This document shows positions 1 to 64,000 of a stretch of DNA of 64,000 bases, piece by piece. Position 1 is the first letter of the stretch. Every line of letters starts with the position of its first letter. The translations under genes and the position numbers were made by a program. Source of the stretch: Vicinamibacterales bacterium. GTDB taxonomy: Bacteria > Acidobacteriota > Vicinamibacteria > Vicinamibacterales > UBA8438. Location of the stretch: NCBI GenBank assembly GCA_965116825.1, contig OZ220736.1, forward strand, positions 5,435,888 through 5,499,887. Direction: 5' to 3'. The notes below the pieces were generated by a model. It had not been told where the DNA came from. It was given only the letters and a program-made list of their open reading frames with translations, and ran no database searches.

Positions 1-648
1 CCACGCTTCACCGAGCGCGGTCAGGCGTTCTATCGTGTCGCCCAGCACGTCGGCGTCGTCCATCCGGGCCGCCCACCGCGCCCGCTCCAGCAGCACCGCC
101 AGGTTGTCGGGCCGCCGCTCCAGCACCTCCTCGAGCCACTGCCGCGCTTCCGGCAGATCGGTGTCGAGTCCTCCGCGCTCGAGCTCCTGGGCCAGTGCGA
201 AACGCGCCCGCTGGTGATCGACGTCGAGGCCCGCCGCGCGCCGATACTCTGCGACAGCCTCCGCGGACCGACCGCTGAAGCTTGCGAGCTGCCCCCGGAG
301 GAAGGCCACCCGGGCGCTGTCGGGCGCAAGCGCGTTGGCGGTCTCCAGGGCGGCCGCCGCGCCCTCGTCATCACCCACCCCCACCCGGGCAATGGCCAGG
401 TTGGCGTGAATGGCCGCTTCACGCGGCGCCAGCTCGCTCGCCCGAGTGAACTGATCGCGTGCGTCGCTGAGCAGGCCGACCTCCAGCGACGCCAACCCCC
501 GGTAGAAGACGCGGACCGTCTCCCGGTACTCCGCCGAGCCCGCCGACGGTACCCCCGCCGGCGCACAGCCGACCCAGTGCCCCGCGCCCGACGCCAGGAC
601 AACCAGAACGATCCCCGCCAGGGCAAGTCCGCGCCGGCGATCCGGCAC
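1..648 (-). CDS. TPR-repeat lipoprotein, 3' end cut by window edge
   Basis: Hand translation: GTG at 646-648, then PDRRRGLALAGIVLVVLASGAGHWVGC (basic n-region, hydrophobic core, lipobox-like Cys). A/L/R-rich TPR-like helices follow. The frame stays open to nt 1, so it has no stop and is absent from the ORF track. Confidence 0.6.
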   Translation of the reverse strand, partial: MPDRRRGLALAGIVLVVLASGAGHWVGCAPAGVPSAGSAEYRETVRVFYRGLASLEVGLLSDARDQFTRASELAPREAAIHANLAIARVGVGDDEGAAAALETANALAPDSARVAFLRGQLASFSGRSAEAVAEYRRAAGLDVDHQRARFALAQELERGGLDTDLPEARQWLEEVLERRPDNLAVLLERARWAARMDDADVLGDTIERLTALGEAW

Positions 649-809
649 GGATAACCCGGCTCTGCCCCCTGACGGAGCGGAAGAAGTCGGTCGCTGCGCG
701 CTCATCAGCGCTGCGGATGATCCGCACCTGACCGATAGCAGCGAAGCGGAGGAACTGGATGAATGCACTTTCATCACCATGAATCCTTGATATTCTTGCG
801 AACCGTAGC

Positions 810-2237
810 ATGACCGGCAAGGTTCCGCGGACGCTCGCCCCGGCCCTGCTCCTCGTCCTGGGCCTGATGCTCGGTACGGCGGCCGCGCAGCCGCCCGGCG
901 CTTCCCCGCTCGTTCTCTCCACCGCCCGGCCCGACCCGCAGGCGGGGACCCTGACCATCGCCGGCGCGGGCTTCGGCGCGGTTCCGTTCGTCACCCTCGA
1001 CCTGGTGCCGCTGGCCGTCCGCTCGGCATCCGACACCGAGATCGTCGCCACCGCCCCGATCTCCCTCATGCCGCCCGGCGACTACGTGCTCACTGTCAGC
1101 CGTGGCTCGGGAGCGGGCGAGCACGCCTCGCTCGACGTCCCTCTGCACGGCGGCGTGGCCGCCGGCGGCTCGTCGCCGGCCGACCGGTCGGGCGCGGGCC
1201 CGGGACCGGGAGCGCGCGCGGCGACCGGCGGCGCCGACGGGCCGGCATTGGCCGCGGACCCCGGGGCGATCGCCGCCACCGTCGGCAACCGCGTCATCAC
1301 GGTGGCCGAGGTGGATCGGGAGTGGCGGCGGCAGGATCCGGGCGGCTTCGTCGCCTTGGCGCGCGAGATTCACGACACCCGCTGGCGCTTCACCGACGCC
1401 CTGGTGTCCGCGGAGCTCATCGCCCGCGAGGCCGACGCACAGGGCGTAACCCCGGAAGCGTTGCTGGAGCGGGAGATCCCGCCGCGCATCGTCGAGATGC
1501 CCGAATCGGCGGTCCGCTCGCTCTATGCCGACGTCGGTACCGCGGCGCGGGGCGCCAGCTACGAGCGGATGGAACCGGCGCTGCGCGCCTGGCTGGAACG
1601 CGTGACGGCGCGCGAGCTGGCGCGGATGAACTACCTGGAGGAGCTGACCGCGATCTCCACGAACGCCGAGCTGGCGCTGGATCCGCCCCGCATCGCCGTG
1701 GAGCGCACCGCGCAGGACGCCGTGTTGGGCCCCGAGACCGCCGCCGTCGAGCTGGCCGTGTTCGGCGACTTCCAGAGCGCCGGCTACGGGCGGTTCGCCG
1801 CGGTGTTCGGCCGGGTCCGGGAAACGTACGGCGAGCGGGTCCGGATAGTGTTCAAGCACCTGCCGCCGCCCGACCGCCCCGCCGCGATCCAGGCCGGGCA
1901 GGCGGCGCAGTGCGCCAACCTGCAGGGTCGCTTCTGGCCCTTCCACGACGCGCTGCTGTCACGCCCGGCGGTGCTCGACGCGTTTCGCCTGCGGCAGGCG
2001 GCGAGCGAAGCGGGCCTGAGTGTGGACCGGTTCAACGCCTGTCTCGCGAGCGGAGCGACGCGCGCGACGATCATGGACGCGCTGGACGAAGCGATACGCT
2101 ACGGCCTCCACACCAGCCCCAGCGTACTCGTCAACGGCCGTCTGGCGCCGGAACCGCCGCCGTTCCTGCCGCCGTTCGAGTTCTTCACCCGGCTCGTGGA
2201 GGAAGCGCTGCTGCAGGCGTCGCGACGCGCGCGTTGA
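810..2237 (+). CDS. Secreted IPT/TIG-like domain + SurA-N-like linker + DsbA-like thioredoxin-fold protein lacking the CxxC motif
   Basis: 475-aa ORF. Signal peptide LLLVLGLMLGTAAAQ. N-terminal TLTIAGAGFG...YVLTVSRGSG resembles an IPT/TIG domain. C-terminal VELAVFGDFQSAGYGRF...FKHLP...QCANLQGRFWPFHDALL matches the DsbA-family pattern, but FQCPxC is replaced by FQSAGY. Confidence 0.75.
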   Translation: MTGKVPRTLAPALLLVLGLMLGTAAAQPPGASPLVLSTARPDPQAGTLTIAGAGFGAVPFVTLDLVPLAVRSASDTEIVATAPISLMPPGDYVLTVSRGSGAGEHASLDVPLHGGVAAGGSSPADRSGAGPGPGARAATGGADGPALAADPGAIAATVGNRVITVAEVDREWRRQDPGGFVALAREIHDTRWRFTDALVSAELIAREADAQGVTPEALLEREIPPRIVEMPESAVRSLYADVGTAARGASYERMEPALRAWLERVTARELARMNYLEELTAISTNAELALDPPRIAVERTAQDAVLGPETAAVELAVFGDFQSAGYGRFAAVFGRVRETYGERVRIVFKHLPPPDRPAAIQAGQAAQCANLQGRFWPFHDALLSRPAVLDAFRLRQAASEAGLSVDRFNACLASGATRATIMDALDEAIRYGLHTSPSVLVNGRLAPEPPPFLPPFEFFTRLVEEALLQASRRAR

Positions 2238-2301
2238 CCCGGCCTTCGCCATCGCGAGCCGAACCGCGAAACGGCGCACGCCCGTGGCGAGGCGCGGCTG
2301 A

Positions 2302-3969
2302 TCAGGGACTCTCGAGTCCGCCGGCTTCGTCGACGACGAGCCGCCGGTTGGCCGCAACGCCGGTGAACCGCTGCGTGACGCCCGACGGCCAGGTCACCTC
2401 CAGCATCTCCACGGCAGGGTCAGACGCCAGACCGAACGTGAGCGGCAGCTCGCTCTGCGACGCGTAGCTCGATCCGCTGCGCACCGTCCGCCGCTGCGAG
2501 CCCGACGCACCGGCGATGCGCACCGTCGCCCCGATGCCGCGACGGTTCGAGGCGGCGCCGGTCAGGCGGACGCGGAGCCAGTTGTTGCGGTTGCCCCCGT
2601 CGTTGCGCAGCAACCGCGCCGGTCCGTTCAGCGCGGTGAGAACGACATCCAGGTCCCCGTCGCCGTCGAAGTCGGCGTAGGCGGCTCCCCGTCCCATGGC
2701 CGGCCGGCCGAAGTCGGCGCCCGCCGCCGCGCTCACGTCGTCGAACGTGCCGTCGCCCCGGTTGCGCAACAGAAGCGGCGGCTGGCTGAGCCGCGCCCGC
2801 GAGTCCAGCATCCCCTGCGATTCGTCGGTCCCCCCGTTGGCGGCGAAGATGTCGAGATGCCCGTCCAGATCGACGTCCAGGAAGAAGACCGCCCAGGTCA
2901 CCGACTGGTAGCTCGCCCGCCCCACCGTGCTGCGGGGCGCGGCGTCCACGTACAGCCCGTCCCCCGCGTCGCGGTACAAGCCGAGCATCTCGTGAAGGAA
3001 GTTGCCCACGACGATGTCCGGCCGGCCCGACCGGTCGTAGTCGGCCGCGTCGACCCCCATGTTCGCGCGCGCCCGCCCCCGCTCGCTCAGCGCCACCCCG
3101 GCGCGCAACGCCTCGTCGACGAAGCGCCCCGCGCCGTCGTTGCGGTACAGCTTCGCCGGCACCCGATCGCTGCCGACGAAGACATCGGGCCAGCCGTCGG
3201 CGTCGTAGTCGAGGACCGCCACGCCCATCGCCTTGTCGGTGGGATCGTCGAGCCCGGCCCGCGTGGTGACGTTCTCGAACCGCCCGCCGCCGGCGTTGCG
3301 GTACAGCGTGGGGGCTGCCGGCCGGTACGCGTCCGGGCCGCAGTAGCCCGGCGGGTCGCCGCACCCCGTCTCCTCTTCCGGCGACCAGTCGACGTAGTTG
3401 CCGACGAACAGGTCGACCAGCCCGTCGCGGTCGTAGTCGAGCCAGGCGGCGCTGACCGCGAACCGCCCGTCCCCGATCCCCGCGTCGGCGCTCACGTCGC
3501 GGAACGTGCCGTCCCCCGCGTTGCGATACAGCCGGCCCCCGTCCACCGTCGTCATGAAGACGTCGTCGTGCCCGTCGTTGTCGTAATCGGCGACCGTCGC
3601 GCCCAGACCGTAGACGTCGCGGCCGTCGAGCCCGCTGCCGGCGAATGCGTCGGAGAACGTGCCGTCGCGGTTGTTGCGAAACAGCCCGTGCCGGGTGCCG
3701 CCGGCCGATCGCCAGTCGCGGCCGTTGACGAACAGCAGGTCCGGCCAGCCGTCGCTGTCGAGGTCGAGCACGGCGACGCCGCCGCCGAACAGCTCGGGAT
3801 AGCGGTGATCTCCCGCCGCGCCGTTGTCGTGCGTGAACTCGATGCCGGCCTGCCGCGTCACGTCGGTGAAAGACACCGCCGCCGCGCCGGCCTGCGCCCG
3901 GGCGGCAGAGCCACCCGGCCACAGCACCATGAACGAGACCGACACCGCGAGCATGAAGGCTCTCCGCAT
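2302..3969 (-). CDS. CRTAC1-family protein (FG-GAP/VCBS repeats + ASPIC/UnbV C-terminal domain), secreted
   Basis: 555-aa ORF with a signal peptide. Repeated DxDxDGxxD-type FG-GAP/VCBS motifs (DLDSDGWPDLLFVN, DYDNDGHDDVF, DYDRDGLVDLF...). C-terminal NNWLRVRLTG...GIGATVRI...RSGSSYASQSELPLTFGL is typical of UnbV/ASPIC. Confidence 0.85.
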   Translation of the reverse strand: MRRAFMLAVSVSFMVLWPGGSAARAQAGAAAVSFTDVTRQAGIEFTHDNGAAGDHRYPELFGGGVAVLDLDSDGWPDLLFVNGRDWRSAGGTRHGLFRNNRDGTFSDAFAGSGLDGRDVYGLGATVADYDNDGHDDVFMTTVDGGRLYRNAGDGTFRDVSADAGIGDGRFAVSAAWLDYDRDGLVDLFVGNYVDWSPEEETGCGDPPGYCGPDAYRPAAPTLYRNAGGGRFENVTTRAGLDDPTDKAMGVAVLDYDADGWPDVFVGSDRVPAKLYRNDGAGRFVDEALRAGVALSERGRARANMGVDAADYDRSGRPDIVVGNFLHEMLGLYRDAGDGLYVDAAPRSTVGRASYQSVTWAVFFLDVDLDGHLDIFAANGGTDESQGMLDSRARLSQPPLLLRNRGDGTFDDVSAAAGADFGRPAMGRGAAYADFDGDGDLDVVLTALNGPARLLRNDGGNRNNWLRVRLTGAASNRRGIGATVRIAGASGSQRRTVRSGSSYASQSELPLTFGLASDPAVEMLEVTWPSGVTQRFTGVAANRRLVVDEAGGLESP

Positions 3970-3978
3970 GCGTTCAGC

Positions 3979-5625
3979 CTACGGCACTTCCCCGTCCGGC
4001 CAGGGTGTGCGGCACGCCTCGCCCCGTTCGTAGCGTCCCAGGTTCTCGCGGAGCCTGGAGATGACCGGCGTCAGGCCGGCCCGGCCCGCACCGGTGACGA
4101 GATCCCGCTGCAGCGCCGCCGCGCGGTCGAAGGCGCCTACCTCGGCCAGCGCCATCGCCATCGTCTCGCCCAGCTCGAGCGTACGCCCCTGCGACGCGAG
4201 ACGGTCGACCAGGGCCAGGGACCGCTGGCCGTCCCGGACCCGTTCGTCCGGCGCCGCGGCCAGCAGGCGCGCCAGCGCGTGCGACAGCCCCAGGTCGCCG
4301 GGATGGGCCTCGACCGCCCGCTCCAGCCGCGAGCGGGCATCGCTCCAGCGGTGCAGGACGACCAGCGCCATCGCCTCTCCGAAGGCGGCCTCGACGAGGT
4401 CCGGGTTCATCCGCGACACCTGCCGGTACTCCGCCAGCGCTCCCTCCGGATCACCGGACCGGCGCAGGCTGTGCGCCAGCCGCAGACGCGCCTCGGTGTA
4501 CGCCGACCGCGCCCGCAGCGCCGCGGCGAAACGCTCTGCCGCCTCCCGGTGCCGCCCCGCCTCCTGCAGCAGGACACCCAGGCTGTAGTGGGCCTGCGGC
4601 AGCTCGGGCGCCTCCGCCGCGGCCCGCTCCAGCTCGGCACGCGCCGTCGCGAGGTCTCCCCGCAGGTAGAGCGCCGTCCCCAGTCGGTGCCGCAGCTCCG
4701 CGTCGGCCGGCTCGATCTCCAGTCCCCGCCGGAACGCCTCGACCGCACCGTCCCAGTCCTCGCGGTTGAGCGCCTCGATGCCGCGGGTCTCGTACGCCTG
4801 CGCGCTCTCCAGCAGACTGTCGAGGACCGCCATCAGCGGGTCGGCGGGACGGATGTCTGCCGCCTCGCGCTGCCGCAGGTGCTCCTGGGCGCGATCCGCC
4901 TCGCCGAGCCGCAGGTAGGCCTGCCCCAGCGGATAGTGAGCCGCCGTCGCCGACGGCTCCAGCGCCAGGATCTCTTCCAGGCCCCGCGCGGCCGCTGCGA
5001 ACTCCTCGCGCATCAGGGCCGCGCGGGCCAGCCCGAACCGTGCCGAGAGCGAATCGGGATAGAGCGACAGAGCCCGCTCGAACAGCGGCCCGGCCGCCGC
5101 CGCATCGCCCTGCGCCAAACGGATATCCCCCAGCCAGACGAGTATCGCCATGTCGTCGGGTTGCAGCCGGCGCGCCGCCTCGAACCGCTCGGCCGCGTCG
5201 TCGAGCGCACCGGCGTCCCGGTGCAGGTGGGCCAGATAGTAGGGCCAGCGGACGTCGGCCGGGGCCAGCGCCTGCGCGTTCCGGAGCGCCGGGACCGCCG
5301 CATTCGGAAACTCCGCCGCCATCAGCACCATGCCGAGCGCGCCGTAGGTCTCCGCCGCGCTCGCGGTGGGAGCCGCCCCATCGCCCTGCAGGCGCTCGAC
5401 CGGTCGCCAGCGTGCCTGCACCTGCTCGCGGACCGAGTCGCCAACCTGCGCGAGATCCGGAAGCACGACCGGTTCCAGACGCTCGCCCGCCGCCGCGCCG
5501 CCGTCCTGGCCTGCGCCGGTCCCCGGCGGGCCGGCTCCGCCGCACGCGGCCACCACGAGCAGCGGCAGCAGCGGAGCGCCGAGCCGGCCGCCGGCGAAGC
5601 GGATGCACGTCCTCGCAACACTCAT
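3979..5625 (-). CDS. TPR-repeat lipoprotein
   Basis: This is the 3' part of the 908-aa track ORF. The real start is ATG 5623-5625 (MSVARTCIRFAGGRLGAPLLPLLVVAACGG, lipobox). About 12 TPR-like helical repeats follow. The ATG overlaps the TGA of the upstream CRTAC1 gene (ATGA at 5622-5625). Confidence 0.8.
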   Translation of the reverse strand: MSVARTCIRFAGGRLGAPLLPLLVVAACGGAGPPGTGAGQDGGAAAGERLEPVVLPDLAQVGDSVREQVQARWRPVERLQGDGAAPTASAAETYGALGMVLMAAEFPNAAVPALRNAQALAPADVRWPYYLAHLHRDAGALDDAAERFEAARRLQPDDMAILVWLGDIRLAQGDAAAAGPLFERALSLYPDSLSARFGLARAALMREEFAAAARGLEEILALEPSATAAHYPLGQAYLRLGEADRAQEHLRQREAADIRPADPLMAVLDSLLESAQAYETRGIEALNREDWDGAVEAFRRGLEIEPADAELRHRLGTALYLRGDLATARAELERAAAEAPELPQAHYSLGVLLQEAGRHREAAERFAAALRARSAYTEARLRLAHSLRRSGDPEGALAEYRQVSRMNPDLVEAAFGEAMALVVLHRWSDARSRLERAVEAHPGDLGLSHALARLLAAAPDERVRDGQRSLALVDRLASQGRTLELGETMAMALAEVGAFDRAAALQRDLVTGAGRAGLTPVISRLRENLGRYERGEACRTPWPDGEVP

Positions 5626-7520
5626 CGGGTTTGGACTCGGACCGGATCGCCGGTCCCCTGCTCCAGGGTGTGCCAGCCGTCGACCGCCACTGCCGGCCAC
5701 GCCTCGGCCTTCCCGTCCGGCCAGTGCACCGTCACGGCGGGCGCAGTCTCCGAGTCGCCCAGGCCGACCAGCACGCGGGGGTCGTTGGCCGACGCGTAGC
5801 TGCCGTCGGAGCGCGCACGCCGCCACAGCGCCGCCGCGCCCGGACGCTCCACGACGACCCGCGCCCCCAGCATGTCCCGTCCGCCTGCACCGACGAGACG
5901 CAGACCGAGCCAGTGGTTGCGGTTGCCGACCTCGTTGATCAGCAGGCGGGCCGGACCGGCGTCGTTGCCCACGAGAACATCGACGTCGCCGTCGTTGTCG
6001 ACGTCCCCGAACGCGGCGCCCCGTCCCACCGCGGACCTGTCGAAGGCGGACCCGGCGCGGTCGCCCAGCGCCTCGAAGCGGCCGCCGCCCAGGTTGCGAA
6101 AGAGCGTCATCCGCTGATCGTACGGAAAACTGTCGCTTTCCCGCCCCTCCACCATCACCACGGTGCCGTTGACGGCCAGCAGATCCAGCCGGCCGTCGTT
6201 GTCGTAGTCGACCCACGAGGTCCCCCAGCCGGTATAGGCGAGGCTGGAGGCGCCAAGCCCGGCGGGCGCGCTGCGGTCGGCGAAACGACCGGTGCCGTCG
6301 TTGACGTACAGGTTGTTCCCCTCCCGCATCAGATGCGTCATGAAGAGGTCTTCGTCGCCGTCGTCGTCGAAGTCGCCGGCGTCCACTCCCATGCTCGCTT
6401 CCGGAACCCCGAGATCGCTCACCGCGGAGCCCGAGGCCAGCGCCGCGTCGCGGAGGGTACCGTCGCCCTGGTTCATCCAGAGGATGTTCTCGGTACCGTC
6501 GTTGGCCACGTAGATGTCGATCCAGCCGTCGCCGTCGAAGTCGGCGGTCACGACCCCGAGGGCCGGCCCGAAGCGGCCTCCCACGAGCGCCGCGTCGCTC
6601 GCGTCCTCGAACCGGCCGCCGCCCAGATTCCGGTAGAGGCGATCCGGCATCCCGCCGTACACCTGGGGGGGACAGTAGTCGCGCACCCCGGCCTGGTTCG
6701 GGCACTCGGCCTCGTTGTCGAGACGGTAATCCACGTTGTGGCCGACGTACAGGTCCAGCCGCCCATCCCGGTCGTAGTCGACGAACGCCGCGGAGACGCC
6801 GAAGCCGGGAGCCCCCGTCAGGCCGCTCTCCGCCGTTGCGTCACCGAAGGTTCCATCGCCGTTGTTGCGGTACAGGCGCGGCGGTCCGAAGTTCGTCAGG
6901 TAGAGATCGACGAAGCCGTCGCTGTCGACATCCCCGGCCGCCACCCCGAGTCCGTAGCCGTCGGCGTCGATGCCGCTCGCGGCCGTCGCGTCCGCGAAGC
7001 GGAGCACCGGACGGCCGTCGGGCCCGGGCGCCAGATCGTTCCGGAAAAGGCGTCCGCCGGACGGCGCGCGGCCCGCCGGCGGCGGCACGAGATGCGCCGC
7101 CGGCGGCACATCCGAACCCAGCGTCCCGCTCTGCACCAGGTAGGCGTCGAGATCGCCGTCGTTGTCGTAGTCGAAGAGCGCCGCGCCCGGCGGCAGAATC
7201 TCCGGGTAGTAGAAACGGCCGGACGCACCGTTGACGTGGACGAAATCGAGGCCGGCCTCCACCGCGCGGTCCACGAACAGGTCGCCGCCGACGTCGCCCG
7301 CCCCCTGGTCATGCACGCCCGGAACACCGGTCTCGTCAGCCGGCGGGCCGGACCCCGCGTCGCAGCCGAAACCCAGGCAAGCCAGAACCGCCAGCGCCGC
7401 GGCAGGCAACGCGCCGCGTCGCGCGGGGCGCTCACCCCGCCGGAAGCGAACGCCGCCGGCCGTGCATCCTGGCAAGGGGCAGAAACGCCGGGCGGCTGCG
7501 CGGCCGCCCGGCGGAAACAT
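5622..7520 (-). CDS. CRTAC1-family protein (FG-GAP/VCBS + ASPIC/UnbV), lipoprotein
   Basis: 632-aa ORF. Lipobox LACLGFGC. FG-GAP/VCBS motifs (DYDNDGDLDAY, DVDSDGFVDLY, DFDGDGWIDIY...). C-terminal NHWLGLRLVG...RSDGSYASANDPRVLVGLG. Confidence 0.85.
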   Translation of the reverse strand: MFPPGGRAAARRFCPLPGCTAGGVRFRRGERPARRGALPAAALAVLACLGFGCDAGSGPPADETGVPGVHDQGAGDVGGDLFVDRAVEAGLDFVHVNGASGRFYYPEILPPGAALFDYDNDGDLDAYLVQSGTLGSDVPPAAHLVPPPAGRAPSGGRLFRNDLAPGPDGRPVLRFADATAASGIDADGYGLGVAAGDVDSDGFVDLYLTNFGPPRLYRNNGDGTFGDATAESGLTGAPGFGVSAAFVDYDRDGRLDLYVGHNVDYRLDNEAECPNQAGVRDYCPPQVYGGMPDRLYRNLGGGRFEDASDAALVGGRFGPALGVVTADFDGDGWIDIYVANDGTENILWMNQGDGTLRDAALASGSAVSDLGVPEASMGVDAGDFDDDGDEDLFMTHLMREGNNLYVNDGTGRFADRSAPAGLGASSLAYTGWGTSWVDYDNDGRLDLLAVNGTVVMVEGRESDSFPYDQRMTLFRNLGGGRFEALGDRAGSAFDRSAVGRGAAFGDVDNDGDVDVLVGNDAGPARLLINEVGNRNHWLGLRLVGAGGRDMLGARVVVERPGAAALWRRARSDGSYASANDPRVLVGLGDSETAPAVTVHWPDGKAEAWPAVAVDGWHTLEQGTGDPVRVQTR

Positions 7521-7524
7521 CCGA

Positions 7525-7902
7525 TCAGGAACAGAGCAGCGTGCAGCCGTCCCGGCGCTCGCGGCGCGTCGACGGCGTGGAGTCCTCGACCTTGCGGTCG
7601 ATCACCATCATGGCCAGGCCTATCCCGACCCCGGCGGCGATGACCGCCCATATCTTGCGCGACCCACCGCGGTCGCCCTGCCCCTCCGGGGCCTGCGCGG
7701 CCGCGGTCCGGGCCCTGCCCGAACGCGCGAGCGCCCCTGCAATCGCCGCCGCATCGTCCGGCGGCACCTGCCGAGCGGTCACCTCCGACGCGGCCTCCAT
7801 GGCCGAGTCCAGCAGACGTCCCGCGAACGCCGACGGCGCATGCGCAATCAGCAACGCCAGCACCAGCGCCGTCACCCGCTTCCAGCTCGTCTTCGCATTC
7901 AT
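7525..7902 (-). CDS. Small exported protein with C-terminal TM helix (hypothetical)
   Basis: ATG at 7900-7902 is preceded by an AGGAGG-type RBS. Signal peptide MNAKTSWKRVTALVLALLIAHAPSAFA. C-terminal hydrophobic helix IWAVIAAGVGIGLAMMVI. It lies between the outer-membrane barrel gene and the CRTAC1 gene on the same strand. Confidence 0.5.
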   Translation of the reverse strand: MNAKTSWKRVTALVLALLIAHAPSAFAGRLLDSAMEAASEVTARQVPPDDAAAIAGALARSGRARTAAAQAPEGQGDRGGSRKIWAVIAAGVGIGLAMMVIDRKVEDSTPSTRRERRDGCTLLCS

Positions 7903-7940
7903 GGTCTTCCTCCTCTCGGCAGCATGCGAACGCTGGGAGC

Positions 7941-10900
7941 CTAGAAGCGCAGGTTCGCGTACACCTGCAGCACCCGCGCGTCGAGCACGGTAATCGGCCG
8001 GCCGAACGCTATGCCGATGGTGTTCTCGATGGACTGCACCGAGTTGGAGTTCATCGCGTTGTAGAGGTCGATGCTGGTGTCGAGTCGCACGTCGCCCAGG
8101 TTGAACGTCCGCAGGAACCGCAGGTCGAGCTGCGTGAAGCGCTTGGTGAAGTACTGGTTCGGCGCCGTGATCGCCAGCGTCCGGGTGGAGCTGCCGGAGA
8201 AGCCGGTCCGCGTGCTGGTCGGATCGCAGTTGCCGTTGCCGTCCGCCCAGCAGTGGATGTCGGCGTTGGTGAAGTCGCCGAGGGCGTTGATCGGCGTCCC
8301 CGGCGTGTTCTTGTAGATCCAGCTCAGCGTGAAGTCCGACGGCAGCGGGATGTCGCCGTGCATGCGGAAGTCCGCCAGGTTGCCCCACGAGTGCACGTGG
8401 CTGCAGTTCGGACCGCCCGCCGGCAAGGCGTTGAACAGATCGCGCGGCTGGTTCGGCTCGTCCACGGTAAAGCAGTTGCTGACCGACTGCGTCCCCAGGT
8501 CGAGACCGCCGGTCACGCGGATGCCGTTCGGCAGACGGCCGTCGACCGAGAAGACGAATCCGTTCCATTCTCGGGTCTGGGCCCCGTACTTGTCGGCGAG
8601 CGTCACCAGCCGCTTGCTCTGGCCGAACAGCTCCGGCCGGATGTCGTAGTAGCCGCAGAGCGTCTGGCCCGGCGAGATGTCGCCGACCACGTCGAACAGC
8701 CGCCCGCCCGACGGCGCCGAGATGCAGTACTCGTCGTAGTCCCCGGGACTGGTCAGCAGGTTGTCCGACACCCAGTAGCCGCCCGACCAGTTCCGGTTGT
8801 AACCGGCGCTGACCGACAGCCCGGTCAGCAGCTCGCGCTGCATCTCGGCCAGGAAATCCCAGGTATACGGCCGGTTGTCGTACAGGACGTCCGGATCGAA
8901 GGTCGTGGCGGGGCAGGCTTCCGGGCTGGCCTCGGAGCATCCTTCCAGGTTGCCGAAGACGTAGTCGTCCGGGCCCAGATCCGGGAACTGGCCGTAGTTG
9001 ACGTTGTCGATGGCGCCGCACTCCCCGTTCGGCGTGAAGTCCCGCGTGTCGCAATCCGGGATCCAGTTCTGGTTGACGTCCTGCCAGGCCCGCCACGCCG
9101 ACGAGACGGACGACGTGAACGGGTGGAACTCGCGCGTCAACCGGCTCCGCGTCAGCTCGTTGAAGCGCCCCATCGACACCTTCAACGCCGTCCGGCCGTC
9201 GCCGGTGAGGTCGTAGCTAATGCCGCCCCGCGGATTGACGTCGGTCCAGTCCGGCACGCCCCGCAGCTCCGGCACCGTACGGGCCGGGACGAAGGGGCCG
9301 GCGTCCAACTCGGACGCCGGGAAACCCATCGTGACGTAGTCGGTTCGTATCCCTCCCGTCAGGGTCAGGTTCCCGACGGTCCAGGAATCCTGGATGTAGA
9401 GCCCCAGCTCCGAATGCATGCGCTCCTGCTGGAAGTACGGCTGCGCGTAGTAGTAGAGGCGCAACGGATTGCCGTTGAACAGCAGCCACCACAGCGTGTC
9501 CTGGTGGGCGGTGGTGCGTTCCTCGTCGTTGAACGCCTGCTCGAGCGTCAGGCCGACCCGGAAGTTGTGCGAGCCGGTGACGTACGACATCCGGAAGTAC
9601 TCCATGCTCCGGCCGGTCCGCGCGCGCGGCGCGATGTTCAGGATCGGCGCGCCCCACCGGTAGCCGGTGGCCGCGTCGCGGATGTGCCGGTCCTGGCCGT
9701 CGACGACCCCGGTGGCCGGGAAGTTGACCCAGTTCGCGGTCTGCCAGCCGCCGCCCGCCTCGAGCAGGAGGCGCGTGGTGACAGGCGACGTCCACGAGCC
9801 CTGCACGACGCCGTTGGGCCACATGTCCCACCCGTTCTCGTTCTCGATGGCGAACTGTCCGGTGTAGCCGGTGGTGCAGCGGCAGTCCTTCTGGATATCG
9901 AGAAAGCTGGCGAACCGGTGCCGCTCGGCCGCCTGCCAGGTGAGGCGCACGGCGTGGGTCCGGTTCCAGTCGAAGTCGTAGGCCGGACGGTTGGGGTCGC
10001 GCTCGTGGAAGATGGTCCGGGTGTTGTAGAAGCCGGTCGCGCCGGGCCCGCCGCGCAGGCCGAACGGGTCCTCGATCTCGTGCGGTCCGGCCATCCGCGG
10101 GTCGGGGAACTGCGCGCCCGCCATGCCGAACTCGTTGTGTCCCTGCAGCGCGTTGAAGAAGCCGCCGGGCGGCTGGATGCGGCGGCCCCAGCGCGCGATG
10201 GAGCCGTAGTACCAAGCCTTGTCCGGCACGATCGGGCCGCCCATGGTGCCGGCGGCGCGCCAGATGTTGACCATCTGCGGCGGCTCGATGCCGAACTCCT
10301 GCAGCTCGGGCGTCAGGTTGTCCGCCTGCATGCCGCCGCCGGAGTACTTCGTGTTGAGCGACGCGGTGAAGGTGTTGCTGCCCTCGCGCGGGATCGCGTT
10401 GATCGTCGTGCTGCCGGAGCCGTTCTCGGCGCCCATACCCGCGATCTCGACCTGCATCTCCCCGATGGTGTCGGAGTTGGTGATGTAGCCGGAGCCGGAG
10501 GCGGTGCCGATGTAGTACTGGTTCCGGAAGCCGTTGAACGAGGCGCGGGTGCCCGGCTTGCCGTGATAGAAGCGGTAGGCCCCCTGCGCCGACCAGGTGT
10601 CGCGCGTGCCGCCGACGTCGGCCCGGTCCTCGGTGAATCCGGGGGTCACCTGCGCGATGGTCTGCAGGCCGTAGTTGCCCACCGGCAGGACCTCGAGCTC
10701 CTCGGTGTCGAGGACCGCCTGCTGGCGCACTGTCTGCACGTCGACCACCGGCGCCTCGCCGGTGACGGTAATCGTTTCCTCGACCGACCCAACGGCCATC
10801 TGGGCGTCGATCGTCGCCGTGAATCCGGCGCCGATCGTGATCCCGTCGCGGACGACCGTCGAGAAGCCGGGCAGCGTGAACGTGACCGTATAGTCACCCA

Positions 10901-11144
10901 GCGGGAGCTGCACCACGCTGTACAGCCCGGCGCCGTCGGTGAACGCCACCTGCGGCGCACCCATTGCGGCCGACGTCACCTCCACGGTGACGCCCGGCAG
11001 CACGCCCCCGGTGTTGTCGGTCACCTGCCCGGCGATGGCGCCGAGCTGCTGGGCCGATGCACCGGCCGTACACAAGAGCGCCGCGCAGAGCGCGGCGGAA
11101 GTGACAGCACCGAAACGAACCCGTTGCCTGAACGCGTGCGACAT
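7941..11144 (-). CDS. TonB-dependent-receptor-like outer-membrane beta-barrel with N-terminal carboxypeptidase-regulatory-like domain
   Basis: The true start is ATG 11142-11144 (MSHAFRQRVRFGAVTSAALCAALLCTAGASAQ signal). GQVTDNTGGVLPGVTVEV...DGAGLYSVVQLPLGDYTVTFTLPGF is CarboxypepD_reg-like. A long Y/G/N-rich barrel ends ...VYANLRF (C-terminal Phe). The first 149 codons of the track ORF are a non-coding extension. Confidence 0.85.
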   Translation of the reverse strand: MSHAFRQRVRFGAVTSAALCAALLCTAGASAQQLGAIAGQVTDNTGGVLPGVTVEVTSAAMGAPQVAFTDGAGLYSVVQLPLGDYTVTFTLPGFSTVVRDGITIGAGFTATIDAQMAVGSVEETITVTGEAPVVDVQTVRQQAVLDTEELEVLPVGNYGLQTIAQVTPGFTEDRADVGGTRDTWSAQGAYRFYHGKPGTRASFNGFRNQYYIGTASGSGYITNSDTIGEMQVEIAGMGAENGSGSTTINAIPREGSNTFTASLNTKYSGGGMQADNLTPELQEFGIEPPQMVNIWRAAGTMGGPIVPDKAWYYGSIARWGRRIQPPGGFFNALQGHNEFGMAGAQFPDPRMAGPHEIEDPFGLRGGPGATGFYNTRTIFHERDPNRPAYDFDWNRTHAVRLTWQAAERHRFASFLDIQKDCRCTTGYTGQFAIENENGWDMWPNGVVQGSWTSPVTTRLLLEAGGGWQTANWVNFPATGVVDGQDRHIRDAATGYRWGAPILNIAPRARTGRSMEYFRMSYVTGSHNFRVGLTLEQAFNDEERTTAHQDTLWWLLFNGNPLRLYYYAQPYFQQERMHSELGLYIQDSWTVGNLTLTGGIRTDYVTMGFPASELDAGPFVPARTVPELRGVPDWTDVNPRGGISYDLTGDGRTALKVSMGRFNELTRSRLTREFHPFTSSVSSAWRAWQDVNQNWIPDCDTRDFTPNGECGAIDNVNYGQFPDLGPDDYVFGNLEGCSEASPEACPATTFDPDVLYDNRPYTWDFLAEMQRELLTGLSVSAGYNRNWSGGYWVSDNLLTSPGDYDEYCISAPSGGRLFDVVGDISPGQTLCGYYDIRPELFGQSKRLVTLADKYGAQTREWNGFVFSVDGRLPNGIRVTGGLDLGTQSVSNCFTVDEPNQPRDLFNALPAGGPNCSHVHSWGNLADFRMHGDIPLPSDFTLSWIYKNTPGTPINALGDFTNADIHCWADGNGNCDPTSTRTGFSGSSTRTLAITAPNQYFTKRFTQLDLRFLRTFNLGDVRLDTSIDLYNAMNSNSVQSIENTIGIAFGRPITVLDARVLQVYANLRF

Positions 11145-11403
11145 GAACACCTCGCGATCGAACGGAACGAATCGCCGTGGTTCTTCGTCTGACCGTCCAG
11201 GTACCCGGCCTGTACGGCCGACCGAACCCTTCGCCGCGATTGTAGTGCCGGAGATTCGGCCGCGCAAGAACGCGCATGCCCCGGAGGTGTGCACCGTCGC
11301 ACGTAACGAAGCGGGTATCCGAGGCGCAGGGGACCCGGGACGGTGGGGGTGGGGACCGAACACGAAGCCCTGCGACGGGTCTGGCGGCGCTATACTGCGG
11401 AAC

Positions 11404-12720
11404 ATGCCGTTGCGACCCGGATGGAAGACAGCCGTGTTCACCGTCTCGGTACTCGCGGCCGCTTCGGTCGGCCCGACCGAAGCGCAACCCCCGCCCGTGT
11501 TCCGGTCGGGCGTCACCCTGGTGACGACCGACGTCATCGTCAGGGACGGTGACGGCCAGTTCATTCCCGACCTGACGCGCGACGACTTCACCGTCTACGA
11601 GGACGGTGTCCCCCAGCAGCTCGCCTCTCTCGTGCTGGTCCACGGGGGACGGGTGTTCAACCAGTTGCTGCCGCCCCCGCCGGTGCAGGAAGGGATCATC
11701 CTGCCGGGACGGACCGTGTCGCCGGGCTCCGCGACGCCGGGACGCATCTTCGTCATCTTCATCGACGACCTGCACATCCGGCCGCCGGACACGCCGCTGA
11801 TTCACCGCGTGATGGATCTGCTGCCGGAGACGCTGATCCACGAGGGCGACGAGTTCGGCATCATCTCGAGCGGCAAATCGGCCATCCGCGTCCAGATGAC
11901 GAGCGACCGGAACCGGCTGCGCGCCATCGACGGCGCGGTCGGCGAGGCGTTCGATCCGCGGCAACTGATCGAGCGGGCGACGCAGCTCTCGTCGCTGGGC
12001 GAGTCCCGGTGGCGCGCCCACGTCGCCTTCAAGACCGCCATCGAGACCGTGCGCGGGCTCGAGCGGATCCGCCACCGGCGCAAGGTCTTCCTGTACGTGA
12101 GCGCCGGCTACAACTTCAACCCGTTCGACGACAGCCGCGTCAACGCGCGGATCGAGTCGATGCAGGAGGTCGGGTTCTTCGACAACGTCCAACTGCCGGA
12201 GTTCGACGAGCCGGCCCTCGATCAGTTCGCGACGACCGACGCGTTCGGCGAGGTGTTCAGCGACTCCGAGCTGCACAACGAGCTGCTGCTGCTGATCGAC
12301 GAGGCGAACCGCGCGAACGTCTCGTTCTACACCATCGACGTGCGCGGGCTGACCACGATCCCCGACCTCGACTTCGACCTGCGGACGACCGAGTGGAACG
12401 AGTACATCCGCAAGCAGCACTCGTCGCTGCGGACGCTGGCGGAGCTGACCGGCGGAATAGCGGTGGTCAACCGCAACACGTTCCGCGAGGCGTTCACCGA
12501 GATCGACGCCGAGACGAGCGACTACTACGTGCTCGGCTTCTACTCGTCCAACCCGGACGAGACGCGGCGCACGCGGCAACTGCGGGTCGAGGTCGCGCCC
12601 GAAGGGGCCGAGGTCCGGTCCCGAACCCATTACCTGCTGCCGTTTCCCGATGCGCCTCCCGCCGCACCGCCCGGCGCGGCGTCCGTCTCGCCGCCCGAAG
12701 CGCCGCGGGCCGCGCGGTAG
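11404..12720 (+). CDS. VWA-domain protein (acidobacterial VWFA-related, TIGR03436-like)
   Basis: ATG at 11404 (MPLRPGWKTAVFTVSVLAAASVGPTEAQ signal). FRSGVTLVTTDVIVRDGDGQFIPDLTRDDFTVYEDGVPQ and IFVIFIDDLH...VSFYTIDVRGL are the characteristic motifs. The upstream part of the 593-aa track ORF is antisense to the barrel gene. Confidence 0.8.
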   Translation: MPLRPGWKTAVFTVSVLAAASVGPTEAQPPPVFRSGVTLVTTDVIVRDGDGQFIPDLTRDDFTVYEDGVPQQLASLVLVHGGRVFNQLLPPPPVQEGIILPGRTVSPGSATPGRIFVIFIDDLHIRPPDTPLIHRVMDLLPETLIHEGDEFGIISSGKSAIRVQMTSDRNRLRAIDGAVGEAFDPRQLIERATQLSSLGESRWRAHVAFKTAIETVRGLERIRHRRKVFLYVSAGYNFNPFDDSRVNARIESMQEVGFFDNVQLPEFDEPALDQFATTDAFGEVFSDSELHNELLLLIDEANRANVSFYTIDVRGLTTIPDLDFDLRTTEWNEYIRKQHSSLRTLAELTGGIAVVNRNTFREAFTEIDAETSDYYVLGFYSSNPDETRRTRQLRVEVAPEGAEVRSRTHYLLPFPDAPPAAPPGAASVSPPEAPRAAR

Positions 12721-12749
12721 GAGTCTCCGCCGCAGAACGGCGCGGACTC
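12721..12749. terminator. GC-rich hairpin between convergent genes
   Basis: GAGTCTCCGCCG-cagaa-CGGCGCGGACTC: 11 of 12 positions pair (one is G-U). It starts directly after the VWA stop codon and lies about 70 nt from the DUF5916 stop. No T-tract. Confidence 0.35.
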
Positions 12750-12817
12750 CCGGAGGGTTGGTTGGGCGGCAAGCAGAGCGCAGGCGACGCTTTCCGGGCT
12801 GGCGACCCGCGGCGCGG

Positions 12818-15073
12818 TCAGTACCGGAACAGGTACGAGACCTTCGTGAAGATGGCGCGGTTCGTCCGGCGGTAGCGGGGCGTCGGAAACCGCATCGGAT
12901 CCAGGGGGTCGAGTCGGTCATCCTGCTGGTAGTGCCCGTCATAGCCCAGGTAGAAGACCGTTCCGGAATTGACGCGGTAGGTCAACAGCAGGTTGCCGTC
13001 GATGGTCTCGTCGAACGAGTTGTACTCCATGATGTTCCGGAGCAGCAGCCGCTCGGTGAACTGGAACGTGGTGAGCGCCCGCAGCACCTGGATGTCGAAC
13101 ACCAACGTGCCGCTGCGCGGATCGTCCAGCCGGCTCAGCTCGACGTTCAACTGCGACTGCAGCCGCGAGACCGGCCGAAAAATCGCGGTCAGGCTGCCAA
13201 GCCGGCCGCGGCCGAGGAACGGCATGCCGGCGTAGCGGATCGACTCGCCCCAGGACACGTTGCCGACCAACGCCACCCGCCGGCTGGCGTTGACGTCGAA
13301 GTCGAAGCCCTGGTTCCACTTCCAGAAGTCGATGCCGCCGTAGCGCTCGAGCGCCCGCTCCGCGATCAGCCCGAACCGCACGTTGCGCGCGAAGGTGAAA
13401 TCGAGCCCGCCGCCGACGGTCTCGTCCATCAGCACGTCGTCGTACGAGTAGTTTCGCCCGTACCGTACGCGCGGCCCCCAGTTGACCAGCCAGTGCTCCG
13501 GCCACCAGCGGTAGGCCAGGTTGGTGAACATGCGCTTGTCGTCGACCCGCCGCACGAAGCCGGTGTCGATGCGGAAGTCGGGACTGGTGCCCCCGTAGAA
13601 GGCGGAGAAGTTCACGTTCCGCCCCACGTGGTTGAAGAAGGTCCCCATCGTCTCGCCCACGCGCTCGACTCCCTGCTCGTCGCGGTGCCACGAGCGCGAC
13701 AGAAAGACGTTCCAGCGGTTGGTGGGACCCAGACGCATGTTGGAATCGAACGCGGCCATTCGGCTGTAGCCGTCCATGAAGTCGCGGTTGGTCATCGTCG
13801 CCCCGACGAACGACTCCGGGTAGAGATCGAAACGCGCGCGGCCGATGGCGACGTTGGCGGTCCGGCCGAACGCCGGGTCCGACGGATCGTCGCGCTTCCC
13901 GGGCGCCTCGTCGTCGGCGAAGAGGACGCCGATCGAGCTGCGGCCCACCTTGCCGCTCACCTTGCCGCCGTAGCGGGGATCGATGATGGTCCGGGTGTGG
14001 ATGGGCGTGATGGGCGCGAAGACGTTGAAAATCTCCTGCCCCTCCAGGAAGAACGGCCGCAGCTCGGGATAGAAGAGCGGGAAGCGCTGGTTCACGTCGA
14101 TCTGCGGCAGGTCGGACTCGATCTGCGAGAAGTCGGGGTTGACCGTAAAGTCGGCGGTCAGGTCGGACGAGATGCCGTACTTCAGGTTGAGCCCCGCCTC
14201 GGCCACGCCGTCGTCGACGAACGCCCCGCCCGCGTCGAGTGCTCCGATGCGGAAGGCGGTAACGGTCGGCAGGATCTCCAGGTTGCGGCTGGTCGACAGA
14301 TCGGTGAGCCCCTCCAGCACCCCCATCTGCGCCAGGAACTGGGCTATGTTCCTGGAAACCGGCGACCAGACGACCGTCTCGTCCTTCCCCTGGATCGACC
14401 GGCTGACCTGGAACCCCCAGCGGTGCGACTCCCCCGCGTCCACCGGCGGGTAGCGCAGGCTCTTGAACGGAATCGCCAGCTCCGCCGTCCAGCCGTCTTC
14501 CGACGGCGCCCCGGCCGAGACGAAGAGCGCATCCCAGGAGATGTCGCCTTCCGGAATGCCGCTGGGCGGCGTCTCCGAGGGTCTGCCCTGCGTGCCGAGG
14601 GCCCGCCGCTGGCTGCGGTTGCGCAGGCCGGTCGAGTTCAGAATCGCGTCCCCCTGCACGCCGAAGCCGTTGACGGTGAACTGATACGCCCGCTGCCGGT
14701 CGCGGAACGGGTCGAAGAAGATCGAGACGGTGTCGTCCTCCGCGATCTGATCGCGGTCGGCGCGGTTCGCCCGCATCAGGTCGGGATCGGCGTAGCGCGC
14801 TCGAATGCCGACGTAGAGGTTCTCGCCGTCGTAGGCGACGTACACCTGGGTCGCTTCGGTGGCCGCCGCCCCCTCGACCGGCGCCGTCTGCACGAAGGCG
14901 GAAAGCTGCGCGGCCTGCCGCCAGGCGTCGTCGGCCAGCAGGCCGTCGATGGCCGGCGGCTCGTCGACCCGCACCGCCGACACGGCCGGTTGCGCCGCGG
15001 CGTGCGCCACCGAACCCGCCAGAAGCAGCGCCGCCGCATAGATCGCAGCACCGGCAGGCGGTTCCCGCAACAT
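12818..15073 (-). CDS. DUF5916 / CBM9-like domain outer-membrane protein
   Basis: N-terminal VRVDEPPAIDGLLADDAWRQA...VYVAYDGENLYVGIRA...FDPFRDRQRAYQFTVNGFGVQGDA is CBM9/DOMON-like. A long beta-rich C-terminal region ends ...KVSYLFRY. Start chosen at ATG 15071-15073 (MLREPPAGAAIYAAALLLAGSVAHAAAQ). The track ORF begins at 15127. Confidence 0.75.
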   Translation of the reverse strand: MLREPPAGAAIYAAALLLAGSVAHAAAQPAVSAVRVDEPPAIDGLLADDAWRQAAQLSAFVQTAPVEGAAATEATQVYVAYDGENLYVGIRARYADPDLMRANRADRDQIAEDDTVSIFFDPFRDRQRAYQFTVNGFGVQGDAILNSTGLRNRSQRRALGTQGRPSETPPSGIPEGDISWDALFVSAGAPSEDGWTAELAIPFKSLRYPPVDAGESHRWGFQVSRSIQGKDETVVWSPVSRNIAQFLAQMGVLEGLTDLSTSRNLEILPTVTAFRIGALDAGGAFVDDGVAEAGLNLKYGISSDLTADFTVNPDFSQIESDLPQIDVNQRFPLFYPELRPFFLEGQEIFNVFAPITPIHTRTIIDPRYGGKVSGKVGRSSIGVLFADDEAPGKRDDPSDPAFGRTANVAIGRARFDLYPESFVGATMTNRDFMDGYSRMAAFDSNMRLGPTNRWNVFLSRSWHRDEQGVERVGETMGTFFNHVGRNVNFSAFYGGTSPDFRIDTGFVRRVDDKRMFTNLAYRWWPEHWLVNWGPRVRYGRNYSYDDVLMDETVGGGLDFTFARNVRFGLIAERALERYGGIDFWKWNQGFDFDVNASRRVALVGNVSWGESIRYAGMPFLGRGRLGSLTAIFRPVSRLQSQLNVELSRLDDPRSGTLVFDIQVLRALTTFQFTERLLLRNIMEYNSFDETIDGNLLLTYRVNSGTVFYLGYDGHYQQDDRLDPLDPMRFPTPRYRRTNRAIFTKVSYLFRY

Positions 15074-15160
15074 GCTGCGCTCGCACCGAGCGCCGCCGCG
15101 CGGCCGGCGCACACCCATCATGAGCAAGTCGTCACCGGCATGGCCTTCCCGGGAATCCGG

Positions 15161-16951
15161 TCATCGGTCGATCGGGCTCGTCTCGACGATCCCGGCGCCT
15201 TCCTCGATCGTGATCCGCAGATTGGCCTCGACCGGTCCGACCTCTTCGGTGCGGCCCCCGGGCCAGACCACCCGCACCGCGTCCGCCCGCGGCGCGGCGC
15301 CGAGCCCGAACGTCACGGGCAGCTCGCTCTGCGAGGCGTAGCTCGACCCGGTCCGCACCCGCCGCCAGCGGGTCTCGCCTCCCGCCGTCACCTCGACGCG
15401 CGCTCCGATGCCGTCGCGGTTCCCGGTGGTTCCGACCAACCGGACCCGCAGCAGCCGCCCGCCCGCGGTGTCGTTGCGCAGCAGCCGCGGAGCGCCGCCG
15501 TTGGCGGTGATCACCACGTCCGGATCGCCGTCGCCGTCGGCGTCGGCGTACGCCGCGCCGCGCCCGACCAGCGGTGTCTCCAGCCCCCCGCCGGCGCCGG
15601 CCGCCTCCTCGAAGCGGCCGCTGCCCAGGTTGCGGAAGAGCTGGGGGCGCTGCGCGTGGCTGACCCGCGACTGGACCCGCCCCACATCGTCCGCGACGTG
15701 GCCGTTGGCGGCCAGGATGTCGAGACGGCCGTCGAGATCGGCATCGAAGAAGAAGCAGCCGAACGTCAGCGTCAGCAGCGTCGCCCGGCCGAGCGGCGAG
15801 CGCGGTGCCTCGTCGATGAAGAGCCCGTTACCCTCGTTGTGGTACAGGGCCAGCATCTCGTTCGAAAAGTTGCCGATGACGAGGCCGGGCAGCCCCGAGT
15901 CGTCGTAGTCTGCGGCGTCCGCTCCCATGCCGGCGCGCGCCACTCCGGTCTCGCTGAAGGCGACCGCGGCAGTGACCGCGATGTCCTCGAACGTGCCGTC
16001 GCCCCGGTTGCGGAACAACTGGTTCGGCTGCGTGTCGTTCGCCACGAACAGGTCCATCCAGCCGTCGGCGTCCGTATCGAGCATCACCACGCCGAGCGCC
16101 TTGGCCGACGGCGCCGCCACCCCGGCCGCCTCCGTCACGTCCTCGAACGTACCGTCACCCCGGTTGCGGTAGAGGGTCGCACTCTGCCCGGCGTAGGACT
16201 CCGGCGTGCAGTACGACTTGGTCTCGCCGTCGAGCGTGCAGAACAGATCGGTCTCCGGCGTCCAGGTCACGTAGTTGCCCACGAAGAGATCGAGGTGCCC
16301 GTCGCGGTCGTAGTCGAACCACAGAGCGCTGGTCGAGAACCCGGGATCGCCGACGCCGGCCGCGGCGGTCTCGTCGGTGAACGCGCCGTCTCCCGTGCCT
16401 CTGAGCAGGCGATTCGGGCCGAGCGCGGTCAGATAAACGTCCACCTGCCCGTCGTTGTCGTAGTCGGCCGCCGCGCCGCCGATGCCGTAGATCGGGACGT
16501 CGAGCCCGGACCCGCGGGTGATGTCGGTGAAGGACCAGCCGCCGTCGTTGCGGTACAGCGCCGGCGGAGTGCCGGCTCCCCTCCCCGGCCAGTCGGTGGA
16601 GTTGACCAGCAGCAGGTCCTGCCGGCCGTCGTCGTTCGCGTCCAGCCAGATCGCCCCGGCGCCGAGGGTCTCCGGGAGGTACTTCTCGCCGAACGCGCCT
16701 GTGTTGTGGGTGAATTCGACCCCGGCCTCCGCGGTGACGTCGGTGAAGACGATCGGCGCGGCCGGATCGGCAGCAGCGCCCACGGCCTCCGGCGTTCCTG
16801 CGGCAGCCTCGGGGTCCGGAACCACGTCCCGCGCGGGTCCGGCACAGCCGGCCACGGCGACGAGCACGATTGCGACGGCGCCGAGCATCGCGCAGGCGAG
16901 CCGGCGTGACGGCAGCGTGCGAATCATCCTACCGCTTCCGCTCCGCCGCAT
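15161..16951 (-). CDS. CRTAC1-family protein (FG-GAP/VCBS + ASPIC/UnbV), lipoprotein
   Basis: 596-aa ORF. Lipobox VAVAGC. Motifs DANDDGRQDLLLVN, DYDNDGQVDVY, DYDRDGHLDLF, DTDADGWMDLF. C-terminal LLRVRLVGTTGNRDGIGARVEV...RTGSSYASQSELPVTFGL. The start codon overlaps the upstream stop by 1 nt (TGATG at 16949-16953). Confidence 0.85.
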   Translation of the reverse strand: MRRSGSGRMIRTLPSRRLACAMLGAVAIVLVAVAGCAGPARDVVPDPEAAAGTPEAVGAAADPAAPIVFTDVTAEAGVEFTHNTGAFGEKYLPETLGAGAIWLDANDDGRQDLLLVNSTDWPGRGAGTPPALYRNDGGWSFTDITRGSGLDVPIYGIGGAAADYDNDGQVDVYLTALGPNRLLRGTGDGAFTDETAAAGVGDPGFSTSALWFDYDRDGHLDLFVGNYVTWTPETDLFCTLDGETKSYCTPESYAGQSATLYRNRGDGTFEDVTEAAGVAAPSAKALGVVMLDTDADGWMDLFVANDTQPNQLFRNRGDGTFEDIAVTAAVAFSETGVARAGMGADAADYDDSGLPGLVIGNFSNEMLALYHNEGNGLFIDEAPRSPLGRATLLTLTFGCFFFDADLDGRLDILAANGHVADDVGRVQSRVSHAQRPQLFRNLGSGRFEEAAGAGGGLETPLVGRGAAYADADGDGDPDVVITANGGAPRLLRNDTAGGRLLRVRLVGTTGNRDGIGARVEVTAGGETRWRRVRTGSSYASQSELPVTFGLGAAPRADAVRVVWPGGRTEEVGPVEANLRITIEEGAGIVETSPIDR

Positions 16952-19797
16952 CAGAACGCCGGCCCGGCCGCGGCGCCGTGCTCGTGGATCGCCTGCCGCT
17001 CGTTGTTGTCCTCGGGCGAGGCGCGCCGGAAGGGACCGGTGATCGCCTGGGCCGCCTCGTCCGCCTTGAAGCGCTCGTAGAGCGCCCGCTCGCGGGCGGC
17101 CTCTTCGGGGCGGCCCGCTCCCTGGTGGCTCAGCATCAGGTTGTAGTGCGCCTGCAGGTCCTCCGGATCGATGCGCAGCACCGACTCGAACGTGGCCACC
17201 GCCTCGTCGAAGCGCCGCTCCAGGAAGTGGATGCGCCCGATCTGGTTCAGCACCACGCGGTCCCGCGGGTACTGCGCCCGCGCCGCCTCGAACTGCGCCA
17301 GCGCCTCGTCATAGCGTCCGAGCGCACGGAGCGCGGTCCCCAGAAAATAGTGTGCGCGCGCGAGCCCCGGCGACAGCTCCAGGGCCTGCTCCAGCAACGG
17401 GATCGCGGTCTCGACGTCGCCTTCCTGCAAACGCGCGCGGGCCACGTTGACCGGCCCGTCGGCATAGTCCGGCTCGATCTCCATCACCGCGCGGAACGCT
17501 GCCTCGGCCCCCCGCAGGTCGCCCTGCAGCAGCAGGCCGATTCCATAGTCGTTCCAGCGCTCGCGCAACGAAGGGGCCCGCACCCGCGGAACATCCGGCA
17601 GCGGGACCGCCGCATCTATTACCTCCAGCGACGCCTCCGCCTCGGCCATTACGGTCGTGGGAATGTCCGGGATCGCCTTGATGCCGCCGGAGACGCCGCC
17701 GGTGTCGCCCGTGAACCGCCACTCGGCATCGTCGTGGTCGGCGGACGGGGGCGGCGCCTGCGGATCGCGCACCCCGGCGAACGCCCACTGCGTATTCCAC
17801 CAGGAGAACTTCCGGTAGTTGACCTTCGCCCGGAGATGGATGCGGTCGCCGGCATCCTCCGGCACCCGCAGCCGGTAGTGAACGGTATCGGCGGCGCCGG
17901 GCGGGATCAGCCGCACGTAGGCGACCGAACGGGTCATCCAGGCGTTGCGCTTGTTGATTGGATTGCCGTGCGCATCCAGTTGCAGGCTGCGGTAGAAGTG
18001 GGCGCCCGGATCCACCGGACCGCTGCCGCCGTCGGCCGCCGCGCCGCTGTGCAGCAGCACGCGCCCGCGATCGTCGACCGCCTCGAACTCCACCCACACG
18101 TCGAATGCGTCGACCGTGCCGCCGGGAAAGAAGTGCCCCACCTTGCGGGTGCGGACCACCACCTCCACGCGCACCGACTCCCCGCGCCGCACGAAGACCG
18201 GAGCCAGGTCGAGCGGCGCGATCACCTCGGCCGGCTGCGTCACCACCCCCCCGGCCCCGAAACGGGCGGACTCCTCGCCCACGGCGAAGGTACTGGACAG
18301 CCGCGGCTCGGCGGTGCGCTCATCCGGCGCCCGCGGCGGCGCCGCCGCGGGCGCCCGTGTGATGCCGAACACGTCGACCGATATCTGTCCGGCCCGCAGG
18401 AAGTCCTGGACGACCCGCAACTGCTCGTCGTCGCCGTTGACGAACGGCAACGCCGTATTGGCGCCCGGGAAGCGGTGCGAGCGCACGTAGCCGTCGGCCG
18501 CGGCCGGGTCGTCCGACCGCACGAGCGGCATGTGGCAGTCGTTGCAGGTGAGCGGGGTCTCCGGGTAGTAGAACGAACGGGCCCCTTGCCCGGACACGCC
18601 CGACGCCTGCCAGTTGTCGTACTCGTTGAAGCCGCGGATCCAGCGGTAGCCGTTGACGGGCACGTCCAGATGGACCTTGTGGCACGTGGAGCAGAACTCC
18701 GCGCTGTCCTCGCGGTGAAACGGCTTCAGGAACGTGCGCCGGTGGGGCTCCGGCGCCAGCTCGGTCACGAGATCGTGCGCCCAGCGCAGCAGCGGCGCCT
18801 CGCTGGCGGCCAGGTCGTGCAGCGGCGGATACTCGACGGTGAAGTCCCCCTGCCCCATGGTGCCGCCGACGTGCACGATCGAGTGACAGGACGTGCAACC
18901 CAGGCCCGCCTGCGCTTCCGGCGTATCGATCTGCTCCCGGATCGGCCGATCGAAGCGCCCGTTGAAGAACACGGCGTGGTCATGGCAGCCGGCGCACCAC
19001 TTCGACGGCCGGGTGCCCACCACGTCCTGCATGTACTCGATGGACCGGCGGTACCACTGGTTGTTGAACGACGAGAAATGGTGAGCGGAAGCATTCCACT
19101 GATCGTAGATGTCGCGATGGCACCGCCCGCATGTCTCGCTGGTCAGAAAGAAATCGGCGGGAATGACGTCGCCGGTGTTCGTGCGCGCCGACGAAGGAAA
19201 GAACGGGCTGCCGGGACCGGCCCCTTCGCCCTCCATCGTCGTCGGCGGCCGCAGGGGGTTGACGATGCGATGCGCCTCCCGCCAGTCGGCATCCCACGCC
19301 GCACGGACCGCGGGGGTCATCAGCGCCGCCGCCGCCAGCGCCGCGAGCCCGCCGCGGATCGCCCACGATGTTGCACCAGCGACCGGCGCCGCGCGCCACG
19401 CGTGCGCGCCCACGAAAACCGCGCCGGCCGCCGACAGCGCGACGTGCAGGTCGAGAACCCATTCGTACGGCCGCGTGGCTCCCAGGGCGAGCACACCGCA
19501 CCCCAGCAGCAGTCCGCCCCCGAGCAAGCCCAGCCCGGCAGCCAGCACACGCCCCGCAGGCTCCGCTCGACGCCGGACCCACAGCCCGGTCGCCACCGCC
19601 AGCACCAGGCCGAGCAACGGATGCGCCACGACCTGGACCACGTAGCCGAGCGACGCTGCAGGGGCCGCGGCCAGCCACATGGCGTTCAGCAGCAAGACCG
19701 CGAAACCGGAGAGGAGCAGCGTCGACCCGCGCTCCGGCGCGGCCGGCGACGCACGCCCGGTCACCTCGTCGCGAGATATTCCAGTCGGTCCGGTCAT
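16951..19797 (-). CDS. Membrane-anchored pentahaem c-type cytochrome fused to C-terminal TPR repeats
   Basis: 948-aa ORF. The N-terminal ~190 aa carry several hydrophobic helices. Five CxxCH motifs follow (CGRCH, CAGCH, CTSCH, CSTCH, CNDCH) in a cytochrome c554-like context. C-terminal TPR repeats (AEAAFRAVMEIEPDYADGPVNVARARLQEGD..., RAHYFLGTALRALGRYDEA...). Confidence 0.85.
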   Translation of the reverse strand: MTGPTGISRDEVTGRASPAAPERGSTLLLSGFAVLLLNAMWLAAAPAASLGYVVQVVAHPLLGLVLAVATGLWVRRRAEPAGRVLAAGLGLLGGGLLLGCGVLALGATRPYEWVLDLHVALSAAGAVFVGAHAWRAAPVAGATSWAIRGGLAALAAAALMTPAVRAAWDADWREAHRIVNPLRPPTTMEGEGAGPGSPFFPSSARTNTGDVIPADFFLTSETCGRCHRDIYDQWNASAHHFSSFNNQWYRRSIEYMQDVVGTRPSKWCAGCHDHAVFFNGRFDRPIREQIDTPEAQAGLGCTSCHSIVHVGGTMGQGDFTVEYPPLHDLAASEAPLLRWAHDLVTELAPEPHRRTFLKPFHREDSAEFCSTCHKVHLDVPVNGYRWIRGFNEYDNWQASGVSGQGARSFYYPETPLTCNDCHMPLVRSDDPAAADGYVRSHRFPGANTALPFVNGDDEQLRVVQDFLRAGQISVDVFGITRAPAAAPPRAPDERTAEPRLSSTFAVGEESARFGAGGVVTQPAEVIAPLDLAPVFVRRGESVRVEVVVRTRKVGHFFPGGTVDAFDVWVEFEAVDDRGRVLLHSGAAADGGSGPVDPGAHFYRSLQLDAHGNPINKRNAWMTRSVAYVRLIPPGAADTVHYRLRVPEDAGDRIHLRAKVNYRKFSWWNTQWAFAGVRDPQAPPPSADHDDAEWRFTGDTGGVSGGIKAIPDIPTTVMAEAEASLEVIDAAVPLPDVPRVRAPSLRERWNDYGIGLLLQGDLRGAEAAFRAVMEIEPDYADGPVNVARARLQEGDVETAIPLLEQALELSPGLARAHYFLGTALRALGRYDEALAQFEAARAQYPRDRVVLNQIGRIHFLERRFDEAVATFESVLRIDPEDLQAHYNLMLSHQGAGRPEEAARERALYERFKADEAAQAITGPFRRASPEDNNERQAIHEHGAAAGPAF

Positions 19798-19971
19798 TCA
19801 GCCCAGCCCGCTTCCATTCTAGCGCCGCCAAACCCGTCGCAAGGCGCCGCGTTCGGCGCGGAGTGCTCGGCGCACGGCCGGGAGGGAACGCCGCCGGCCG
19901 CAGCCCCGGGGAGACGCCGACTGCGCGATACCCCGCGCGTCCGCGCCGGGGTGGCGCCGGCCGCAAAAGGA

Positions 19972-20778
19972 TCAGGCGGCTTCCAGCGTCCGGCGCGGCA
20001 GGCGATACCACGCGACTCGGCCGGATTCGATCAGCTCGGCAATCCGATCGTCGACCCGCAGGCTCGCCACGGCCGGGCGGCAGCCGGTCCCGGTGAAGCG
20101 GGCGACCAGCTCGGCGTTACGCATCGCCCGGGCCGTGTCCCGGCCGTTCGCCGTGTAGGACACCTCCAGGGCCACGTACACCGTCGCGCCCCGATCGTCC
20201 TCCGCCTCGAACACCAGATCGGCCTGCAGATAGCTGTCTATCGCGCCGTCGCCCATGTCGGCGCCGGCCTCCGCGGCGAGATCGAACAACTGCTCGCCGT
20301 CGAGCACCCGGCGGCGCCGCAACCCCATGGAGCGCGCTATCAACCCGAGGTTGCGTTCGGCTGCGTTCCGTGCGTGGGCTCCCTTGAGCACGCCCAGATC
20401 GTCTCGTATCGACTTGAATTGCCGGTTCGTCGCCGCGACGAAATCATGCATCTCGGCCTTGAACGCCTTCGTCTCCGCAACGAAGGTTGTCATCTCCGCC
20501 ACGAACTTCGCCATCTCTTCCCGGAACGCCTTCGTCTCCGCAACGAACGCCGTCATCTCCTCACGAAACGCCTTCGCCTCCGCAACGGACGTTTCCATCT
20601 CCTCGCGGAACGCCTTCGTCTCCGCTACGAACGCCCGCGTCTCGGCAACGAACGCGGAGAATTCCGACGGCAGATCGAGCAGCTCGCGCGACAGCAGGCG
20701 CGCGCGCACCGCCTCGCGCCAGTCCGGATGGTCGTCGAGCACGCGAACGAGATCTTCGATGGTGTCGATGCGAATCAT
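19972..20778 (-). CDS. Conserved hypothetical: N-terminal HPDWRE helix, heptad-repeat coiled coil, C-terminal PD-(D/E)xK-like module
   Basis: 268-aa ORF. LDDHPDWREAVRARLLSRELLDLP, then about 11 heptads (FVAETKA/FREEMxx), then ADLVFEAEDDRGATVYVALEVSYTANGRDTARAMRNAELV. From memory this resembles small repeat-plus-nuclease-fold proteins of Thermus, Chloroflexi and cyanobacteria. Function unknown. Confidence 0.65.
   Translation of the reverse strand: MIRIDTIEDLVRVLDDHPDWREAVRARLLSRELLDLPSEFSAFVAETRAFVAETKAFREEMETSVAEAKAFREEMTAFVAETKAFREEMAKFVAEMTTFVAETKAFKAEMHDFVAATNRQFKSIRDDLGVLKGAHARNAAERNLGLIARSMGLRRRRVLDGEQLFDLAAEAGADMGDGAIDSYLQADLVFEAEDDRGATVYVALEVSYTANGRDTARAMRNAELVARFTGTGCRPAVASLRVDDRIAELIESGRVAWYRLPRRTLEAA
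20428..20658. repeat. Imperfect 21/42-bp in-frame tandem repeat (coding heptads)
   Basis: Recurring gaacgccttcgtctccgc(a/t)acgaa units encode AFVAETK/AFREEM heptads, aa 41-117 of the 19972-20778 CDS. Confidence 0.7.
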
Positions 20779-21105
20779 GGCTCCAATCCATGCACGTTCC
20801 GGGCCAACGCCGAGTACGGGAACCCGGCCCGGTCCGCCGGGGATCGTACCAGCAACTCGAGAAAGCGTCGACCATCTCGCTGCGGCAAAACGTCAACGCG
20901 CGTCGGCGTGCCCGACGCTTGCGCTCCGCCTGTCGGGATCGAGGTCACTTGCCGACGGCTCCGGATTCTTGACACACGCTCGAAGAGCGGGATACGTCCT
21001 GCTCGGGCTGACTCTGCAAACCGTACCGCGAGGCGACGGGCAGCCGGCGCACGGCGGCGTGCAGGCCCGGACCCAGGCGCCGCCCGCGTCGCAAGAAGCG
21101 CTCGG

Positions 21106-21855
21106 CTACGTGCCGTCTTCCCGCTCCAGGATCAGGGTCGCGAACGGCACTTCCCGGACATCCGCCGGGAGGTCCTCGATGCGGCCGATCGGCTCGTGCG
21201 GCGTGACGTCCGCGTCGCGGGCGGTGAACGTCGTACCGCGGTCCGTGCCCGCGTCGTAGCCGATGAGGTCCGTCTCGATCCGCGGCGCCCAGCACCCGCC
21301 GTCCCGCAGGGCGAGCCCGTCGACGCCGACGAACCAGTCCGGGCTGGGCGCGATCATCGACACGAGGGTCAGGAACGGGAACTCCTCGTCGACGTCGAAA
21401 CTCAGCGTGACCGTGCCGGGCGACCGAAAGGAGCCCTCCTGCCCCCGGAAGCAACCGCCGGCACGGCCGCGGCCGACCTCGGCCTGCACCTCGTTGCAGA
21501 ACGTGGCGACGCCCCCGGTCTCGGCCATGATCTCGATGCCGTCGGTGGCGATGCCGCCGCTGCTCCAGAACGAGAGTTCCTCGACGTGGGTGGTGCCCAC
21601 CACGCGGGAGAAGTGCGCGCCGGACGGAAACGGCGGCGCACCACCGTGAGACGTCGCGTTCCAGGTCGCCCTGAACGTCACGCCGTACGTCGCCGACGCG
21701 GAGCACTCCCCCGTCGATTCGGGAGGCGACACCGGGGCGGTCGGGGCGACCGGCGCCTCGTCGCCGTTGCCGCAGCCGGTCCATCCGGCCGCGCAGGTTC
21801 CGACGATCAAGGCAATCAACAGCCTGCTTCGCACGAGATCCACTGCGCCAACCAA
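21106..21855 (-). CDS. Spondin_N-domain lipoprotein
   Basis: 249-aa ORF. Lipobox AAGWTGC. YGVTFRATWNATSHGG...FPSGAHFS...MIAPSPDWFVGVDGLAL is the spondin N-terminal (reeler-like) signature. Confidence 0.75.
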   Translation of the reverse strand: MVGAVDLVRSRLLIALIVGTCAAGWTGCGNGDEAPVAPTAPVSPPESTGECSASATYGVTFRATWNATSHGGAPPFPSGAHFSRVVGTTHVEELSFWSSGGIATDGIEIMAETGGVATFCNEVQAEVGRGRAGGCFRGQEGSFRSPGTVTLSFDVDEEFPFLTLVSMIAPSPDWFVGVDGLALRDGGCWAPRIETDLIGYDAGTDRGTTFTARDADVTPHEPIGRIEDLPADVREVPFATLILEREDGT

Positions 21856-21927
21856 TCGTCGCCTGCGGCTCCGCTTGCCGCCCGAGCAACCCTCCGGTAG
21901 TCCGCAACCAGGCTGCGGTGCTGCCCC

Positions 21928-23355
21928 TTACGGCGCCAACCGGCGGATGACGCCGTCGTGCTTGTTGAGCAGGAAGATCCGGCCGCCGGGTCCGGTGTCC
22001 AGGCGCACATCCGCACGGTCGACCGGCGCGCGCCCCTGAAGCATGTTCTTCTCCCGGATCATCTGCAGAAACGTCTTCGTCTCACCCTCGTGCACGAACA
22101 GGACGCGCCGCATCGCGTCCTGGCCTCCCGTGGGCAGGTCGTCGGCTGAGAAGTAGAAGACCTCGCCGCTGGGTCCGTCGCCGAAGAGCACCAGGTTCTC
22201 TAGCTGCGGAACCGCGGCGTCCCGATAGACGAGCAGGCCGGTGGCCATGGAGCGGCTCTGGAGGAGCGGATCGAGCTGGCCGTACTCCACCACGGGGTAC
22301 GACAACCCGGCCTCGCCGCGCGGATCGACCAGGCTGACCGCCCGGCGGCTGATGAAGCGGAAGCTCCCCTCCCAGTCGTTCCAGCCCAGGTTGCCGCCGC
22401 GCGGCACGAGGCTTATCTCCTCGACGATGTTCTGGCCGATGTCCGCCAGGAACAGGTTGCCGTTCCGCTCGTCCCAGGCGAAACGCTGGGGATTGCGCAC
22501 GCCGTAGGCGTAGATCTCGGCGAGGGTGCCGGGGTCCCCGTCCCCCGCGAAGGGGTTGTCGGCGGGGATGCCGTACTGCCCGTTGGCGCCGTTCGAGCCG
22601 AGCGGGTCGATGCGCAGGACCTTGCCCAGGATCGAGCCGAGGTTCTGGGCGAAGTCGAGCGGATCGCCGCCGCTGCCGCCGTCCGCCGATCCGATATAGA
22701 GAAGACCGAAGTCGGGATCCCCCGGCGCCGCGAGTGGATTGAAGCCGAGCTGTCCCCCGTTGTGGTTGCGGAACGGCTGCTCCACGCGCAGCAGCTCGCG
22801 CGGCGGGCCGCCGTCGTAGACCGAGGCCGTCGGGTCCGCGGCGGTCCACTCGAGCAGGATCGTGTCCTGCGCGTCGCCCCCCCCGTTCGGCACGAAGTCC
22901 GCCGGCGGGGCCGTGTTGCTCGTATCGGTGTAGGTGTAGAGCTTGCCGAAGCCCGGCGTGCCGGGCTGGCCGAACTGCGGGTGCACGGCGAAGCTCTGGA
23001 ACCCGCGCTCGCGGCGGGACGCCTCGACGTCGACGCCCCAGCGCGCCTCCCGGAGGTCGAGATACCGCGTGACCGTCTCCCCGTCGTAGCTGACGGTGTA
23101 GACGAGTCCCCACATGTCGCTCACGAAGAGACGTTCCGTGCCCGGCTCGTCGACCAGCCGCATCATCCGCGGCGATTCGCCGTCGAGGAACGGCAACGAA
23201 GCGAACTCGACGACGCCGACCCTGATGACGCCGTCGCTCGCCGGAATCGGGTCGGGAAACGGGTCGTTGGTGGTCTGCCCGGCAACGGGCAACGCGGCCA
23301 GCACCAGCACTGCCGCCGCACCGCAACGCATGCCCGTGGCGTGTAGTGTCTCCAT
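21928..23355 (-). CDS. PQQ-dependent sugar dehydrogenase (soluble GDH / HHIP-like beta-propeller)
   Basis: FRNHNGGQLGFNP...LLYIGSADGG...GKVLRIDP...IPADNPF...EIYAYGVRNPQRFAWD...LFLADIGQNIVEEI...GGNLGWN motifs. Possible starts at ATG 23355 or 23331 (MRCGAAAVLVLAALPVAGQ signal). Confidence 0.8.
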   Translation of the reverse strand: METLHATGMRCGAAAVLVLAALPVAGQTTNDPFPDPIPASDGVIRVGVVEFASLPFLDGESPRMMRLVDEPGTERLFVSDMWGLVYTVSYDGETVTRYLDLREARWGVDVEASRRERGFQSFAVHPQFGQPGTPGFGKLYTYTDTSNTAPPADFVPNGGGDAQDTILLEWTAADPTASVYDGGPPRELLRVEQPFRNHNGGQLGFNPLAAPGDPDFGLLYIGSADGGSGGDPLDFAQNLGSILGKVLRIDPLGSNGANGQYGIPADNPFAGDGDPGTLAEIYAYGVRNPQRFAWDERNGNLFLADIGQNIVEEISLVPRGGNLGWNDWEGSFRFISRRAVSLVDPRGEAGLSYPVVEYGQLDPLLQSRSMATGLLVYRDAAVPQLENLVLFGDGPSGEVFYFSADDLPTGGQDAMRRVLFVHEGETKTFLQMIREKNMLQGRAPVDRADVRLDTGPGGRIFLLNKHDGVIRRLAP

Positions 23356-23535
23356 GTAGGCTCCTGACGCCATACGGCCCGGCATTACTATATTCGGGAG
23401 GCGCGCGGGCAGCCGCCCCCCGCCTCGCACAGCGGCCCCGCCGCCCGCTCGCCGTCGATGCAAATCGGCCTCCCCGGCCACGCAGAAAGGAGCCGCCCGT
23501 CCTTCGCGGCGTGGCGGCGAGGCGTTCCGAAGAAA

Positions 23536-24459
23536 CTACCGGCCGTCGAAGACGTACTGCATAGTCGTCCGCAGGCTCTGCTCCGGCGCCGCGAAGTCGC
23601 TGTACTCGTCGGGCACGCGGTAGGCGGCAACCACCTCTTCCACCGAACGGCCGGCGGTCTTGCCGTTCTGCGCCTTGCTCACCACGTCGTTGTAGAACGC
23701 GCTGAAGTCGACGAACTCGGCCCAGGCGACCGGCGTTGGGTTGTGGCCCGGGATGACGGTGTCGACGCCGGCGATGCCGGCCACCGCCTTGCGCAGCGTG
23801 GAGCCGAACTCGGTGGCGCTGCCGTTGCCGTTGGCGACGTCGATGAAGGGCAGGCCCTTGCGCTGGAACATGTCGCCGGTGTGCAGGGTGCGCGCCGCCG
23901 TGAAGACGACGAAGGTGTCGCCGTCGGTGTGACCGCGGCCGAAGTGGTAGAGGTCGATCTGATCGGCGCCGGCGAACAGCGACATCCGGTCGGAGTAGGT
24001 CGTCTGCGGCAGGTACTTCGCGTTGTCGCCCTTGAACGCGTCGCAGTTGGTCACCGGCTCGCAGGTGTCGCGCGCCATCTGGGCGCGCGTGTTCTCGTGC
24101 ACCACGAAGTTCACGGTGTCGGGCAGCTCGGTGTTGCCGCCGCTGTGGTCGAAGTGGGTGTGGGTGTTGATCACCGTGGTGATCGGCTTGCCGGTGACGC
24201 CGGCCACGTGGTCGATGATGTCCTGCCCGTAGCCGTTGATCTTGGTGTCGACCAGCGCCACGCCGTCCGCCATGACCCAGATCGCGGTGTTTCCGCCGCC
24301 ACCCATGCCCTGCACCGTCGAGGCGTTGGCCAGCATGTAGAGGTTGTCGGTGATCGTCTGGACCTCGAGCGCCGCCCGCTCCTGACGCGCCTCGTAGGTC
24401 ACGGCGGTCAGCAACACGCCGGTCAGCGTCAGGATTCCCAGGCTCAAGCTGCGTCTCAT
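23536..24459 (-). CDS. MBL-fold metallo-hydrolase, secreted
   Basis: INTHTHFDHSGGN (HxHxDH), later GHTDGD and PGHNP. Start at ATG 24457-24459 (MRRSLSLGILTLTGVLLTAV). Confidence 0.85.
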   Translation of the reverse strand: MRRSLSLGILTLTGVLLTAVTYEARQERAALEVQTITDNLYMLANASTVQGMGGGGNTAIWVMADGVALVDTKINGYGQDIIDHVAGVTGKPITTVINTHTHFDHSGGNTELPDTVNFVVHENTRAQMARDTCEPVTNCDAFKGDNAKYLPQTTYSDRMSLFAGADQIDLYHFGRGHTDGDTFVVFTAARTLHTGDMFQRKGLPFIDVANGNGSATEFGSTLRKAVAGIAGVDTVIPGHNPTPVAWAEFVDFSAFYNDVVSKAQNGKTAGRSVEEVVAAYRVPDEYSDFAAPEQSLRTTMQYVFDGR

Positions 24460-24554
24460 CTCTCTGCTACTCCCCTTCCGGCGCCGGATGCGGCGCTCCG
24501 CGAAACTATACTTGCTTCCGGGCTCAAAGCCAGACTCGCGCACGGGAGATCACC

Positions 24555-26171
24555 ATGTATCGACAGCGACCGACGACGACACGCACCCGAGGGTTCCTGC
24601 TGGCGTTCGCCGCGGCCCTGTTCGCGGCGCCTCTGGCCGCCCAGGACGACGGACCGTACGACCTGCTCATCCGCGGCGGCCGGGTGGTCGACGGGACCGG
24701 GAACCCCTGGGTGCGCGCCGACGTCGCGGTACGCGGCGACCGCATCGCACGCATCGGCCACCTGCCGGACGCCACCGCGGATCGCATCGTCGACGCCGAC
24801 GGGCTGGTGGTGGCGCCGGGGTTCGTCGACCCGCACACGCACGCGGTACGCGGCATCTTCGACGTGCCCACCGCCGACAACTACCTGCTGCAGGGCGTGA
24901 CGACGCTGACCGAGGGCAACGACGGCAGCTCGCCGTGGCCGATCGGCGGGCACCTGGAGCGGATTGCGGAGCTCGGCATCAGCCCGAACTGGGGCGTCTT
25001 CGCCGGCCAGGGGACGATCCGCCGCGAGGTCATCGGCAGCGAGGACCGCGATCCGACCCGCGACGAGCTCGACCGGATGCGGACGCTCGTCGCCGAGGCG
25101 ATGGAACAGGGGGCCTTCGGCCTGTCCACGGGCCTGTTCTACGTCCCCGGCAGCTTCACCTCCACCGAGGAGGTCATCGCGCTCTCCCGCGTCGCGGCCG
25201 CGCACGGCGGCATCTACATCTCGCACATGCGCGACGAGGCGCTGCTGTTGCTCGACTCGGTGCGCGAGACCATCCGCATCGGCGAGGAGGCCGGCATTCC
25301 GGTGCAGATGACCCACCACAAGGCGATCAGCCGCGACATGTGGGGCCGCAGCGCCGACAGCCTGGCCCTGGTCGACGCCGCGCGGTCGCGGGGGGTCGAC
25401 ATCACCATCGATCAGTACCCCTACACCGCCTCGCAGACCGGGATCACGGCGGTGGTGCCGCAGTGGGCGCAGGCCGGCGGGACGCAGGAGCTGATCGCGC
25501 GGCTGCAGGACCCGGAGACGCGCCGGCGCATCCGCGGAGAGATCGTCTACCGCATCGAGCACGACCGCGGGGGCGGCGATCCGGCGAACATCGTCATCGG
25601 TCTGTGCGAATGGGACCGCTCGCTGGAGGGCAAGAGCCTGGCCGACATCCTGGCCGAGCGCGAGATCGAGGTGACCGTGGCCAACGCCGCCGACCTGGTC
25701 ATGGAGATCGTCGAGCGCGGCGGCGCCCGCGCCATCTACCACGCGATGGACGAGGCGGACGTCGAGCGCATCATGCAGCACCCGGCCACCGCCATCGGCT
25801 CGGACGGCGGCGTGTCGGTGTTCGGTGCCAGCGTGCCCCACCCGCGCGAGTACGGCACGTTCGCCCGCGTCCTCGGCCGCTACGTGCGCGAGCGGGGCGT
25901 GCTGACGCTGGAGCAGGCGGTGCGCAAGATGAGCGGCGCCACCGCCGCGCGGCTCGGCCTGCAGGACCGGGGATTGCTGCGCGAGGGCTTCTTCGCCGAC
26001 ATCGCGGTCTTCGATCCCGAACGCGTCATAGACCGGGCGACCTTTCCGGAACCGCACCAGTATTCCGAAGGGGTCGAGTACGTGGTGGTCAACGGCGCGC
26101 TGGTCGTGGAAGGCGGCGAGCACACGGGCGCGCGCCCGGGCCGCGTGCTCTACGGCCCGGGCCGGCGCTGA
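24555..26171 (+). CDS. N-acyl-D-amino-acid deacylase (D-aminoacylase) family amidohydrolase, secreted
   Basis: 538-aa ORF with a signal peptide. DLLIRGGRVVDGTGNPW...APGFVDPHTH...GVTT...GLSTGLFYVPG...HMRDE...QMTHHK...DQYPYTAS...GSDG is typical of the family. Confidence 0.85.
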   Translation: MYRQRPTTTRTRGFLLAFAAALFAAPLAAQDDGPYDLLIRGGRVVDGTGNPWVRADVAVRGDRIARIGHLPDATADRIVDADGLVVAPGFVDPHTHAVRGIFDVPTADNYLLQGVTTLTEGNDGSSPWPIGGHLERIAELGISPNWGVFAGQGTIRREVIGSEDRDPTRDELDRMRTLVAEAMEQGAFGLSTGLFYVPGSFTSTEEVIALSRVAAAHGGIYISHMRDEALLLLDSVRETIRIGEEAGIPVQMTHHKAISRDMWGRSADSLALVDAARSRGVDITIDQYPYTASQTGITAVVPQWAQAGGTQELIARLQDPETRRRIRGEIVYRIEHDRGGGDPANIVIGLCEWDRSLEGKSLADILAEREIEVTVANAADLVMEIVERGGARAIYHAMDEADVERIMQHPATAIGSDGGVSVFGASVPHPREYGTFARVLGRYVRERGVLTLEQAVRKMSGATAARLGLQDRGLLREGFFADIAVFDPERVIDRATFPEPHQYSEGVEYVVVNGALVVEGGEHTGARPGRVLYGPGRR

Positions 26172-26180
26172 TCGCGCGCG

Positions 26181-27833
26181 TCAATCCTGCGGCGGCTCGA
26201 GCTGCGGATACTCGATGCCGAGCTGCTCCAGGTAGGTGTCGTAGCGCGTCTCGTCGTAGTACAGCTCCTCGAGCTGCGGCTTGAAGCGCTCCATGATGTC
26301 ACGGTTCAGCCAGATCGCCGGCTCGTCCTCGGGGCGCAGGAACGTCGTGTACTGCCGGTCCTTCGTCTGGTTGGCGAAGTAGTCCTGCGCCTGCTGCACC
26401 AGCTCCGGCCGCAGCAGGAAGTTGAGCAGGGTCAGCGCCTGGACCTTCGCCCCGGCGGTCGATCCCTTGTGGGCGATGGGCGTGGCCATGGCGATGCTCT
26501 TGTTCCAGTTGTGACCCGCGCCGCCGGGGATGTTGGCCGGGAACCGCAGCGTGGCGGTCGGCACCACCCACGAGATGTCGCCGATGTCGTCCGAGCCGCC
26601 GCCGCGCCGCTCGTTGTCGGGAATACGCTCGGCGCCGTTCAGCGCTTCCTGCGCGTCGGTCAGCAGGCCCTGCTCCTCCACGCCGAGCATCTTCTGCACG
26701 GCGCGGGCGAAACGCTGATCGTCCGCCGACCAGTCGGGCATGCCGACCTGCTGGATGTTGTCGAACATCGTTTCGGCAATCACCCGGTTGTGGTGCTGCG
26801 GCCAGGCCGCGCCGAGCACGCGCGAGGTGACCGTGGTGTCGGTCATCTTCGCCGCGCCCTCGGCCATGGCGTCGCCGATGCGCCACATGCGCATGATGTT
26901 CTCGTAGTCGCTCTCGCGGAAGAAGTACCAGACGCTGGCGGTCGACGGCACCACGTTCGGCTGGTCGCCGCCGTCGCTGATGACGTAGTGCGAGCGCTGC
27001 TGGATGCGCAGGTGCTCGCGGCGGAAGTTCCAGCCGATGTTCATCAGCTCGACCGCGTCGAGCGCGCTGCGGCCGTTCCACGGATCGCCGGCGCCGTGCG
27101 CCGACTCCCCCTCGAAGGTGTACTCCACCGAGACCATCCCGTTGCCGCGGCTGTCGCCCCAGGCGGTCGTCATCGCGCTGCTGACATGGCTGTAGAGCAC
27201 GATGTCGACGTCGTCGAACACGCCGGCCCGGACGAAGAACGCCTTGCCGCCGAGCTGCTCCTCGGCGATGCCGGGCCAGATCAGGAGCGTGCCGTCGATG
27301 CCTTCCCGCTCCATGATCTCCTTCACGGCCAGCGCCGCCGCGATGTTCACCGCCTGCCCGGAGTTGTGCCCCTCGCCGTGGCTCGGCGCGCCCTCGATCT
27401 GCGGCTGGCGGTACGCCGCGCCCGGCACCTGCGACGACCTCGGGATGCCGTCGACGTCGCTGCCGAGCGCGATCACCGGTCGTCCCGAACCCCACCGCGC
27501 CAGCCAGGCACTCGGCATGCCCGCCGTCCCGAGCTCGATCTCGAAACCCTCCCGCTCGAGGATCCCGGTGAGGTAGCGCTGGGTCTCGAACTCCTGGAAG
27601 CCGAGCTCGCCGAAGCTGAACTGGCTGTCGATCATGCGCTGGATGAAGGCGCGGCGGCTATCTACGTCCTGGAGCACTTCGGCCTGGAGCTGCTCCAGCC
27701 GGTCGTCTGCCGCGGACTGCGACTCGGCGGCAGGGCGCGGCGCGGCCGCGGAAATGCCGGCCGTAGCGGCGGTTGAGACGACGGCCATGACGGCGACGGC
27801 GGCGACGATCGATCTCGAAAGCATGGAGTGCAC
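26181..27833 (-). CDS. M20-family amidohydrolase (AbgB-like), secreted
   Basis: 550-aa ORF with a signal peptide. FSFGELGFQEFETQRYL...ALGSDVDGIP...HGEGHNSGQ...ESAHGAGDPWNGRSALD...GGAGHNW motifs. Confidence 0.8.
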   Translation of the reverse strand: MHSMLSRSIVAAVAVMAVVSTAATAGISAAAPRPAAESQSAADDRLEQLQAEVLQDVDSRRAFIQRMIDSQFSFGELGFQEFETQRYLTGILEREGFEIELGTAGMPSAWLARWGSGRPVIALGSDVDGIPRSSQVPGAAYRQPQIEGAPSHGEGHNSGQAVNIAAALAVKEIMEREGIDGTLLIWPGIAEEQLGGKAFFVRAGVFDDVDIVLYSHVSSAMTTAWGDSRGNGMVSVEYTFEGESAHGAGDPWNGRSALDAVELMNIGWNFRREHLRIQQRSHYVISDGGDQPNVVPSTASVWYFFRESDYENIMRMWRIGDAMAEGAAKMTDTTVTSRVLGAAWPQHHNRVIAETMFDNIQQVGMPDWSADDQRFARAVQKMLGVEEQGLLTDAQEALNGAERIPDNERRGGGSDDIGDISWVVPTATLRFPANIPGGAGHNWNKSIAMATPIAHKGSTAGAKVQALTLLNFLLRPELVQQAQDYFANQTKDRQYTTFLRPEDEPAIWLNRDIMERFKPQLEELYYDETRYDTYLEQLGIEYPQLEPPQD

Positions 27834-27896
27834 GATGGTCCTCCTCGATACTTCGGTGCTCTGTAGACCTCGACAGACTCACGCGGAATGCGACCG

Positions 27897-29654
27897 TTAC
27901 TCTGGCGTGGCGAACACGAACAGCGTGTTCCCGTTGCTCGGCCGCAGCTCCGGCGTCAGCCGGTTGAACGCGCCCGAGGTCAGCGACCGGCCGGTGCTGA
28001 CCGCCACGTACTGCTTCCCGTCGACCGCATAGGTGATCGGGAAACCGGTCAGCGGCGATCCGAGGTTGATCTCCCAGAGCACCTCGCCGGTCTGGTGGTC
28101 GAAAGCGCGCAGGCGTCCGTTGTGGTCGCCGCCGAAGATCAGCCCGCCGCCGGTCGCCACCAGGGAGCTGGTCGCCGCCCGCTGCTCGTGCTTCCACAAC
28201 ACCGTCCCGGTCTCGGCCGAGATCGCCTGCACCGTACCCACCTGGTCGGTGCCGGGCGCGATCTGGCTACGCACGCCCAGGCCGTAGAGCGAGCCGTCGT
28301 TGGTCGCCATGATCCGGGCGCAGGCGTTGCGCAGCGGGAAGTACATGGTGTTGGTCAGCGGGCTGTAGGCGCCGGCCTCCCAGTCCTTGCCGCCCACCAG
28401 GGTCGGACAGGCGAAGACCTCCTGGCCCTCGGCGCGGAAGACCACCTCGGCGTTCTCGGACACCGCCCCGGTGGCGCCGTCGATGCCGCCCACGACGTTC
28501 TGGGCGATGGTCGGCGTCGCCCACAGGAACTCGCCGGTGGCGCGGTCGAGGGTGTAGACGATGCCCGTCTTGCCCGGGATGCCGGTCATCACCCGGCGCT
28601 CCTCGCCCGGCTGCAGTCGCGGGTTGATCCACTCGACGGCGGAGGGGTCCGGCCGCACGGCGGTGTCGACGAGCAGGCGCTCGAAGGGATGGTCGAGGTC
28701 CCAACTGTCGTTCAGATGCTGGTAGTACCAGACAATCTCGCCGGTGTCGGCGTCGAGGGCCAGCGTCGAGTTGTGGTAGAGGTGCTTCAGGTCCGCCCCG
28801 CCGATCAGGAACTTGGGCGCGGGCGAGGTGACCGAGGTGCCGATGTAGACGAGGTTGAGCTCCGGGTCGTAGCTGGGCACCATCCAGGCGCCGACGTGCT
28901 TGCGCTCCTCGAACGGCACGCCGCCCCAGCTCTCGTCGCCGGGCTCGCCGGGGGCCGGAATCGTCCGCCGCCGCCACAGCTCCTCGCCGGTCGTCGCGTC
29001 GTGCGCCACGATAACGCACGCGTTGGGCCCGCCCCGCGGCGTGCAGCCGCGGCCGGAGACGATCTTCCCGTCGGCGATGATCGGGCCGGAGCTCTGGTTG
29101 GCGGGGTTCACCCGGTAATCGAGGATCTGCGTCTCCCAGGCCAGCTCGCCGGTGGCCGCATCCAGAGCGAAGACGTAGTCGTCGCCGCTGGTGTCGATGA
29201 TGTGCGTACCGTAGATCGCCAGGTTGCGGTTGAGGTCGGTCAGTGCGCCGAGCATGTAGTCCTCGAGATCGTCCGGCCGGTCGCGACGGTACTCCCAGCG
29301 AACGTCGCCTGTGACGGCGTCGAGGGCCTGGATGACGTCCCGCGGGTTCGGCATGTACATCACGCCGCCGTAGACGAGCGGCGTCCCCTGCTGCAGCCCC
29401 GGTCCGAGGCCGCGCGACCAGACCATGCGGAGCTGCCCGACGTTGTCGCGGTCGATCTCGTCAAGCGGGCTGTAACCCCAGCCGTCGAGCGTCCGCCGCC
29501 ACATCAACCAGTCCCCGGGGGCCGGGTCCTGGAGCATGGCGTCGGTGACCGGCTCGATGTCGACGGACTGGGCGTGCAGCGGGGTTGAGGCGCATGCCGT
29601 CAGAATCGCCGCCAGCCCGCTGCACGTGACCTGCACCGATAGTGAAGCGCGCAT
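27897..29654 (-). CDS. PQQ-dependent dehydrogenase (8-bladed quinoprotein, methanol/ethanol-family-like)
   Basis: PGDWLMWRRTLDGWGYSPLDEIDRDNVGQLRMVWS, W-motif propeller repeats and WDLDH. Start at ATG 29652-29654 with a GGAGGAGG RBS 5 nt upstream (MRASLSVQVTCSGLAAILTACAS). The track ORF begins at 29684. Confidence 0.85.
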   Translation of the reverse strand: MRASLSVQVTCSGLAAILTACASTPLHAQSVDIEPVTDAMLQDPAPGDWLMWRRTLDGWGYSPLDEIDRDNVGQLRMVWSRGLGPGLQQGTPLVYGGVMYMPNPRDVIQALDAVTGDVRWEYRRDRPDDLEDYMLGALTDLNRNLAIYGTHIIDTSGDDYVFALDAATGELAWETQILDYRVNPANQSSGPIIADGKIVSGRGCTPRGGPNACVIVAHDATTGEELWRRRTIPAPGEPGDESWGGVPFEERKHVGAWMVPSYDPELNLVYIGTSVTSPAPKFLIGGADLKHLYHNSTLALDADTGEIVWYYQHLNDSWDLDHPFERLLVDTAVRPDPSAVEWINPRLQPGEERRVMTGIPGKTGIVYTLDRATGEFLWATPTIAQNVVGGIDGATGAVSENAEVVFRAEGQEVFACPTLVGGKDWEAGAYSPLTNTMYFPLRNACARIMATNDGSLYGLGVRSQIAPGTDQVGTVQAISAETGTVLWKHEQRAATSSLVATGGGLIFGGDHNGRLRAFDHQTGEVLWEINLGSPLTGFPITYAVDGKQYVAVSTGRSLTSGAFNRLTPELRPSNGNTLFVFATPE

Positions 29655-29723
29655 CTCAGCCTCCTCCAGCCGCGGAGTCAACACCAGAACCGCAAAATGT
29701 CGACTCCTCCAGTGGACTCTGGT

Positions 29724-30173
29724 CTACTGCCGTGAACGATCCTCGCAGAATGCCTTCACCGCGTCCATGTCCTGCTCGACCGCCTTGCGGACCACGCCGA
29801 TGATGAGCGGCAGCATCGTCCGGGCGCTCGCGGACTGAGGCTGCGCGTCCATCACCATCTTGAGCGCCGTCCCCTCCCCGTCGGAGACGGTCGTGAAGAC
29901 GGTATCCCAGAGCGTGCCGCCCGCCTCGGACACGAGGCGCACGTGCTCGTTCTCCGCGTACTCGGTGACTTCGAGCTCCGTCGACGCCTCGCGCCCCATC
30001 ATCATGCGCGTCTCGCGAAACCGCGCGCCGACGCCCGACTTCACATCGGTCAGGAACTCGACCCGCAGGATGCCCGGCACCGCCTGCGAGAACTGCTCGA
30101 CGTCCGCAACGGTGCGGAACACCACATCGGCGGGCGCGTCGATCCGCCGGGTCACGGTCACGTTCGCCATCAC
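29724..30173 (-). CDS. SRPBCC-family (START/polyketide-cyclase-like) protein
   Basis: 149-aa ORF. VTRRIDAPADVVFRTVADVEQFSQAVPGI...GVGARFRETR...ELEVTEY is typical SRPBCC. Confidence 0.75.
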   Translation of the reverse strand: MMANVTVTRRIDAPADVVFRTVADVEQFSQAVPGILRVEFLTDVKSGVGARFRETRMMMGREASTELEVTEYAENEHVRLVSEAGGTLWDTVFTTVSDGEGTALKMVMDAQPQSASARTMLPLIIGVVRKAVEQDMDAVKAFCEDRSRQ

Positions 30174-30196
30174 GTCTCCCCTGTTGCGTTCCTAGT

Positions 30197-32107
30197 CTAG
30201 GGCAGCGCGTAGGCGACGATGGTGTCCGTCGCGGCGATCACCACGTACTGCCGGCCGTCGGCGCCCAGGTAAGTCATCGGGTCGGCGTTGCCCCGTTGCT
30301 CGAGCCGGTCGGCCCACAGCTCGCGGCCGGTCGACGCCTCGAGGGCGCGGAAGCGGTTGTCGTCGGTCGCCGCGATGAACAGCAGGCCGCTGGCCGTCGC
30401 GATGGCGGCCGCGCGCCCCGGACGCCCGGTGTTCTGCTTCCCGGCGGGCAGCATGTCGGTGACGCCGAGCGTCCGCCGCCAGGCGATGTCGCCGGTCGCC
30501 GCGTCCACCGCGAACAACTGCCCCCACGGCGGCTTCTGGCAGGGCATCCGCACGCCGTCGAGGTTGACCTCGAAGCTGGCCGGACGCGGCGTCTGCTTCT
30601 CGTACGGCGACGGCGCGCCCTCCTCGGTGGCGTCGACCATCCAGCCCAGCGCCCCGACGTCCATCGAGAAGACGAAGGCGTAGCCGGTCGCCGGATCGAA
30701 CGAGACCCCGCCCCAGTTGGGGCCGCCGACGCCGCCGGGGAAGTTCAACGTGGTGCGCGGCGCGGTGCCCGCCGCCCGGTAGACCCAGGGGGTGAACGGC
30801 CCGGCGTTGTGGATCTCGCCGAGGCTGTCGACCAGCGCGGCGCACGCGGCGGCATGCTCCGGCGTGGTGTCCTCGGCCGTCACCAGGTCCGACGCCTCGT
30901 AGCGGACGCGCCCCATCGGCGGCGGCTTCACCGGAATCGGCTGCGTCGGATAGGCCGCCTCGCCGGGCACGTCGCTGGCCGCGACCTCCAGCTCCTCCAC
31001 GCCATGAATCGGCTCGCCGGTCTCGCGGTTCAGAATGTAGAGGTAGCCGGACTTGGTGGTCACCCCGAGGGCCGGAATCGCGCCGTCCTCGCTCGGAATG
31101 TCGAACAGCGCGGGCGGCGCCGGCGGATCGGCGTCCCACAGATCGTGGTGGATGGTCTGGAAGTGCCAGACGTACTCGCCGGTCTCGACCCGGACCGCGA
31201 CGACCGAGTTGCCGTAGAGGTTCGCGCCCGGCCGGTCGCCGCCGTAGTAGCCCGGAATCGGCGACGCGAGCGGCAGGTAGATGAGGCCGCGCTCGGCGTC
31301 CGCCGTGAAGAAGAACGGCCACGCGTTGGCGCCCAGCCGCCCCTGCCAACTGTCGCCCGCCCAGGTGTCGTGCCCGACGTCGCCCGGCTGGGCCACCGAG
31401 TCGAACTCCCACAGCCTCGCGCCCGTGCGCGCGTCGTAGGCGCGGGCGTTGCCGATGCCGCCGATGGCGCCGGGCGGCGTATTGGCGCCGACCACCACGA
31501 CGTTCCGGTAGACCAGCGGCACGGAGTTGTAGGGGATGCCCAGCCCCACCGAGCCGATGTCCCCGAACCCCGCGGAGGGCTCGCCGCCGGCGGCGTTCAC
31601 GGCATGCAGCCGCAGACCGGTGGTGAACAGGATGCGCGGCTCGTGCTCGTCGTCCCCCGCCCAGTAGGCGACCCCGCGGCGCGACGGCGGCCGGCCGTCC
31701 ACCGGATGGCTCCAGATCTCCTCGCCCGTCTCCGGGCGCAGCGCGACCACGCGGTCCGCGGCCGGCAGGTACATCACGCCGTCGACGACGATGGGCGTCA
31801 CCTGCGAGTTGGGCCCCCGGCCGGCGGGATCCGGAACGGCGCGGTTCAGGTCGTAGGTCCAGGCGCGGGCGAGCCCGGCGACGTTGTCCGGGGCGATGGC
31901 GGTCAGCGGCGAGTAGCCGGTGCCGGCGAGGCTCCCGCGGTACATCGGCCAGTCGGCGCCGGCGGCGTCCGACGACTGGGCTCCCGCGCCGGCCGGCAGG
32001 CCGACGGCGAGCAGCGCACAGGCGCAGAGGATGCTCGCCCGCCGCCGGGCCGCGAATACGGCCGTTCGGGGGTCGCGAGACTGCCGCAGAAAAATCATGA
32101 GTCGCAT
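30197..32107 (-). CDS. PQQ-dependent glucose/quinate-type dehydrogenase, periplasmic (no N-terminal TM domain)
   Basis: ADWPMYRGSLAGTGYSPL...; HHDLWDADPPAPPALFD resembles the mGDH active-site segment. Start at ATG 32105-32107 (MRLMIFLRQ...ILCACALLAVGLPAGAGAQ). Confidence 0.85.
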   Translation of the reverse strand: MRLMIFLRQSRDPRTAVFAARRRASILCACALLAVGLPAGAGAQSSDAAGADWPMYRGSLAGTGYSPLTAIAPDNVAGLARAWTYDLNRAVPDPAGRGPNSQVTPIVVDGVMYLPAADRVVALRPETGEEIWSHPVDGRPPSRRGVAYWAGDDEHEPRILFTTGLRLHAVNAAGGEPSAGFGDIGSVGLGIPYNSVPLVYRNVVVVGANTPPGAIGGIGNARAYDARTGARLWEFDSVAQPGDVGHDTWAGDSWQGRLGANAWPFFFTADAERGLIYLPLASPIPGYYGGDRPGANLYGNSVVAVRVETGEYVWHFQTIHHDLWDADPPAPPALFDIPSEDGAIPALGVTTKSGYLYILNRETGEPIHGVEELEVAASDVPGEAAYPTQPIPVKPPPMGRVRYEASDLVTAEDTTPEHAAACAALVDSLGEIHNAGPFTPWVYRAAGTAPRTTLNFPGGVGGPNWGGVSFDPATGYAFVFSMDVGALGWMVDATEEGAPSPYEKQTPRPASFEVNLDGVRMPCQKPPWGQLFAVDAATGDIAWRRTLGVTDMLPAGKQNTGRPGRAAAIATASGLLFIAATDDNRFRALEASTGRELWADRLEQRGNADPMTYLGADGRQYVVIAATDTIVAYALP

Positions 32108-32171
32108 GGCTGTTGCCGGCCTCCCGCCGGACGGGCAAAGAAGCGGCATTGTACGCCCCTGAACCGTTATA

Positions 32172-32181
32172 AGCTATAGCT
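32172..32181. promoter_or_regulatory. Perfect 10-bp palindrome AGCTATAGCT in an AT-rich patch of the divergent intergenic region
   Basis: It lies between the divergently transcribed quinoprotein genes (starts at 32107 and 32322). It could be an operator or a -10-like element. Sequence pattern only. Confidence 0.2.
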
Positions 32182-32321
32182 CGACAATCGCCGCCGAACG
32201 CGACCCCCAAGGTCGTGCTGCGGCCTCCGATTGCCGCCCAACCGGGCCTGTCTGCGGGTCTGCCCCGTTCCACGGCTCAGACCCGCAGCGCACATGCACG
32301 TGTCCGAGGAGGAAAACCGCC

Positions 32322-34085
32322 ATGCGCCAGCGTCTTCAACGGCCGGCCCTGATTGCGTTCACGTTCGCGTTCCTCGTCGCCTCGGCCGTCCCGGCCGCGG
32401 CACAGTACCAGCTCACGGTCACCCAGGACCGCCTGATCAACGCCCAGGACGAGCCCCAGAACTGGCTCCTGATGAACGGCGACTACGGCTCGCAGCGCTA
32501 CTCGAAGCTGACGCAGATCGACCGCGAGAACGTCGGCAACCTGCGCATGGTCTGGGCGCTCGCCCTCGGCGGGATGCAGGACACCGGCGGCAACGGCCCG
32601 GAGAACGAGAACAACCCCCTCGTCGACAACGGCTTCCTGTACACCAGCGACGGCTGGGGCACGGTTTACAAGATCGACGCGCGCAACCCCGACTACGGCG
32701 AGTTCGTCTGGATCACCGATCCTGGCGTCGACCACGAGGACAACCGCTCGCGCACCCGCGGCATCGCGCTGTGGGAGGACAAGGTGCTCCAGAACCTGCA
32801 GGACGGCCGCGTGCTGGCCATCGACCGCGACGACGGCGAGATCCTCTGGGACGTGGAGGTCGCCGGCATCACCGAGATGGGCGCCCGCGAACGGTTCCTG
32901 ACCGCGCCAATCGCCGCCCGCGGCAAGGTCCTGGTGCAGAACGGGGCCGGCGACGGCGGGACGCGCGGCTGGGTGGCGGCGCTCGACATCGAGACCGGCG
33001 AGGAGCTCTGGCGCTGGTACACCGTCCCCGAGCCGGGCCAGCCGGGCAGCGAGACCTGGAGGGACGACCACAACGCCTGGAAGACCGGGGGGGGCGGCAT
33101 CTGGCAGACCGGCTCCTACGATCCGGAGCGCAACCTCTACATCTTCGGCACCGGGAACCCCTTCCCCATCTACGACCCCGAGTTCCGCCCCGGCGACAAC
33201 CTGTTCACCAACTCCGCGGTGGCCCTCGACGTCGACACCGGCGAGCGGCGCTGGCACTTCCAGTACACGCCCAACGACTCGTGGGACTACGACGAGGTGG
33301 GCGTCCACATGCTCTACGACACGGTCATCGACGGCGAGGTCCGCAACGTCGTGGCCCACTTCGCGCGCAACGGGTTCTTCTATTCCCTCGACCGCGATAC
33401 CGGGGCGTTCATCAAGGGCAACCAGTACGTCAACGAGCTGACCTGGACCGCGGGGCTCAACGCCGAGACCGGCATGCCGCTGGAGTACGACCCGAACCTC
33501 GACGTCCAGATCTACAACGAGGAGGCGCGCGCGCTGCGCGTCGACCGCGACCGGATGAAGCGCGCCTGCCCGACCTGGCACGGCGGCATCGCGCACCAGC
33601 CGACCGCTTTCAACCCGGAGAAGGGAATCGCCTACGGCGGCGGCACGGAGGGCTGCTTCTCGCAGACCGGCGCGCGGGTCGCGTCGCTCGGTCCCGAGGG
33701 AGGCGTCGACCGCGCGAACAGCGAGCGCCGCGAGTACACCAGCGACCTCTACTACGGCTCGATCACCGCCGTCGACACCGACACGCAGGAAGTGATCGCC
33801 AAGGCGGTCACCGAGATCGAGATACGGTCGGGCGTCATCGCGACGGCCGGGGGCGTGGTCTTCTCCGCGCTGCAGGACGGCTGGCTGGTGGCCTACCACG
33901 ACGAGACACTGCAGGAGCTGTGGCGCTTCAACGTCGGCACGCCGCTCAAGGGCGCGCCGGTCACCTACTCCATCGGGCCCCGGCAGTATGTCGCGGTGCA
34001 GGCGAGCGGCCGGCACCTGCACCCGGTGCGCTACGACAACCTGGAGAACTCGAGCTACCTGTTCGTGTTCGCCCTACAGAACTGA
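32322..34085 (+). CDS. PQQ-dependent methanol/ethanol-family dehydrogenase, XoxF-like (D-Y-D motif)
   Basis: 587-aa ORF, GAGGAGG RBS, signal peptide. QNWLLMNGDYGSQRYSKLTQIDRENVGNLRMVWA, GTGNPFP, SWDYDEVG (W321-D324, nt 33282-33293). Confidence 0.85.
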   Translation: MRQRLQRPALIAFTFAFLVASAVPAAAQYQLTVTQDRLINAQDEPQNWLLMNGDYGSQRYSKLTQIDRENVGNLRMVWALALGGMQDTGGNGPENENNPLVDNGFLYTSDGWGTVYKIDARNPDYGEFVWITDPGVDHEDNRSRTRGIALWEDKVLQNLQDGRVLAIDRDDGEILWDVEVAGITEMGARERFLTAPIAARGKVLVQNGAGDGGTRGWVAALDIETGEELWRWYTVPEPGQPGSETWRDDHNAWKTGGGGIWQTGSYDPERNLYIFGTGNPFPIYDPEFRPGDNLFTNSAVALDVDTGERRWHFQYTPNDSWDYDEVGVHMLYDTVIDGEVRNVVAHFARNGFFYSLDRDTGAFIKGNQYVNELTWTAGLNAETGMPLEYDPNLDVQIYNEEARALRVDRDRMKRACPTWHGGIAHQPTAFNPEKGIAYGGGTEGCFSQTGARVASLGPEGGVDRANSERREYTSDLYYGSITAVDTDTQEVIAKAVTEIEIRSGVIATAGGVVFSALQDGWLVAYHDETLQELWRFNVGTPLKGAPVTYSIGPRQYVAVQASGRHLHPVRYDNLENSSYLFVFALQN

Positions 34086-34089
34086 GATT

Positions 34090-34208
34090 GATGTAACCTG
34101 TTGATATGCAAGACGGTTACTAAAATACAGTAGTGGTGTTTACCACGCACGTTACCACGATGTCAGGATCGCGGATGTTGAGGTCCACGTCAGTAACCGT
34201 GTAACCGT
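34090..34208. promoter_or_regulatory. Array of six GGTTAC-core repeats (candidate recombinase arm/att sites) at the left island edge
   Basis: GTAACC at 34093, ACGGTTAC at 34113-34120, TTACCAC at 34140-34146 and 34152-34158, and tandem GTAACCGT x2 at 34193-34208. All lie in an AT-richer 150-bp gap between convergent genes. Confidence 0.35.
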
Positions 34209-34234
34209 TCGGCCAAGCCGGTATCTGGCTGCTT

Positions 34235-35116
34235 CTACCGGTTGAGGGTGCGTTTCCAGTCCTTGCGGAGGGGCCGCAGCCAGATGTCCTTCTTGGGCTT
34301 GTCGGAGCGGTTGTTCATGTTGTAGCGACCGCGCCCCAGGGTGGCGCCGACGCGGATCCAACCGGAGGCCCGGTAGACGGCGCCGGTGTAGCGGGGAGTC
34401 TCCACGAAGGTCTCGATGAGCACGGGGGTCGTCTTGTAGCGCGCGATCCAGTCGGCCGGCAGCTGGCGGCGGACGAGGGCGAGGATGTGCGAGCCGAGGT
34501 TGGGGATGCGGATCCAGGGCAGGATCAGGAAGCGCGGGTTGTCGACGACCAGCGGCAGGTTCTTCTCGCGGTGTCGCCGCGACCAGCCGATGAAGCGGTC
34601 GCGCGGGGCGAGCGTCCAGGCTGCGGTCGAGAAGCCGAGCATGGCCAGCGGCGTGCCGTCGCTCGCGTGCACGGCGTAGCGCATCTGGGCGCCGACCAGG
34701 GTCTTGTAGCCGAGGTAGTGGTAGCGGGCGACGTACTCGTTCCACAGCTTCCCCCCGCGGTCGCCGCGCACGACGGTGCGCATCTCGAGCGGGCGGACGG
34801 CGTCGAGCGTGGTCGGCGGCGGCAAGAGGGGTGGTTCGGTGTCGGGCCCGAAGGTGATCGGCCCGGGCCGGTTCTGGCGCCACTTCGGCGGCGGCAGTTC
34901 GATGCGGCCGTCCCGGTGCATGGCCAGCATGACGACGCGGGCCATCATGTCCTTGTACCCGCCGTCGGCCTTGTACCAGCCGATGCGGCGGCAGAACTCC
35001 TTCGACAGGGCGTGGCGGTTGAGCGCCGGCGGCCCGGCGATCAGCGAGCGCAGCAGCACCATCTCCGCGGTCGTGAAGTCGCGGCCGTAGTAGCGGCACT
35101 CGACCGGAGCGGTCAT
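34235..35116 (-). CDS. DUF4338 (DruA-like) domain protein
   Basis: ATG at 35114-35116 (MTAPVECRYYGRDF...). YHYLGY, RYAV, AWTLAPRDRFIGW, NPRFLILPWIRIPNLGS, ETFVE...YTGAVYRASGW..GATLGRGR match the DUF4338 pattern I recall. The start overlaps the stop of the IS66 remnant (ATGA). Confidence 0.85.
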   Translation of the reverse strand: MTAPVECRYYGRDFTTAEMVLLRSLIAGPPALNRHALSKEFCRRIGWYKADGGYKDMMARVVMLAMHRDGRIELPPPKWRQNRPGPITFGPDTEPPLLPPPTTLDAVRPLEMRTVVRGDRGGKLWNEYVARYHYLGYKTLVGAQMRYAVHASDGTPLAMLGFSTAAWTLAPRDRFIGWSRRHREKNLPLVVDNPRFLILPWIRIPNLGSHILALVRRQLPADWIARYKTTPVLIETFVETPRYTGAVYRASGWIRVGATLGRGRYNMNNRSDKPKKDIWLRPLRKDWKRTLNR

Positions 35117-35391
35117 GTCGGCGCCGTCAGTTCGCGCCGGCGCGCCGCGTCCATCGACCAGGGCAGCCACGCCGCGGTGTCGTCCGGCGGCCGGCCGCCG
35201 CGCTCGGCGCAGGCCGCCAGCCACGCTTCGAGCCAGCGCAGGACATCGATCCGGTTCAGCTTCAGGGTGCCGACCACCGAGTACATCAGCGCCGTGAATT
35301 GCGCGCCGGTTCCGCTGTCGGAGCCGAACGACAGGCGCCGTCCGATGGCCGGCCCCCGGAGCAGCCGCTCGGCGAGATTATCCCGGATCAT
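35113..35391 (-). pseudogene. IS66-family transposase, C-terminal ~90-aa fragment
   Basis: DNLAERLLRGPAIGRRLSFGSDSGTGAQFTALMYSVVGTLKLNRIDVLRWLEAWL matches the conserved IS66 C-terminus (NNxAERxLRxxxxGRKNxLFxGS...). An in-frame TAA lies 2 codons upstream, so the DDE core is missing. Confidence 0.7.
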
Positions 35392-35459
35392 GGGTTATTC
35401 CAGACTCGTTTCGGGACCCGCCGATTCGCCACGCCATCGAGCACAAGATGCCGGAATAA

Positions 35460-36272
35460 TCACAAGCTGTTCAGGAACGCCAGGACAATGTCCTGGGGTT
35501 CGTACCTTTTCATTGGGGTCCCGACAGAGGTCGTTCTCGCCATTGCCCGCTCCTTCAGTTCGAGATCCGCATGCAAATAGATGTAGGTGGTCTCGACGGA
35601 TTCATGCCCGAGCCACAACGCGATGGTTGCACGGTCGACGCCGTTGTGAAGCAGTTCCATGGCGGCGCTGTGCCGCAAGGTATGGGGGGTAACCCGTTTG
35701 TCCCCCAGCGACGGGCAGTCCGCCTGCGCGACAGCCAGGTTCCGAGCCAGGAGATAGTCGAAGCTGTCATGCGTGAGCGGCCTGCCGCGCTGGTTTGGGA
35801 AGATCGGGTCACAGGCCTCGCCGCCGCGCTCTGTCAACCACGCGCGGAGGGCCGCGACCGAGTCCCGGCGCAGCGGGATCGAACGCTCCTTCCGCCCCTT
35901 GCCGTGACAGCGGACATGAGCGCCGTCACCAAAGCGGACATCGCCGCGGCGCAGGCCGATGATCTCCGAACTCCGCATACCGGTCTGCAGCGCCACCAAC
36001 AGCAAGCAGTAGTCGCGTCGCCCGACCCAGCTGGTGCGATCCGGTGCCCGCAGAAGAGCCTCGCTCTCCTCGCGATTGAGGAAGGCGACCTCTCGTCGGG
36101 TATAGCGTTTGGTCGGTATGGCCAGAACCCGTTGAGCCAGGGCTGCATGGTGCGGCTCGTGCAGGGCGACATGAGCGAACAGGGACCGGATTGCAGCCAG
36201 GCGGGCATTGCGGGTACGGACGTCGTTGCCACGCTCATGCTCAAGATTCGTCGAAGTAGGTGCTGCAGACAA
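35460..36272 (-). CDS. Tyrosine recombinase/integrase, catalytic domain intact but N-terminus truncated
   Basis: LEHERGNDVRTRNARLAAIRSLF...RRDYCLLLVALQTGMRSSEI...GKGRKERSIPL...TPHTLRHSAAMELL...LGHESVETTYIYLHAD. The C-terminal ...YEPQDIVLAFLNSL tail resembles recombinase-in-trio type enzymes (from memory). The upstream part abuts the IS630 insertion. Confidence 0.75.
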   Translation of the reverse strand: MSAAPTSTNLEHERGNDVRTRNARLAAIRSLFAHVALHEPHHAALAQRVLAIPTKRYTRREVAFLNREESEALLRAPDRTSWVGRRDYCLLLVALQTGMRSSEIIGLRRGDVRFGDGAHVRCHGKGRKERSIPLRRDSVAALRAWLTERGGEACDPIFPNQRGRPLTHDSFDYLLARNLAVAQADCPSLGDKRVTPHTLRHSAAMELLHNGVDRATIALWLGHESVETTYIYLHADLELKERAMARTTSVGTPMKRYEPQDIVLAFLNSL

Positions 36273-36425
36273 GATTGGTGCTCGCCGCGCGCCGCTCCGC
36301 CCCCAACTGCTGTTTCAGGTGCTCGCGCTGGTCGTCGAGTTGCATACGCACGCCGGCCTGCACTTGTACCACACGGGGGCTCTTGTGTCTGTACCGGAAT
36401 CGGAACACGCCACGAATTTTCCGGG

Positions 36426-37514
36426 CTAGTGTCCTGTATCTAAAATCCGTTCGCAGTAGTGCTTGAGCGACGCCAGGATTTGGTCGGCCGTCTTGGTCCA
36501 GATGAACGGCGCGGGCTGCTCGTTGCAGACCGCCAGATACGCCTCGATCGCCCGTTCGAACTCCGTCGTGCTCCGGTGGGTGCCGCGCCGGATCTGCCGC
36601 TCGGTGAGTGCGGCGAACCACCGCTCGACCTGATTGAGCCAGGAGGCGCTCGTCGGCGTGAAGTGCAGGTGGAACCGCGGCCGGCGGAGCAACCACTCGT
36701 GAATCATGGCCGTCTTGTGCGTGCCGTAGTTGTCCAGGACGAGATGGATGTCGAGTTCAGCCGGCACCGCCGCGTCAATAACCGCCAGGAACCGGCGAAA
36801 TTCTACCGCCCGGTGCCGCCGGTAGCACTTCCCGACCACTTTCCCGGTCGCGACGTTCAGCGCAGCGAACAGCGACGTGGTGCCGTGCCGCCGATAGTCA
36901 TGCGTGCGCCGCTCCGGCACGCCGGGCCGCATCGGCAGCACCGGCTGCGTGCGGTCCAGCGCCTGAATCTGTGCCTTTTCGTCGACACACAGCACGACCG
37001 CGCGCTCCGGCGGGTGCAGGTACAGCCCGACGATGTCACGGATTTTCTCCACAAACAGCGGGTCCTTCGACAGCTTGAAGGTCTCAGTCCGATGCGGCTT
37101 CAAGCCAAACGCCCGCCAGATGCGGCTCACCGTCATCGCGCTGAGGCCGCAGGCCTCAGCCATCGCTCGGGTGCTCCAATGCGTCGCCGCCGCCGGCAGC
37201 GCTTCCAGCGTCTGCACTACCACCCGCTCAACGTCGTCATCCCCGATGCGCCGCGGAGCGCCGGGACGTGGCGCGTCGAACAATCCGTCGCAGCCGGCCT
37301 GCACGAAGCGGCGCCGCCATTTGCCGACGGTCTCGCGCGTCGTACCCAGGTCGTGCGCCACGGCCAGATCGCTCCCGCCCTCGGCGCACGCCAGGACAAT
37401 GCGCGCGCGCGACGCCAGCGCCTGCGACGTCTTACTCCGGCGCAGCCAGCGCTGCAGTTCCTCTCGTTGGTCGGCCGACAACGCCGGAACCTGTCGCGTG
37501 TGGTGGTTCGCCAT
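36426..37514 (-). CDS. IS630-family DDE transposase
   Basis: ATG at 37512-37514 ([13 protein letters not shown]...). HTH region, then VDEK...LDNYGTHK...NQVERWF (DDE). The TAG stop (36426-36428) is made of the TA duplication plus one flanking base. Confidence 0.9.
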
Positions 37515-37590
37515 CCACGGCCCTCCCTGGCCCGGGAGCGACCGTACCACAATCGACATCCACAGAGAAGACATTTACGATACAGGACAC
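36429..37590 (-). mobile_element. IS630-family insertion sequence, copy 1 (1162 bp) with TA target duplication
   Basis: Terminal inverted repeats GTGTCCTGTATC (36429-36440) and GATACAGGACAC (37579-37590). They are flanked by TA at 36427-36428 and 37591-37592. Confidence 0.85.
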
Positions 37591-37617
37591 TAGACTAACT
37601 GCGGCGATTTGTGCTCC

Positions 37618-37735
37618 TGACTTTTCTGGACAAGCGCCGGGCGCTGCTCAACGCATGGTCCGAGTTCCTTGCCGGCGACGTCGCGGTCTTCGCCGAGGGC
37701 GGCCTCAGCCTGTGTCCGACAACACGGCATGTCGG
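37618..37735 (+). pseudogene. 3'-terminal fragment of a P4-type integrase gene (inverted copy of 53795-53908)
   Basis: It encodes TFLDKRRALLNAWSEFLAGDVAVFAEGGLSL, against TFLDKRRALLDAWSEFLAGEVAVIAEGGLSL at the end of the intact int. The ~115-nt alignment has about 10 mismatches. Confidence 0.7.
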
Positions 37736-38139
37736 CGTCGAACCTGCTTCGGTGATCCACTTCTCCCGCTACAGCTTCGTCCTTGCAAGTCGGTCAAGTT
37801 GATCCTGCATGGGCCAGTATGGGCCAGCTATCATCCTGGACCGGGGGGTCCGTCATGGTGTGCACGGCTTCCGATGCGGTGACCGCGTACACCTATTATT
37901 TACAGATATTTACGGCCAAAGAGAGCGCATCTCCCCTCGGCGTATCCCTCGTTTGGTGTTGGCTCGCAGCGGTTCAAGATCTACGGCCCCGGACGACCAC
38001 GGACCGATTACTTGCGCTGCCACATGCCGTCCTTTTCGCCGCCGCCATCGGCCGTCGCGGGGCCGTGGTAGAATGGGCGGGAGTGCGACGAGGAACCACG
38101 TGCCGGGCTACACTGTAGGGTTGACGGGGTTGACCAGCC

Positions 38140-38400
38140 ATGTCTGATCGGCCAGCGATCCGGGCCGGACAGTGGATAGGTGTCGGCAACTGTGACTGCG
38201 TTGTAGCTGGGGTTCGGCCACCTGGACATGCTCTCGGGGACTGTGAAGTCGTCCATAGCCCGTCGAAACCAACCAACACGGATGTCGTATGGGATGGCGA
38301 TAGATGGAGATTTGTTCATGACTACGGTGGTGGATACGCGGATAGGTATTCACGCTTGGCCGATTATGTTCGCATTCTGAAGAGTGGACGCCCAGGATAA
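38140..38400 (+). CDS. Hypothetical 86-aa protein
   Basis: ORF MSDRPAIRAGQWIGVGNCDCVV...RWRFVHDYGGGYADRYSRLADYVRILKSGRPG. Its TAA overlaps the ATG of the next gene (TAATG at 38398-38402). No recognisable family. Confidence 0.4.
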   Translation: MSDRPAIRAGQWIGVGNCDCVVAGVRPPGHALGDCEVVHSPSKPTNTDVVWDGDRWRFVHDYGGGYADRYSRLADYVRILKSGRPG

Positions 38401-39080
38401 TGATGTCTTGGAACCGAACACGCCGATTGGGATCGCTGGTAGCAGGTGCATCCCTGCTCGCTTGGGCCACCCTTGCGCTCGCCGCGCCGCTGGCTGGCCA
38501 ATCGGCTTCGGACGCGGGTGATTTCGGCGACGACTCCAGCGCATGGGCCATCGACGGGGTCTGCGACGATACGCGATTCATCGGCGATCGCGGGGCCGGG
38601 GCATGGACTGGTAACGGTGACCACGTCGGAAAGGATGCGACGGACTGCCGGAACCTCCTGAACGCGGGCCGTATTCGGTGGGGGACTGTCTCCGAGAACA
38701 TTGAACGCTTCCAGCTCTTCACTAGGTGCCAGCAGCTAGAAATCACCGTGTTTGTGCAGGGCGACCAAGCGGGCGAAATCGACCTCACCGAGGAGCGCGT
38801 CCGAACGATGGTGGAGAGTCGATTGCGGGCCGCGCGGCTGTACGCTTCACGCGACGGCGTTCCGTTTCTGGAAGTGAACATCTTGACGCTTGACGACGGC
38901 CCGGCGTTCGTGAGGCAGATCCAGTTGGCGAAGTGGAACCGTGACGACGAGACCGGATTGGAGCGGGGGAGCTTCACGTGGGAGAGTCTCGGCTATGGCA
39001 CACACGGCGGGGATGCGGGCTTCATCATGCAGGGGCTCTCCGAGGACCTAGTGTCCTGCCCGACAAATGCCTTTACATAA
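38400..39080 (+). CDS. Secreted hypothetical protein, 3' end disrupted by IS630 copy 2 at nt 39050
   Basis: Signal peptide LVAGASLLAWATLALAAPLAGQ. The native sequence ends at ...GLSEDL. The last 10 codons (VSCPTNAFT) are read from the IS inverted repeat. Confidence 0.55.
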   Translation: MMSWNRTRRLGSLVAGASLLAWATLALAAPLAGQSASDAGDFGDDSSAWAIDGVCDDTRFIGDRGAGAWTGNGDHVGKDATDCRNLLNAGRIRWGTVSENIERFQLFTRCQQLEITVFVQGDQAGEIDLTEERVRTMVESRLRAARLYASRDGVPFLEVNILTLDDGPAFVRQIQLAKWNRDDETGLERGSFTWESLGYGTHGGDAGFIMQGLSEDLVSCPTNAFT

Positions 39081-40229
39081 TGAGCCGCCCTGTGCCACCC
39101 TCTTCTGGTGGGAGGGATGCGATGGCACGTCCGATCTCGGTACTGGAGGTGACTCCCGAGGAGAAACGAGAGCTGGCGCGTCGGGTCGCAGCCTCGACGA
39201 CGTCGGCGCGTGACTGCCTCCGGGCGCACATCGTGCTGCTGCGGAGCGAGGGTGTCGGACAGCAGGAGGTAGCGTCGCGCTTGGGCGTGAGCGCCCCGAG
39301 CGTGAGCAAGTGGTCGCAACGCTTCGATCGAGAAGGGCTTGACGGCCTCAAGGACCAGCCGGGCCGCGGACCCAAACCGTCGATTCCACTGGGCACGGTC
39401 CGGCGGGTGGTTGAGGAAGCGGGCAAGGCGCCGCCGGGTCGGCAACGCTGGAGCACCCGCTCGCTGGCCCAAGAGGTCGGCATTTCGGCAGACAGCGTGG
39501 CGCGCATCTGGCAGAGCCAAGGGCTGAAGCCGCATCGCCTGCGCACCTTCAAGGTGTCCCGCGACAAGAAGTTCGAAGAGAAGTTCTGGGATGTGGTGGG
39601 TTTGTATATGGATCCACCCGAGAGGTCGCTGGTGCTGTGCTGCGACGAGAAGACGCAATGCCAAGCCCTGGAGCGCACGCAACCGGGCCTGCCGTTGGGC
39701 CGCGGTCATATCCGGACCCGGACACACGACTACATCCGGCACGGCACGGTCACGTTGTTCGCGGCCTTGAGCTACCTGGAGGGCAAGCTGATCTATCGCA
39801 CCGAACAGCAGCACACGCACGTGGAGTGGCTGCGTTTTCTCAAGCAGATCGACCGCGAGACCCCCGACGACGTGGACCTGCACCTGATCGCCGACAACTA
39901 CTGCACGCACAAGCACGAGAAGGTGGTGAGTTGGTTGCAGAAACACCCGCGATTCCACATGCATTTCATCCCGACATCGAGCTCTTGGATGAACATGGTG
40001 GAACGATTCTTCGCGGACCTGACGCAGGACTGCGTGCGCGCGGGGAGCTTCGCGAGCGTGGCGGAGCTGGTCGAAGCCATCGTGACCTATCTTGCCAGTC
40101 GGAACGAGAATCCGAAACCCTACCAGTGGAAGGCGGACGGTGCGAAGACGCTGGCCAAGATCCAGAAGGCTCGGGAGGCTCTTGAGAAGGCCTGTCACGT
40201 TATATAAACCTAATTGCCGGGCGGGACAC
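39051..40229 (+). mobile_element. IS630-family insertion sequence, copy 2 (1179 bp) with TA target duplication
   Basis: Inverted repeats GTGTCCTGCCCGACAAATGCCTTTACATAA (from 39051) and TTATATAAACCTAATTGCCGGGCGGGACAC (to 40229), about 24 of 30 matching. Flanking TA at 39049-39050 and 40230-40231. Confidence 0.85.
39122..40207 (+). CDS. IS630-family DDE transposase
   Basis: ATG at 39122 (MARPISVLEVTPEEKRELARR...). CDEK...ADNYCTHK...NMVERFF. By eye it is roughly half identical to the copy-1 transposase. Confidence 0.9.
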   Translation: MARPISVLEVTPEEKRELARRVAASTTSARDCLRAHIVLLRSEGVGQQEVASRLGVSAPSVSKWSQRFDREGLDGLKDQPGRGPKPSIPLGTVRRVVEEAGKAPPGRQRWSTRSLAQEVGISADSVARIWQSQGLKPHRLRTFKVSRDKKFEEKFWDVVGLYMDPPERSLVLCCDEKTQCQALERTQPGLPLGRGHIRTRTHDYIRHGTVTLFAALSYLEGKLIYRTEQQHTHVEWLRFLKQIDRETPDDVDLHLIADNYCTHKHEKVVSWLQKHPRFHMHFIPTSSSWMNMVERFFADLTQDCVRAGSFASVAELVEAIVTYLASRNENPKPYQWKADGAKTLAKIQKAREALEKACHVI

Positions 40230-40629
40230 TAGATATAGATTCATCCTCGAGTACCTGCGCGTGAACGAGGGCTTCTGTTAACTCTGCCTCGTCGAAGGAG
40301 TGGTAGTGGGCCGAGGCGTACGAGCGGCGGCAGCGATTCTCGATTCCAACGTGGTGATCTCGGTCCGGGTTTCGGCGATGCCGGCGTCGAACATATCCGG
40401 CGTGACGTGCTTGCCGTGCTCGGCGGCTTTGCCGGATTGGCGTCGGCCAAGGCGTCGGCGTGTCCACGGTCGCTCTCGGCGTCTGTCAACCGTCGAGCGA
40501 TGGTGAGTGATCGAACATCGGACCTACCTAAAAGGTCCGTCAACATCGTCATCGACCAACGACAGTATACCGTGCGGCTGACAGCGGCCAACGCCGGCCG
40601 CTGTGGAGCCTTCCCGCAGGGACACCTTC

Positions 40630-40719
40630 GGAGGGGAGCGACCCGACCCGGCAGGTGTGACAGCGGAACACCCGCCGGGGCCGGAAACCGCAGGTTTTCG
40701 GCAAGGTCGCTCCCCTACC
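40630..40719. other. Y-shaped (three-way-junction) inverted-repeat structure, possible structured RNA
   Basis: Outer 12-bp perfect stem 40632-40643/40705-40716, plus 2 bp more after a 1-nt bulge. It encloses hairpin A (40648-40657/40669-40678, 9 of 10 bp) and hairpin B (40680-40689/40693-40702, 10 bp including one G-U). Confidence 0.3.
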
Positions 40720-40922
40720 TCCCGCTTGGCCCTTTTCTCTGTACGTGGGGCATCGCTCGGTTGCCGCCTCGTGCCGTGCCAGTCGCGGGGCCTGCGCGTC
40801 CTGCATCGTCCGGCCACAGATGGGCGGTGTCCCGAATCCTTGCTCCATACGCGGGCAGTCACGTCCGGAAGCGAATGGTATGGACGTCTCCCGCTCACTG
40901 ATGCCAGGAGGCGAGGGCCGAG

Positions 40923-41204
40923 ATGGACCCTCGCGGGCTGTATGCGATAGATGCGACGACCATCGACGTGTGCCTGGCGGCCTTTCCATGGGCGTCGTTC
41001 CGGCGCACGAAGGGCGCCATCAAGCTGCACGTCGGCCTGGACCAGGCGGGGCATCTGCCGAGCTTTCTCAGCGTCACGGACGGCAAGGCGGCCGATGTGA
41101 CGGTGGCCCGCACGTGGACGTTCCCGGCAGGCAGCGTGGTGGTGGCCGACCGGGCGTATCTGGACTTCGGGTGGCTGCATCGCCTGCAGGAGCAGGGCAC
41201 ATAG
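40923..41204 (+). pseudogene. IS4-family (DUF4372/DDE_Tnp_1 type) transposase, internal fragment
   Basis: LYAIDATTIDVCLAAFPWASFRRTKGAIKLHVGLDQAGHLPSFLSVTDGKAADV...VVVADRAYLDFGWLHRLQEQG matches the conserved ALDSTTIDLCLSxFPWAxFRxxKxAxKxHTxLD...DRGYxDFxxL block. A stop lies just upstream and at 41205. No C-terminal half. Confidence 0.75.
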
Positions 41205-41208
41205 TAAA

Positions 41209-41560
41209 ATGAGGGGATCTCTGAGGGACAGCAGTGGAACCTGGTGGATCACGGCCGCAGAGCAGCGCATCGCCGACTCGGGGAACTCCCTGTCGGATGT
41301 CGCCGACCGGGAGGCCACGGTGAAGGTCTGCGGCGTAGCCGTGGCGATGCTGCAGGGGCATAGCTGGGCGCCGACCCCCGTCGAACGGTTGGCGAGTGAA
41401 CGTGGGAACCATCCCGTCGGTCCCTCCCCGTCGTCTGCAGATGGCGGATGGGGAGGTCCGTCGCCGGCTGACGCTGGCGGGATGGGGCGGAGGACCCGTA
41501 GTAGTCCGCGGTCGGGAAAGCCGGCCACATGGCGAAGGGGTCCAGCGTGTACCTGAGAGA
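41209..41560 (+). ncRNA. Group II intron 5' ribozyme fragment (part of domain I to domain III / start of domain IV); no RT ORF, no domains V-VI
   Basis: 41497-41552 reads CGTAGTAGTC...ACATGGCGAAGGGGTCCAGCGTGTAC. From memory this nearly matches Ll.LtrB CGUAGUAGUC...ACAUGGCAAAGGGGUACAG...GUGUAC. There is a 10-bp hairpin at 41423-41432/41447-41456. The extent upstream is uncertain. Confidence 0.45.
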
Positions 41561-41622
41561 CGTAGTAATGAAAGTGTTCCAGGCGACAAGCAATCGGACT
41601 GGATAAGTACCCGGAGTGAAGA

Positions 41623-42786
41623 ATGCAGAACTGGCCACGGTGCCTATATCACGCACACCACGATGAGAGAACATACAAGTCAGCGAGCGACGTGCCGACG
41701 GACAGAGAGGGGTGGACAGACACGCCTGACAAGGTGGGAAACCCCGAGAACCCGAAGGCCATTGAGTGGTTAGAGGGCAAAGCACGCGCCGACGACGACA
41801 ACGTACTCCCAATCGAGCAGAATCACTGTCCAATTTGGGGGACTTTTGCGCAGCACACGCAGGATGCACCGGCAAACAGCGAGGAAGGGAACGATTACAC
41901 AGTCGTAATCTCTCCACGGGCCGGCGGGCCCTACCGGATTCACACTAGAGACATCGCAAGAATAACAGGATACGCCGCGAGACTAACGCTGGAAGAACGG
42001 GCCCGAATCACAACGTACTTGAACCGCCAGCGGACAACAGGGAACCAGGATCCACGCCTCACTGTTAGCGCAATGAACGGTGCGAGAACGAATACGCCAA
42101 GCTCCGTAGGAGAAAGAGCCAGAACGTTGCTGCATTTCATCGCGGAGACAACCCGGAACCGGATCGGTGAACGGTTCACCTACTGGAACGGATTTCGGGT
42201 TTCGGGAAGCGCGATTGCACACTCAGAGTCTACGACCTTTACCGAGGTGGTTTATCTACTCGAGTACTTGAAGGAGAAAGAACACATACGCGAATATGTA
42301 GTCGGACACGGCAAGATGTATGCGATTACAGTGCAGGGCTATGCGGAGTTGGAGACAACACGAACAACGACAGATCGAAAGAATGAAGGATTTGTGGCAA
42401 TGTGGCTTAGCGAAGAGCTCAACGAGGCCTACGAGAACGGAATCCGGGCCGGGATCAAAGACGCGGGATTTACACCCTTCCGGGTAGACAAGACAGAACA
42501 CAATGACAAAATTGACGACCTTATCGTGGCACAGATCCGTAAATCCAGATTTGTAGTAGCCGACTTTACATCGTGCGATGAAAAGGGTGCGAGAGGAAGC
42601 GTCTATTTCGAAGCGGGATTTGCGATAGGGCTTGGAATTCCGGTCATCTTCTGTTGCAGAAAGGACTGGCTGCAGAAGGTTCACTTCGATACACGGCAAT
42701 ATAACCACATAGTGTGGGAAGACAGCAAGGAGCTCCGGCGGCGTCTCAGACATAGAATTGAGGCAACCATCCGACAAGAGCGGTGA
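41623..42786 (+). CDS. Hypothetical protein: unknown N-domain + winged-helix-like segment + C-terminal nucleoside 2-deoxyribosyltransferase/TIR-like Rossmannoid domain
   Basis: 387-aa ORF, GGAG 8 nt upstream, about 53% GC on a spot count. C-terminal FVAMWLSEE...IDDLIVAQIRKSRFVVADFTSCDEKGARGSVYFEAGFAIGLGIPVIFCC fits the NDT-like pattern (sD-hvvAd...NVYyElGyA..lGkPVI) with the conserved Glu. VVYLLEYLKEKEHIREYVVGHGKMYAITVQGYAELE looks like a wHTH. Confidence 0.8.
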   Translation: MQNWPRCLYHAHHDERTYKSASDVPTDREGWTDTPDKVGNPENPKAIEWLEGKARADDDNVLPIEQNHCPIWGTFAQHTQDAPANSEEGNDYTVVISPRAGGPYRIHTRDIARITGYAARLTLEERARITTYLNRQRTTGNQDPRLTVSAMNGARTNTPSSVGERARTLLHFIAETTRNRIGERFTYWNGFRVSGSAIAHSESTTFTEVVYLLEYLKEKEHIREYVVGHGKMYAITVQGYAELETTRTTTDRKNEGFVAMWLSEELNEAYENGIRAGIKDAGFTPFRVDKTEHNDKIDDLIVAQIRKSRFVVADFTSCDEKGARGSVYFEAGFAIGLGIPVIFCCRKDWLQKVHFDTRQYNHIVWEDSKELRRRLRHRIEATIRQER

Positions 42787-43033
42787 ACAGCCACGGTGGC
42801 CACAGCGCAGAGTGGAGACGGTTCTTGTCGCGGAGCGGTCTGACGCGCAGGCAGCTGCCAGCCAGGGAGCGCATGAACTCGCAGGTGAACGATCTGCCGT
42901 CGGTCGCACTGACCGCGAAAGTTCCTGGTCCTGTGCGAGCAGTACGGCGCGGAACGTCTCGCGGTGAGGATCGTTGCGGCCGGCCGCAGCGCCGGAGTGC
43001 CCGGGTTGCCGCACGAGACACTTGCGACCGGCG

Positions 43034-43294
43034 TCACTGCTCGCGGCCGCTACATGGTGCCATTGCGGTGCTGTCGGCCCTCCTGACCCCGGTGGTGACG
43101 CCAAGCGTGACCTGCTTGGCTGACTTCAGCTCCGCGCGGCCTCGCAGCCGATCTCTCCACGCACCATCGTCATCGACCACCCTGGAGCGACGCAACTCCT
43201 CGTCCCAACACGTCGGAATGTCATGCGAGAGCACAACCGGATCGGCCAGCTTACCGGTGGTCAGCGAGCCCTTGAGACCTTCGTCGGAGGTGAG
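43034..43294 (-). pseudogene. Amidohydrolase-family C-terminal remnant
   Basis: Minus-strand frame reads ..DEGLKGSLTTGKLADPVVLSHDIPTCWDEELRRSRVV.., like the GSLExGKxADLVVLDxD...E.L....V tail of metal-dependent amidohydrolases. It is preceded by tandem in-frame TAG TAG (43295-43300). Confidence 0.35.
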
Positions 43295-44324
43295 CTACTA
43301 GCGTTGCCCAAGGTCAGAGACCACAGTGCATCCTCCCGGCTGATGTGCTTCCGCGGACCGAACATGCAGCGCGAGATCGTGTCGAGCGTGCTCGAAGTGA
43401 TACAGGACCTGGAGCGGTGGGAACGGTACGACCAGCGAATCTCGACCGAGGCTGACGGCGATGCCGTGGTCCAGGAAGGGCCCCCAGCGTCGTGACGCGC
43501 TGGGTGCAGGGTGGCGCCCCAAATTCTGCTCGCGGCTCGGACCGGCCATGTAGAAGATGCTCCGCGGCGAGATCGAGGTTGAGCTCCCGGACTCGCGCGA
43601 GCCGGTCGGCCGGGGTAACGAACCGTGCTCGATCATCCAGCGGCGAGCGCGGATTGCCCGCCTCGCGTCGGCCGCTTGGCGTGGCGTTCGGTGCGGAAGC
43701 CGCCGACATCGGCCAACGGCCTTGTTCCCAATGGATTTCCATGAACGCCCGCGCGCGGCCATGACCAATTCGGTGTGCAATTCTGGTCCGGATTCTACGA
43801 GCCCACCTGGGCCAGCTATGGACAGGAACAGGGACCCATCGCGAGGACGCCCGTCGCGTGGAATCAGATCCCTTGAGCAACGGCACAGCTCGCCCCGACA
43901 GCCCCGTCAGCACGTCATGCCTGACCTCCTTCTTCCCAGTGTCACCTCGGAAACGGTCAGTTGAAGTCGACTCTGCCTCCAGTGGCGGCGGGACGGCGCA
44001 GCTTGGTCCCGTGTGCCGTGCGAAGCCGAAGGCGAGCCGTGCGGCCCCAGGTCAGCATTCCCGGCTGTATGGGGATGAAGTCGGTGACGACGCGAGTCGG
44101 CGCCCGGCGATGCGGGCTCGGCGAGCCCCTTCCTGCGGTCCGATAGATATAGATACAGCCGCAGTGCAGAGACAATCGAAAGACCGGCCGATTTCCGCCC
44201 GGCTGGACATCCGGGGCACAGCCGAGCTACAGTGCAACGTCGTGAAGGGCACAACACGATATGAGTTGCGGCTTCTCGCGGAGTAAGGCGTTGAGAAGCA
44301 TCCCGGAGGCTGAAGGACTGCTTC

Positions 44325-46220
44325 ATGACCATCATGGAGATCTCTGAAAAACTGGCGGCGGCTCGCGAAGAACTGACCCGCGACGCCGCAATACGCCTGC
44401 TAAACGATGCGCTGAACGCGGCTTTAGGAGAGAATGACTGGCAGTACCTTCTCTTGAGAAGCCGTATCCACTCCGCTCTGGCACAGGAAGCTGATACACC
44501 CGGAGACAGGACCCGGTACTGGGAAGACTCCCTAGCCGTTCTCCGTACGGCCACAGAGGGGCGCACCGATTACCGTCTGGCCGCGGGCTTTGCCGAAGTC
44601 GCCGTTGACTGTTATCAGGACACGCTCAGTGATATGTCTGCCAGAGACAAGAGGATCGCTCTGAAACAAAGCGCGCAGGTCGTCACATCAGCGCTCACAC
44701 GGTGGCCGAATAGCCCGGAGCACGGAATTCTGCTGGCGCGAAAATCCTCACTATTGCGCCACCTCGCTCTGACAGAGTCAACGCAGTTCGCAGCGAAGAG
44801 TCTCATCGACGAGTCCCGTAGATGTGCAGACCGCGCTACACGATACAACAGTATGGATCCATCAACGCTTCTGGAGTACGGGCTGTCGATCTGGGCGGCC
44901 GCTCGGCATGCAACGTCAGATCGAGACTACAAGAACCGCCTTCGCGAGGCCGAAAAGTACCTTACAGAGGAGTCGGTGGCTCAGACAGATTCGGGAAGGC
45001 TAGCTTTGTCGCGCCTTTATCGACTTACGTTCCAGCCTTTCAATGCGTGTCGTGTATTCCCAAGAAATCTTAGAGATAGACGTTGTCTACTGCGCCACGC
45101 CCACATTTTGGCGGAAGCAGCGACGATGCTTTGGTATGCTAAGTATCCAGGGCAGGATGTTGATGGTTACCTGGGGGAGGCCCGAGAACTGCTGGAAACG
45201 ACTCTGAGTGCTGGCTACAGGGACGCCCGTACGGTCGTTGCGCTGGCGTACGTTGTAGCGATTTGCGACAGCAGTGCAGAGGGAACTAGAACGGCTTTAC
45301 AAGAGATCTGCGGCGGGACAGGAATAGACTGGCAAGCACTTATCAACCTAGTGCAGTCACCGACAACCATCTCCGAGCAGGCGCTCGCGCTCGGCATTAA
45401 CGACAGCGGCGTATGGACACGACTGGGAACTCTCGCGAACGACTTTCTGAAGGACGACAAATTGGCCGAACGGTTGTATAGAACTGCAGTCAAGCTACGA
45501 GGGCGGGATGCAATAGCCTGCACGAACCTAGCTAGATTTCTTTCGGCGCGCGGTGAGTATGATGAGGCGCGTCGATTGGTTCAGAGGGCAAGCCAGTTCG
45601 CGGACCGTCGCTTTACTTGGTGGCGCGCTGTACAGGACGCCCTCTCAAAACCGGTGAGCGCACCCGCAGGCGGGCGGTCTTTTGGCAGTAAGTCTCTCGT
45701 TGACATGAGGACGTTGCAATTGAAAGACTTGCGCAAACGCTTTCGCACTCTAGACGAGGATAGCGACGTCACTCCTCAGCGGCGGGGTTATGAACTGGAA
45801 CGTCTTGTCCACTGTATGGTCGAACTCACTGTTGGGGTGTCTAGCGCGAGCGGCTCGTACCGTATGCCCGCGCCGGGTCGTCAACAGGTCGACGGCTTCT
45901 TCATGTTGACATACCGCAGGGACTATAGGTACGAGTGCAAGTGGACGAAGCATGCTGCAACCAGAGCAGATATCGCGACTTTTGTGGATAAGTTGGATGC
46001 ACACAACGTGGGCGGCCTGTTTATTTCGATGGCCGGCTTCGAGGACTCTGCAATTGCCAAAGCACGCGAAGTGGCGAACAAAAAGGTGATCCTGCTGGCG
46101 GACGGCGATGACGTGCGCTGCATATTCGAATTGAAGACACATTTCGACGAGATGGTTATTCGAAAGCAACAGTATTTTTCGTGGAAAACGGTTTCCTACT
46201 ACAAGGCTAGTTGTAGTTGA
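44325..46220 (+). CDS. TPR-like helical-repeat protein with C-terminal Mrr-type PD-(D/E)xK restriction-endonuclease domain
   Basis: 631-aa ORF, about 48% GC on a spot count. The N-terminal ~480 aa are alpha-helical and TPR-like (...LAERLYRTAVKLRGRDAIACTNLARFLSARGEYDEARRLVQRA...). C-terminal RGYELERLVHCMVEL...QQVDGFFML...YRYECKWTK...GGLFISMAGFEDSAI matches Mrr_cat (GxxFE..., D, ExK). Confidence 0.85.
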   Translation: MTIMEISEKLAAAREELTRDAAIRLLNDALNAALGENDWQYLLLRSRIHSALAQEADTPGDRTRYWEDSLAVLRTATEGRTDYRLAAGFAEVAVDCYQDTLSDMSARDKRIALKQSAQVVTSALTRWPNSPEHGILLARKSSLLRHLALTESTQFAAKSLIDESRRCADRATRYNSMDPSTLLEYGLSIWAAARHATSDRDYKNRLREAEKYLTEESVAQTDSGRLALSRLYRLTFQPFNACRVFPRNLRDRRCLLRHAHILAEAATMLWYAKYPGQDVDGYLGEARELLETTLSAGYRDARTVVALAYVVAICDSSAEGTRTALQEICGGTGIDWQALINLVQSPTTISEQALALGINDSGVWTRLGTLANDFLKDDKLAERLYRTAVKLRGRDAIACTNLARFLSARGEYDEARRLVQRASQFADRRFTWWRAVQDALSKPVSAPAGGRSFGSKSLVDMRTLQLKDLRKRFRTLDEDSDVTPQRRGYELERLVHCMVELTVGVSSASGSYRMPAPGRQQVDGFFMLTYRRDYRYECKWTKHAATRADIATFVDKLDAHNVGGLFISMAGFEDSAIAKAREVANKKVILLADGDDVRCIFELKTHFDEMVIRKQQYFSWKTVSYYKASCS

Positions 46221-46301
46221 TTCGTGCGTCGCAAGAAGGCGCCATTCTTCAGCGGGTGCGAATCCAGCGCGGCAACTGGGCCATAGAGAAACTCACGGTG
46301 C

Positions 46302-46730
46302 TCACTGACTCAGGCGGTTCTCACTTCGACCTCGCACTCCAGGGTCCTGCAGACGCCGGAGGAGGTGCTGGGTGATGCGGTGCTTGTCGCGGTTCGCCAG
46401 GTACCGGCCGCCGAGGTCGTGGTAGTCCGTCTCGTCGCCGAGCATGAAGTAGGCGGCGGTCCGCATGGAAGCGGCGACCGCCACGATGGCCTTCTCCCGG
46501 GCCGCGCCGGCCCTTCAGGGCGCCGAAAGTGGGACTGCAGATACCTCCCGTTCTTCCGCGTCGTCGCCCACGCGGCCTGGACCAGCACCGTCTGTAGCCA
46601 CGGCGTCGCGTGACGGATCCGGGGGGTCGAGCGGCGCTTCCCCGCACTCTCGTCGAGGCGCGGGCACAGGCCCGCCCACGAAAAGAGATGGCCCGGACGG
46701 GAAATGACGCATTTCATGTTCCACATCCGG
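46302..46730 (-). pseudogene. IS110-family transposase, C-terminal (Transposase_20) fragment with frameshift
   Basis: FSWAGLCPRLDESAGKRRSTPRIRHATPWLQTVLVQAAWATTRK is in one frame. ...AVAASMRTAAYFMLGDETDYHDLGGRYLANRDKH... is in another. The N-terminal DEDD domain is absent. Confidence 0.7.
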
Positions 46731-46820
46731 TCAGACAAAAGGGCCCAAGCTGCGATCCCTGGACAGGTGTTCGGCGTCAACTACTTTTGCCGGTCGACGA
46801 CAATTATTCTTGCCGGCGCG

Positions 46821-47126
46821 CTAGCCGTCACGCCCGAAGCCCCTGGGCAGCTCGACGGCCTCCAGTACCGACAGATCCAGATCGCAGACCTGCTCGAGCA
46901 ACTCCGCGGTCGCGGACCCGTCAAGCGATTCCGGCAACGCGTCCTGCCACTGTCGGTACTGTTCCTGCAACTCCAGGAGCGTCTGCACCGCGTCGTTCCA
47001 CTGCTGCGGCCGCGATCTCCGGTCCGCGGGCCGACGGTACCGGATCCGGGATTCGCCGGCCTTGCTCCGCTCCCGGTACCGTGCCTGCCGCTCCGCGTTC
47101 GTCAGCGCCACACGACTATCCTGCAC
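46821..47126 (-). CDS. Small conserved hypothetical protein often seen on mobile elements
   Basis: VALTNAERQARYRERSK...RYRRPADRRSRPQQWNDAVQTLLELQEQYRQWQDALPESLDGSATAELLEQVCDLDLSVLEAVELPRGFGRD resembles a recurrent plasmid/island protein (recollection only). GTG start at 47124-47126 proposed. The track ORF begins at 47345. Confidence 0.45.
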   Translation of the reverse strand: MQDSRVALTNAERQARYRERSKAGESRIRYRRPADRRSRPQQWNDAVQTLLELQEQYRQWQDALPESLDGSATAELLEQVCDLDLSVLEAVELPRGFGRDG

Positions 47127-47482
47127 CGTTACGTAACGGACCGCGGAAGCGGTCGGCCGAGCGATCGAGACGCAAGGGTGGCGACAGACCCACCGCTCGG
47201 TTGCCGTCGGCATCGGTGTATGCGTGCACGTTGGTCCGCGACAGCGGAGCGGCTCCCCAGCGCCGCACTTCCGGGCAGTCGAACGTGGGCCAGTCTTCCG
47301 GCTGGCCCGCAAGGGCTTCCCGCACGCTCGGCCACAGGCAGTCACCCGAAGGGCCGGAGCGTAGCGGAGGACCCGCGCAGCGGGTTGACGGCCTGTGGTT
47401 GAGTGTGCGCGAGGTAAACGTTCCGAGTGCAGCGAGGGCCTTCATAACCGCCAGCTCGCCGATGTCTCGGACTACACAGGTT

Positions 47483-48304
47483 TCAGGAAGCAGCGGGTCG
47501 ACGGCGCCGCGGCAACAGCGGACCCGGCGGACGGCCACGACGTGCTGGCGGTGGTGATGGCGCCGGCGACGTCGGCCGCGACGGGTCAGTTCGATAGCTC
47601 GGCACGTCGAACTCGAGTACCACCGAGTGGTGTACCAGCCGGTCGATCGCCGCGGCAGTGGCCATCTGGTCGCGGAAGATCCGGTCCCACTGGCTGAACA
47701 CCAGGTTGCTGGTCACCATCACCGAGCGTCGCTCGTAGCGCTCGGCAAGCAGCGTGAACAGCACCTCGGCCTCGTCGGGACTCTGCTGCACGTAGCCCAG
47801 GTCGTCGGCCAGGATCACCTCAAAGAGGTCGAGCTTGCGCAGTGCCCGCGGCAGGTCGAGGTCGCGTTTGGCGCCGAGCAATTCCTGGACCAGGGCGTAG
47901 GCCGGCACACACAACACGCTGTGGCCGGCTTCGACCAGCGCGTGCGCGACCGCGCACAACGCGTGGCTCTTGCCGACGCCCGGCAGACCGAAGGCAAGCA
48001 CATTGGTCGCCGTCTCGAGGAACGCTCCGGTCGCCAGCGTCTTCAACTGCTGTACGACCGGCCCCGGTAACCGGCCCGTGTCGAGCGTCTCGAACGTCTT
48101 GCCGGGCGGCAGACGCGATGCTCGTCGCAGCCGGGCAATCCGGCGCTGGCGGCGTGCCTCGGCTTCGGCCTCGAAGACTTCCAACAGCACCGGCAGCGCG
48201 TCGTGGTGACCGGCCTGCGTCAATCGCGGCACCAGCTCCTCGGACGCCGTCGTCAGGTTGAACTGCGTCAGCAGCGTCGTCACCTGCGTGCTCGGTGCCG
48301 TCAT
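47483..48304 (-). CDS. istB: IS21-family helper ATPase IstB
   Basis: ATG at 48302-48304. Walker A GLPGVGKSH, Walker B ILADDLGY, and ...ERYERRSVMVTSNLVFSQWDRIF...AAAIDRLVHHS. Confidence 0.9.
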   Translation of the reverse strand: MTAPSTQVTTLLTQFNLTTASEELVPRLTQAGHHDALPVLLEVFEAEAEARRQRRIARLRRASRLPPGKTFETLDTGRLPGPVVQQLKTLATGAFLETATNVLAFGLPGVGKSHALCAVAHALVEAGHSVLCVPAYALVQELLGAKRDLDLPRALRKLDLFEVILADDLGYVQQSPDEAEVLFTLLAERYERRSVMVTSNLVFSQWDRIFRDQMATAAAIDRLVHHSVVLEFDVPSYRTDPSRPTSPAPSPPPARRGRPPGPLLPRRRRPAAS

Positions 48305-49893
48305 CCTTGCAGGCCTCCGGTCAACAGCGCGTCGTACCGCGTCAGGTCCGGCCGAGGGATGTTCACCACGGGAATGGTTGGGACCGGCGGACTCACCTCG
48401 GCCTGGACGCTGGCATAGTCGCACGCGACGCCGGCGTCGAGTCGGGCCCGAAGCGTTGCCTCGACCTGTCGTTCACTGGTCGTGGCCGCCAAGTGCAGCA
48501 GCCGCACATACTCGACGTCGGCCCGCTCGCCGTGCGTCCGCCCGAGCGCGTCATACGCCGACCGGAACGTCAGCGACGGAAACAGCTCTTCCCGGAAGCG
48601 ATACCGGGCAAAGGCGCCCGGCTTGCGGACCAGACTCCCGATGATATGGCGATACTCGATCCGGTGGTCCGCCGAGCCCCGCAGCCGTGGCATCGTGCAC
48701 AGCACCCGGCCGCCGTAGAGGACCTCGACCGTCGACGGATGCTGGCGCGCTTCGACCGTGTGACCGATCAGGCGCGACGGCACCGAGTAGATCCGGCTGC
48801 CGATGCGAATCGTGCTCCACTTGCGCACCCGGCACTGGAACGTCGTGTACTCCGGGATCCGCGCCGCCGGCAACGGCCGCAGAGACAGACGCTCCTCGGC
48901 CAGCCGAGCCGCCGCCGGCCTGTTCCGCTCCTCGTCGACGACCGCACGCACGAAGCCCAGATACGCCGACTCGTCCGCGAAGTCTCTGTCGCCCCGCAAC
49001 AGCAACGCCTGCTCGATGGCCGTCTTCGTGCGGAAGTGCGCCTGCTCGGCCACCCCGTTCTCGTGCGGTTTCCCCGGCTGGATCCGCGACGAGTCCAGCC
49101 CGTAGTGGTCCAGCACCTGCCGGAACCGCGCCGTCAACTGACGCCCACCGCTGCGTTTCAGCTCGTGCGTCGCCGCCGACAGGTTGTCGTGACGGAGCAC
49201 TGCCGGCACCGCGCCCAGCATCCACAGCGCCCCCTGCAGGCCCGCCACCAGCGCCTCGAACGTCTCGCTCAGCGCCAGTCCCACATACGTCCACTTGCTG
49301 TAGCTCAGCACCCACTCGAACAGCAGGTGCGCGAACGGCACGCCCCGGATCGTCACCCGCAGGTCGCTCGCGTCGGTGAAGTCGAACGCCGCTTCCCGGC
49401 CCGGGACCGCCACCTGCTCGAAGTACACCTCGCGGTCCGCACCGTACTGCACCCGCCAGTCGCGGACCCGCCGCTGCAGCGTCCGTAGCTGTCCCTCCTG
49501 AAAGCGACCCGGATGCCGCCGGCACAGCGCCTTGAACAGCGTCAGCACCTGCAGCCGGCCGTCGGTGTCGGCCACCAGCTGCGGCACCACCTCCGACTCC
49601 CACACCTCGGCGAACGGGTCTTCCCGCGTCCGCCACGTCCGCGGCCCCTTCGCCGTCGACGGCAACGCGCCGCTCTGCCACTGTCGCGCTGTCCGCTCGC
49701 TCATTCCCGCGGCCGCCGCGGCCGCCGCCAACGTCTTCCCCGACATCCGTTTCTCTCGCAATCGTCGAACCTGCGCATCCGTGACCAACCCGTCCTCCAC
49801 GAGGAAAACGGGCAGTCTCACACGACTCTGGGTGGGTCCACGAACCGGCGATCGCGTCCTCGGCAACCGGCAGAAATAATTGTCGTTGATCAC
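48301..49893 (-). CDS. istA: IS21-family transposase IstA
   Basis: 530-aa ORF. HTH (MSERTARQWQSG), DDE core (DFTD...HDNLSAAT...PHENGVAEQAH), and the C-terminal region typical of IstA. The actual start may be internal. Confidence 0.9.
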   Translation of the reverse strand: MINDNYFCRLPRTRSPVRGPTQSRVRLPVFLVEDGLVTDAQVRRLREKRMSGKTLAAAAAAAGMSERTARQWQSGALPSTAKGPRTWRTREDPFAEVWESEVVPQLVADTDGRLQVLTLFKALCRRHPGRFQEGQLRTLQRRVRDWRVQYGADREVYFEQVAVPGREAAFDFTDASDLRVTIRGVPFAHLLFEWVLSYSKWTYVGLALSETFEALVAGLQGALWMLGAVPAVLRHDNLSAATHELKRSGGRQLTARFRQVLDHYGLDSSRIQPGKPHENGVAEQAHFRTKTAIEQALLLRGDRDFADESAYLGFVRAVVDEERNRPAAARLAEERLSLRPLPAARIPEYTTFQCRVRKWSTIRIGSRIYSVPSRLIGHTVEARQHPSTVEVLYGGRVLCTMPRLRGSADHRIEYRHIIGSLVRKPGAFARYRFREELFPSLTFRSAYDALGRTHGERADVEYVRLLHLAATTSERQVEATLRARLDAGVACDYASVQAEVSPPVPTIPVVNIPRPDLTRYDALLTGGLQG

Positions 49894-50224
49894 CCGGCGC
49901 TACTTGGTGCTGGCTTGGCGTTGGTGCGAGCGAGCGGAGCTGCTCGACCAAGGGAAGGAAGTGCTGACAGCGCCAGCGACACCGTTCGGCATCGAGACGA
50001 TCAACTGGTCGCGGGAACTCCCGACGCAACGGCCGCGCTAAACCGCTCGGCACGCGCGGGGATGGGACCCTGCCGCGCCGGGCGCAGCCGGCGCCCCCCT
50101 CCGCGCCGACCCGCATCGTGGTGGCGAAGGACGAACGCCGCGCGCATGCGGTCGACCGCATGCGCGCCCGAGCATTGCCCTGGCCCGAGGGCTATGCCTT
50201 CGATCGCGATGAAGTCAACACCCG

Positions 50225-50407
50225 ATGACCGCCTTCATCGACACCAATGTACTCATCTACGCGCACGGAGACGGCGCGAAGAGCGAGACGGCGCGGCAGG
50301 TGGTCCTGGCCTCGGCCCTCGACACCGGCTGCGACACGCTGCTGACGAAGGATCTTCAGGCCGGCCCACGTGTCGACGGCCTGAGCATCGTCAATCCGTT
50401 CGTCTGA
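50225..50407 (+). pseudogene. VapC-type PIN toxin with a large internal deletion
   Basis: MTAFIDTNVLIYAH (N-terminal PIN Asp) is joined directly to ...ALDTGCDTLLTKDLQAGPRVDGLSIVNPF (PIN C-terminus). It is 60 aa against ~130 aa normally. ATGA overlap with a short upstream frame ending ...LPWPEGYAFDRDEVNTR (VapB-like tail, 50118-50228). Confidence 0.6.
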
Positions 50408-51080
50408 AGCGCCGCCCGGTTTGCCGCCTGCAGATCGGCAGCGCAGCCGCGCCCACGCGCGCCCCGGTGTCCAGTCATCGCTTTCAGGCAACCCCGAAAC
50501 GGCAAGTGGCATTGGTCCTTTTCTCGACAAAGCGTGACGCCGAGGAAGCCGCGAAGCGGACTGGGCGACCGTCGGACAAACCACGGTTACGTCTGATAAT
50601 GGCTCTTCGGTAAACCCGATTTCGGGCCAGCGTTTACAGCGGGTTCCGACCCGGGAGTCGTGATTATGGCGACCCCCCGGTCCAAGGCCGGTGGCCGCCG
50701 CCGCGACGGCAGCGATGCCGGGCACGCCCTCGCACGCCAGGATCCAGCTGAAGGAACGGCCTCGTGACGGGCCGATGGAGCAGAACTGAAGGACCTTTCA
50801 CGATTTCCCGCCGCCGATGCCATCGGCTTCGATGCGCAGCACTTCCGGCGGACGTCTCGGGTCGTCAAGCTCACCGACCGGTAACCAGAACCACTCAGGA
50901 TGACCGTCAACGCGATACGTGAAGAACCCGTTGCGGGAATGTCTAGCCTTATCAGGCTTCGTCGGCGTGTATTTGTCCCGTACCGGCGAACCGCACAACT
51001 TCACAGTCAGGACACCCAATTTCGTCCTCCTCGCAACCCGCGCGGACCCCGTGTGGGCCAGGTGTGGGCCAGCCCCCGGC

Positions 51081-51491
51081 TCAGCGAGCCACAGGCCCAA
51101 CCGGTCCAGGTCGCGGGGACGGCTGCCGGCCGCACAGGCGCATCGAGCGCTCAGCCACGCACTCATCGAAGCTGCTCGCCGGCCCCGATTCACAAAAGCT
51201 CCGCACCGACTCCCAGCACTCAACCACCCGACGGGCGTTTGTCTGTGCCTCCGCCCGTGTCCGCTCGTCGACCAGCGCTTCGAACTCGCGCTTGAACGTC
51301 TCACTGCTGACGGCGAGAGCAATGCACACCTGCGGCATCTCCTCGATATCCACTGTCGACGCAAGCTCGAGGCATCCCAGAGCCACCTGCCGCGTCTGTT
51401 CCTCCGCGTACCGGCGATAACCGTAGAACGCCGAGGCAGCGACGACGACGAGGACGATGCACGCCAACGCAATCCGACGGCGCGTGAACAT
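51081..51491 (-). CDS. Small membrane-anchored hypothetical protein
   Basis: ATG at 51489-51491: MFTRRRIALACIVLVVVAASAFYGY (N-terminal TM), then a Cys-containing soluble part. No family recognised. Confidence 0.45.
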   Translation of the reverse strand: MFTRRRIALACIVLVVVAASAFYGYRRYAEEQTRQVALGCLELASTVDIEEMPQVCIALAVSSETFKREFEALVDERTRAEAQTNARRVVECWESVRSFCESGPASSFDECVAERSMRLCGRQPSPRPGPVGPVAR

Positions 51492-51554
51492 CAGCTCTTC
51501 CTCCCAGATCCCTACGGCCGACAAGAAGGGGTTCCAGCCTAGCAGCCTAGCAGC

Positions 51555-52110
51555 CTAGCACGGCCGTTGCCCCGGGTTGTTTTGCGGGAGGGGGCGAAAT
51601 CCTGCGCGCCGGGCGCCAGCGTTCGGTTGCCCTGCCGGCTGGTCACGTTCGGCGCGCGGTTGCGATCTGCCGCCACTACGTCGATGACGTCGACGGCGCC
51701 CGGCGCCATCGCGATGCCGGCCCCGGAATCGCGGCCCCACGCCCTCGGCCTCGATGTCCAGCGCAGCGCCCGCCAGCGCCTCGCGGAGCTGCGACAGGCT
51801 GACGCGGGCCGGGCCGCCCGCCCCTTCCAGCATCAGCGCCGCGATGGCCGCCGCGTGCGGTGGCCGACACCGACGTGCCGCAGAAGGTCGAGAAGCCGGG
51901 CGTCCGACGTCGACACGCACGCCGCCGCCACAAGGTCCGGCTTCTGTAGCAGCTTGCCGCCCGTCGACGAGAAGTCGCCTGACGTGACAGGCCATGCCGT
52001 CCGCCTCGAAGAACACCCGGCGCGGCCCGTCCGAGCTGTACGTCTCGACCGATTCCGTGCCGTCGAAGACACCGCCGGCGATGCCCAGATCCTTCGACCT
52101 GAAATTCGCA
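51555..52110 (-). pseudogene. Subtilisin-like (S8) serine peptidase, C-terminal remnant with frameshifts
   Basis: Pieces across three frames: DFSSTGGKLLQKPDLVAA.., FCGTSVSA.. (catalytic Ser motif GTS), PHAAAIAALMLEGAGGPARVSLSQLREAL.. Confidence 0.55.
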
Positions 52111-52120
52111 CGGATTCAGT

Positions 52121-52640
52121 TCACCCCCGACGGGGGTGTAGTCGGTGTGCTCGACCGCCACGTTGACGTGCCGGTCGGTCGGCCCGGCAGCCCGGTGCAG
52201 GTGACCGTGGACGTTGACGGCCCCGGCCGGTACCTTCAGCGGTGGTATGTGCGTCAGCACCAACGGCGGATCGGAGGCGCACAACGCGGTCCGGCAGGTC
52301 TTGTGGAAACCAGCTCGACGCAGTGCCGGAACGTCGCGGTCGTGATTGCCGAGGACCAGGAGTCGCTCGCCCGGGCTTTCGGCCAGGTCGAGCACGAGGC
52401 GGTCGTCGCGCCAGGCATCCGGATGGGCGACGTCGCCGAGGCAGATGACGGTGTCGCCGGCGTTGACGGCGGCGGCTCCAGTTCCCGAGCAGGTACCAGT
52501 CGGCATCGCCCGGCAGGTCCACCAGCAGCTCGCCGAAGACGTTTCTCCAGGACAGGATCCATGGTCGATTCTCGCCCGCTCAGAGCTTCGAAGTCGACCC
52601 GAGCGCCGCTCGACGCCACGAAATGAGCGAGAGAGGGCGC
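52121..52640 (-). pseudogene. Metallophosphoesterase with at least 2 frameshifts
   Basis: DTVICLGDVAH, LLVLGNHD, VNVHGHLH and NVAVEHTDYTPV lie in one frame. The N-terminal part (..RPWILSWRNVFGELL..WYLLGNW) lies in another. Motif I appears degenerate. Confidence 0.55.
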
Positions 52641-52771
52641 GCGGTGCGGGGGGAGGATCGAAGGCCGCCTCGCCTGCACCCGCCAGCGACCTCGCCGACC
52701 CCTCGGCCGGGGTAAACGTAACCGCCGTTTATCAGACGCTGGGTCAGATCCGGATCGTCGGCCCATCATCG

Positions 52772-52930
52772 TCAGGCTCGTCGAAGGGGCGGATCAACCA
52801 GATGGCGCTCGCCGATGACCAGCTTCTCCTGGTCGGTGTAGCCCGGCAGCTCGACCACGGCGAGCAGCTTGCGCACCGGCTCCAGGATCGCGCCCGGGTC
52901 GGTCGCCGCTGCCGGGCCGGTTCCGCCGGC
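52772..52930 (-). pseudogene. Lon-protease-like fragment
   Basis: Minus-strand frame reads ..AVVELPGYTDQEKLVIGERHLV.., like the Lon ..EVIELxGYTxxEKxxIAxxHL.. segment. Short and isolated. Confidence 0.3.
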
Positions 52931-53114
52931 GGAGATGGACGAACTCCCCGCGCGTGGCCGGCGCCCGACCCAGTTGCGGTTCGCCCCGCCTGCTCACGGG
53001 CGCCGAACATGGTTCCGCCCCGATTGGCAGGCATTGGGCGAACCTGTGGCCAGCGCCGCAACCTCGATCCCGTACACCTGCATTGTGCCCCCGGCGGGCA
53101 ACAAGGAGGTCTGC

Positions 53115-53309
53115 ATGCGACTGCTGACGTTACGGGAGGTGTGCGAGATGACCGGTCTGTCGCGCTCAAGCATCTACGCGATGATGGCGGCCGGCGAATT
53201 CCCCAGGCCGGTCCGAATCGGCGCCCGCGCCGTTCGATGGTACGAGAACGAGGTGCGAGCCTTCATCGCGAACCGACCCCGCGCCGGTTCCAACCGCTCC
53301 ATGAAGTGA
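53115..53309 (+). CDS. AlpA-family (prophage CP4-57-type) transcriptional regulator/excisionase
   Basis: AAGGAGG RBS, then ATG at 53115. MRLLTLREVCEMTGLSRSSIYAMMAAGEFPRPVRIGARAVRWYENEVRAFI is the canonical AlpA HTH. Confidence 0.85.
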   Translation: MRLLTLREVCEMTGLSRSSIYAMMAAGEFPRPVRIGARAVRWYENEVRAFIANRPRAGSNRSMK

Positions 53310-53791
53310 CGACACAGCGACTGACACGCAATGGGCGCAAGCGCCGTTCGCCCAGACGCCGAATGGGTCCGTCGGCGGCGGCGCGTTGGTCAACCGGACG
53401 GCCCTCGCCAATGGCAAATTGAATTAACGACCCGCGCACCACGAATTGCTACCGATACCCTCAGCCCGGGGTCAACACGACGCTCCACGATCGCCCCGCC
53501 CGTGCCGCCACAGCGATGTCAACAGCGGCCGTCGCGGCCCTCGGGCCGCCCGAAGCGCTGAGCGGCGGCTCGGTCACCGCGGCGTCGCCGGTTCGGACGG
53601 GCTTGCGGTTCGCTCCTTCAAGACGCGTGAGCTGATTTATCGATGGACATCACAGCTCGTCCTGTCGAGTGCGACTTCGTGAGCGTGATCGAAGCTCCCG
53701 AGGCTTGGCGCCGAGCAAGGCAGACCGAACAGGTCTTGCGCGTGCTCGACTGCAGATCGCAGAACGCGTTTCGCAACACTGCGCTCGTCAC

Positions 53792-55000
53792 TCACGACGG
53801 TGCTGTCGGACGCAGGCTGAGGCCGCCCTCGGCGATGACCGCCACCTCGCCGGCAAGGAACTCGGACCATGCGTCGAGCAGTGCCCGGCGCTTGTCCAGA
53901 AAAGTCGACCGCGAATAGCTCCGTTCGACAGCCGAGCCGACCGCATGCGACAGACTCGTTTCCATCACCGCGTAGTCCGCGTCCGCGCGCTCCGATGCCC
54001 ACGTGCGGAACGTCGAGCGCCAGCCGTGAGGCGACCCCGCGTCGGCGAGACCGGCCGACTTCATGACCCCGACCACGGTCGCCGCCGCCAACGAGCCGGC
54101 CCCCGCCTGCGGACTCGGGAAAACCAACGCGTCGTCGCCGTCGTGCCGGCGCAGCGACCGCACCGAGTCGAGCAACGCCACCGCCGCAGGAACCAGCGGT
54201 ACCACATGCTCGCGGTCCCGCTTCATCCGGCAAGCCGGGATGCGCCACTCGCCCGCGTCCTCGGCAATCTCTCCCCACGTCGCCAGCCGTGCTTCGGACG
54301 GGCGCGCCGCCGTCAGGATCTGGAACCGCAGGCAGGCCTTCGCCGATAGCGTCGCGCGGCACGTGTCGATCCGCTTCATCGCAGCCGGCGCGTCTGCATA
54401 CGGCACGCTGCGCATGTGCTCGCGTACGGCCGGCTGGGGAACGAGCGCGCCGGCCACCGCCGCGACCGGATCGACCTCGATCAGCCCCGCCGCGCGCGCA
54501 TGCCGGAAGAGGGCGCCGAGCGCCGTCCGCAGCTTCCGGCCGGTGCCCGGCTGCGACGTCCACACCCGTTCGAGGGCCCGCAGCACTTCCGGCTTGCCGA
54601 CCCGGTCGACCGGCAGGTCGAGCAGCTCGGCCGCGTGCCGCTCCAGCGTCGCCGCCCGCGCCTTGTATTCGCCCGGCGACAGCCGCGCCCGGTTCGAGTC
54701 GGCGACCTTGCCGGCGATCTTCCGCAGCGTCGGCATCGTCGAGCGCTGCGGCCCCGCGAACGGGTCTTCGCCCCGCTTGACCGCGAGCTTGTTGTCGAGC
54801 GCCCACGCGCGAGCCTGCGCCAGACTCACGACGTCCACCGAGCCGAGCCCGCGGTCGATTCTGCCCCGACCCGGCACCGTGAGCCGTTGCACCCAGGACC
54901 GCGTCCCGCTACGCTGCACGAACAGATGCAGCCCGTGCCCGTCCGAATACCTGCCCGGCTTGCGCAGCGTCTGAACCTGTCGAGCCGTCAACCTCTTCAT
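53792..55000 (-). CDS. int: P4-type tyrosine integrase (DUF4102 arm-binding N-domain)
   Basis: 402-aa ORF. LTARQVQTLRKPGRYSDGHGLHLFVQRSGTRSWVQR (DUF4102), ...TAARPSEARLATWGEI..., HGWRSTFRTWASE, ...VERSYSRS (catalytic Tyr). Confidence 0.9.
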   Translation of the reverse strand: MKRLTARQVQTLRKPGRYSDGHGLHLFVQRSGTRSWVQRLTVPGRGRIDRGLGSVDVVSLAQARAWALDNKLAVKRGEDPFAGPQRSTMPTLRKIAGKVADSNRARLSPGEYKARAATLERHAAELLDLPVDRVGKPEVLRALERVWTSQPGTGRKLRTALGALFRHARAAGLIEVDPVAAVAGALVPQPAVREHMRSVPYADAPAAMKRIDTCRATLSAKACLRFQILTAARPSEARLATWGEIAEDAGEWRIPACRMKRDREHVVPLVPAAVALLDSVRSLRRHDGDDALVFPSPQAGAGSLAAATVVGVMKSAGLADAGSPHGWRSTFRTWASERADADYAVMETSLSHAVGSAVERSYSRSTFLDKRRALLDAWSEFLAGEVAVIAEGGLSLRPTAPS

Positions 55001-55021
55001 GGCGTCCCCTGCGAAACAGGC

Positions 55022-55039
55022 TTACCACTAGGTTACCAC
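55022..55039. promoter_or_regulatory. Direct TTACCAC repeats (11-bp spacing) upstream of int; same motif and orientation as at the left island edge
   Basis: cTTACCACtagGTTACCACt lies 22-39 nt upstream of the int start codon. Compare tTTACCACgcacGTTACCACg at 34139-34158. Confidence 0.35.
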
Positions 55040-55190
55040 TTTTTGCACGGGATTGGGTGGGATTTCCCTGGCGTGTCCGGGAACGTGATTTCAGAAATAC
55101 TCCCAGTTCCATTGTTGTTTTCGGAACACATCGGAACGATTGGGAATTCGCTATCTATCTTCGCGCTGGACGAGTAGCGAATCGTCTCGA

Positions 55191-55228
55191 AAGGGGCTCG
55201 GCGGCCGTCGCGGCGGCCGAGACCCCTT
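55191..55228 (-). terminator. GC-rich hairpin immediately downstream of the MaoC gene
   Basis: AAGGGGCTCGGC...GCCGAGaCCCCTT: 12 outer bp with a 1-nt bulge, plus further inner pairs. It starts 5 nt after the maoC-like stop on the minus strand. No clear U-tract. Confidence 0.35.
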
Positions 55229-55232
55229 CCGC

Positions 55233-55691
55233 TCAGGCGAAGACCAGCGTCACGGTCTCGGCCACGCACGCCGGCTTCGTCTCGCCCTCGATCTCGATCA
55301 CGAATCTGCTGATCACGCGTACGGAATCGGTTGCCGCCCGTTCGACCGACTTGATGGTCTGCACGCCCCGCACCCGCGCACCGACCGGCACGGCGTTGGG
55401 AAAGCGAACCCGATTGACGCCGTAGTTGATGACGCGCGACACGGCGCCGATAGACAGGATCTGGCTGCGGAAGCCGGGAATCAGGGACAGGGTCAGGAAT
55501 CCGTGCGCCACCGGAGCGCCGTACGGCGACTCGCGCCGCGCACGCTCGACGTCGCAGTGGATCCACTGGTGATCGAAGGTGGCGTCCGCGAATCGGTCTA
55601 CCAACTCCTGCGTGACCGTCAGCCACGCGCTGGCCCCCACCTCCAGACCGGCCAGCCGCTCGAGCTCGTCCAGCCCCTGTACCGCGCGCAA
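55233..55691 (-). CDS. MaoC-family (R-specific enoyl-CoA hydratase-like) dehydratase
   Basis: 152-aa ORF. FADATFDHQWIHCDVERARRESPYGAPVAHGFLTLSL is the hot-dog/MaoC motif. Confidence 0.85.
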   Translation of the reverse strand: MRAVQGLDELERLAGLEVGASAWLTVTQELVDRFADATFDHQWIHCDVERARRESPYGAPVAHGFLTLSLIPGFRSQILSIGAVSRVINYGVNRVRFPNAVPVGARVRGVQTIKSVERAATDSVRVISRFVIEIEGETKPACVAETVTLVFA

Positions 55692-55756
55692 GAGTTCCTC
55701 TCCCGCCTCGGGCGCAAGGCGCCCGAGGCCCCGACGCCCTCCGAGCCCAATTCCCT

Positions 55757-56518
55757 CTACTGCGGCGGCGCCGAAAAGCTCAGCTCGGGGTCGTACCGCA
55801 GGACGGTGCGCTCGATGGACAGGAGAACGCCGGACAACCGGGCCGCGACCTCATCCGCCCTCTCGCCGAACGTCCGCTGCAGGATGGTGGGTCGATCGAG
55901 CTCGGCGAAGCTCGCGTGGTTCTCGACAATCTGCCACACCGAGGGTCCCGGTCCGAACACGCGCTCGTAGACGCCGAAGACCACGTCCGCGCCGCGGAAC
56001 TGCGGGGTGTTCTCGCGGAGAAACGCCTCCCAATCGGCGTTCCGGCCCGGAGCCACCTGCAGGCTCGTGATCCAGGCCAGCGACAGGCCGCTGACGTCGT
56101 CGGATTCGACGCTCAGGTCGGGGCGATAACGCACCGCGTAGCTCTGTCGGCTGGCAAGGGTCCGGCGTACGCGATCGGCGATCCGGTTCAGCCGGTCGGG
56201 CTCGAGAACGCGGCCGAGCGGTCCGCCGAAGTCGAGTTCCGCGAGGCTCTCCATCGGCGTCACGAACAGACGCTCGTAGGTGTTCCCGAACTCCGCCGTA
56301 CGCCAAGCCGAGCGCCACGGCACGCCGGCCCGTTGCAGGGCGGGATTGACTTCCTCGAGCTGCAGCTCGATGAACTCGTCCAGCTCCCTGGGGAGGACCT
56401 GCAGGTAGTCGACCCGCATCCACGAGGCTTCGTCCTGTGCGAGGGTCACGGACGCAATACCGGGTATCAACAACACGCCGACGACCAGCGCCGCGCAACC
56501 TGTGACGAAACGTCTCAT
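55757..56518 (-). CDS. Secreted hypothetical protein with two ~100-aa internal repeats
   Basis: Signal peptide AALVVGVLLIPGIASVTLAQ. The two halves (SWMRVDYLQVLPRELDEF... and LAWITSLQVAPGRNADWEAF...) look like duplicated alpha+beta (NIPSNAP/ABM-like) modules. That assignment is a guess. Confidence 0.65.
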   Translation of the reverse strand: MRRFVTGCAALVVGVLLIPGIASVTLAQDEASWMRVDYLQVLPRELDEFIELQLEEVNPALQRAGVPWRSAWRTAEFGNTYERLFVTPMESLAELDFGGPLGRVLEPDRLNRIADRVRRTLASRQSYAVRYRPDLSVESDDVSGLSLAWITSLQVAPGRNADWEAFLRENTPQFRGADVVFGVYERVFGPGPSVWQIVENHASFAELDRPTILQRTFGERADEVAARLSGVLLSIERTVLRYDPELSFSAPPQ

Positions 56519-56671
56519 GAGAGCCTCCCGTGGATGCGTCCGGCCGCTCAGTTGCGCCGGAACCCAAAACCGGGATCTATCACTGTATCACCGTCGGCGG
56601 GATGTGAAGCGCGGCGAATCCCGAAATCGGCATCGCGCGCGCGGAGAACCTGCCGGCCGCGGACGAGGCGG

Positions 56672-57967
56672 TCAGCCGCGGCCGGCGGCGGCAATGCCTT
56701 CCCGCTCGTCGACGCGCCACAGAATCAGCCCGCCCGCCAGGAAGAAGATCAGCAGACTCGCCACCCCGACGCGCTGGCTGTAGACATCGCTCAGCACGCC
56801 GAGCAACGCGGGCCCTAGGAACGACGTCACCTTGCCGGAGAAGGCGAAGAAACCGAAGAACTCGGACTCGTGCTTCGCCGGCACGAAGCGCGCCATCAGC
56901 GACCGGCTGGCGGACTGATTGGGCCCGGCGAAGACGCCGACGAGGATTGCCGAGACCCAGAACCACTCCCGGGACGGAGCCAGAGCGCCGATGATTGTGG
57001 CGACCGCGAGCGCCGCCACGCTCCACGCGATAGTTGCGCGACCGCCGATCCTGTCGTCGACGAAACCGAACGCCAGCGCGCCGAGGCCGGCGCCGACGTT
57101 GATGACGATGCCGAACGTCATCAGCTCGGTGAAGCTGAAGCCGAACGTTCCGACCGCGTAGATCCCGCCGAACGCGAAGATGGTCACCAACCCGTCGTTG
57201 TAGAAGAGCCGTGCCACCAGAAACCGGACGACCTGCCGGTACCGCCGCAGATGGCGCACCGTGGTCGCAAGGTCGCCGAAGGCGCGGCGGATGCTCACTC
57301 CCTCGCTCGACGCGGCGTCGTCCTTGAGGAAGACGAACGCCGGGATGGCGAACAGGAGGAACCAGCCGGCGACCAGCAGGTTGGTCGCGCGCAGATTGAA
57401 GCCTTCCTCGGTCGGGATTCCGAACAGCGGGGTATCGGGCAGCACGAAGACGACCAGTGCGGCCAGCAGCGCCATGAGGCCGCCGGCGTAGCCGAGCCCC
57501 CAGCCGTAGCCCGATATGCGTCCGATCCGTTCCGGGGTCGCGATGCTCGAGAGGAACGCGTTGTAGAACACGAGCCCGAGCTCGAACGCCACGTTGGCCA
57601 CGACGAACACGGTGAGCGCGATCAGGACGGCATTGGGCTGGCTCGGCCGCACGAAGGCCAGCGCCACCGTCGCCGCGACGCACACCAGCGAGCAGAGAAT
57701 CAGGTACCGCCGCCGGCCGCCGCGGTCGGCCAGCGCCCCTGCAATCGGCGCCAGCGCCGCGATGGCGAGCGCGCTCGCCGTGATGCCGCGTGACCACAGC
57801 GCGGTGCCGCGGCCCGGATCGTCCGCGAACGCGGAGGTGAAGTACGCCGAGTAGACGAACGTGACGACGAGGGTGGTGAACGCGGAGTTCGCCCAGTCGT
57901 ACAGGCACCACGACCAGATCGTCCGCCGTTGATCGGTCTCGCTCTCCGGCCGGCGGGCAGCATGCAT
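56672..57967 (-). CDS. MFS transporter, UMF1 (Atg22-like) family
   Basis: WSWCLYDWANSAFTTLVVTFVYSAYF is the hallmark N-terminus. About 12 hydrophobic helices. Confidence 0.85.
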   Translation of the reverse strand: MHAARRPESETDQRRTIWSWCLYDWANSAFTTLVVTFVYSAYFTSAFADDPGRGTALWSRGITASALAIAALAPIAGALADRGGRRRYLILCSLVCVAATVALAFVRPSQPNAVLIALTVFVVANVAFELGLVFYNAFLSSIATPERIGRISGYGWGLGYAGGLMALLAALVVFVLPDTPLFGIPTEEGFNLRATNLLVAGWFLLFAIPAFVFLKDDAASSEGVSIRRAFGDLATTVRHLRRYRQVVRFLVARLFYNDGLVTIFAFGGIYAVGTFGFSFTELMTFGIVINVGAGLGALAFGFVDDRIGGRATIAWSVAALAVATIIGALAPSREWFWVSAILVGVFAGPNQSASRSLMARFVPAKHESEFFGFFAFSGKVTSFLGPALLGVLSDVYSQRVGVASLLIFFLAGGLILWRVDEREGIAAAGRG

Positions 57968-58055
57968 GGCTCACCTACAATACGGCGAACGCCGCGGCGC
58001 CCGCCACCGGGCCGCGGCCCGGACACGTTCTTGGACCGTCTGGAGGAGACTCAGC

Positions 58056-58343
58056 ATGCCGCTCTACGCCCTGATCGCCCGCGACCCCGAACCGACGCGC
58101 CGCCAGCGCGCCCGTCCCGCGCACATCGAGCACATGAACCGGCTCGACGAAACCGGACGCCTGCGCTACGGCGGCCCACTGCTCGACGCCGACGGGGATG
58201 CCGCAGGCAGCCTGATCGTGCTGGAAGCCGACAGTCTGGAAGATGCCAAGGCGACCTACGCACAGGATCCCTACCTGGTCGACGAGGTGTTCACGCGCCA
58301 CGAGATCATCGAAACGAAGCAGGTCTTCCCGCGGCAGGCGTAA
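58056..58343 (+). CDS. YciI-family protein
   Basis: ATG at 58056: MPLYALIARD...RPAHIEHMNRLDETGRLRYGGPLLD...GSLIVLEADSLEDAKATYAQDPY. Confidence 0.8.
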   Translation: MPLYALIARDPEPTRRQRARPAHIEHMNRLDETGRLRYGGPLLDADGDAAGSLIVLEADSLEDAKATYAQDPYLVDEVFTRHEIIETKQVFPRQA

Positions 58344-58426
58344 GCAGGCCAACCACCCGACGCGATGCAAGAGCGCGTTCCCTGCCAACGGCCCGCGACG
58401 CGCGACGCGGCCGCGAGCCGCACCGA

Positions 58427-59782
58427 TCAGCGCGGCACGTCGGGAAAGCGCGGCCGATCGGGTTCGAGTTGCGTGCCCAGCGAGTTGAGTGCGATCGAGA
58501 CCATCCGGTACCCGGCGACCGTGATCACGACGTCGATCAGCTCGGGCACGCCGTAGCGAGCCGAGAGCGCACGCCAGGTGGCCTCCGAGATGGTGTCGTC
58601 GCGGTGCAGCTCGTCGGTCGCGCGAATGAGCGCCGCGTCGAACGGATCCCAGCCGCGCGCGTCCGCGCCGACCGCGATCCGTTGGATCTCGTCGTCGCTC
58701 ATCCCGATGCGGCGAGCCGCGCGCACATGCTGCGACCACTCGTACTCCGAGCCGCAGAGCCAGCCGATCCGCAGGATCAGGATCTCGCGCGTGCGGTCGG
58801 ACAGCGTCGCCCCGGTCCGAATGTAGGCCGACTGGACGGCCCGTGGGCGGAAGAAGATCGGGTGGCGGGCAAGCGTCGCATAGAGATTCAGGACCGGCCG
58901 GCCCGAGTCGTCCGGATCGAGCAGGCCGCGGACCTCGTCCGACCATGCGTCGCGCGGGAGCGGATCGAGCCGCGGCGCGTCGAGCGGCGCAGGCGGTGCG
59001 CCGGCCGGCCCTATCGCGCGCGGGAGGTCCGCCGGCAGACGGTCGGCGAACCGCTCGTCCGGCTGCACGCCGAGGCTGTTGGCCAGGGTCGCCAGCAGGA
59101 TGTACTCGGCGCCGCTGAAGACGGTGTCGATGAGCTGCGGGACGTTGAAGCGGGTCGCGAGCTCGTCCCACGAGGCATCGCTCAGGAACGCGTCGCGGTA
59201 GAGCTCGTCGGTGGCGCGGAGCATCAGTCGGTCCCAGGGGCCCCACCCGGCGTCGGGTCCTTCGGCGATTCGGCGCAAGTCGCGATCGCCGAGGCCGAAC
59301 CCGCGCGCCTCGGCGGCCAGCTCCGCCCAGAGCGCCTCGGAGCGACACAGCCACGCGGCGCGCAGTCCCATGAGAAGCTGGTCGACGGCGGGAACCATCG
59401 AGCGCTGGCGCAGGTAGGCGGCGAGCGGTCCGAGACCGTGCAGCGCCGGCGGATGCCGGGCAAGAGTCCGGAGCAGGTTCGTCGCCTGCTCCGGATCGAC
59501 GCCGAACGACTCGACACCGCTCCGGACGTCGGCGGTCCAGGCGGCGGCGTCCGGATCGACCGGTTGAATCCGGTGCGCCGAGAGCGGATCCTGCCGCTCG
59601 GCAACGCTGCGTGCCGTCGCTCCGCCACCGCTCGCGGTCCACGCGGCGGGACCGCCCGGGGCGGCTGCCGGCCCGCGGCCGGCGCCCGCCGATGCGCAAT
59701 TCGACGTGACGACGAAAGTCACCAAAGCGGCAGCCGCGACCAGCCGGCCTCCCGGCGCCCGCGGGTTACGTGTATTCGACAT
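58427..59782 (-). CDS. Carboxymuconolactone-decarboxylase (AhpD-like) family protein, tandem domains, secreted or lipoprotein
   Basis: 451-aa ORF. Two repeats of LARHPxxxxxxxxxxxY...R...LRxxWLCxSEYxW...A, typical of the CMD family. Confidence 0.8.
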   Translation of the reverse strand: MSNTRNPRAPGGRLVAAAALVTFVVTSNCASAGAGRGPAAAPGGPAAWTASGGGATARSVAERQDPLSAHRIQPVDPDAAAWTADVRSGVESFGVDPEQATNLLRTLARHPPALHGLGPLAAYLRQRSMVPAVDQLLMGLRAAWLCRSEALWAELAAEARGFGLGDRDLRRIAEGPDAGWGPWDRLMLRATDELYRDAFLSDASWDELATRFNVPQLIDTVFSGAEYILLATLANSLGVQPDERFADRLPADLPRAIGPAGAPPAPLDAPRLDPLPRDAWSDEVRGLLDPDDSGRPVLNLYATLARHPIFFRPRAVQSAYIRTGATLSDRTREILILRIGWLCGSEYEWSQHVRAARRIGMSDDEIQRIAVGADARGWDPFDAALIRATDELHRDDTISEATWRALSARYGVPELIDVVITVAGYRMVSIALNSLGTQLEPDRPRFPDVPR

Positions 59783-59990
59783 CCAGCCTCTCCTGGCCGT
59801 CCGAAGCGCCGACGGTCCCTGTCGCGCGTCGCGACAGCATAGCCCGCCAGGCGTCGCCTGCGGCGATCAATCGAGACCTGCACCCCGCCGACACTTCCTT
59901 CTGTGCACGGTGCCCGTTTTCTGGCAGCATTGGATGGCTGCGGCAGGCGGCAGCGGAACGAACGACAGGGAGGACGAGACCGTGCGCTTC

Positions 59991-60638
59991 ATGCGACTCA
60001 TTCCAGCCGCGTTGATCCTGTGCGCTCCGGGACCGCTGTTCGCCCAGGGCTGGGGCGAATACGCGAGCCGGGCGGACTTCTTCAGCGTCAATCTGCCCGG
60101 CGAGCCGGTGGTTCAGGAAACCGCCTACACCTCGGAGTACGAGGCCGAGTTCCCGGCCCGCGTGCACGCCTACGAGGACGGGTCGACCCGCTATTCGATC
60201 ACCGTGGTCGACTACACCGATGCCGAGCGCATCCATACGGAGCGCGCCGGGAACTGCCCGCCCGACGTGCACACCGGCTGCACCGGGGCGTACTACACCG
60301 GCGTCGGATCGTGGATCGTGGACGTACGCGGCGCCATCGACTACGCGACGTGGCAGATCCTGCAGCGGGACGCGACGCCGACGTTCTTCGGCTGGAACTT
60401 CGTGGACCTGGTCGAGGGCCGACACCTGCAGCTCACCAACGCGGACGGCTCGCGCACCTTCGCGGCGATCTACATGCATGAGAGCCGCCTGTACATTCTC
60501 GAGGCGACGGCGGCGGCGGGCCGGCCGGGACCGGAGCTCTTCCAGCAATCGCTGCAATTCCTGGACGCCGACGGCAACGGCATCCGCTACGAGTCGATCT
60601 ACACCAACGGTTTTCCGACACCTCCGAGAGTCCGATGA
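59991..60638 (+). CDS. Secreted hypothetical protein
   Basis: ATG at 59991 (MRLIPAALILCAPGPLFAQ signal). No family recognised. The stop overlaps the next start (ATGA at 60635-60638). Confidence 0.6.
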   Translation: MRLIPAALILCAPGPLFAQGWGEYASRADFFSVNLPGEPVVQETAYTSEYEAEFPARVHAYEDGSTRYSITVVDYTDAERIHTERAGNCPPDVHTGCTGAYYTGVGSWIVDVRGAIDYATWQILQRDATPTFFGWNFVDLVEGRHLQLTNADGSRTFAAIYMHESRLYILEATAAAGRPGPELFQQSLQFLDADGNGIRYESIYTNGFPTPPRVR

Positions 60639-61033
60639 TGCCTGTCAAGATTTCGACGCTTGCATTCGTCCTGGCGGTCTTCCTCGTCGTTCCGACCGGT
60701 GCGCACCACTCGCATGGCAACTACGAGCTCAGCGACTTCACGCACGTGGAGGGCACGGTGAGCGAGGTGCACTGGATCAACCCGCATTCCTGGATCTTCC
60801 TGGAGGTCTCCAACGAGGACGGCGAAGAACCCGCCCTGTGGGCCATGGAGGCCACCAATCCCGCCGGGCTCACCAGGAACGGCATCGCGCGCAATCACGT
60901 CCTGCCGGGTGACCCCGTCCGGGTGCGTTGCCACCGGCTGAAGGACGGCTCGGACGGCTGCCTGCTCGGGTTCGTCACCCCGCTGCACGGCGATGCGGCG
61001 CGAGGGCACGGCATCGAGAAGGAGTGGGACTGA
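60635..61033 (+). CDS. DUF6152-family secreted protein
   Basis: Signal peptide, then AHHSHGNYELSDFTHVEGTVSEVHWINPHSWIFLEV...WAMEATNPAGLTRNG, the pattern I associate with DUF6152. Confidence 0.7.
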   Translation: MMPVKISTLAFVLAVFLVVPTGAHHSHGNYELSDFTHVEGTVSEVHWINPHSWIFLEVSNEDGEEPALWAMEATNPAGLTRNGIARNHVLPGDPVRVRCHRLKDGSDGCLLGFVTPLHGDAARGHGIEKEWD

Positions 61034-61072
61034 AGGGGCTGCGGGCAGCCCGCCTGCTAGAATCAGCACCCC

Positions 61073-61864
61073 ATGGCGGGCATCGACGTCTCGTCTCTCT
61101 TCTCGCTCTCCGGCAAGGTCGCGCTGGTCACCGGCGGCTCGCGCGGCATCGGCCGCATGATGGCGGAGGGGCTGGTTCAGGCCGGCGCCACGGTCTACGT
61201 CTCCTCCCGCAAGCAGGACGCCTGCGACCGGACCGCGGCGGCGCTCTCCGCGCTCGGCCCGTGTCGCGCGGCGCCGGCCGACGTGGCGACGGAAGCCGGA
61301 CGGGCCGCGCTCGTCGAGACGATCGAGGCCCGCGAGCCGCGCCTGCACATCCTGATCAACAACGCCGGGGCGGCCTGGGGCGCACCGTACGCCGAGTACC
61401 CGGCAGCGGCGTTCGACAAGGTGCTCGGGCTCAACGTGGCGGCGCCGTTTCTGCTGACGCGCGACCTGACGCGGCTGCTCGAACGCGGCGCGGCGGACGG
61501 CGACCCGGCCCGCGTCATCAACGTCGGCTCGATGGACGGCCTGCAGGTGCAGCGGCGCGTCGGAACCGGCACGTTCGCCTACTCGGCCAGCAAGGCGGCG
61601 GTGCACCACCTGACGCGCACGCTGGCCGTCGAGCTCGGTCCCCGCAACATCACCGTGAACGCCGTCGCCCCCGGGTTCTTCGAGAGCAGAATGACAGGCG
61701 ACATTCTCCAACGGCACGGCGCGGACATCGCGGCCGCCTGCCCGCTTGGACGCATCGGACGTCCCGAGGAAATGGCCGGCATCGCGATCTACCTCGCCTC
61801 GCGGGCCGGGGCATACACCAACGGCGCGGTGATTCCGGTGGACGGCGGCTCGTTGCTCACTTGA
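61073..61864 (+). CDS. SDR-family oxidoreductase
   Basis: GKVALVTGGSRGIG (TGxxxGIG), NNAG and YSASKAAV (YxxxK). Confidence 0.9.
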   Translation: MAGIDVSSLFSLSGKVALVTGGSRGIGRMMAEGLVQAGATVYVSSRKQDACDRTAAALSALGPCRAAPADVATEAGRAALVETIEAREPRLHILINNAGAAWGAPYAEYPAAAFDKVLGLNVAAPFLLTRDLTRLLERGAADGDPARVINVGSMDGLQVQRRVGTGTFAYSASKAAVHHLTRTLAVELGPRNITVNAVAPGFFESRMTGDILQRHGADIAAACPLGRIGRPEEMAGIAIYLASRAGAYTNGAVIPVDGGSLLT

Positions 61865-61931
61865 CGCACCGGCCGCGGACCCGCGCGATGCGTGGCGGCC
61901 ACCGCCCGCGCGGATCGCGCCGGAGAGAACG

Positions 61932-63509
61932 ATGATCTACAGGAGCCCGTTTCCCGACATCGAGATTCCGGTCACCCCGCTGCACGAGCACGTGTTCGAG
62001 CACGCCGACCGCTGGCCGGACAAGCCGGCGCTGATCGACGGTCCTTCGGATCGGACCCTGACCTATGCGCAGCTCCGAGCCGCCGTGCGCGCGGTCGCGA
62101 CCGGGCTTGCCGCGCGCGGCTTCGGGCGCGGGGACGTGCTCGCCATCTACAGCCCCAACCTGCCGGAGTACGCCGCCGCGTTCTTCGGGGTCTCGACCGC
62201 CGGCGGGGTCGTCACCACGATGAACCCGCTCTACACGGCCGAGGAGGTCCACCGGCAGCTCGAGGACTCCGGCGCGCGGTTTCTGCTGACCATCCCGCAG
62301 TTTCTCGACGCGGCAAGACGGGGTGCGGAGGGGACCGGGGTCGAGGAGATCTTCGTCTTCGACGAGGCGGACGGCGCCACGCCGTTCGCGTCCCTGATGA
62401 CGGCGGGAGAGCCGCCGGCGATCGACATCGATCCGCGCGGCGACCTGGCGGCGCTGCCCTACTCGAGCGGCACCACCGGCATGCCGAAGGGCGTCATGCT
62501 GACGCACTACAACCTGGTCGCCAACGTGGCCCAGATCGCCGCCAACGAAGCGATTGCGACCGAGGACACGCTCATCGGCATCCTGCCCTTCTACCACATC
62601 TACGGCATGACGGTGATCATGAGCGCCTCGCTCCAGGCCGGCGCCACCGTGGTCACGATGCCGCGCTTCGACCTCGAGCAGTTCCTCGGCCTGCTGCAGC
62701 AGCACCGGGTGACGACGGCGTACCTGGTGCCTCCCATCGTGCTCGCCATCGCCAAGCATCCGCTCGTCGACCAGTTCGACATCTCGTCTCTGAAGAACGT
62801 CATGTCCGGCGCGGCGCCGCTCCCCGAGTCGGTCGCCCGCGGGGCGGCCGCGCGCAACGCCATGCTCGTCCGCCAGGGCTATGGCCTGACCGAGACGAGC
62901 CCGGTCACCCACACCAACTCGCCGCGCAAGGAGACCCGGATCACGTCGGTCGGCACCTCGCTGCCCAACACCGAGTGGCGCATCGTCGACGTGGCCACCC
63001 ACCGCGACGCCGAGCCCGGCGCCCTCGGCGAGGTCTGGGTGCGCGGGCCGCAGGTGATGAAGGGCTACCTGCACAACCCCGAGGCGACGCGGCAGATGCT
63101 CGACGCCGACGGCTGGCTGCACACCGGCGACATCGGCAAGGCCGATGAAGACGGCTATCTCTACGTCGTGGACCGGCTCAAGGAGCTGATCAAGTACAAG
63201 GCGTTCCAGGTGGCCCCGGCGGAGCTCGAAGCCGCCGTGCAGTCGCACCCGGCGGTCGCCGACGCGGCCGTCATCCCCAGCCCCGACGAGGAGGCCGGCG
63301 AGGTTCCCAAGGCGTTCGTGGTCCTGCGCGAGGGCGCCGCGGCGACCCCGAACGAGATCATGGCGCATGTGGCCGCGCAGGTCTCGCCGCAGAAACGGGT
63401 GCGCCGGGTCGAGTTCATCGACGCGATCCCGAAGGTGCCCTCCGGGAAGATCCTGCGGCGGCAACTCGTCGAGCGCGAGCGCGCGCGAAGCGCCGCCGAG
63501 GGAAGCTGA
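61932..63509 (+). CDS. AMP-dependent acyl-CoA ligase (4-coumarate-CoA ligase-like)
   Basis: LPYSSGTTGMPKGVMLTH (AMP-binding box I), GYGLTET, TGDIG..DEDGYLYVVDRLKELIKYKAFQV and PSGKILRR. Confidence 0.9.
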   Translation: MIYRSPFPDIEIPVTPLHEHVFEHADRWPDKPALIDGPSDRTLTYAQLRAAVRAVATGLAARGFGRGDVLAIYSPNLPEYAAAFFGVSTAGGVVTTMNPLYTAEEVHRQLEDSGARFLLTIPQFLDAARRGAEGTGVEEIFVFDEADGATPFASLMTAGEPPAIDIDPRGDLAALPYSSGTTGMPKGVMLTHYNLVANVAQIAANEAIATEDTLIGILPFYHIYGMTVIMSASLQAGATVVTMPRFDLEQFLGLLQQHRVTTAYLVPPIVLAIAKHPLVDQFDISSLKNVMSGAAPLPESVARGAAARNAMLVRQGYGLTETSPVTHTNSPRKETRITSVGTSLPNTEWRIVDVATHRDAEPGALGEVWVRGPQVMKGYLHNPEATRQMLDADGWLHTGDIGKADEDGYLYVVDRLKELIKYKAFQVAPAELEAAVQSHPAVADAAVIPSPDEEAGEVPKAFVVLREGAAATPNEIMAHVAAQVSPQKRVRRVEFIDAIPKVPSGKILRRQLVERERARSAAEGS

Positions 63510-63521
63510 CGCCCCGCGTGC

Positions 63522-64000
63522 TCAGTCACCCTCCGGCAGAGCGAACACGAAGAGATTGTTACCCGAGCTCGGGCGCAGCTCCGGCGTCAGCCGGTTGAAG
63601 TGCGACGACGTGCCCGCGCTGCCCGTGCCGACCGCGATGTACTGCCGGCTGTCGACCGCGTAGCTGATCGGAAAGCCGCTGACCGGCGAGCCGAGGTTGA
63701 TCTCCCACAGCACCTCGCCGGTCTCCTGGTCGAAGGCCCGGAACCGCCCGTTGATGTCGCCGCCGAAGACCAGGCCGCCCCCGGTCGTCACGAGCGACAG
63801 CGTGCCCGCCCGCTGTTCGTGCAGCCAGACCGTCTCGCCGGTCTCCGCCGAGATGGCCCGGACCGTCCCCGCGAACTCGGTGCCCGGCGCCAACTGGTGG
63901 CGGTAGGCGATGGCGTACGTCGTCGAACGGTTCTCGGTCGGCAAGGCCGGCGTATCGTCGTTGAACGTCCGCGTCGCCAGCATGCGAGCGCAGGTGTTCC
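63522..64000 (-). CDS. PQQ-dependent dehydrogenase, C-terminal part (5' end beyond window); paralogue of 27897-29654
   Basis: ...AISAETGETVWLHEQRAGTLSLVTTGGGLVFGGDINGRFRAFDQETGEVLWEINLGSPVSGFPISYAVDSRQYIAV... aligns residue for residue with the C-terminus of the 27897 gene. The frame continues open to nt 64000. Confidence 0.8.
   Translation of the reverse strand, partial: NTCARMLATRTFNDDTPALPTENRSTTYAIAYRHQLAPGTEFAGTVRAISAETGETVWLHEQRAGTLSLVTTGGGLVFGGDINGRFRAFDQETGEVLWEINLGSPVSGFPISYAVDSRQYIAVGTGSAGTSSHFNRLTPELRPSSGNNLFVFALPEGD

Follow-up and report, generated by a model that had tools for sequence, protein, structure and literature searches.

The window analysed here, the whole 64-kb stretch of DNA, carries two intact open reading frames on the + strand, gene A (41623-42786, 387 aa) and gene B (44325-46220, 631 aa), separated by a spacer of 1.5 kb. 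Their GC contents are 53.3% and 55.5%, compared with 65.3% in the spacer and 68.4% in the window, and when the 64 kb are scanned in 500-bp windows, the 12 with the lowest GC all lie within A or B. The sequence-only reading, which described A and B as intact, same-strand genes with the lowest GC in the window, was confirmed by the open reading frame check and the GC scan, although its spot value of 48% GC for B was too low. The features of the locus are as follows:

34193-46210, no strand: mobile block carrying A and B (99-99.9% identical copy in contig L005)
41623-42786, + strand: gene A, putative stand-alone wHTH and NDT/TIR-like protein, 387 aa (intact ORF, homologues, AlphaFold)
41623-41817, + strand: A residues 1-65, N-terminal extension with the LYH...GWVD.P.K motif (alignment; subfamily only)
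41818-42192, + strand: A residues 66-190, small beta unit (CPIW / SPRAGG.Y) followed by helices (alignment)
42193-42372, + strand: A residues 191-250, winged helix-turn-helix (model secondary structure, Foldseek)
42385-42783, + strand: A residues 255-387, NDT/TIR-clan Rossmannoid domain (Pfam PF05014, PADLOC, Foldseek)
42787-44324, no strand: spacer without recognisable gene or RNA (Pfam, Rfam, tRNA and homologue searches; GC 65.3%)
44325-46220, + strand: gene B, putative stand-alone TPR sensor and Mrr_cat nuclease, 631 aa (intact ORF, homologues, model)
44325-45647, + strand: B residues 1-441, TPR-like superhelix (all-helical model, Foldseek)
45774-46187, + strand: B residues 484-621, Mrr_cat PD-(D/E)xK nuclease (Mrr_cat profile, family alignment)
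46210-46220, + strand: rearrangement junction in the last codons of B (L005 99.9% identical up to 46210, diverging beyond)

Gene A encodes a winged helix-turn-helix followed by a divergent Rossmannoid domain of the NDT/TIR clan with an invariant Glu330. In the alignment, the N-terminal extension (residues 1-65) is common to P0002-P0005 and about one third of the homologues, and most homologues start near residue 66 of A. Residues C69, W72, S97, R99, and G102 are conserved in the part that follows (residues 66-190), and prophage relatives of equal length can be aligned only from residues ~127-235 on; this fast-diverging part is presumed to be the sensing region. In the AlphaFold model (pLDDT 85.6), the winged helix-turn-helix comprises helices 191-200 and 206-218 and strands 222-227 and 230-235, with TubR and MepR as Foldseek matches, while the best matches of the C-terminal domain are NDTs, SPARTA and SARM1 TIRs, BcmB, and DNPH1, with pycTIR also among the structural matches. 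Pfam Nuc_deoxyrib_tr (PF05014) reaches 19.9 bits on A itself, under the 28.8 cutoff; of 49 family members, it matches 45 at E<=0.01, with 3.7e-6 as the best value. TIR_2 matches three of the 49, and the Pfam search of A itself gave no DUF4062, TIR_2, or TIR-like match. The PADLOC 'Effector TIR' model matches A weakly (3.5e-8). Glu330 (codon 42610-42612, in RGSVYFEAGFA) is invariant across the family alignment and belongs to a set of invariant catalytic-type residues, E330, R324, H354, D356, T357, and Y360, which extends well beyond a binding pocket. NDTs have a sugar-binding Asp at the position where A has Arg324. The NDT/TIR-clan domain with its Glu, first proposed from the sequence, is thus borne out by Pfam across the family, by AlphaFold and Foldseek, and by the invariance of Glu330.

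The A family comprises more than 2,053 homologous protein clusters, patchily distributed over at least 584 species genomes of many phyla as well as plasmids and prophages; 49 relatives lie on viral contigs, and phrog_16139 is matched at 3.3e-48. Genomic context was sampled in 80 loci with 10-kb flanks and in five other examined relatives of A, among which no recurrent partner gene is conserved. R-M genes occur within 10 kb of the A homologue in at least 29 of the 80 loci, and none was found in about two thirds (by crude clustering). Immediately adjacent genes most often encode N6_Mtase, Methylase_S, N6_N4_Mtase, Polbeta, UvrD, and Type_ISP_C; P0004, a close homologue, directly follows a 943-aa methyltransferase, a Leptospira plasmid copy adjoins a SEFIR protein, and several neighbours have housekeeping functions, among them ABC transporters and amidohydrolases.

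Gene B joins a TPR superhelix of 441 aa to a C-terminal nuclease domain of the Mrr_cat PD-(D/E)xK type. In its model (pLDDT 87.4), residues 1-441 are all-helical with no beta strands and match the TPR superhelices of OGT, SKI3, TTC7, and IFIT1 in Foldseek; the superhelix is presumed to be a sensor. The isolated C-terminal domain matches Mrr_cat at 24.2 bits, above the cutoff of 21, as do 14 of the 14 family members tested. The nuclease residues in QVDGFF...YECKW, namely D523 (45891-45893), E537 (45933-45935), and K539 (45939-45941; codons checked), are near-invariant in the family, and E490/E492 are also listed for this domain. The model, Foldseek, and the Mrr_cat score above cutoff uphold the earlier description of TPR-like repeats joined to an Mrr_cat nuclease. 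A search for a Walker A motif in B found none.

The B family is smaller than the A family, with 26 homologues found by word search; an exhaustive search gave 180 clusters at E<=1e-30. Its members stand alone in defence islands of varied content: one lies among nSTAND3-Mrr, AbiH, and CBASS, another adjoins a type II R-M pair, and another adjoins an ABC-3C-like SMC, HerA, and a further Mrr_cat protein. No conserved partner gene was found in 32 loci, which is weak evidence on many of the contigs because these are shorter than 5 kb. Elsewhere, the B-type TPR module occurs in fusions with TIR_2, SIR2_2, PNP_UDP_1, PRTase-CE, and HTH_31, and these alternative effector domains match ThsB, ThsA, CBASS-PN, and retron-PRTase effector models. 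In P0224, a relative combining SIR2_2 with the B-type sensor, PADLOC matched only ThsA/LmuA/SIR2 models and only on the effector domain. Such recombination is characteristic of an NTPase-less sensor with swappable effectors.

Both genes lie in a block (34193-46210) that also contains a DruA-like ORF, a tyrosine integrase, IS630 copies, a DDE fragment, and the spacer. The same block occurs at 99-99.9% identity in contig L005, where both flanks are different and the IS630 copy at 39051-40224 is missing. Because a block 99.9% identical recurs in a differently flanked contig, A and B share a vehicle: one mobile block of ~34.2-46.2 kb, riddled with IS copies and bearing an integrase, carries both as cargo. 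Their adjacency is probably accidental. The last three codons of B lie past the junction at 46210, so that its true C-terminus is uncertain; B has 631 aa here and 671 aa in the near-identical L005 copy, and other homologues end ~8 aa further on than B.

The sequence-only reading had joined A and B into one candidate module. In a module of this kind, A might sense or signal (e.g., through a nucleotide-derived signal) and B execute as a nuclease. Consistent with this, both genes are intact and share a strand, with 1.5 kb between them; their GC is similarly low in a decayed island, and the shared 12-kb block carries them together. Their homologues, however, were never found together: tblastn of B gave no match in the 80 A-family loci with 10-kb flanks or at the loci of the five other relatives (0/85 in all), and tblastn of A gave none in the 32 B-family loci, the pair being confined to near-identical copies of this island. 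The spacer, which differs from A and B in GC, is geneless, with no significant Pfam match for its 10 ORFs, no Rfam match or tRNA, and no homologue found for the single ORF that shows a GC signal by codon position. Furthermore, no known signal-binding domain is present in B, whose sensor is a TPR array, and in its relatives the alternative effector is part of the same chain as the sensor. A two-gene module is therefore very unlikely, the lack of co-occurrence having largely refuted it. Given the absence of co-occurrence and of recurrent partners and the empty spacer, A and B are probably independent, non-cooperating single-gene anti-phage candidates carried by one mobile block, an option that the same reading had itself raised as a caveat. 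It was also right that the genes have no SIR2/Macro, CD-NTase, or STAND partner and that neither matches a named system, as judged by PADLOC v2, and the neighbours of their homologues place both families in defence contexts. Each has the look of an anti-phage gene that acts alone and belongs to an un-named family.

We propose that A would act as a sensor-effector protein, in which the variable N-terminal region and the winged helix-turn-helix may sense a phage cue or keep the enzyme inactive, and the C-terminal NDT/TIR-like N-glycosidase, with Glu330 as nucleophile, would split NAD(P)+ or a nucleotide at its glycosidic bond, depleting an essential metabolite and aborting the infection. The type II-A3 effector of Retron-Eco1 (Ec86) has the same two domains, a general size like that of the ~320-aa A-family core, and an NDT-like fold with its catalytic Glu at E106 (E330 in A); it hydrolyses NAD(P)+, and defence proceeds by hydrolysis of NAD(P)+ or adenine nucleotides (PMC12673091; bioRxiv 10.1101/2023.08.16.553469). 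The domain order is reversed, however, with NDT N-terminal in the retron effector and C-terminal in A, and neither an RT gene nor a retron ncRNA lies beside A or its relatives. The A-family profile matched no PDB chain at E<0.3, and no retron effector structure is among the best 50 Foldseek matches of A. The single-protein TIR-like NADase systems Swarozyc/DUF4062, SPARTA TIR-APAZ, and pycTIR likewise combine a Rossmannoid TIR/NDT-clan domain and catalytic Glu with an auxiliary sensing domain, the Swarozyc DUF4062 TIR-like NADase being a single-gene system (bioRxiv 10.64898/2026.05.01.722283); in contrast to these NADases, A has its sequence affinity to PF05014, and it has no Argonaute or cyclase partner.

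In 9 of the 80 A-family loci, the genes follow the one-strand order hsdM-(HEPN)-hsdS-A-hsdR, with frames overlapping (by 4 bp in several) or abutting. This is the hsdM-hsdS-X-hsdR slot of PrrC in EcoprrI, the textbook 'R-M guardian', an abortive-infection effector that lies within a type IC locus and is set off when R-M is inhibited (PMC12707154). The A relatives in this slot would probably be PrrC-like, inactive as long as the type I R-M complex remains intact and released once a phage inhibits restriction. PrrC is an ABC-ATPase with an anticodon nuclease, to which the A family is unrelated in sequence and fold, and, unlike PrrC, A itself and most of its homologues lie outside a type I operon; A has no R-M neighbour in this window, so the guardian model does not apply as such to this locus. 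A could instead be a ligand-responsive transcription regulator or a nucleotide-salvage/base-exchange enzyme, with the winged helix-turn-helix binding DNA and the NDT-like domain binding or processing a nucleoside, e.g., to control an R-M operon. Such a role would suit the wHTH domain, the RefSeq name of its relatives ('nucleoside 2-deoxyribosyltransferase'), and the location within R-M operons, where controller proteins are also found, but it is unlikely in view of its placing between hsdS and hsdR and not in an upstream, divergent position, the invariant catalytic-type residues, the patchy spread over many phyla, plasmids, and prophages, and neighbours that are heterogeneous defence genes rather than salvage genes.

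Gene B would act as a pattern-recognition-type protein. Its superhelix would bind a phage protein, as we infer from the general behaviour of TPR domains, and binding, probably by way of oligomerisation, would switch on the C-terminal nuclease to cut DNA, an Avs-like working minus the STAND NTPase, as in Dsr1. Like B, Avs unites an Mrr-type PD-(D/E)xK effector and a long TPR-like sensor in one polypeptide, and both reside in defence islands and swap effectors; unlike Avs, B has no STAND or other NTPase, its order is sensor to effector, the reverse of Avs, and it matches none of the PADLOC Avs models. The Avs7 sensor is common to the NTPase-less Dsr1 (PMC13581612). In architecture, Dsr1/Dsr2 and B share the logic of an NTPase-less effector with a large helical sensor, whereas the effector of B is a nuclease and C-terminal, and neither B nor P0224 matches the PADLOC Dsr models. 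Alternatively, B could restrict DNA in a modification-dependent manner, as a type IV, Mrr-like enzyme, or be a nuclease toxin belonging to some other conflict system; its helical N-terminus would then recognise DNA or RNA instead of a phage protein. The Mrr_cat domain, the R-M genes among the neighbours, and the nucleic acid binding of some helical-repeat proteins, IFIT1 being among the Foldseek matches, are compatible with this option, which we nevertheless regard as quite improbable: IFIT1 is only 1 of 168 generic TPR matches, and the effectors with which the N-terminal module recurs elsewhere (NADase-type, PRTase, and PNP) have targets other than DNA, a reuse better suited to a generic infection sensor than to a DNA-modification reader.

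The two genes at issue are both intact:

41623-42786, plus strand, gene A, intact ORF of 387 aa
44325-46220, plus strand, gene B, intact ORF of 631 aa

These coordinates had been read exactly from the sequence and neither frame is interrupted; the motifs cited with them were also found, namely RGSVYFEAGFA with Glu330 in A and QVDGFF...YECKW with D523, E537, and K539 in B. The GC content is 53.3% in A, 55.5% in B, 65.3% in the spacer (42787-44324), and 68.4% in the whole window, and among 500-bp windows across the 64 kb, the twelve with the lowest GC all lie within A or B. The earlier statement that the two genes are lowest in GC holds, but its figure of 48% for B was too low.

A and B do not form a system. 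The sequence-only reading had proposed a single defence module, with the caveat that the genes may be independent, and our results favour the caveat. No B homologue was detected by tblastn in 80 loci of A homologues (the A family) or in five further ones, including those of the three closest homologues of A, and no A homologue was detected in 32 loci of B homologues (the B family), i.e., A and B co-localise in 0/85 A-family and 0/32 B-family loci; the pair was found solely in the near-identical DNA of two other contigs, L005 and L006. Within the spacer, 10 ORFs gave insignificant Pfam matches only, Rfam and tRNA scans were empty, and a homologue search with a minus-strand ORF showing a codon-position GC signal (43298-43780) returned none; these searches revealed no third gene or RNA between A and B. 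The Rfam scan found no family anywhere in the window, and promoter and terminator predictions did not exceed shuffled expectation. Adjacency of two intact low-GC genes in a decayed island does not make them a system, and with tblastn empty in both directions we regard a joint A + B module as very improbable. Given the lack of co-occurrence, the restriction of the pair to near-identical copies, and the empty spacer, A and B are best understood as co-passengers on a mobile, IS-bombarded island, whose further features are as follows (the first two coordinates were converted from L006 gene calls):

about 34235-35116, minus strand, DruA-like ORF of 293 aa with a precomputed Pfam DruA (Druantia) match
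about 35460-36272, minus strand, tyrosine integrase of 270 aa beside the DruA-like ORF, on the left edge of the island
36426-37514, minus strand, IS630-type copy
39122-40207, plus strand, second IS630-type copy
40923-41204, DDE_Tnp_1 fragment
46310-46780, minus strand, IS110-like remnant directly after B
46794-49889, complete IS21 (IstA/IstB) with 23-nt terminal inverted repeats

Contig L006 matches window positions 31623-52779 at 99.96% identity; L005 matches 34193-39051 and 40224-46210 at 99-99.9%, lacks the IS630 copy present at 39051-40224, and differs in both flanks. The shared block of about 12 kb (window 34193-46210, L005 3743-14588) opens with the DruA-like ORF and the tyrosine integrase; this degree of identity between differing flanks suggests that the island was transferred or transposed recently. 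Its right junction, at 46210, falls three codons short of the B stop, which accounts for the 631 aa of B here versus 671 aa in L005 (proteins P0121 and P0147); other B homologues extend about 8 aa further. In L006, B is called as pieces of 303 and 134 aa (P0149 and P0148; L006 13237-14605, window about 44859-46227), a split in a 3x-coverage long-read contig with 99.96% identical DNA that probably reflects sequencing indels rather than a real pseudogene. No further Druantia genes were seen beside the DruA-like ORF. The IS load around A and B is heavy, and an inverted repeat of 107 nt, 93% complementary (37619-37725 and 53800-53906, 16 kb apart), flanks most of the island; its outer copy has a 93% match in both L005 and L006.

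The description of A as a winged HTH (wHTH) followed by a nucleoside 2-deoxyribosyltransferase (NDT)/TIR-like domain with a catalytic Glu proved right, and follows from profile matches of the family, the structural model, fold matches, and invariant residues taken together. AlphaFold, given 49 homologues, predicts the structure with confidence (pLDDT 85.6), in four parts:

residues 1-65, N-terminal extension, present in one subfamily only
between residue 65 and the wHTH, small beta unit with CPIW and SPRAGG.Y motifs, then helices
residues 191-250, wHTH
residues 255-387, five-stranded Rossmannoid domain

In the last of these, strand 310-314 is followed by helix 325-336, which bears the invariant Glu330, so that this residue lies at the start of the helix following strand 3; R324, G325, Y328, H354, D356, T357, and Y360 are likewise invariant in the family. 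The Pfam profile Nuc_deoxyrib_tr (PF05014, clan Nribosyltransf) scores A at 19.9 bits, below the curated cutoff of 28.8, yet it is matched by 45/49 family members at E<=0.01 (best 3.7e-6), and TIR_2 by 3/49; judged by sequence, A is a divergent relative and, by the Pfam cutoff, not a bona fide PF05014 member. Foldseek searches of the PDB with the Rossmannoid domain gave NDTs, SPARTA TIR-APAZ, the CMP N-glycosidase BcmB, DNPH1, and SARM1 TIR as best matches (top entries 6qai, 2a0k, 8pqt, 7o62, BcmB, and DNPH1), and matches in BFVD included CMP/hmCMP hydrolase, NDT, and pycTIR. Sequence searches linked the family to no solved structure at E<0.3, and an NCBIfam search with A found no match.

The A family comprises 2,053 clusters at E<=1e-3 (word-indexed search) and occurs in at least 584 species-representative genomes of many phyla. 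Viral contigs yielded 49 matches to it, a PHROG without assigned function is matched at 3.3e-48, plasmid copies exist that RefSeq labels 'nucleoside 2-deoxyribosyltransferase', and no relative was found in phage GenBank records. Prophage relatives have the same size (~320 aa), but their alignment begins only at the wHTH or the Rossmannoid part, which indicates that the N-terminal region evolves fastest. When all ORFs of the best 80 loci (10-kb flanks) were clustered, at least 29/80 contained one or more of HsdS (13 loci), HsdR (11), N6_N4 methylases, some with HNH (10), HsdM (9), HEPN-type NTase_sub_bind proteins (7), and Type ISP enzymes (4). The order hsdM-(HEPN)-hsdS-A-hsdR occupies a single strand in nine of the 80 loci, with 4-bp frame overlaps in several. 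By Pfam, the commonest families among 113 immediate neighbours were N6_Mtase, Methylase_S, N6_N4_Mtase, Polbeta, UvrD helicase, and Type_ISP_C; Polbeta nucleotidyltransferases account for 5/113. In six loci (L015, L050, L056, L059, L065, and L080) the NTase_sub_bind gene lies between hsdM and hsdS of an operon that also carries an A homologue, and thus one type I operon can host two embedded passengers. One of the closest full-length homologues of A directly follows a 943-aa methyltransferase in a UvrD/AAA/S8-peptidase island, the remaining ones lie among IS elements, and a Leptospira plasmid copy adjoins a SEFIR protein. No conserved partner emerged, the top non-R-M neighbour cluster occurring in just 4/80 loci. 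A conserved small ORF 3' of A was considered and rejected, the four ORFs at A and its three closest homologues being mutually non-homologous.

Searches for a named system with the architecture of A or B returned analogies only. The Retron-Eco1 effector, NDT-like with a wHTH, hydrolyses NAD(P)+ or consumes adenine nucleotides (PMC12673091; bioRxiv 10.1101/2023.08.16.553469). Type II retron effectors have an adjacent RT and ncRNA, whereas the ORFs flanking A have no RT-like Pfam match and no Rfam family is present; in Retron Ec86, moreover, the NDT-like N-lobe precedes the wHTH (bioRxiv 10.1101/2023.08.16.553469), the reverse of the order in A. RTs are also absent from the commonest immediate-neighbour Pfam families and the annotated recurrent neighbour clusters of the 80 A relatives. 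A decayed retron beside A was ruled out, there being neither RT nor msr. In comparison with Thoeris, neither A nor B matches the PADLOC ThsA or ThsB model and no ThsA (SIR2/Macro-SLOG) neighbour exists; in comparison with CBASS, A matches only the TIR portion of one effector model, its sole significant PADLOC match (3.5e-8, residues 282-376), and no CD-NTase occurs among the genes called in the stretch that reaches from about 10 kb before A to about 6 kb past B. The earlier statement that a ThsA-like partner, CD-NTase, and STAND NTPase are all missing here holds.

TPR-like repeats joined to an Mrr_cat (PF04471) PD-(D/E)xK nuclease domain, as proposed for B, were borne out. The model (pLDDT 87.4) is wholly helical over residues 1-441, whereupon a disordered linker leads to an alpha/beta domain (484-621), and Foldseek on whole B returned 168 TPR superhelices at E<=1e-3. 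Mrr_cat scores 21.1 bits on the full protein and 24.2 bits on the isolated C-terminal domain (cutoff 21) and is matched by 14/14 relatives tested (best 1.8e-7), and the D...(D/E)xK triad (D523, E537, K539) is nearly invariant in 26 sequences. A profile of the nuclease domain had no significant match in the PDB; since TPR matches swamp the whole-protein Foldseek search, the nuclease fold rests on Pfam and the conserved residues. In B, neither a GxxxxGK[ST] Walker A motif nor an NTPase Pfam match was found, and residues 1-441 are helical only. Avs/STAND proteins, in contrast, have a central NTPase (Walker A/B), and B matches no Avs model in PADLOC.

A word-indexed search found only 26 relatives of B, whereas 180 clusters came from an exhaustive profile search (E<=1e-30); in many of these the N-terminal (TPR) module is joined to other domains. 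TIR_2 (P0150) or PNP_UDP_1 (P0189 and P0197) precedes the whole TPR-Mrr protein; elsewhere the B-type sensor is combined with SIR2_2 (P0224), PRTase-CE (P0226), HTH_31 (P0230), or a C-terminal TIR_2 (P0260 and P0280). The family thus shares with Avs a repeat sensor and an exchangeable effector, Mrr_cat included, on one polypeptide. The added domains match PADLOC models of ThsB, ThsA, CBASS PN-superfamily, and retron PRTase effectors, and the B-type sensor itself has no match in PADLOC v2. P0150, P0189, and P0197 carry two effector-type domains each, an N-terminal TIR_2 or PNP_UDP_1 and a C-terminal Mrr_cat, with the TPR sensor between them. Family contexts are varied and defence-gene-rich, including nSTAND3-Mrr_cat, AbiH, and SAVED + CD-NTase + patatin; a pair made up of a methylase and a MutH/MvaI-like gene; and an ABC-3C-like SMC ATPase, HerA, a second Mrr_cat protein, and a MORC-like HATPase. 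No neighbour recurs beyond near-identical contigs, and no B relatives were found in viral contigs (IMG/VR).

We tentatively propose, at a likelihood short of even, that A and B are founding members of two uncharacterised single-protein immune families. The A family, spanning at least 584 species, would represent abortive-infection effectors of a new class, N-glycosidases with an NDT fold, and its type I R-M-embedded form a PrrC-like guardian firing on phage inhibition of restriction. In the mechanism that we infer as most likely, A would be an N-glycosidase effector acting through Glu330, be kept off by, or triggered via, its N-terminal and wHTH region, and deplete NAD(P)+ or a nucleotide, thereby aborting infection; precedents are the Retron-Eco1 effector and Swarozyc, a single-gene TIR-like NADase (bioRxiv 10.64898/2026.05.01.722283). 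Relatives at hsdS-A-hsdR occupy the slot of prrC, the guardian triggered upon T4 Stp inhibition of EcoprrI (PMC12707154), and time and again type I operons have been shown to harbour embedded defence genes (PMC11411939; bioRxiv 10.1101/2024.01.29.577857). Nine of the 80 relatives show this embedding, but A itself does not: tblastn searches of the 64-kb window for HsdR/M/S, type ISP enzymes, and N6_N4 methylases found no R-M gene, and A would therefore have to sense infection alone here. In Foldseek the wHTH of A matches TubR and MepR. That A is a regulator or salvage enzyme we consider unlikely.

For B, the same proposal makes the TPR module a pattern-recognition sensor of a new type, which would detect a phage protein without an NTPase and be interchangeably wired to Mrr nuclease, TIR, SIR2, PNP, or PRTase effectors. 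The mechanism that seems most likely for B itself is that a phage protein bound by the superhelix would switch on the Mrr nuclease. B would thus be Avs-like in function but, as Dsr1, NTPase-less; the sensor of Dsr1 is common to Avs7 (PMC13581612). That B is instead a type IV-like nuclease recognising nucleic acid is decidedly improbable. Both effectors and the sensor-effector logic are of kinds already known; the families are unnamed in PADLOC v2, which predates newer catalogues such as the 3,231 embedded families of Payne et al. (2024), and in the literature searched. Each of the two genes is a good testable candidate, and experiments would be worthwhile both on the NDT-fold family with its R-M-embedded members and on the TPR sensor that swaps effectors without an NTPase. 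If confirmed, the window offers two single-gene, experimentally tractable defence candidates. With A, the known means of NAD+/nucleotide depletion would come to include a stand-alone enzyme of NDT fold, and 'guarding' of R-M would gain a second, enzymatically unrelated solution; the recurrent hsdS-A-hsdR placement allows a concrete test of whether such guarding extends more widely than PrrC and PARIS. The B-type sensor would mean that the STAND switch is not needed for Avs-like recognition; it provides a natural effector-swap set built on a single NTPase-less recognition module, with which one could study how an effector is activated by ligand binding alone and search for the sensed phage protein.

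The hosts of the best 80 A-family loci are nearly all MAGs, belonging to Dehalococcoidia/Chloroflexota, Latescibacterota, Poribacteria, Poriferihabitaceae, Vicinamibacterales, Binatia, and Alphaproteobacteria. Many of these lineages resemble sponge symbionts or soil bacteria, and one Poriferihabitaceae genome carries two copies (L037 and L074).
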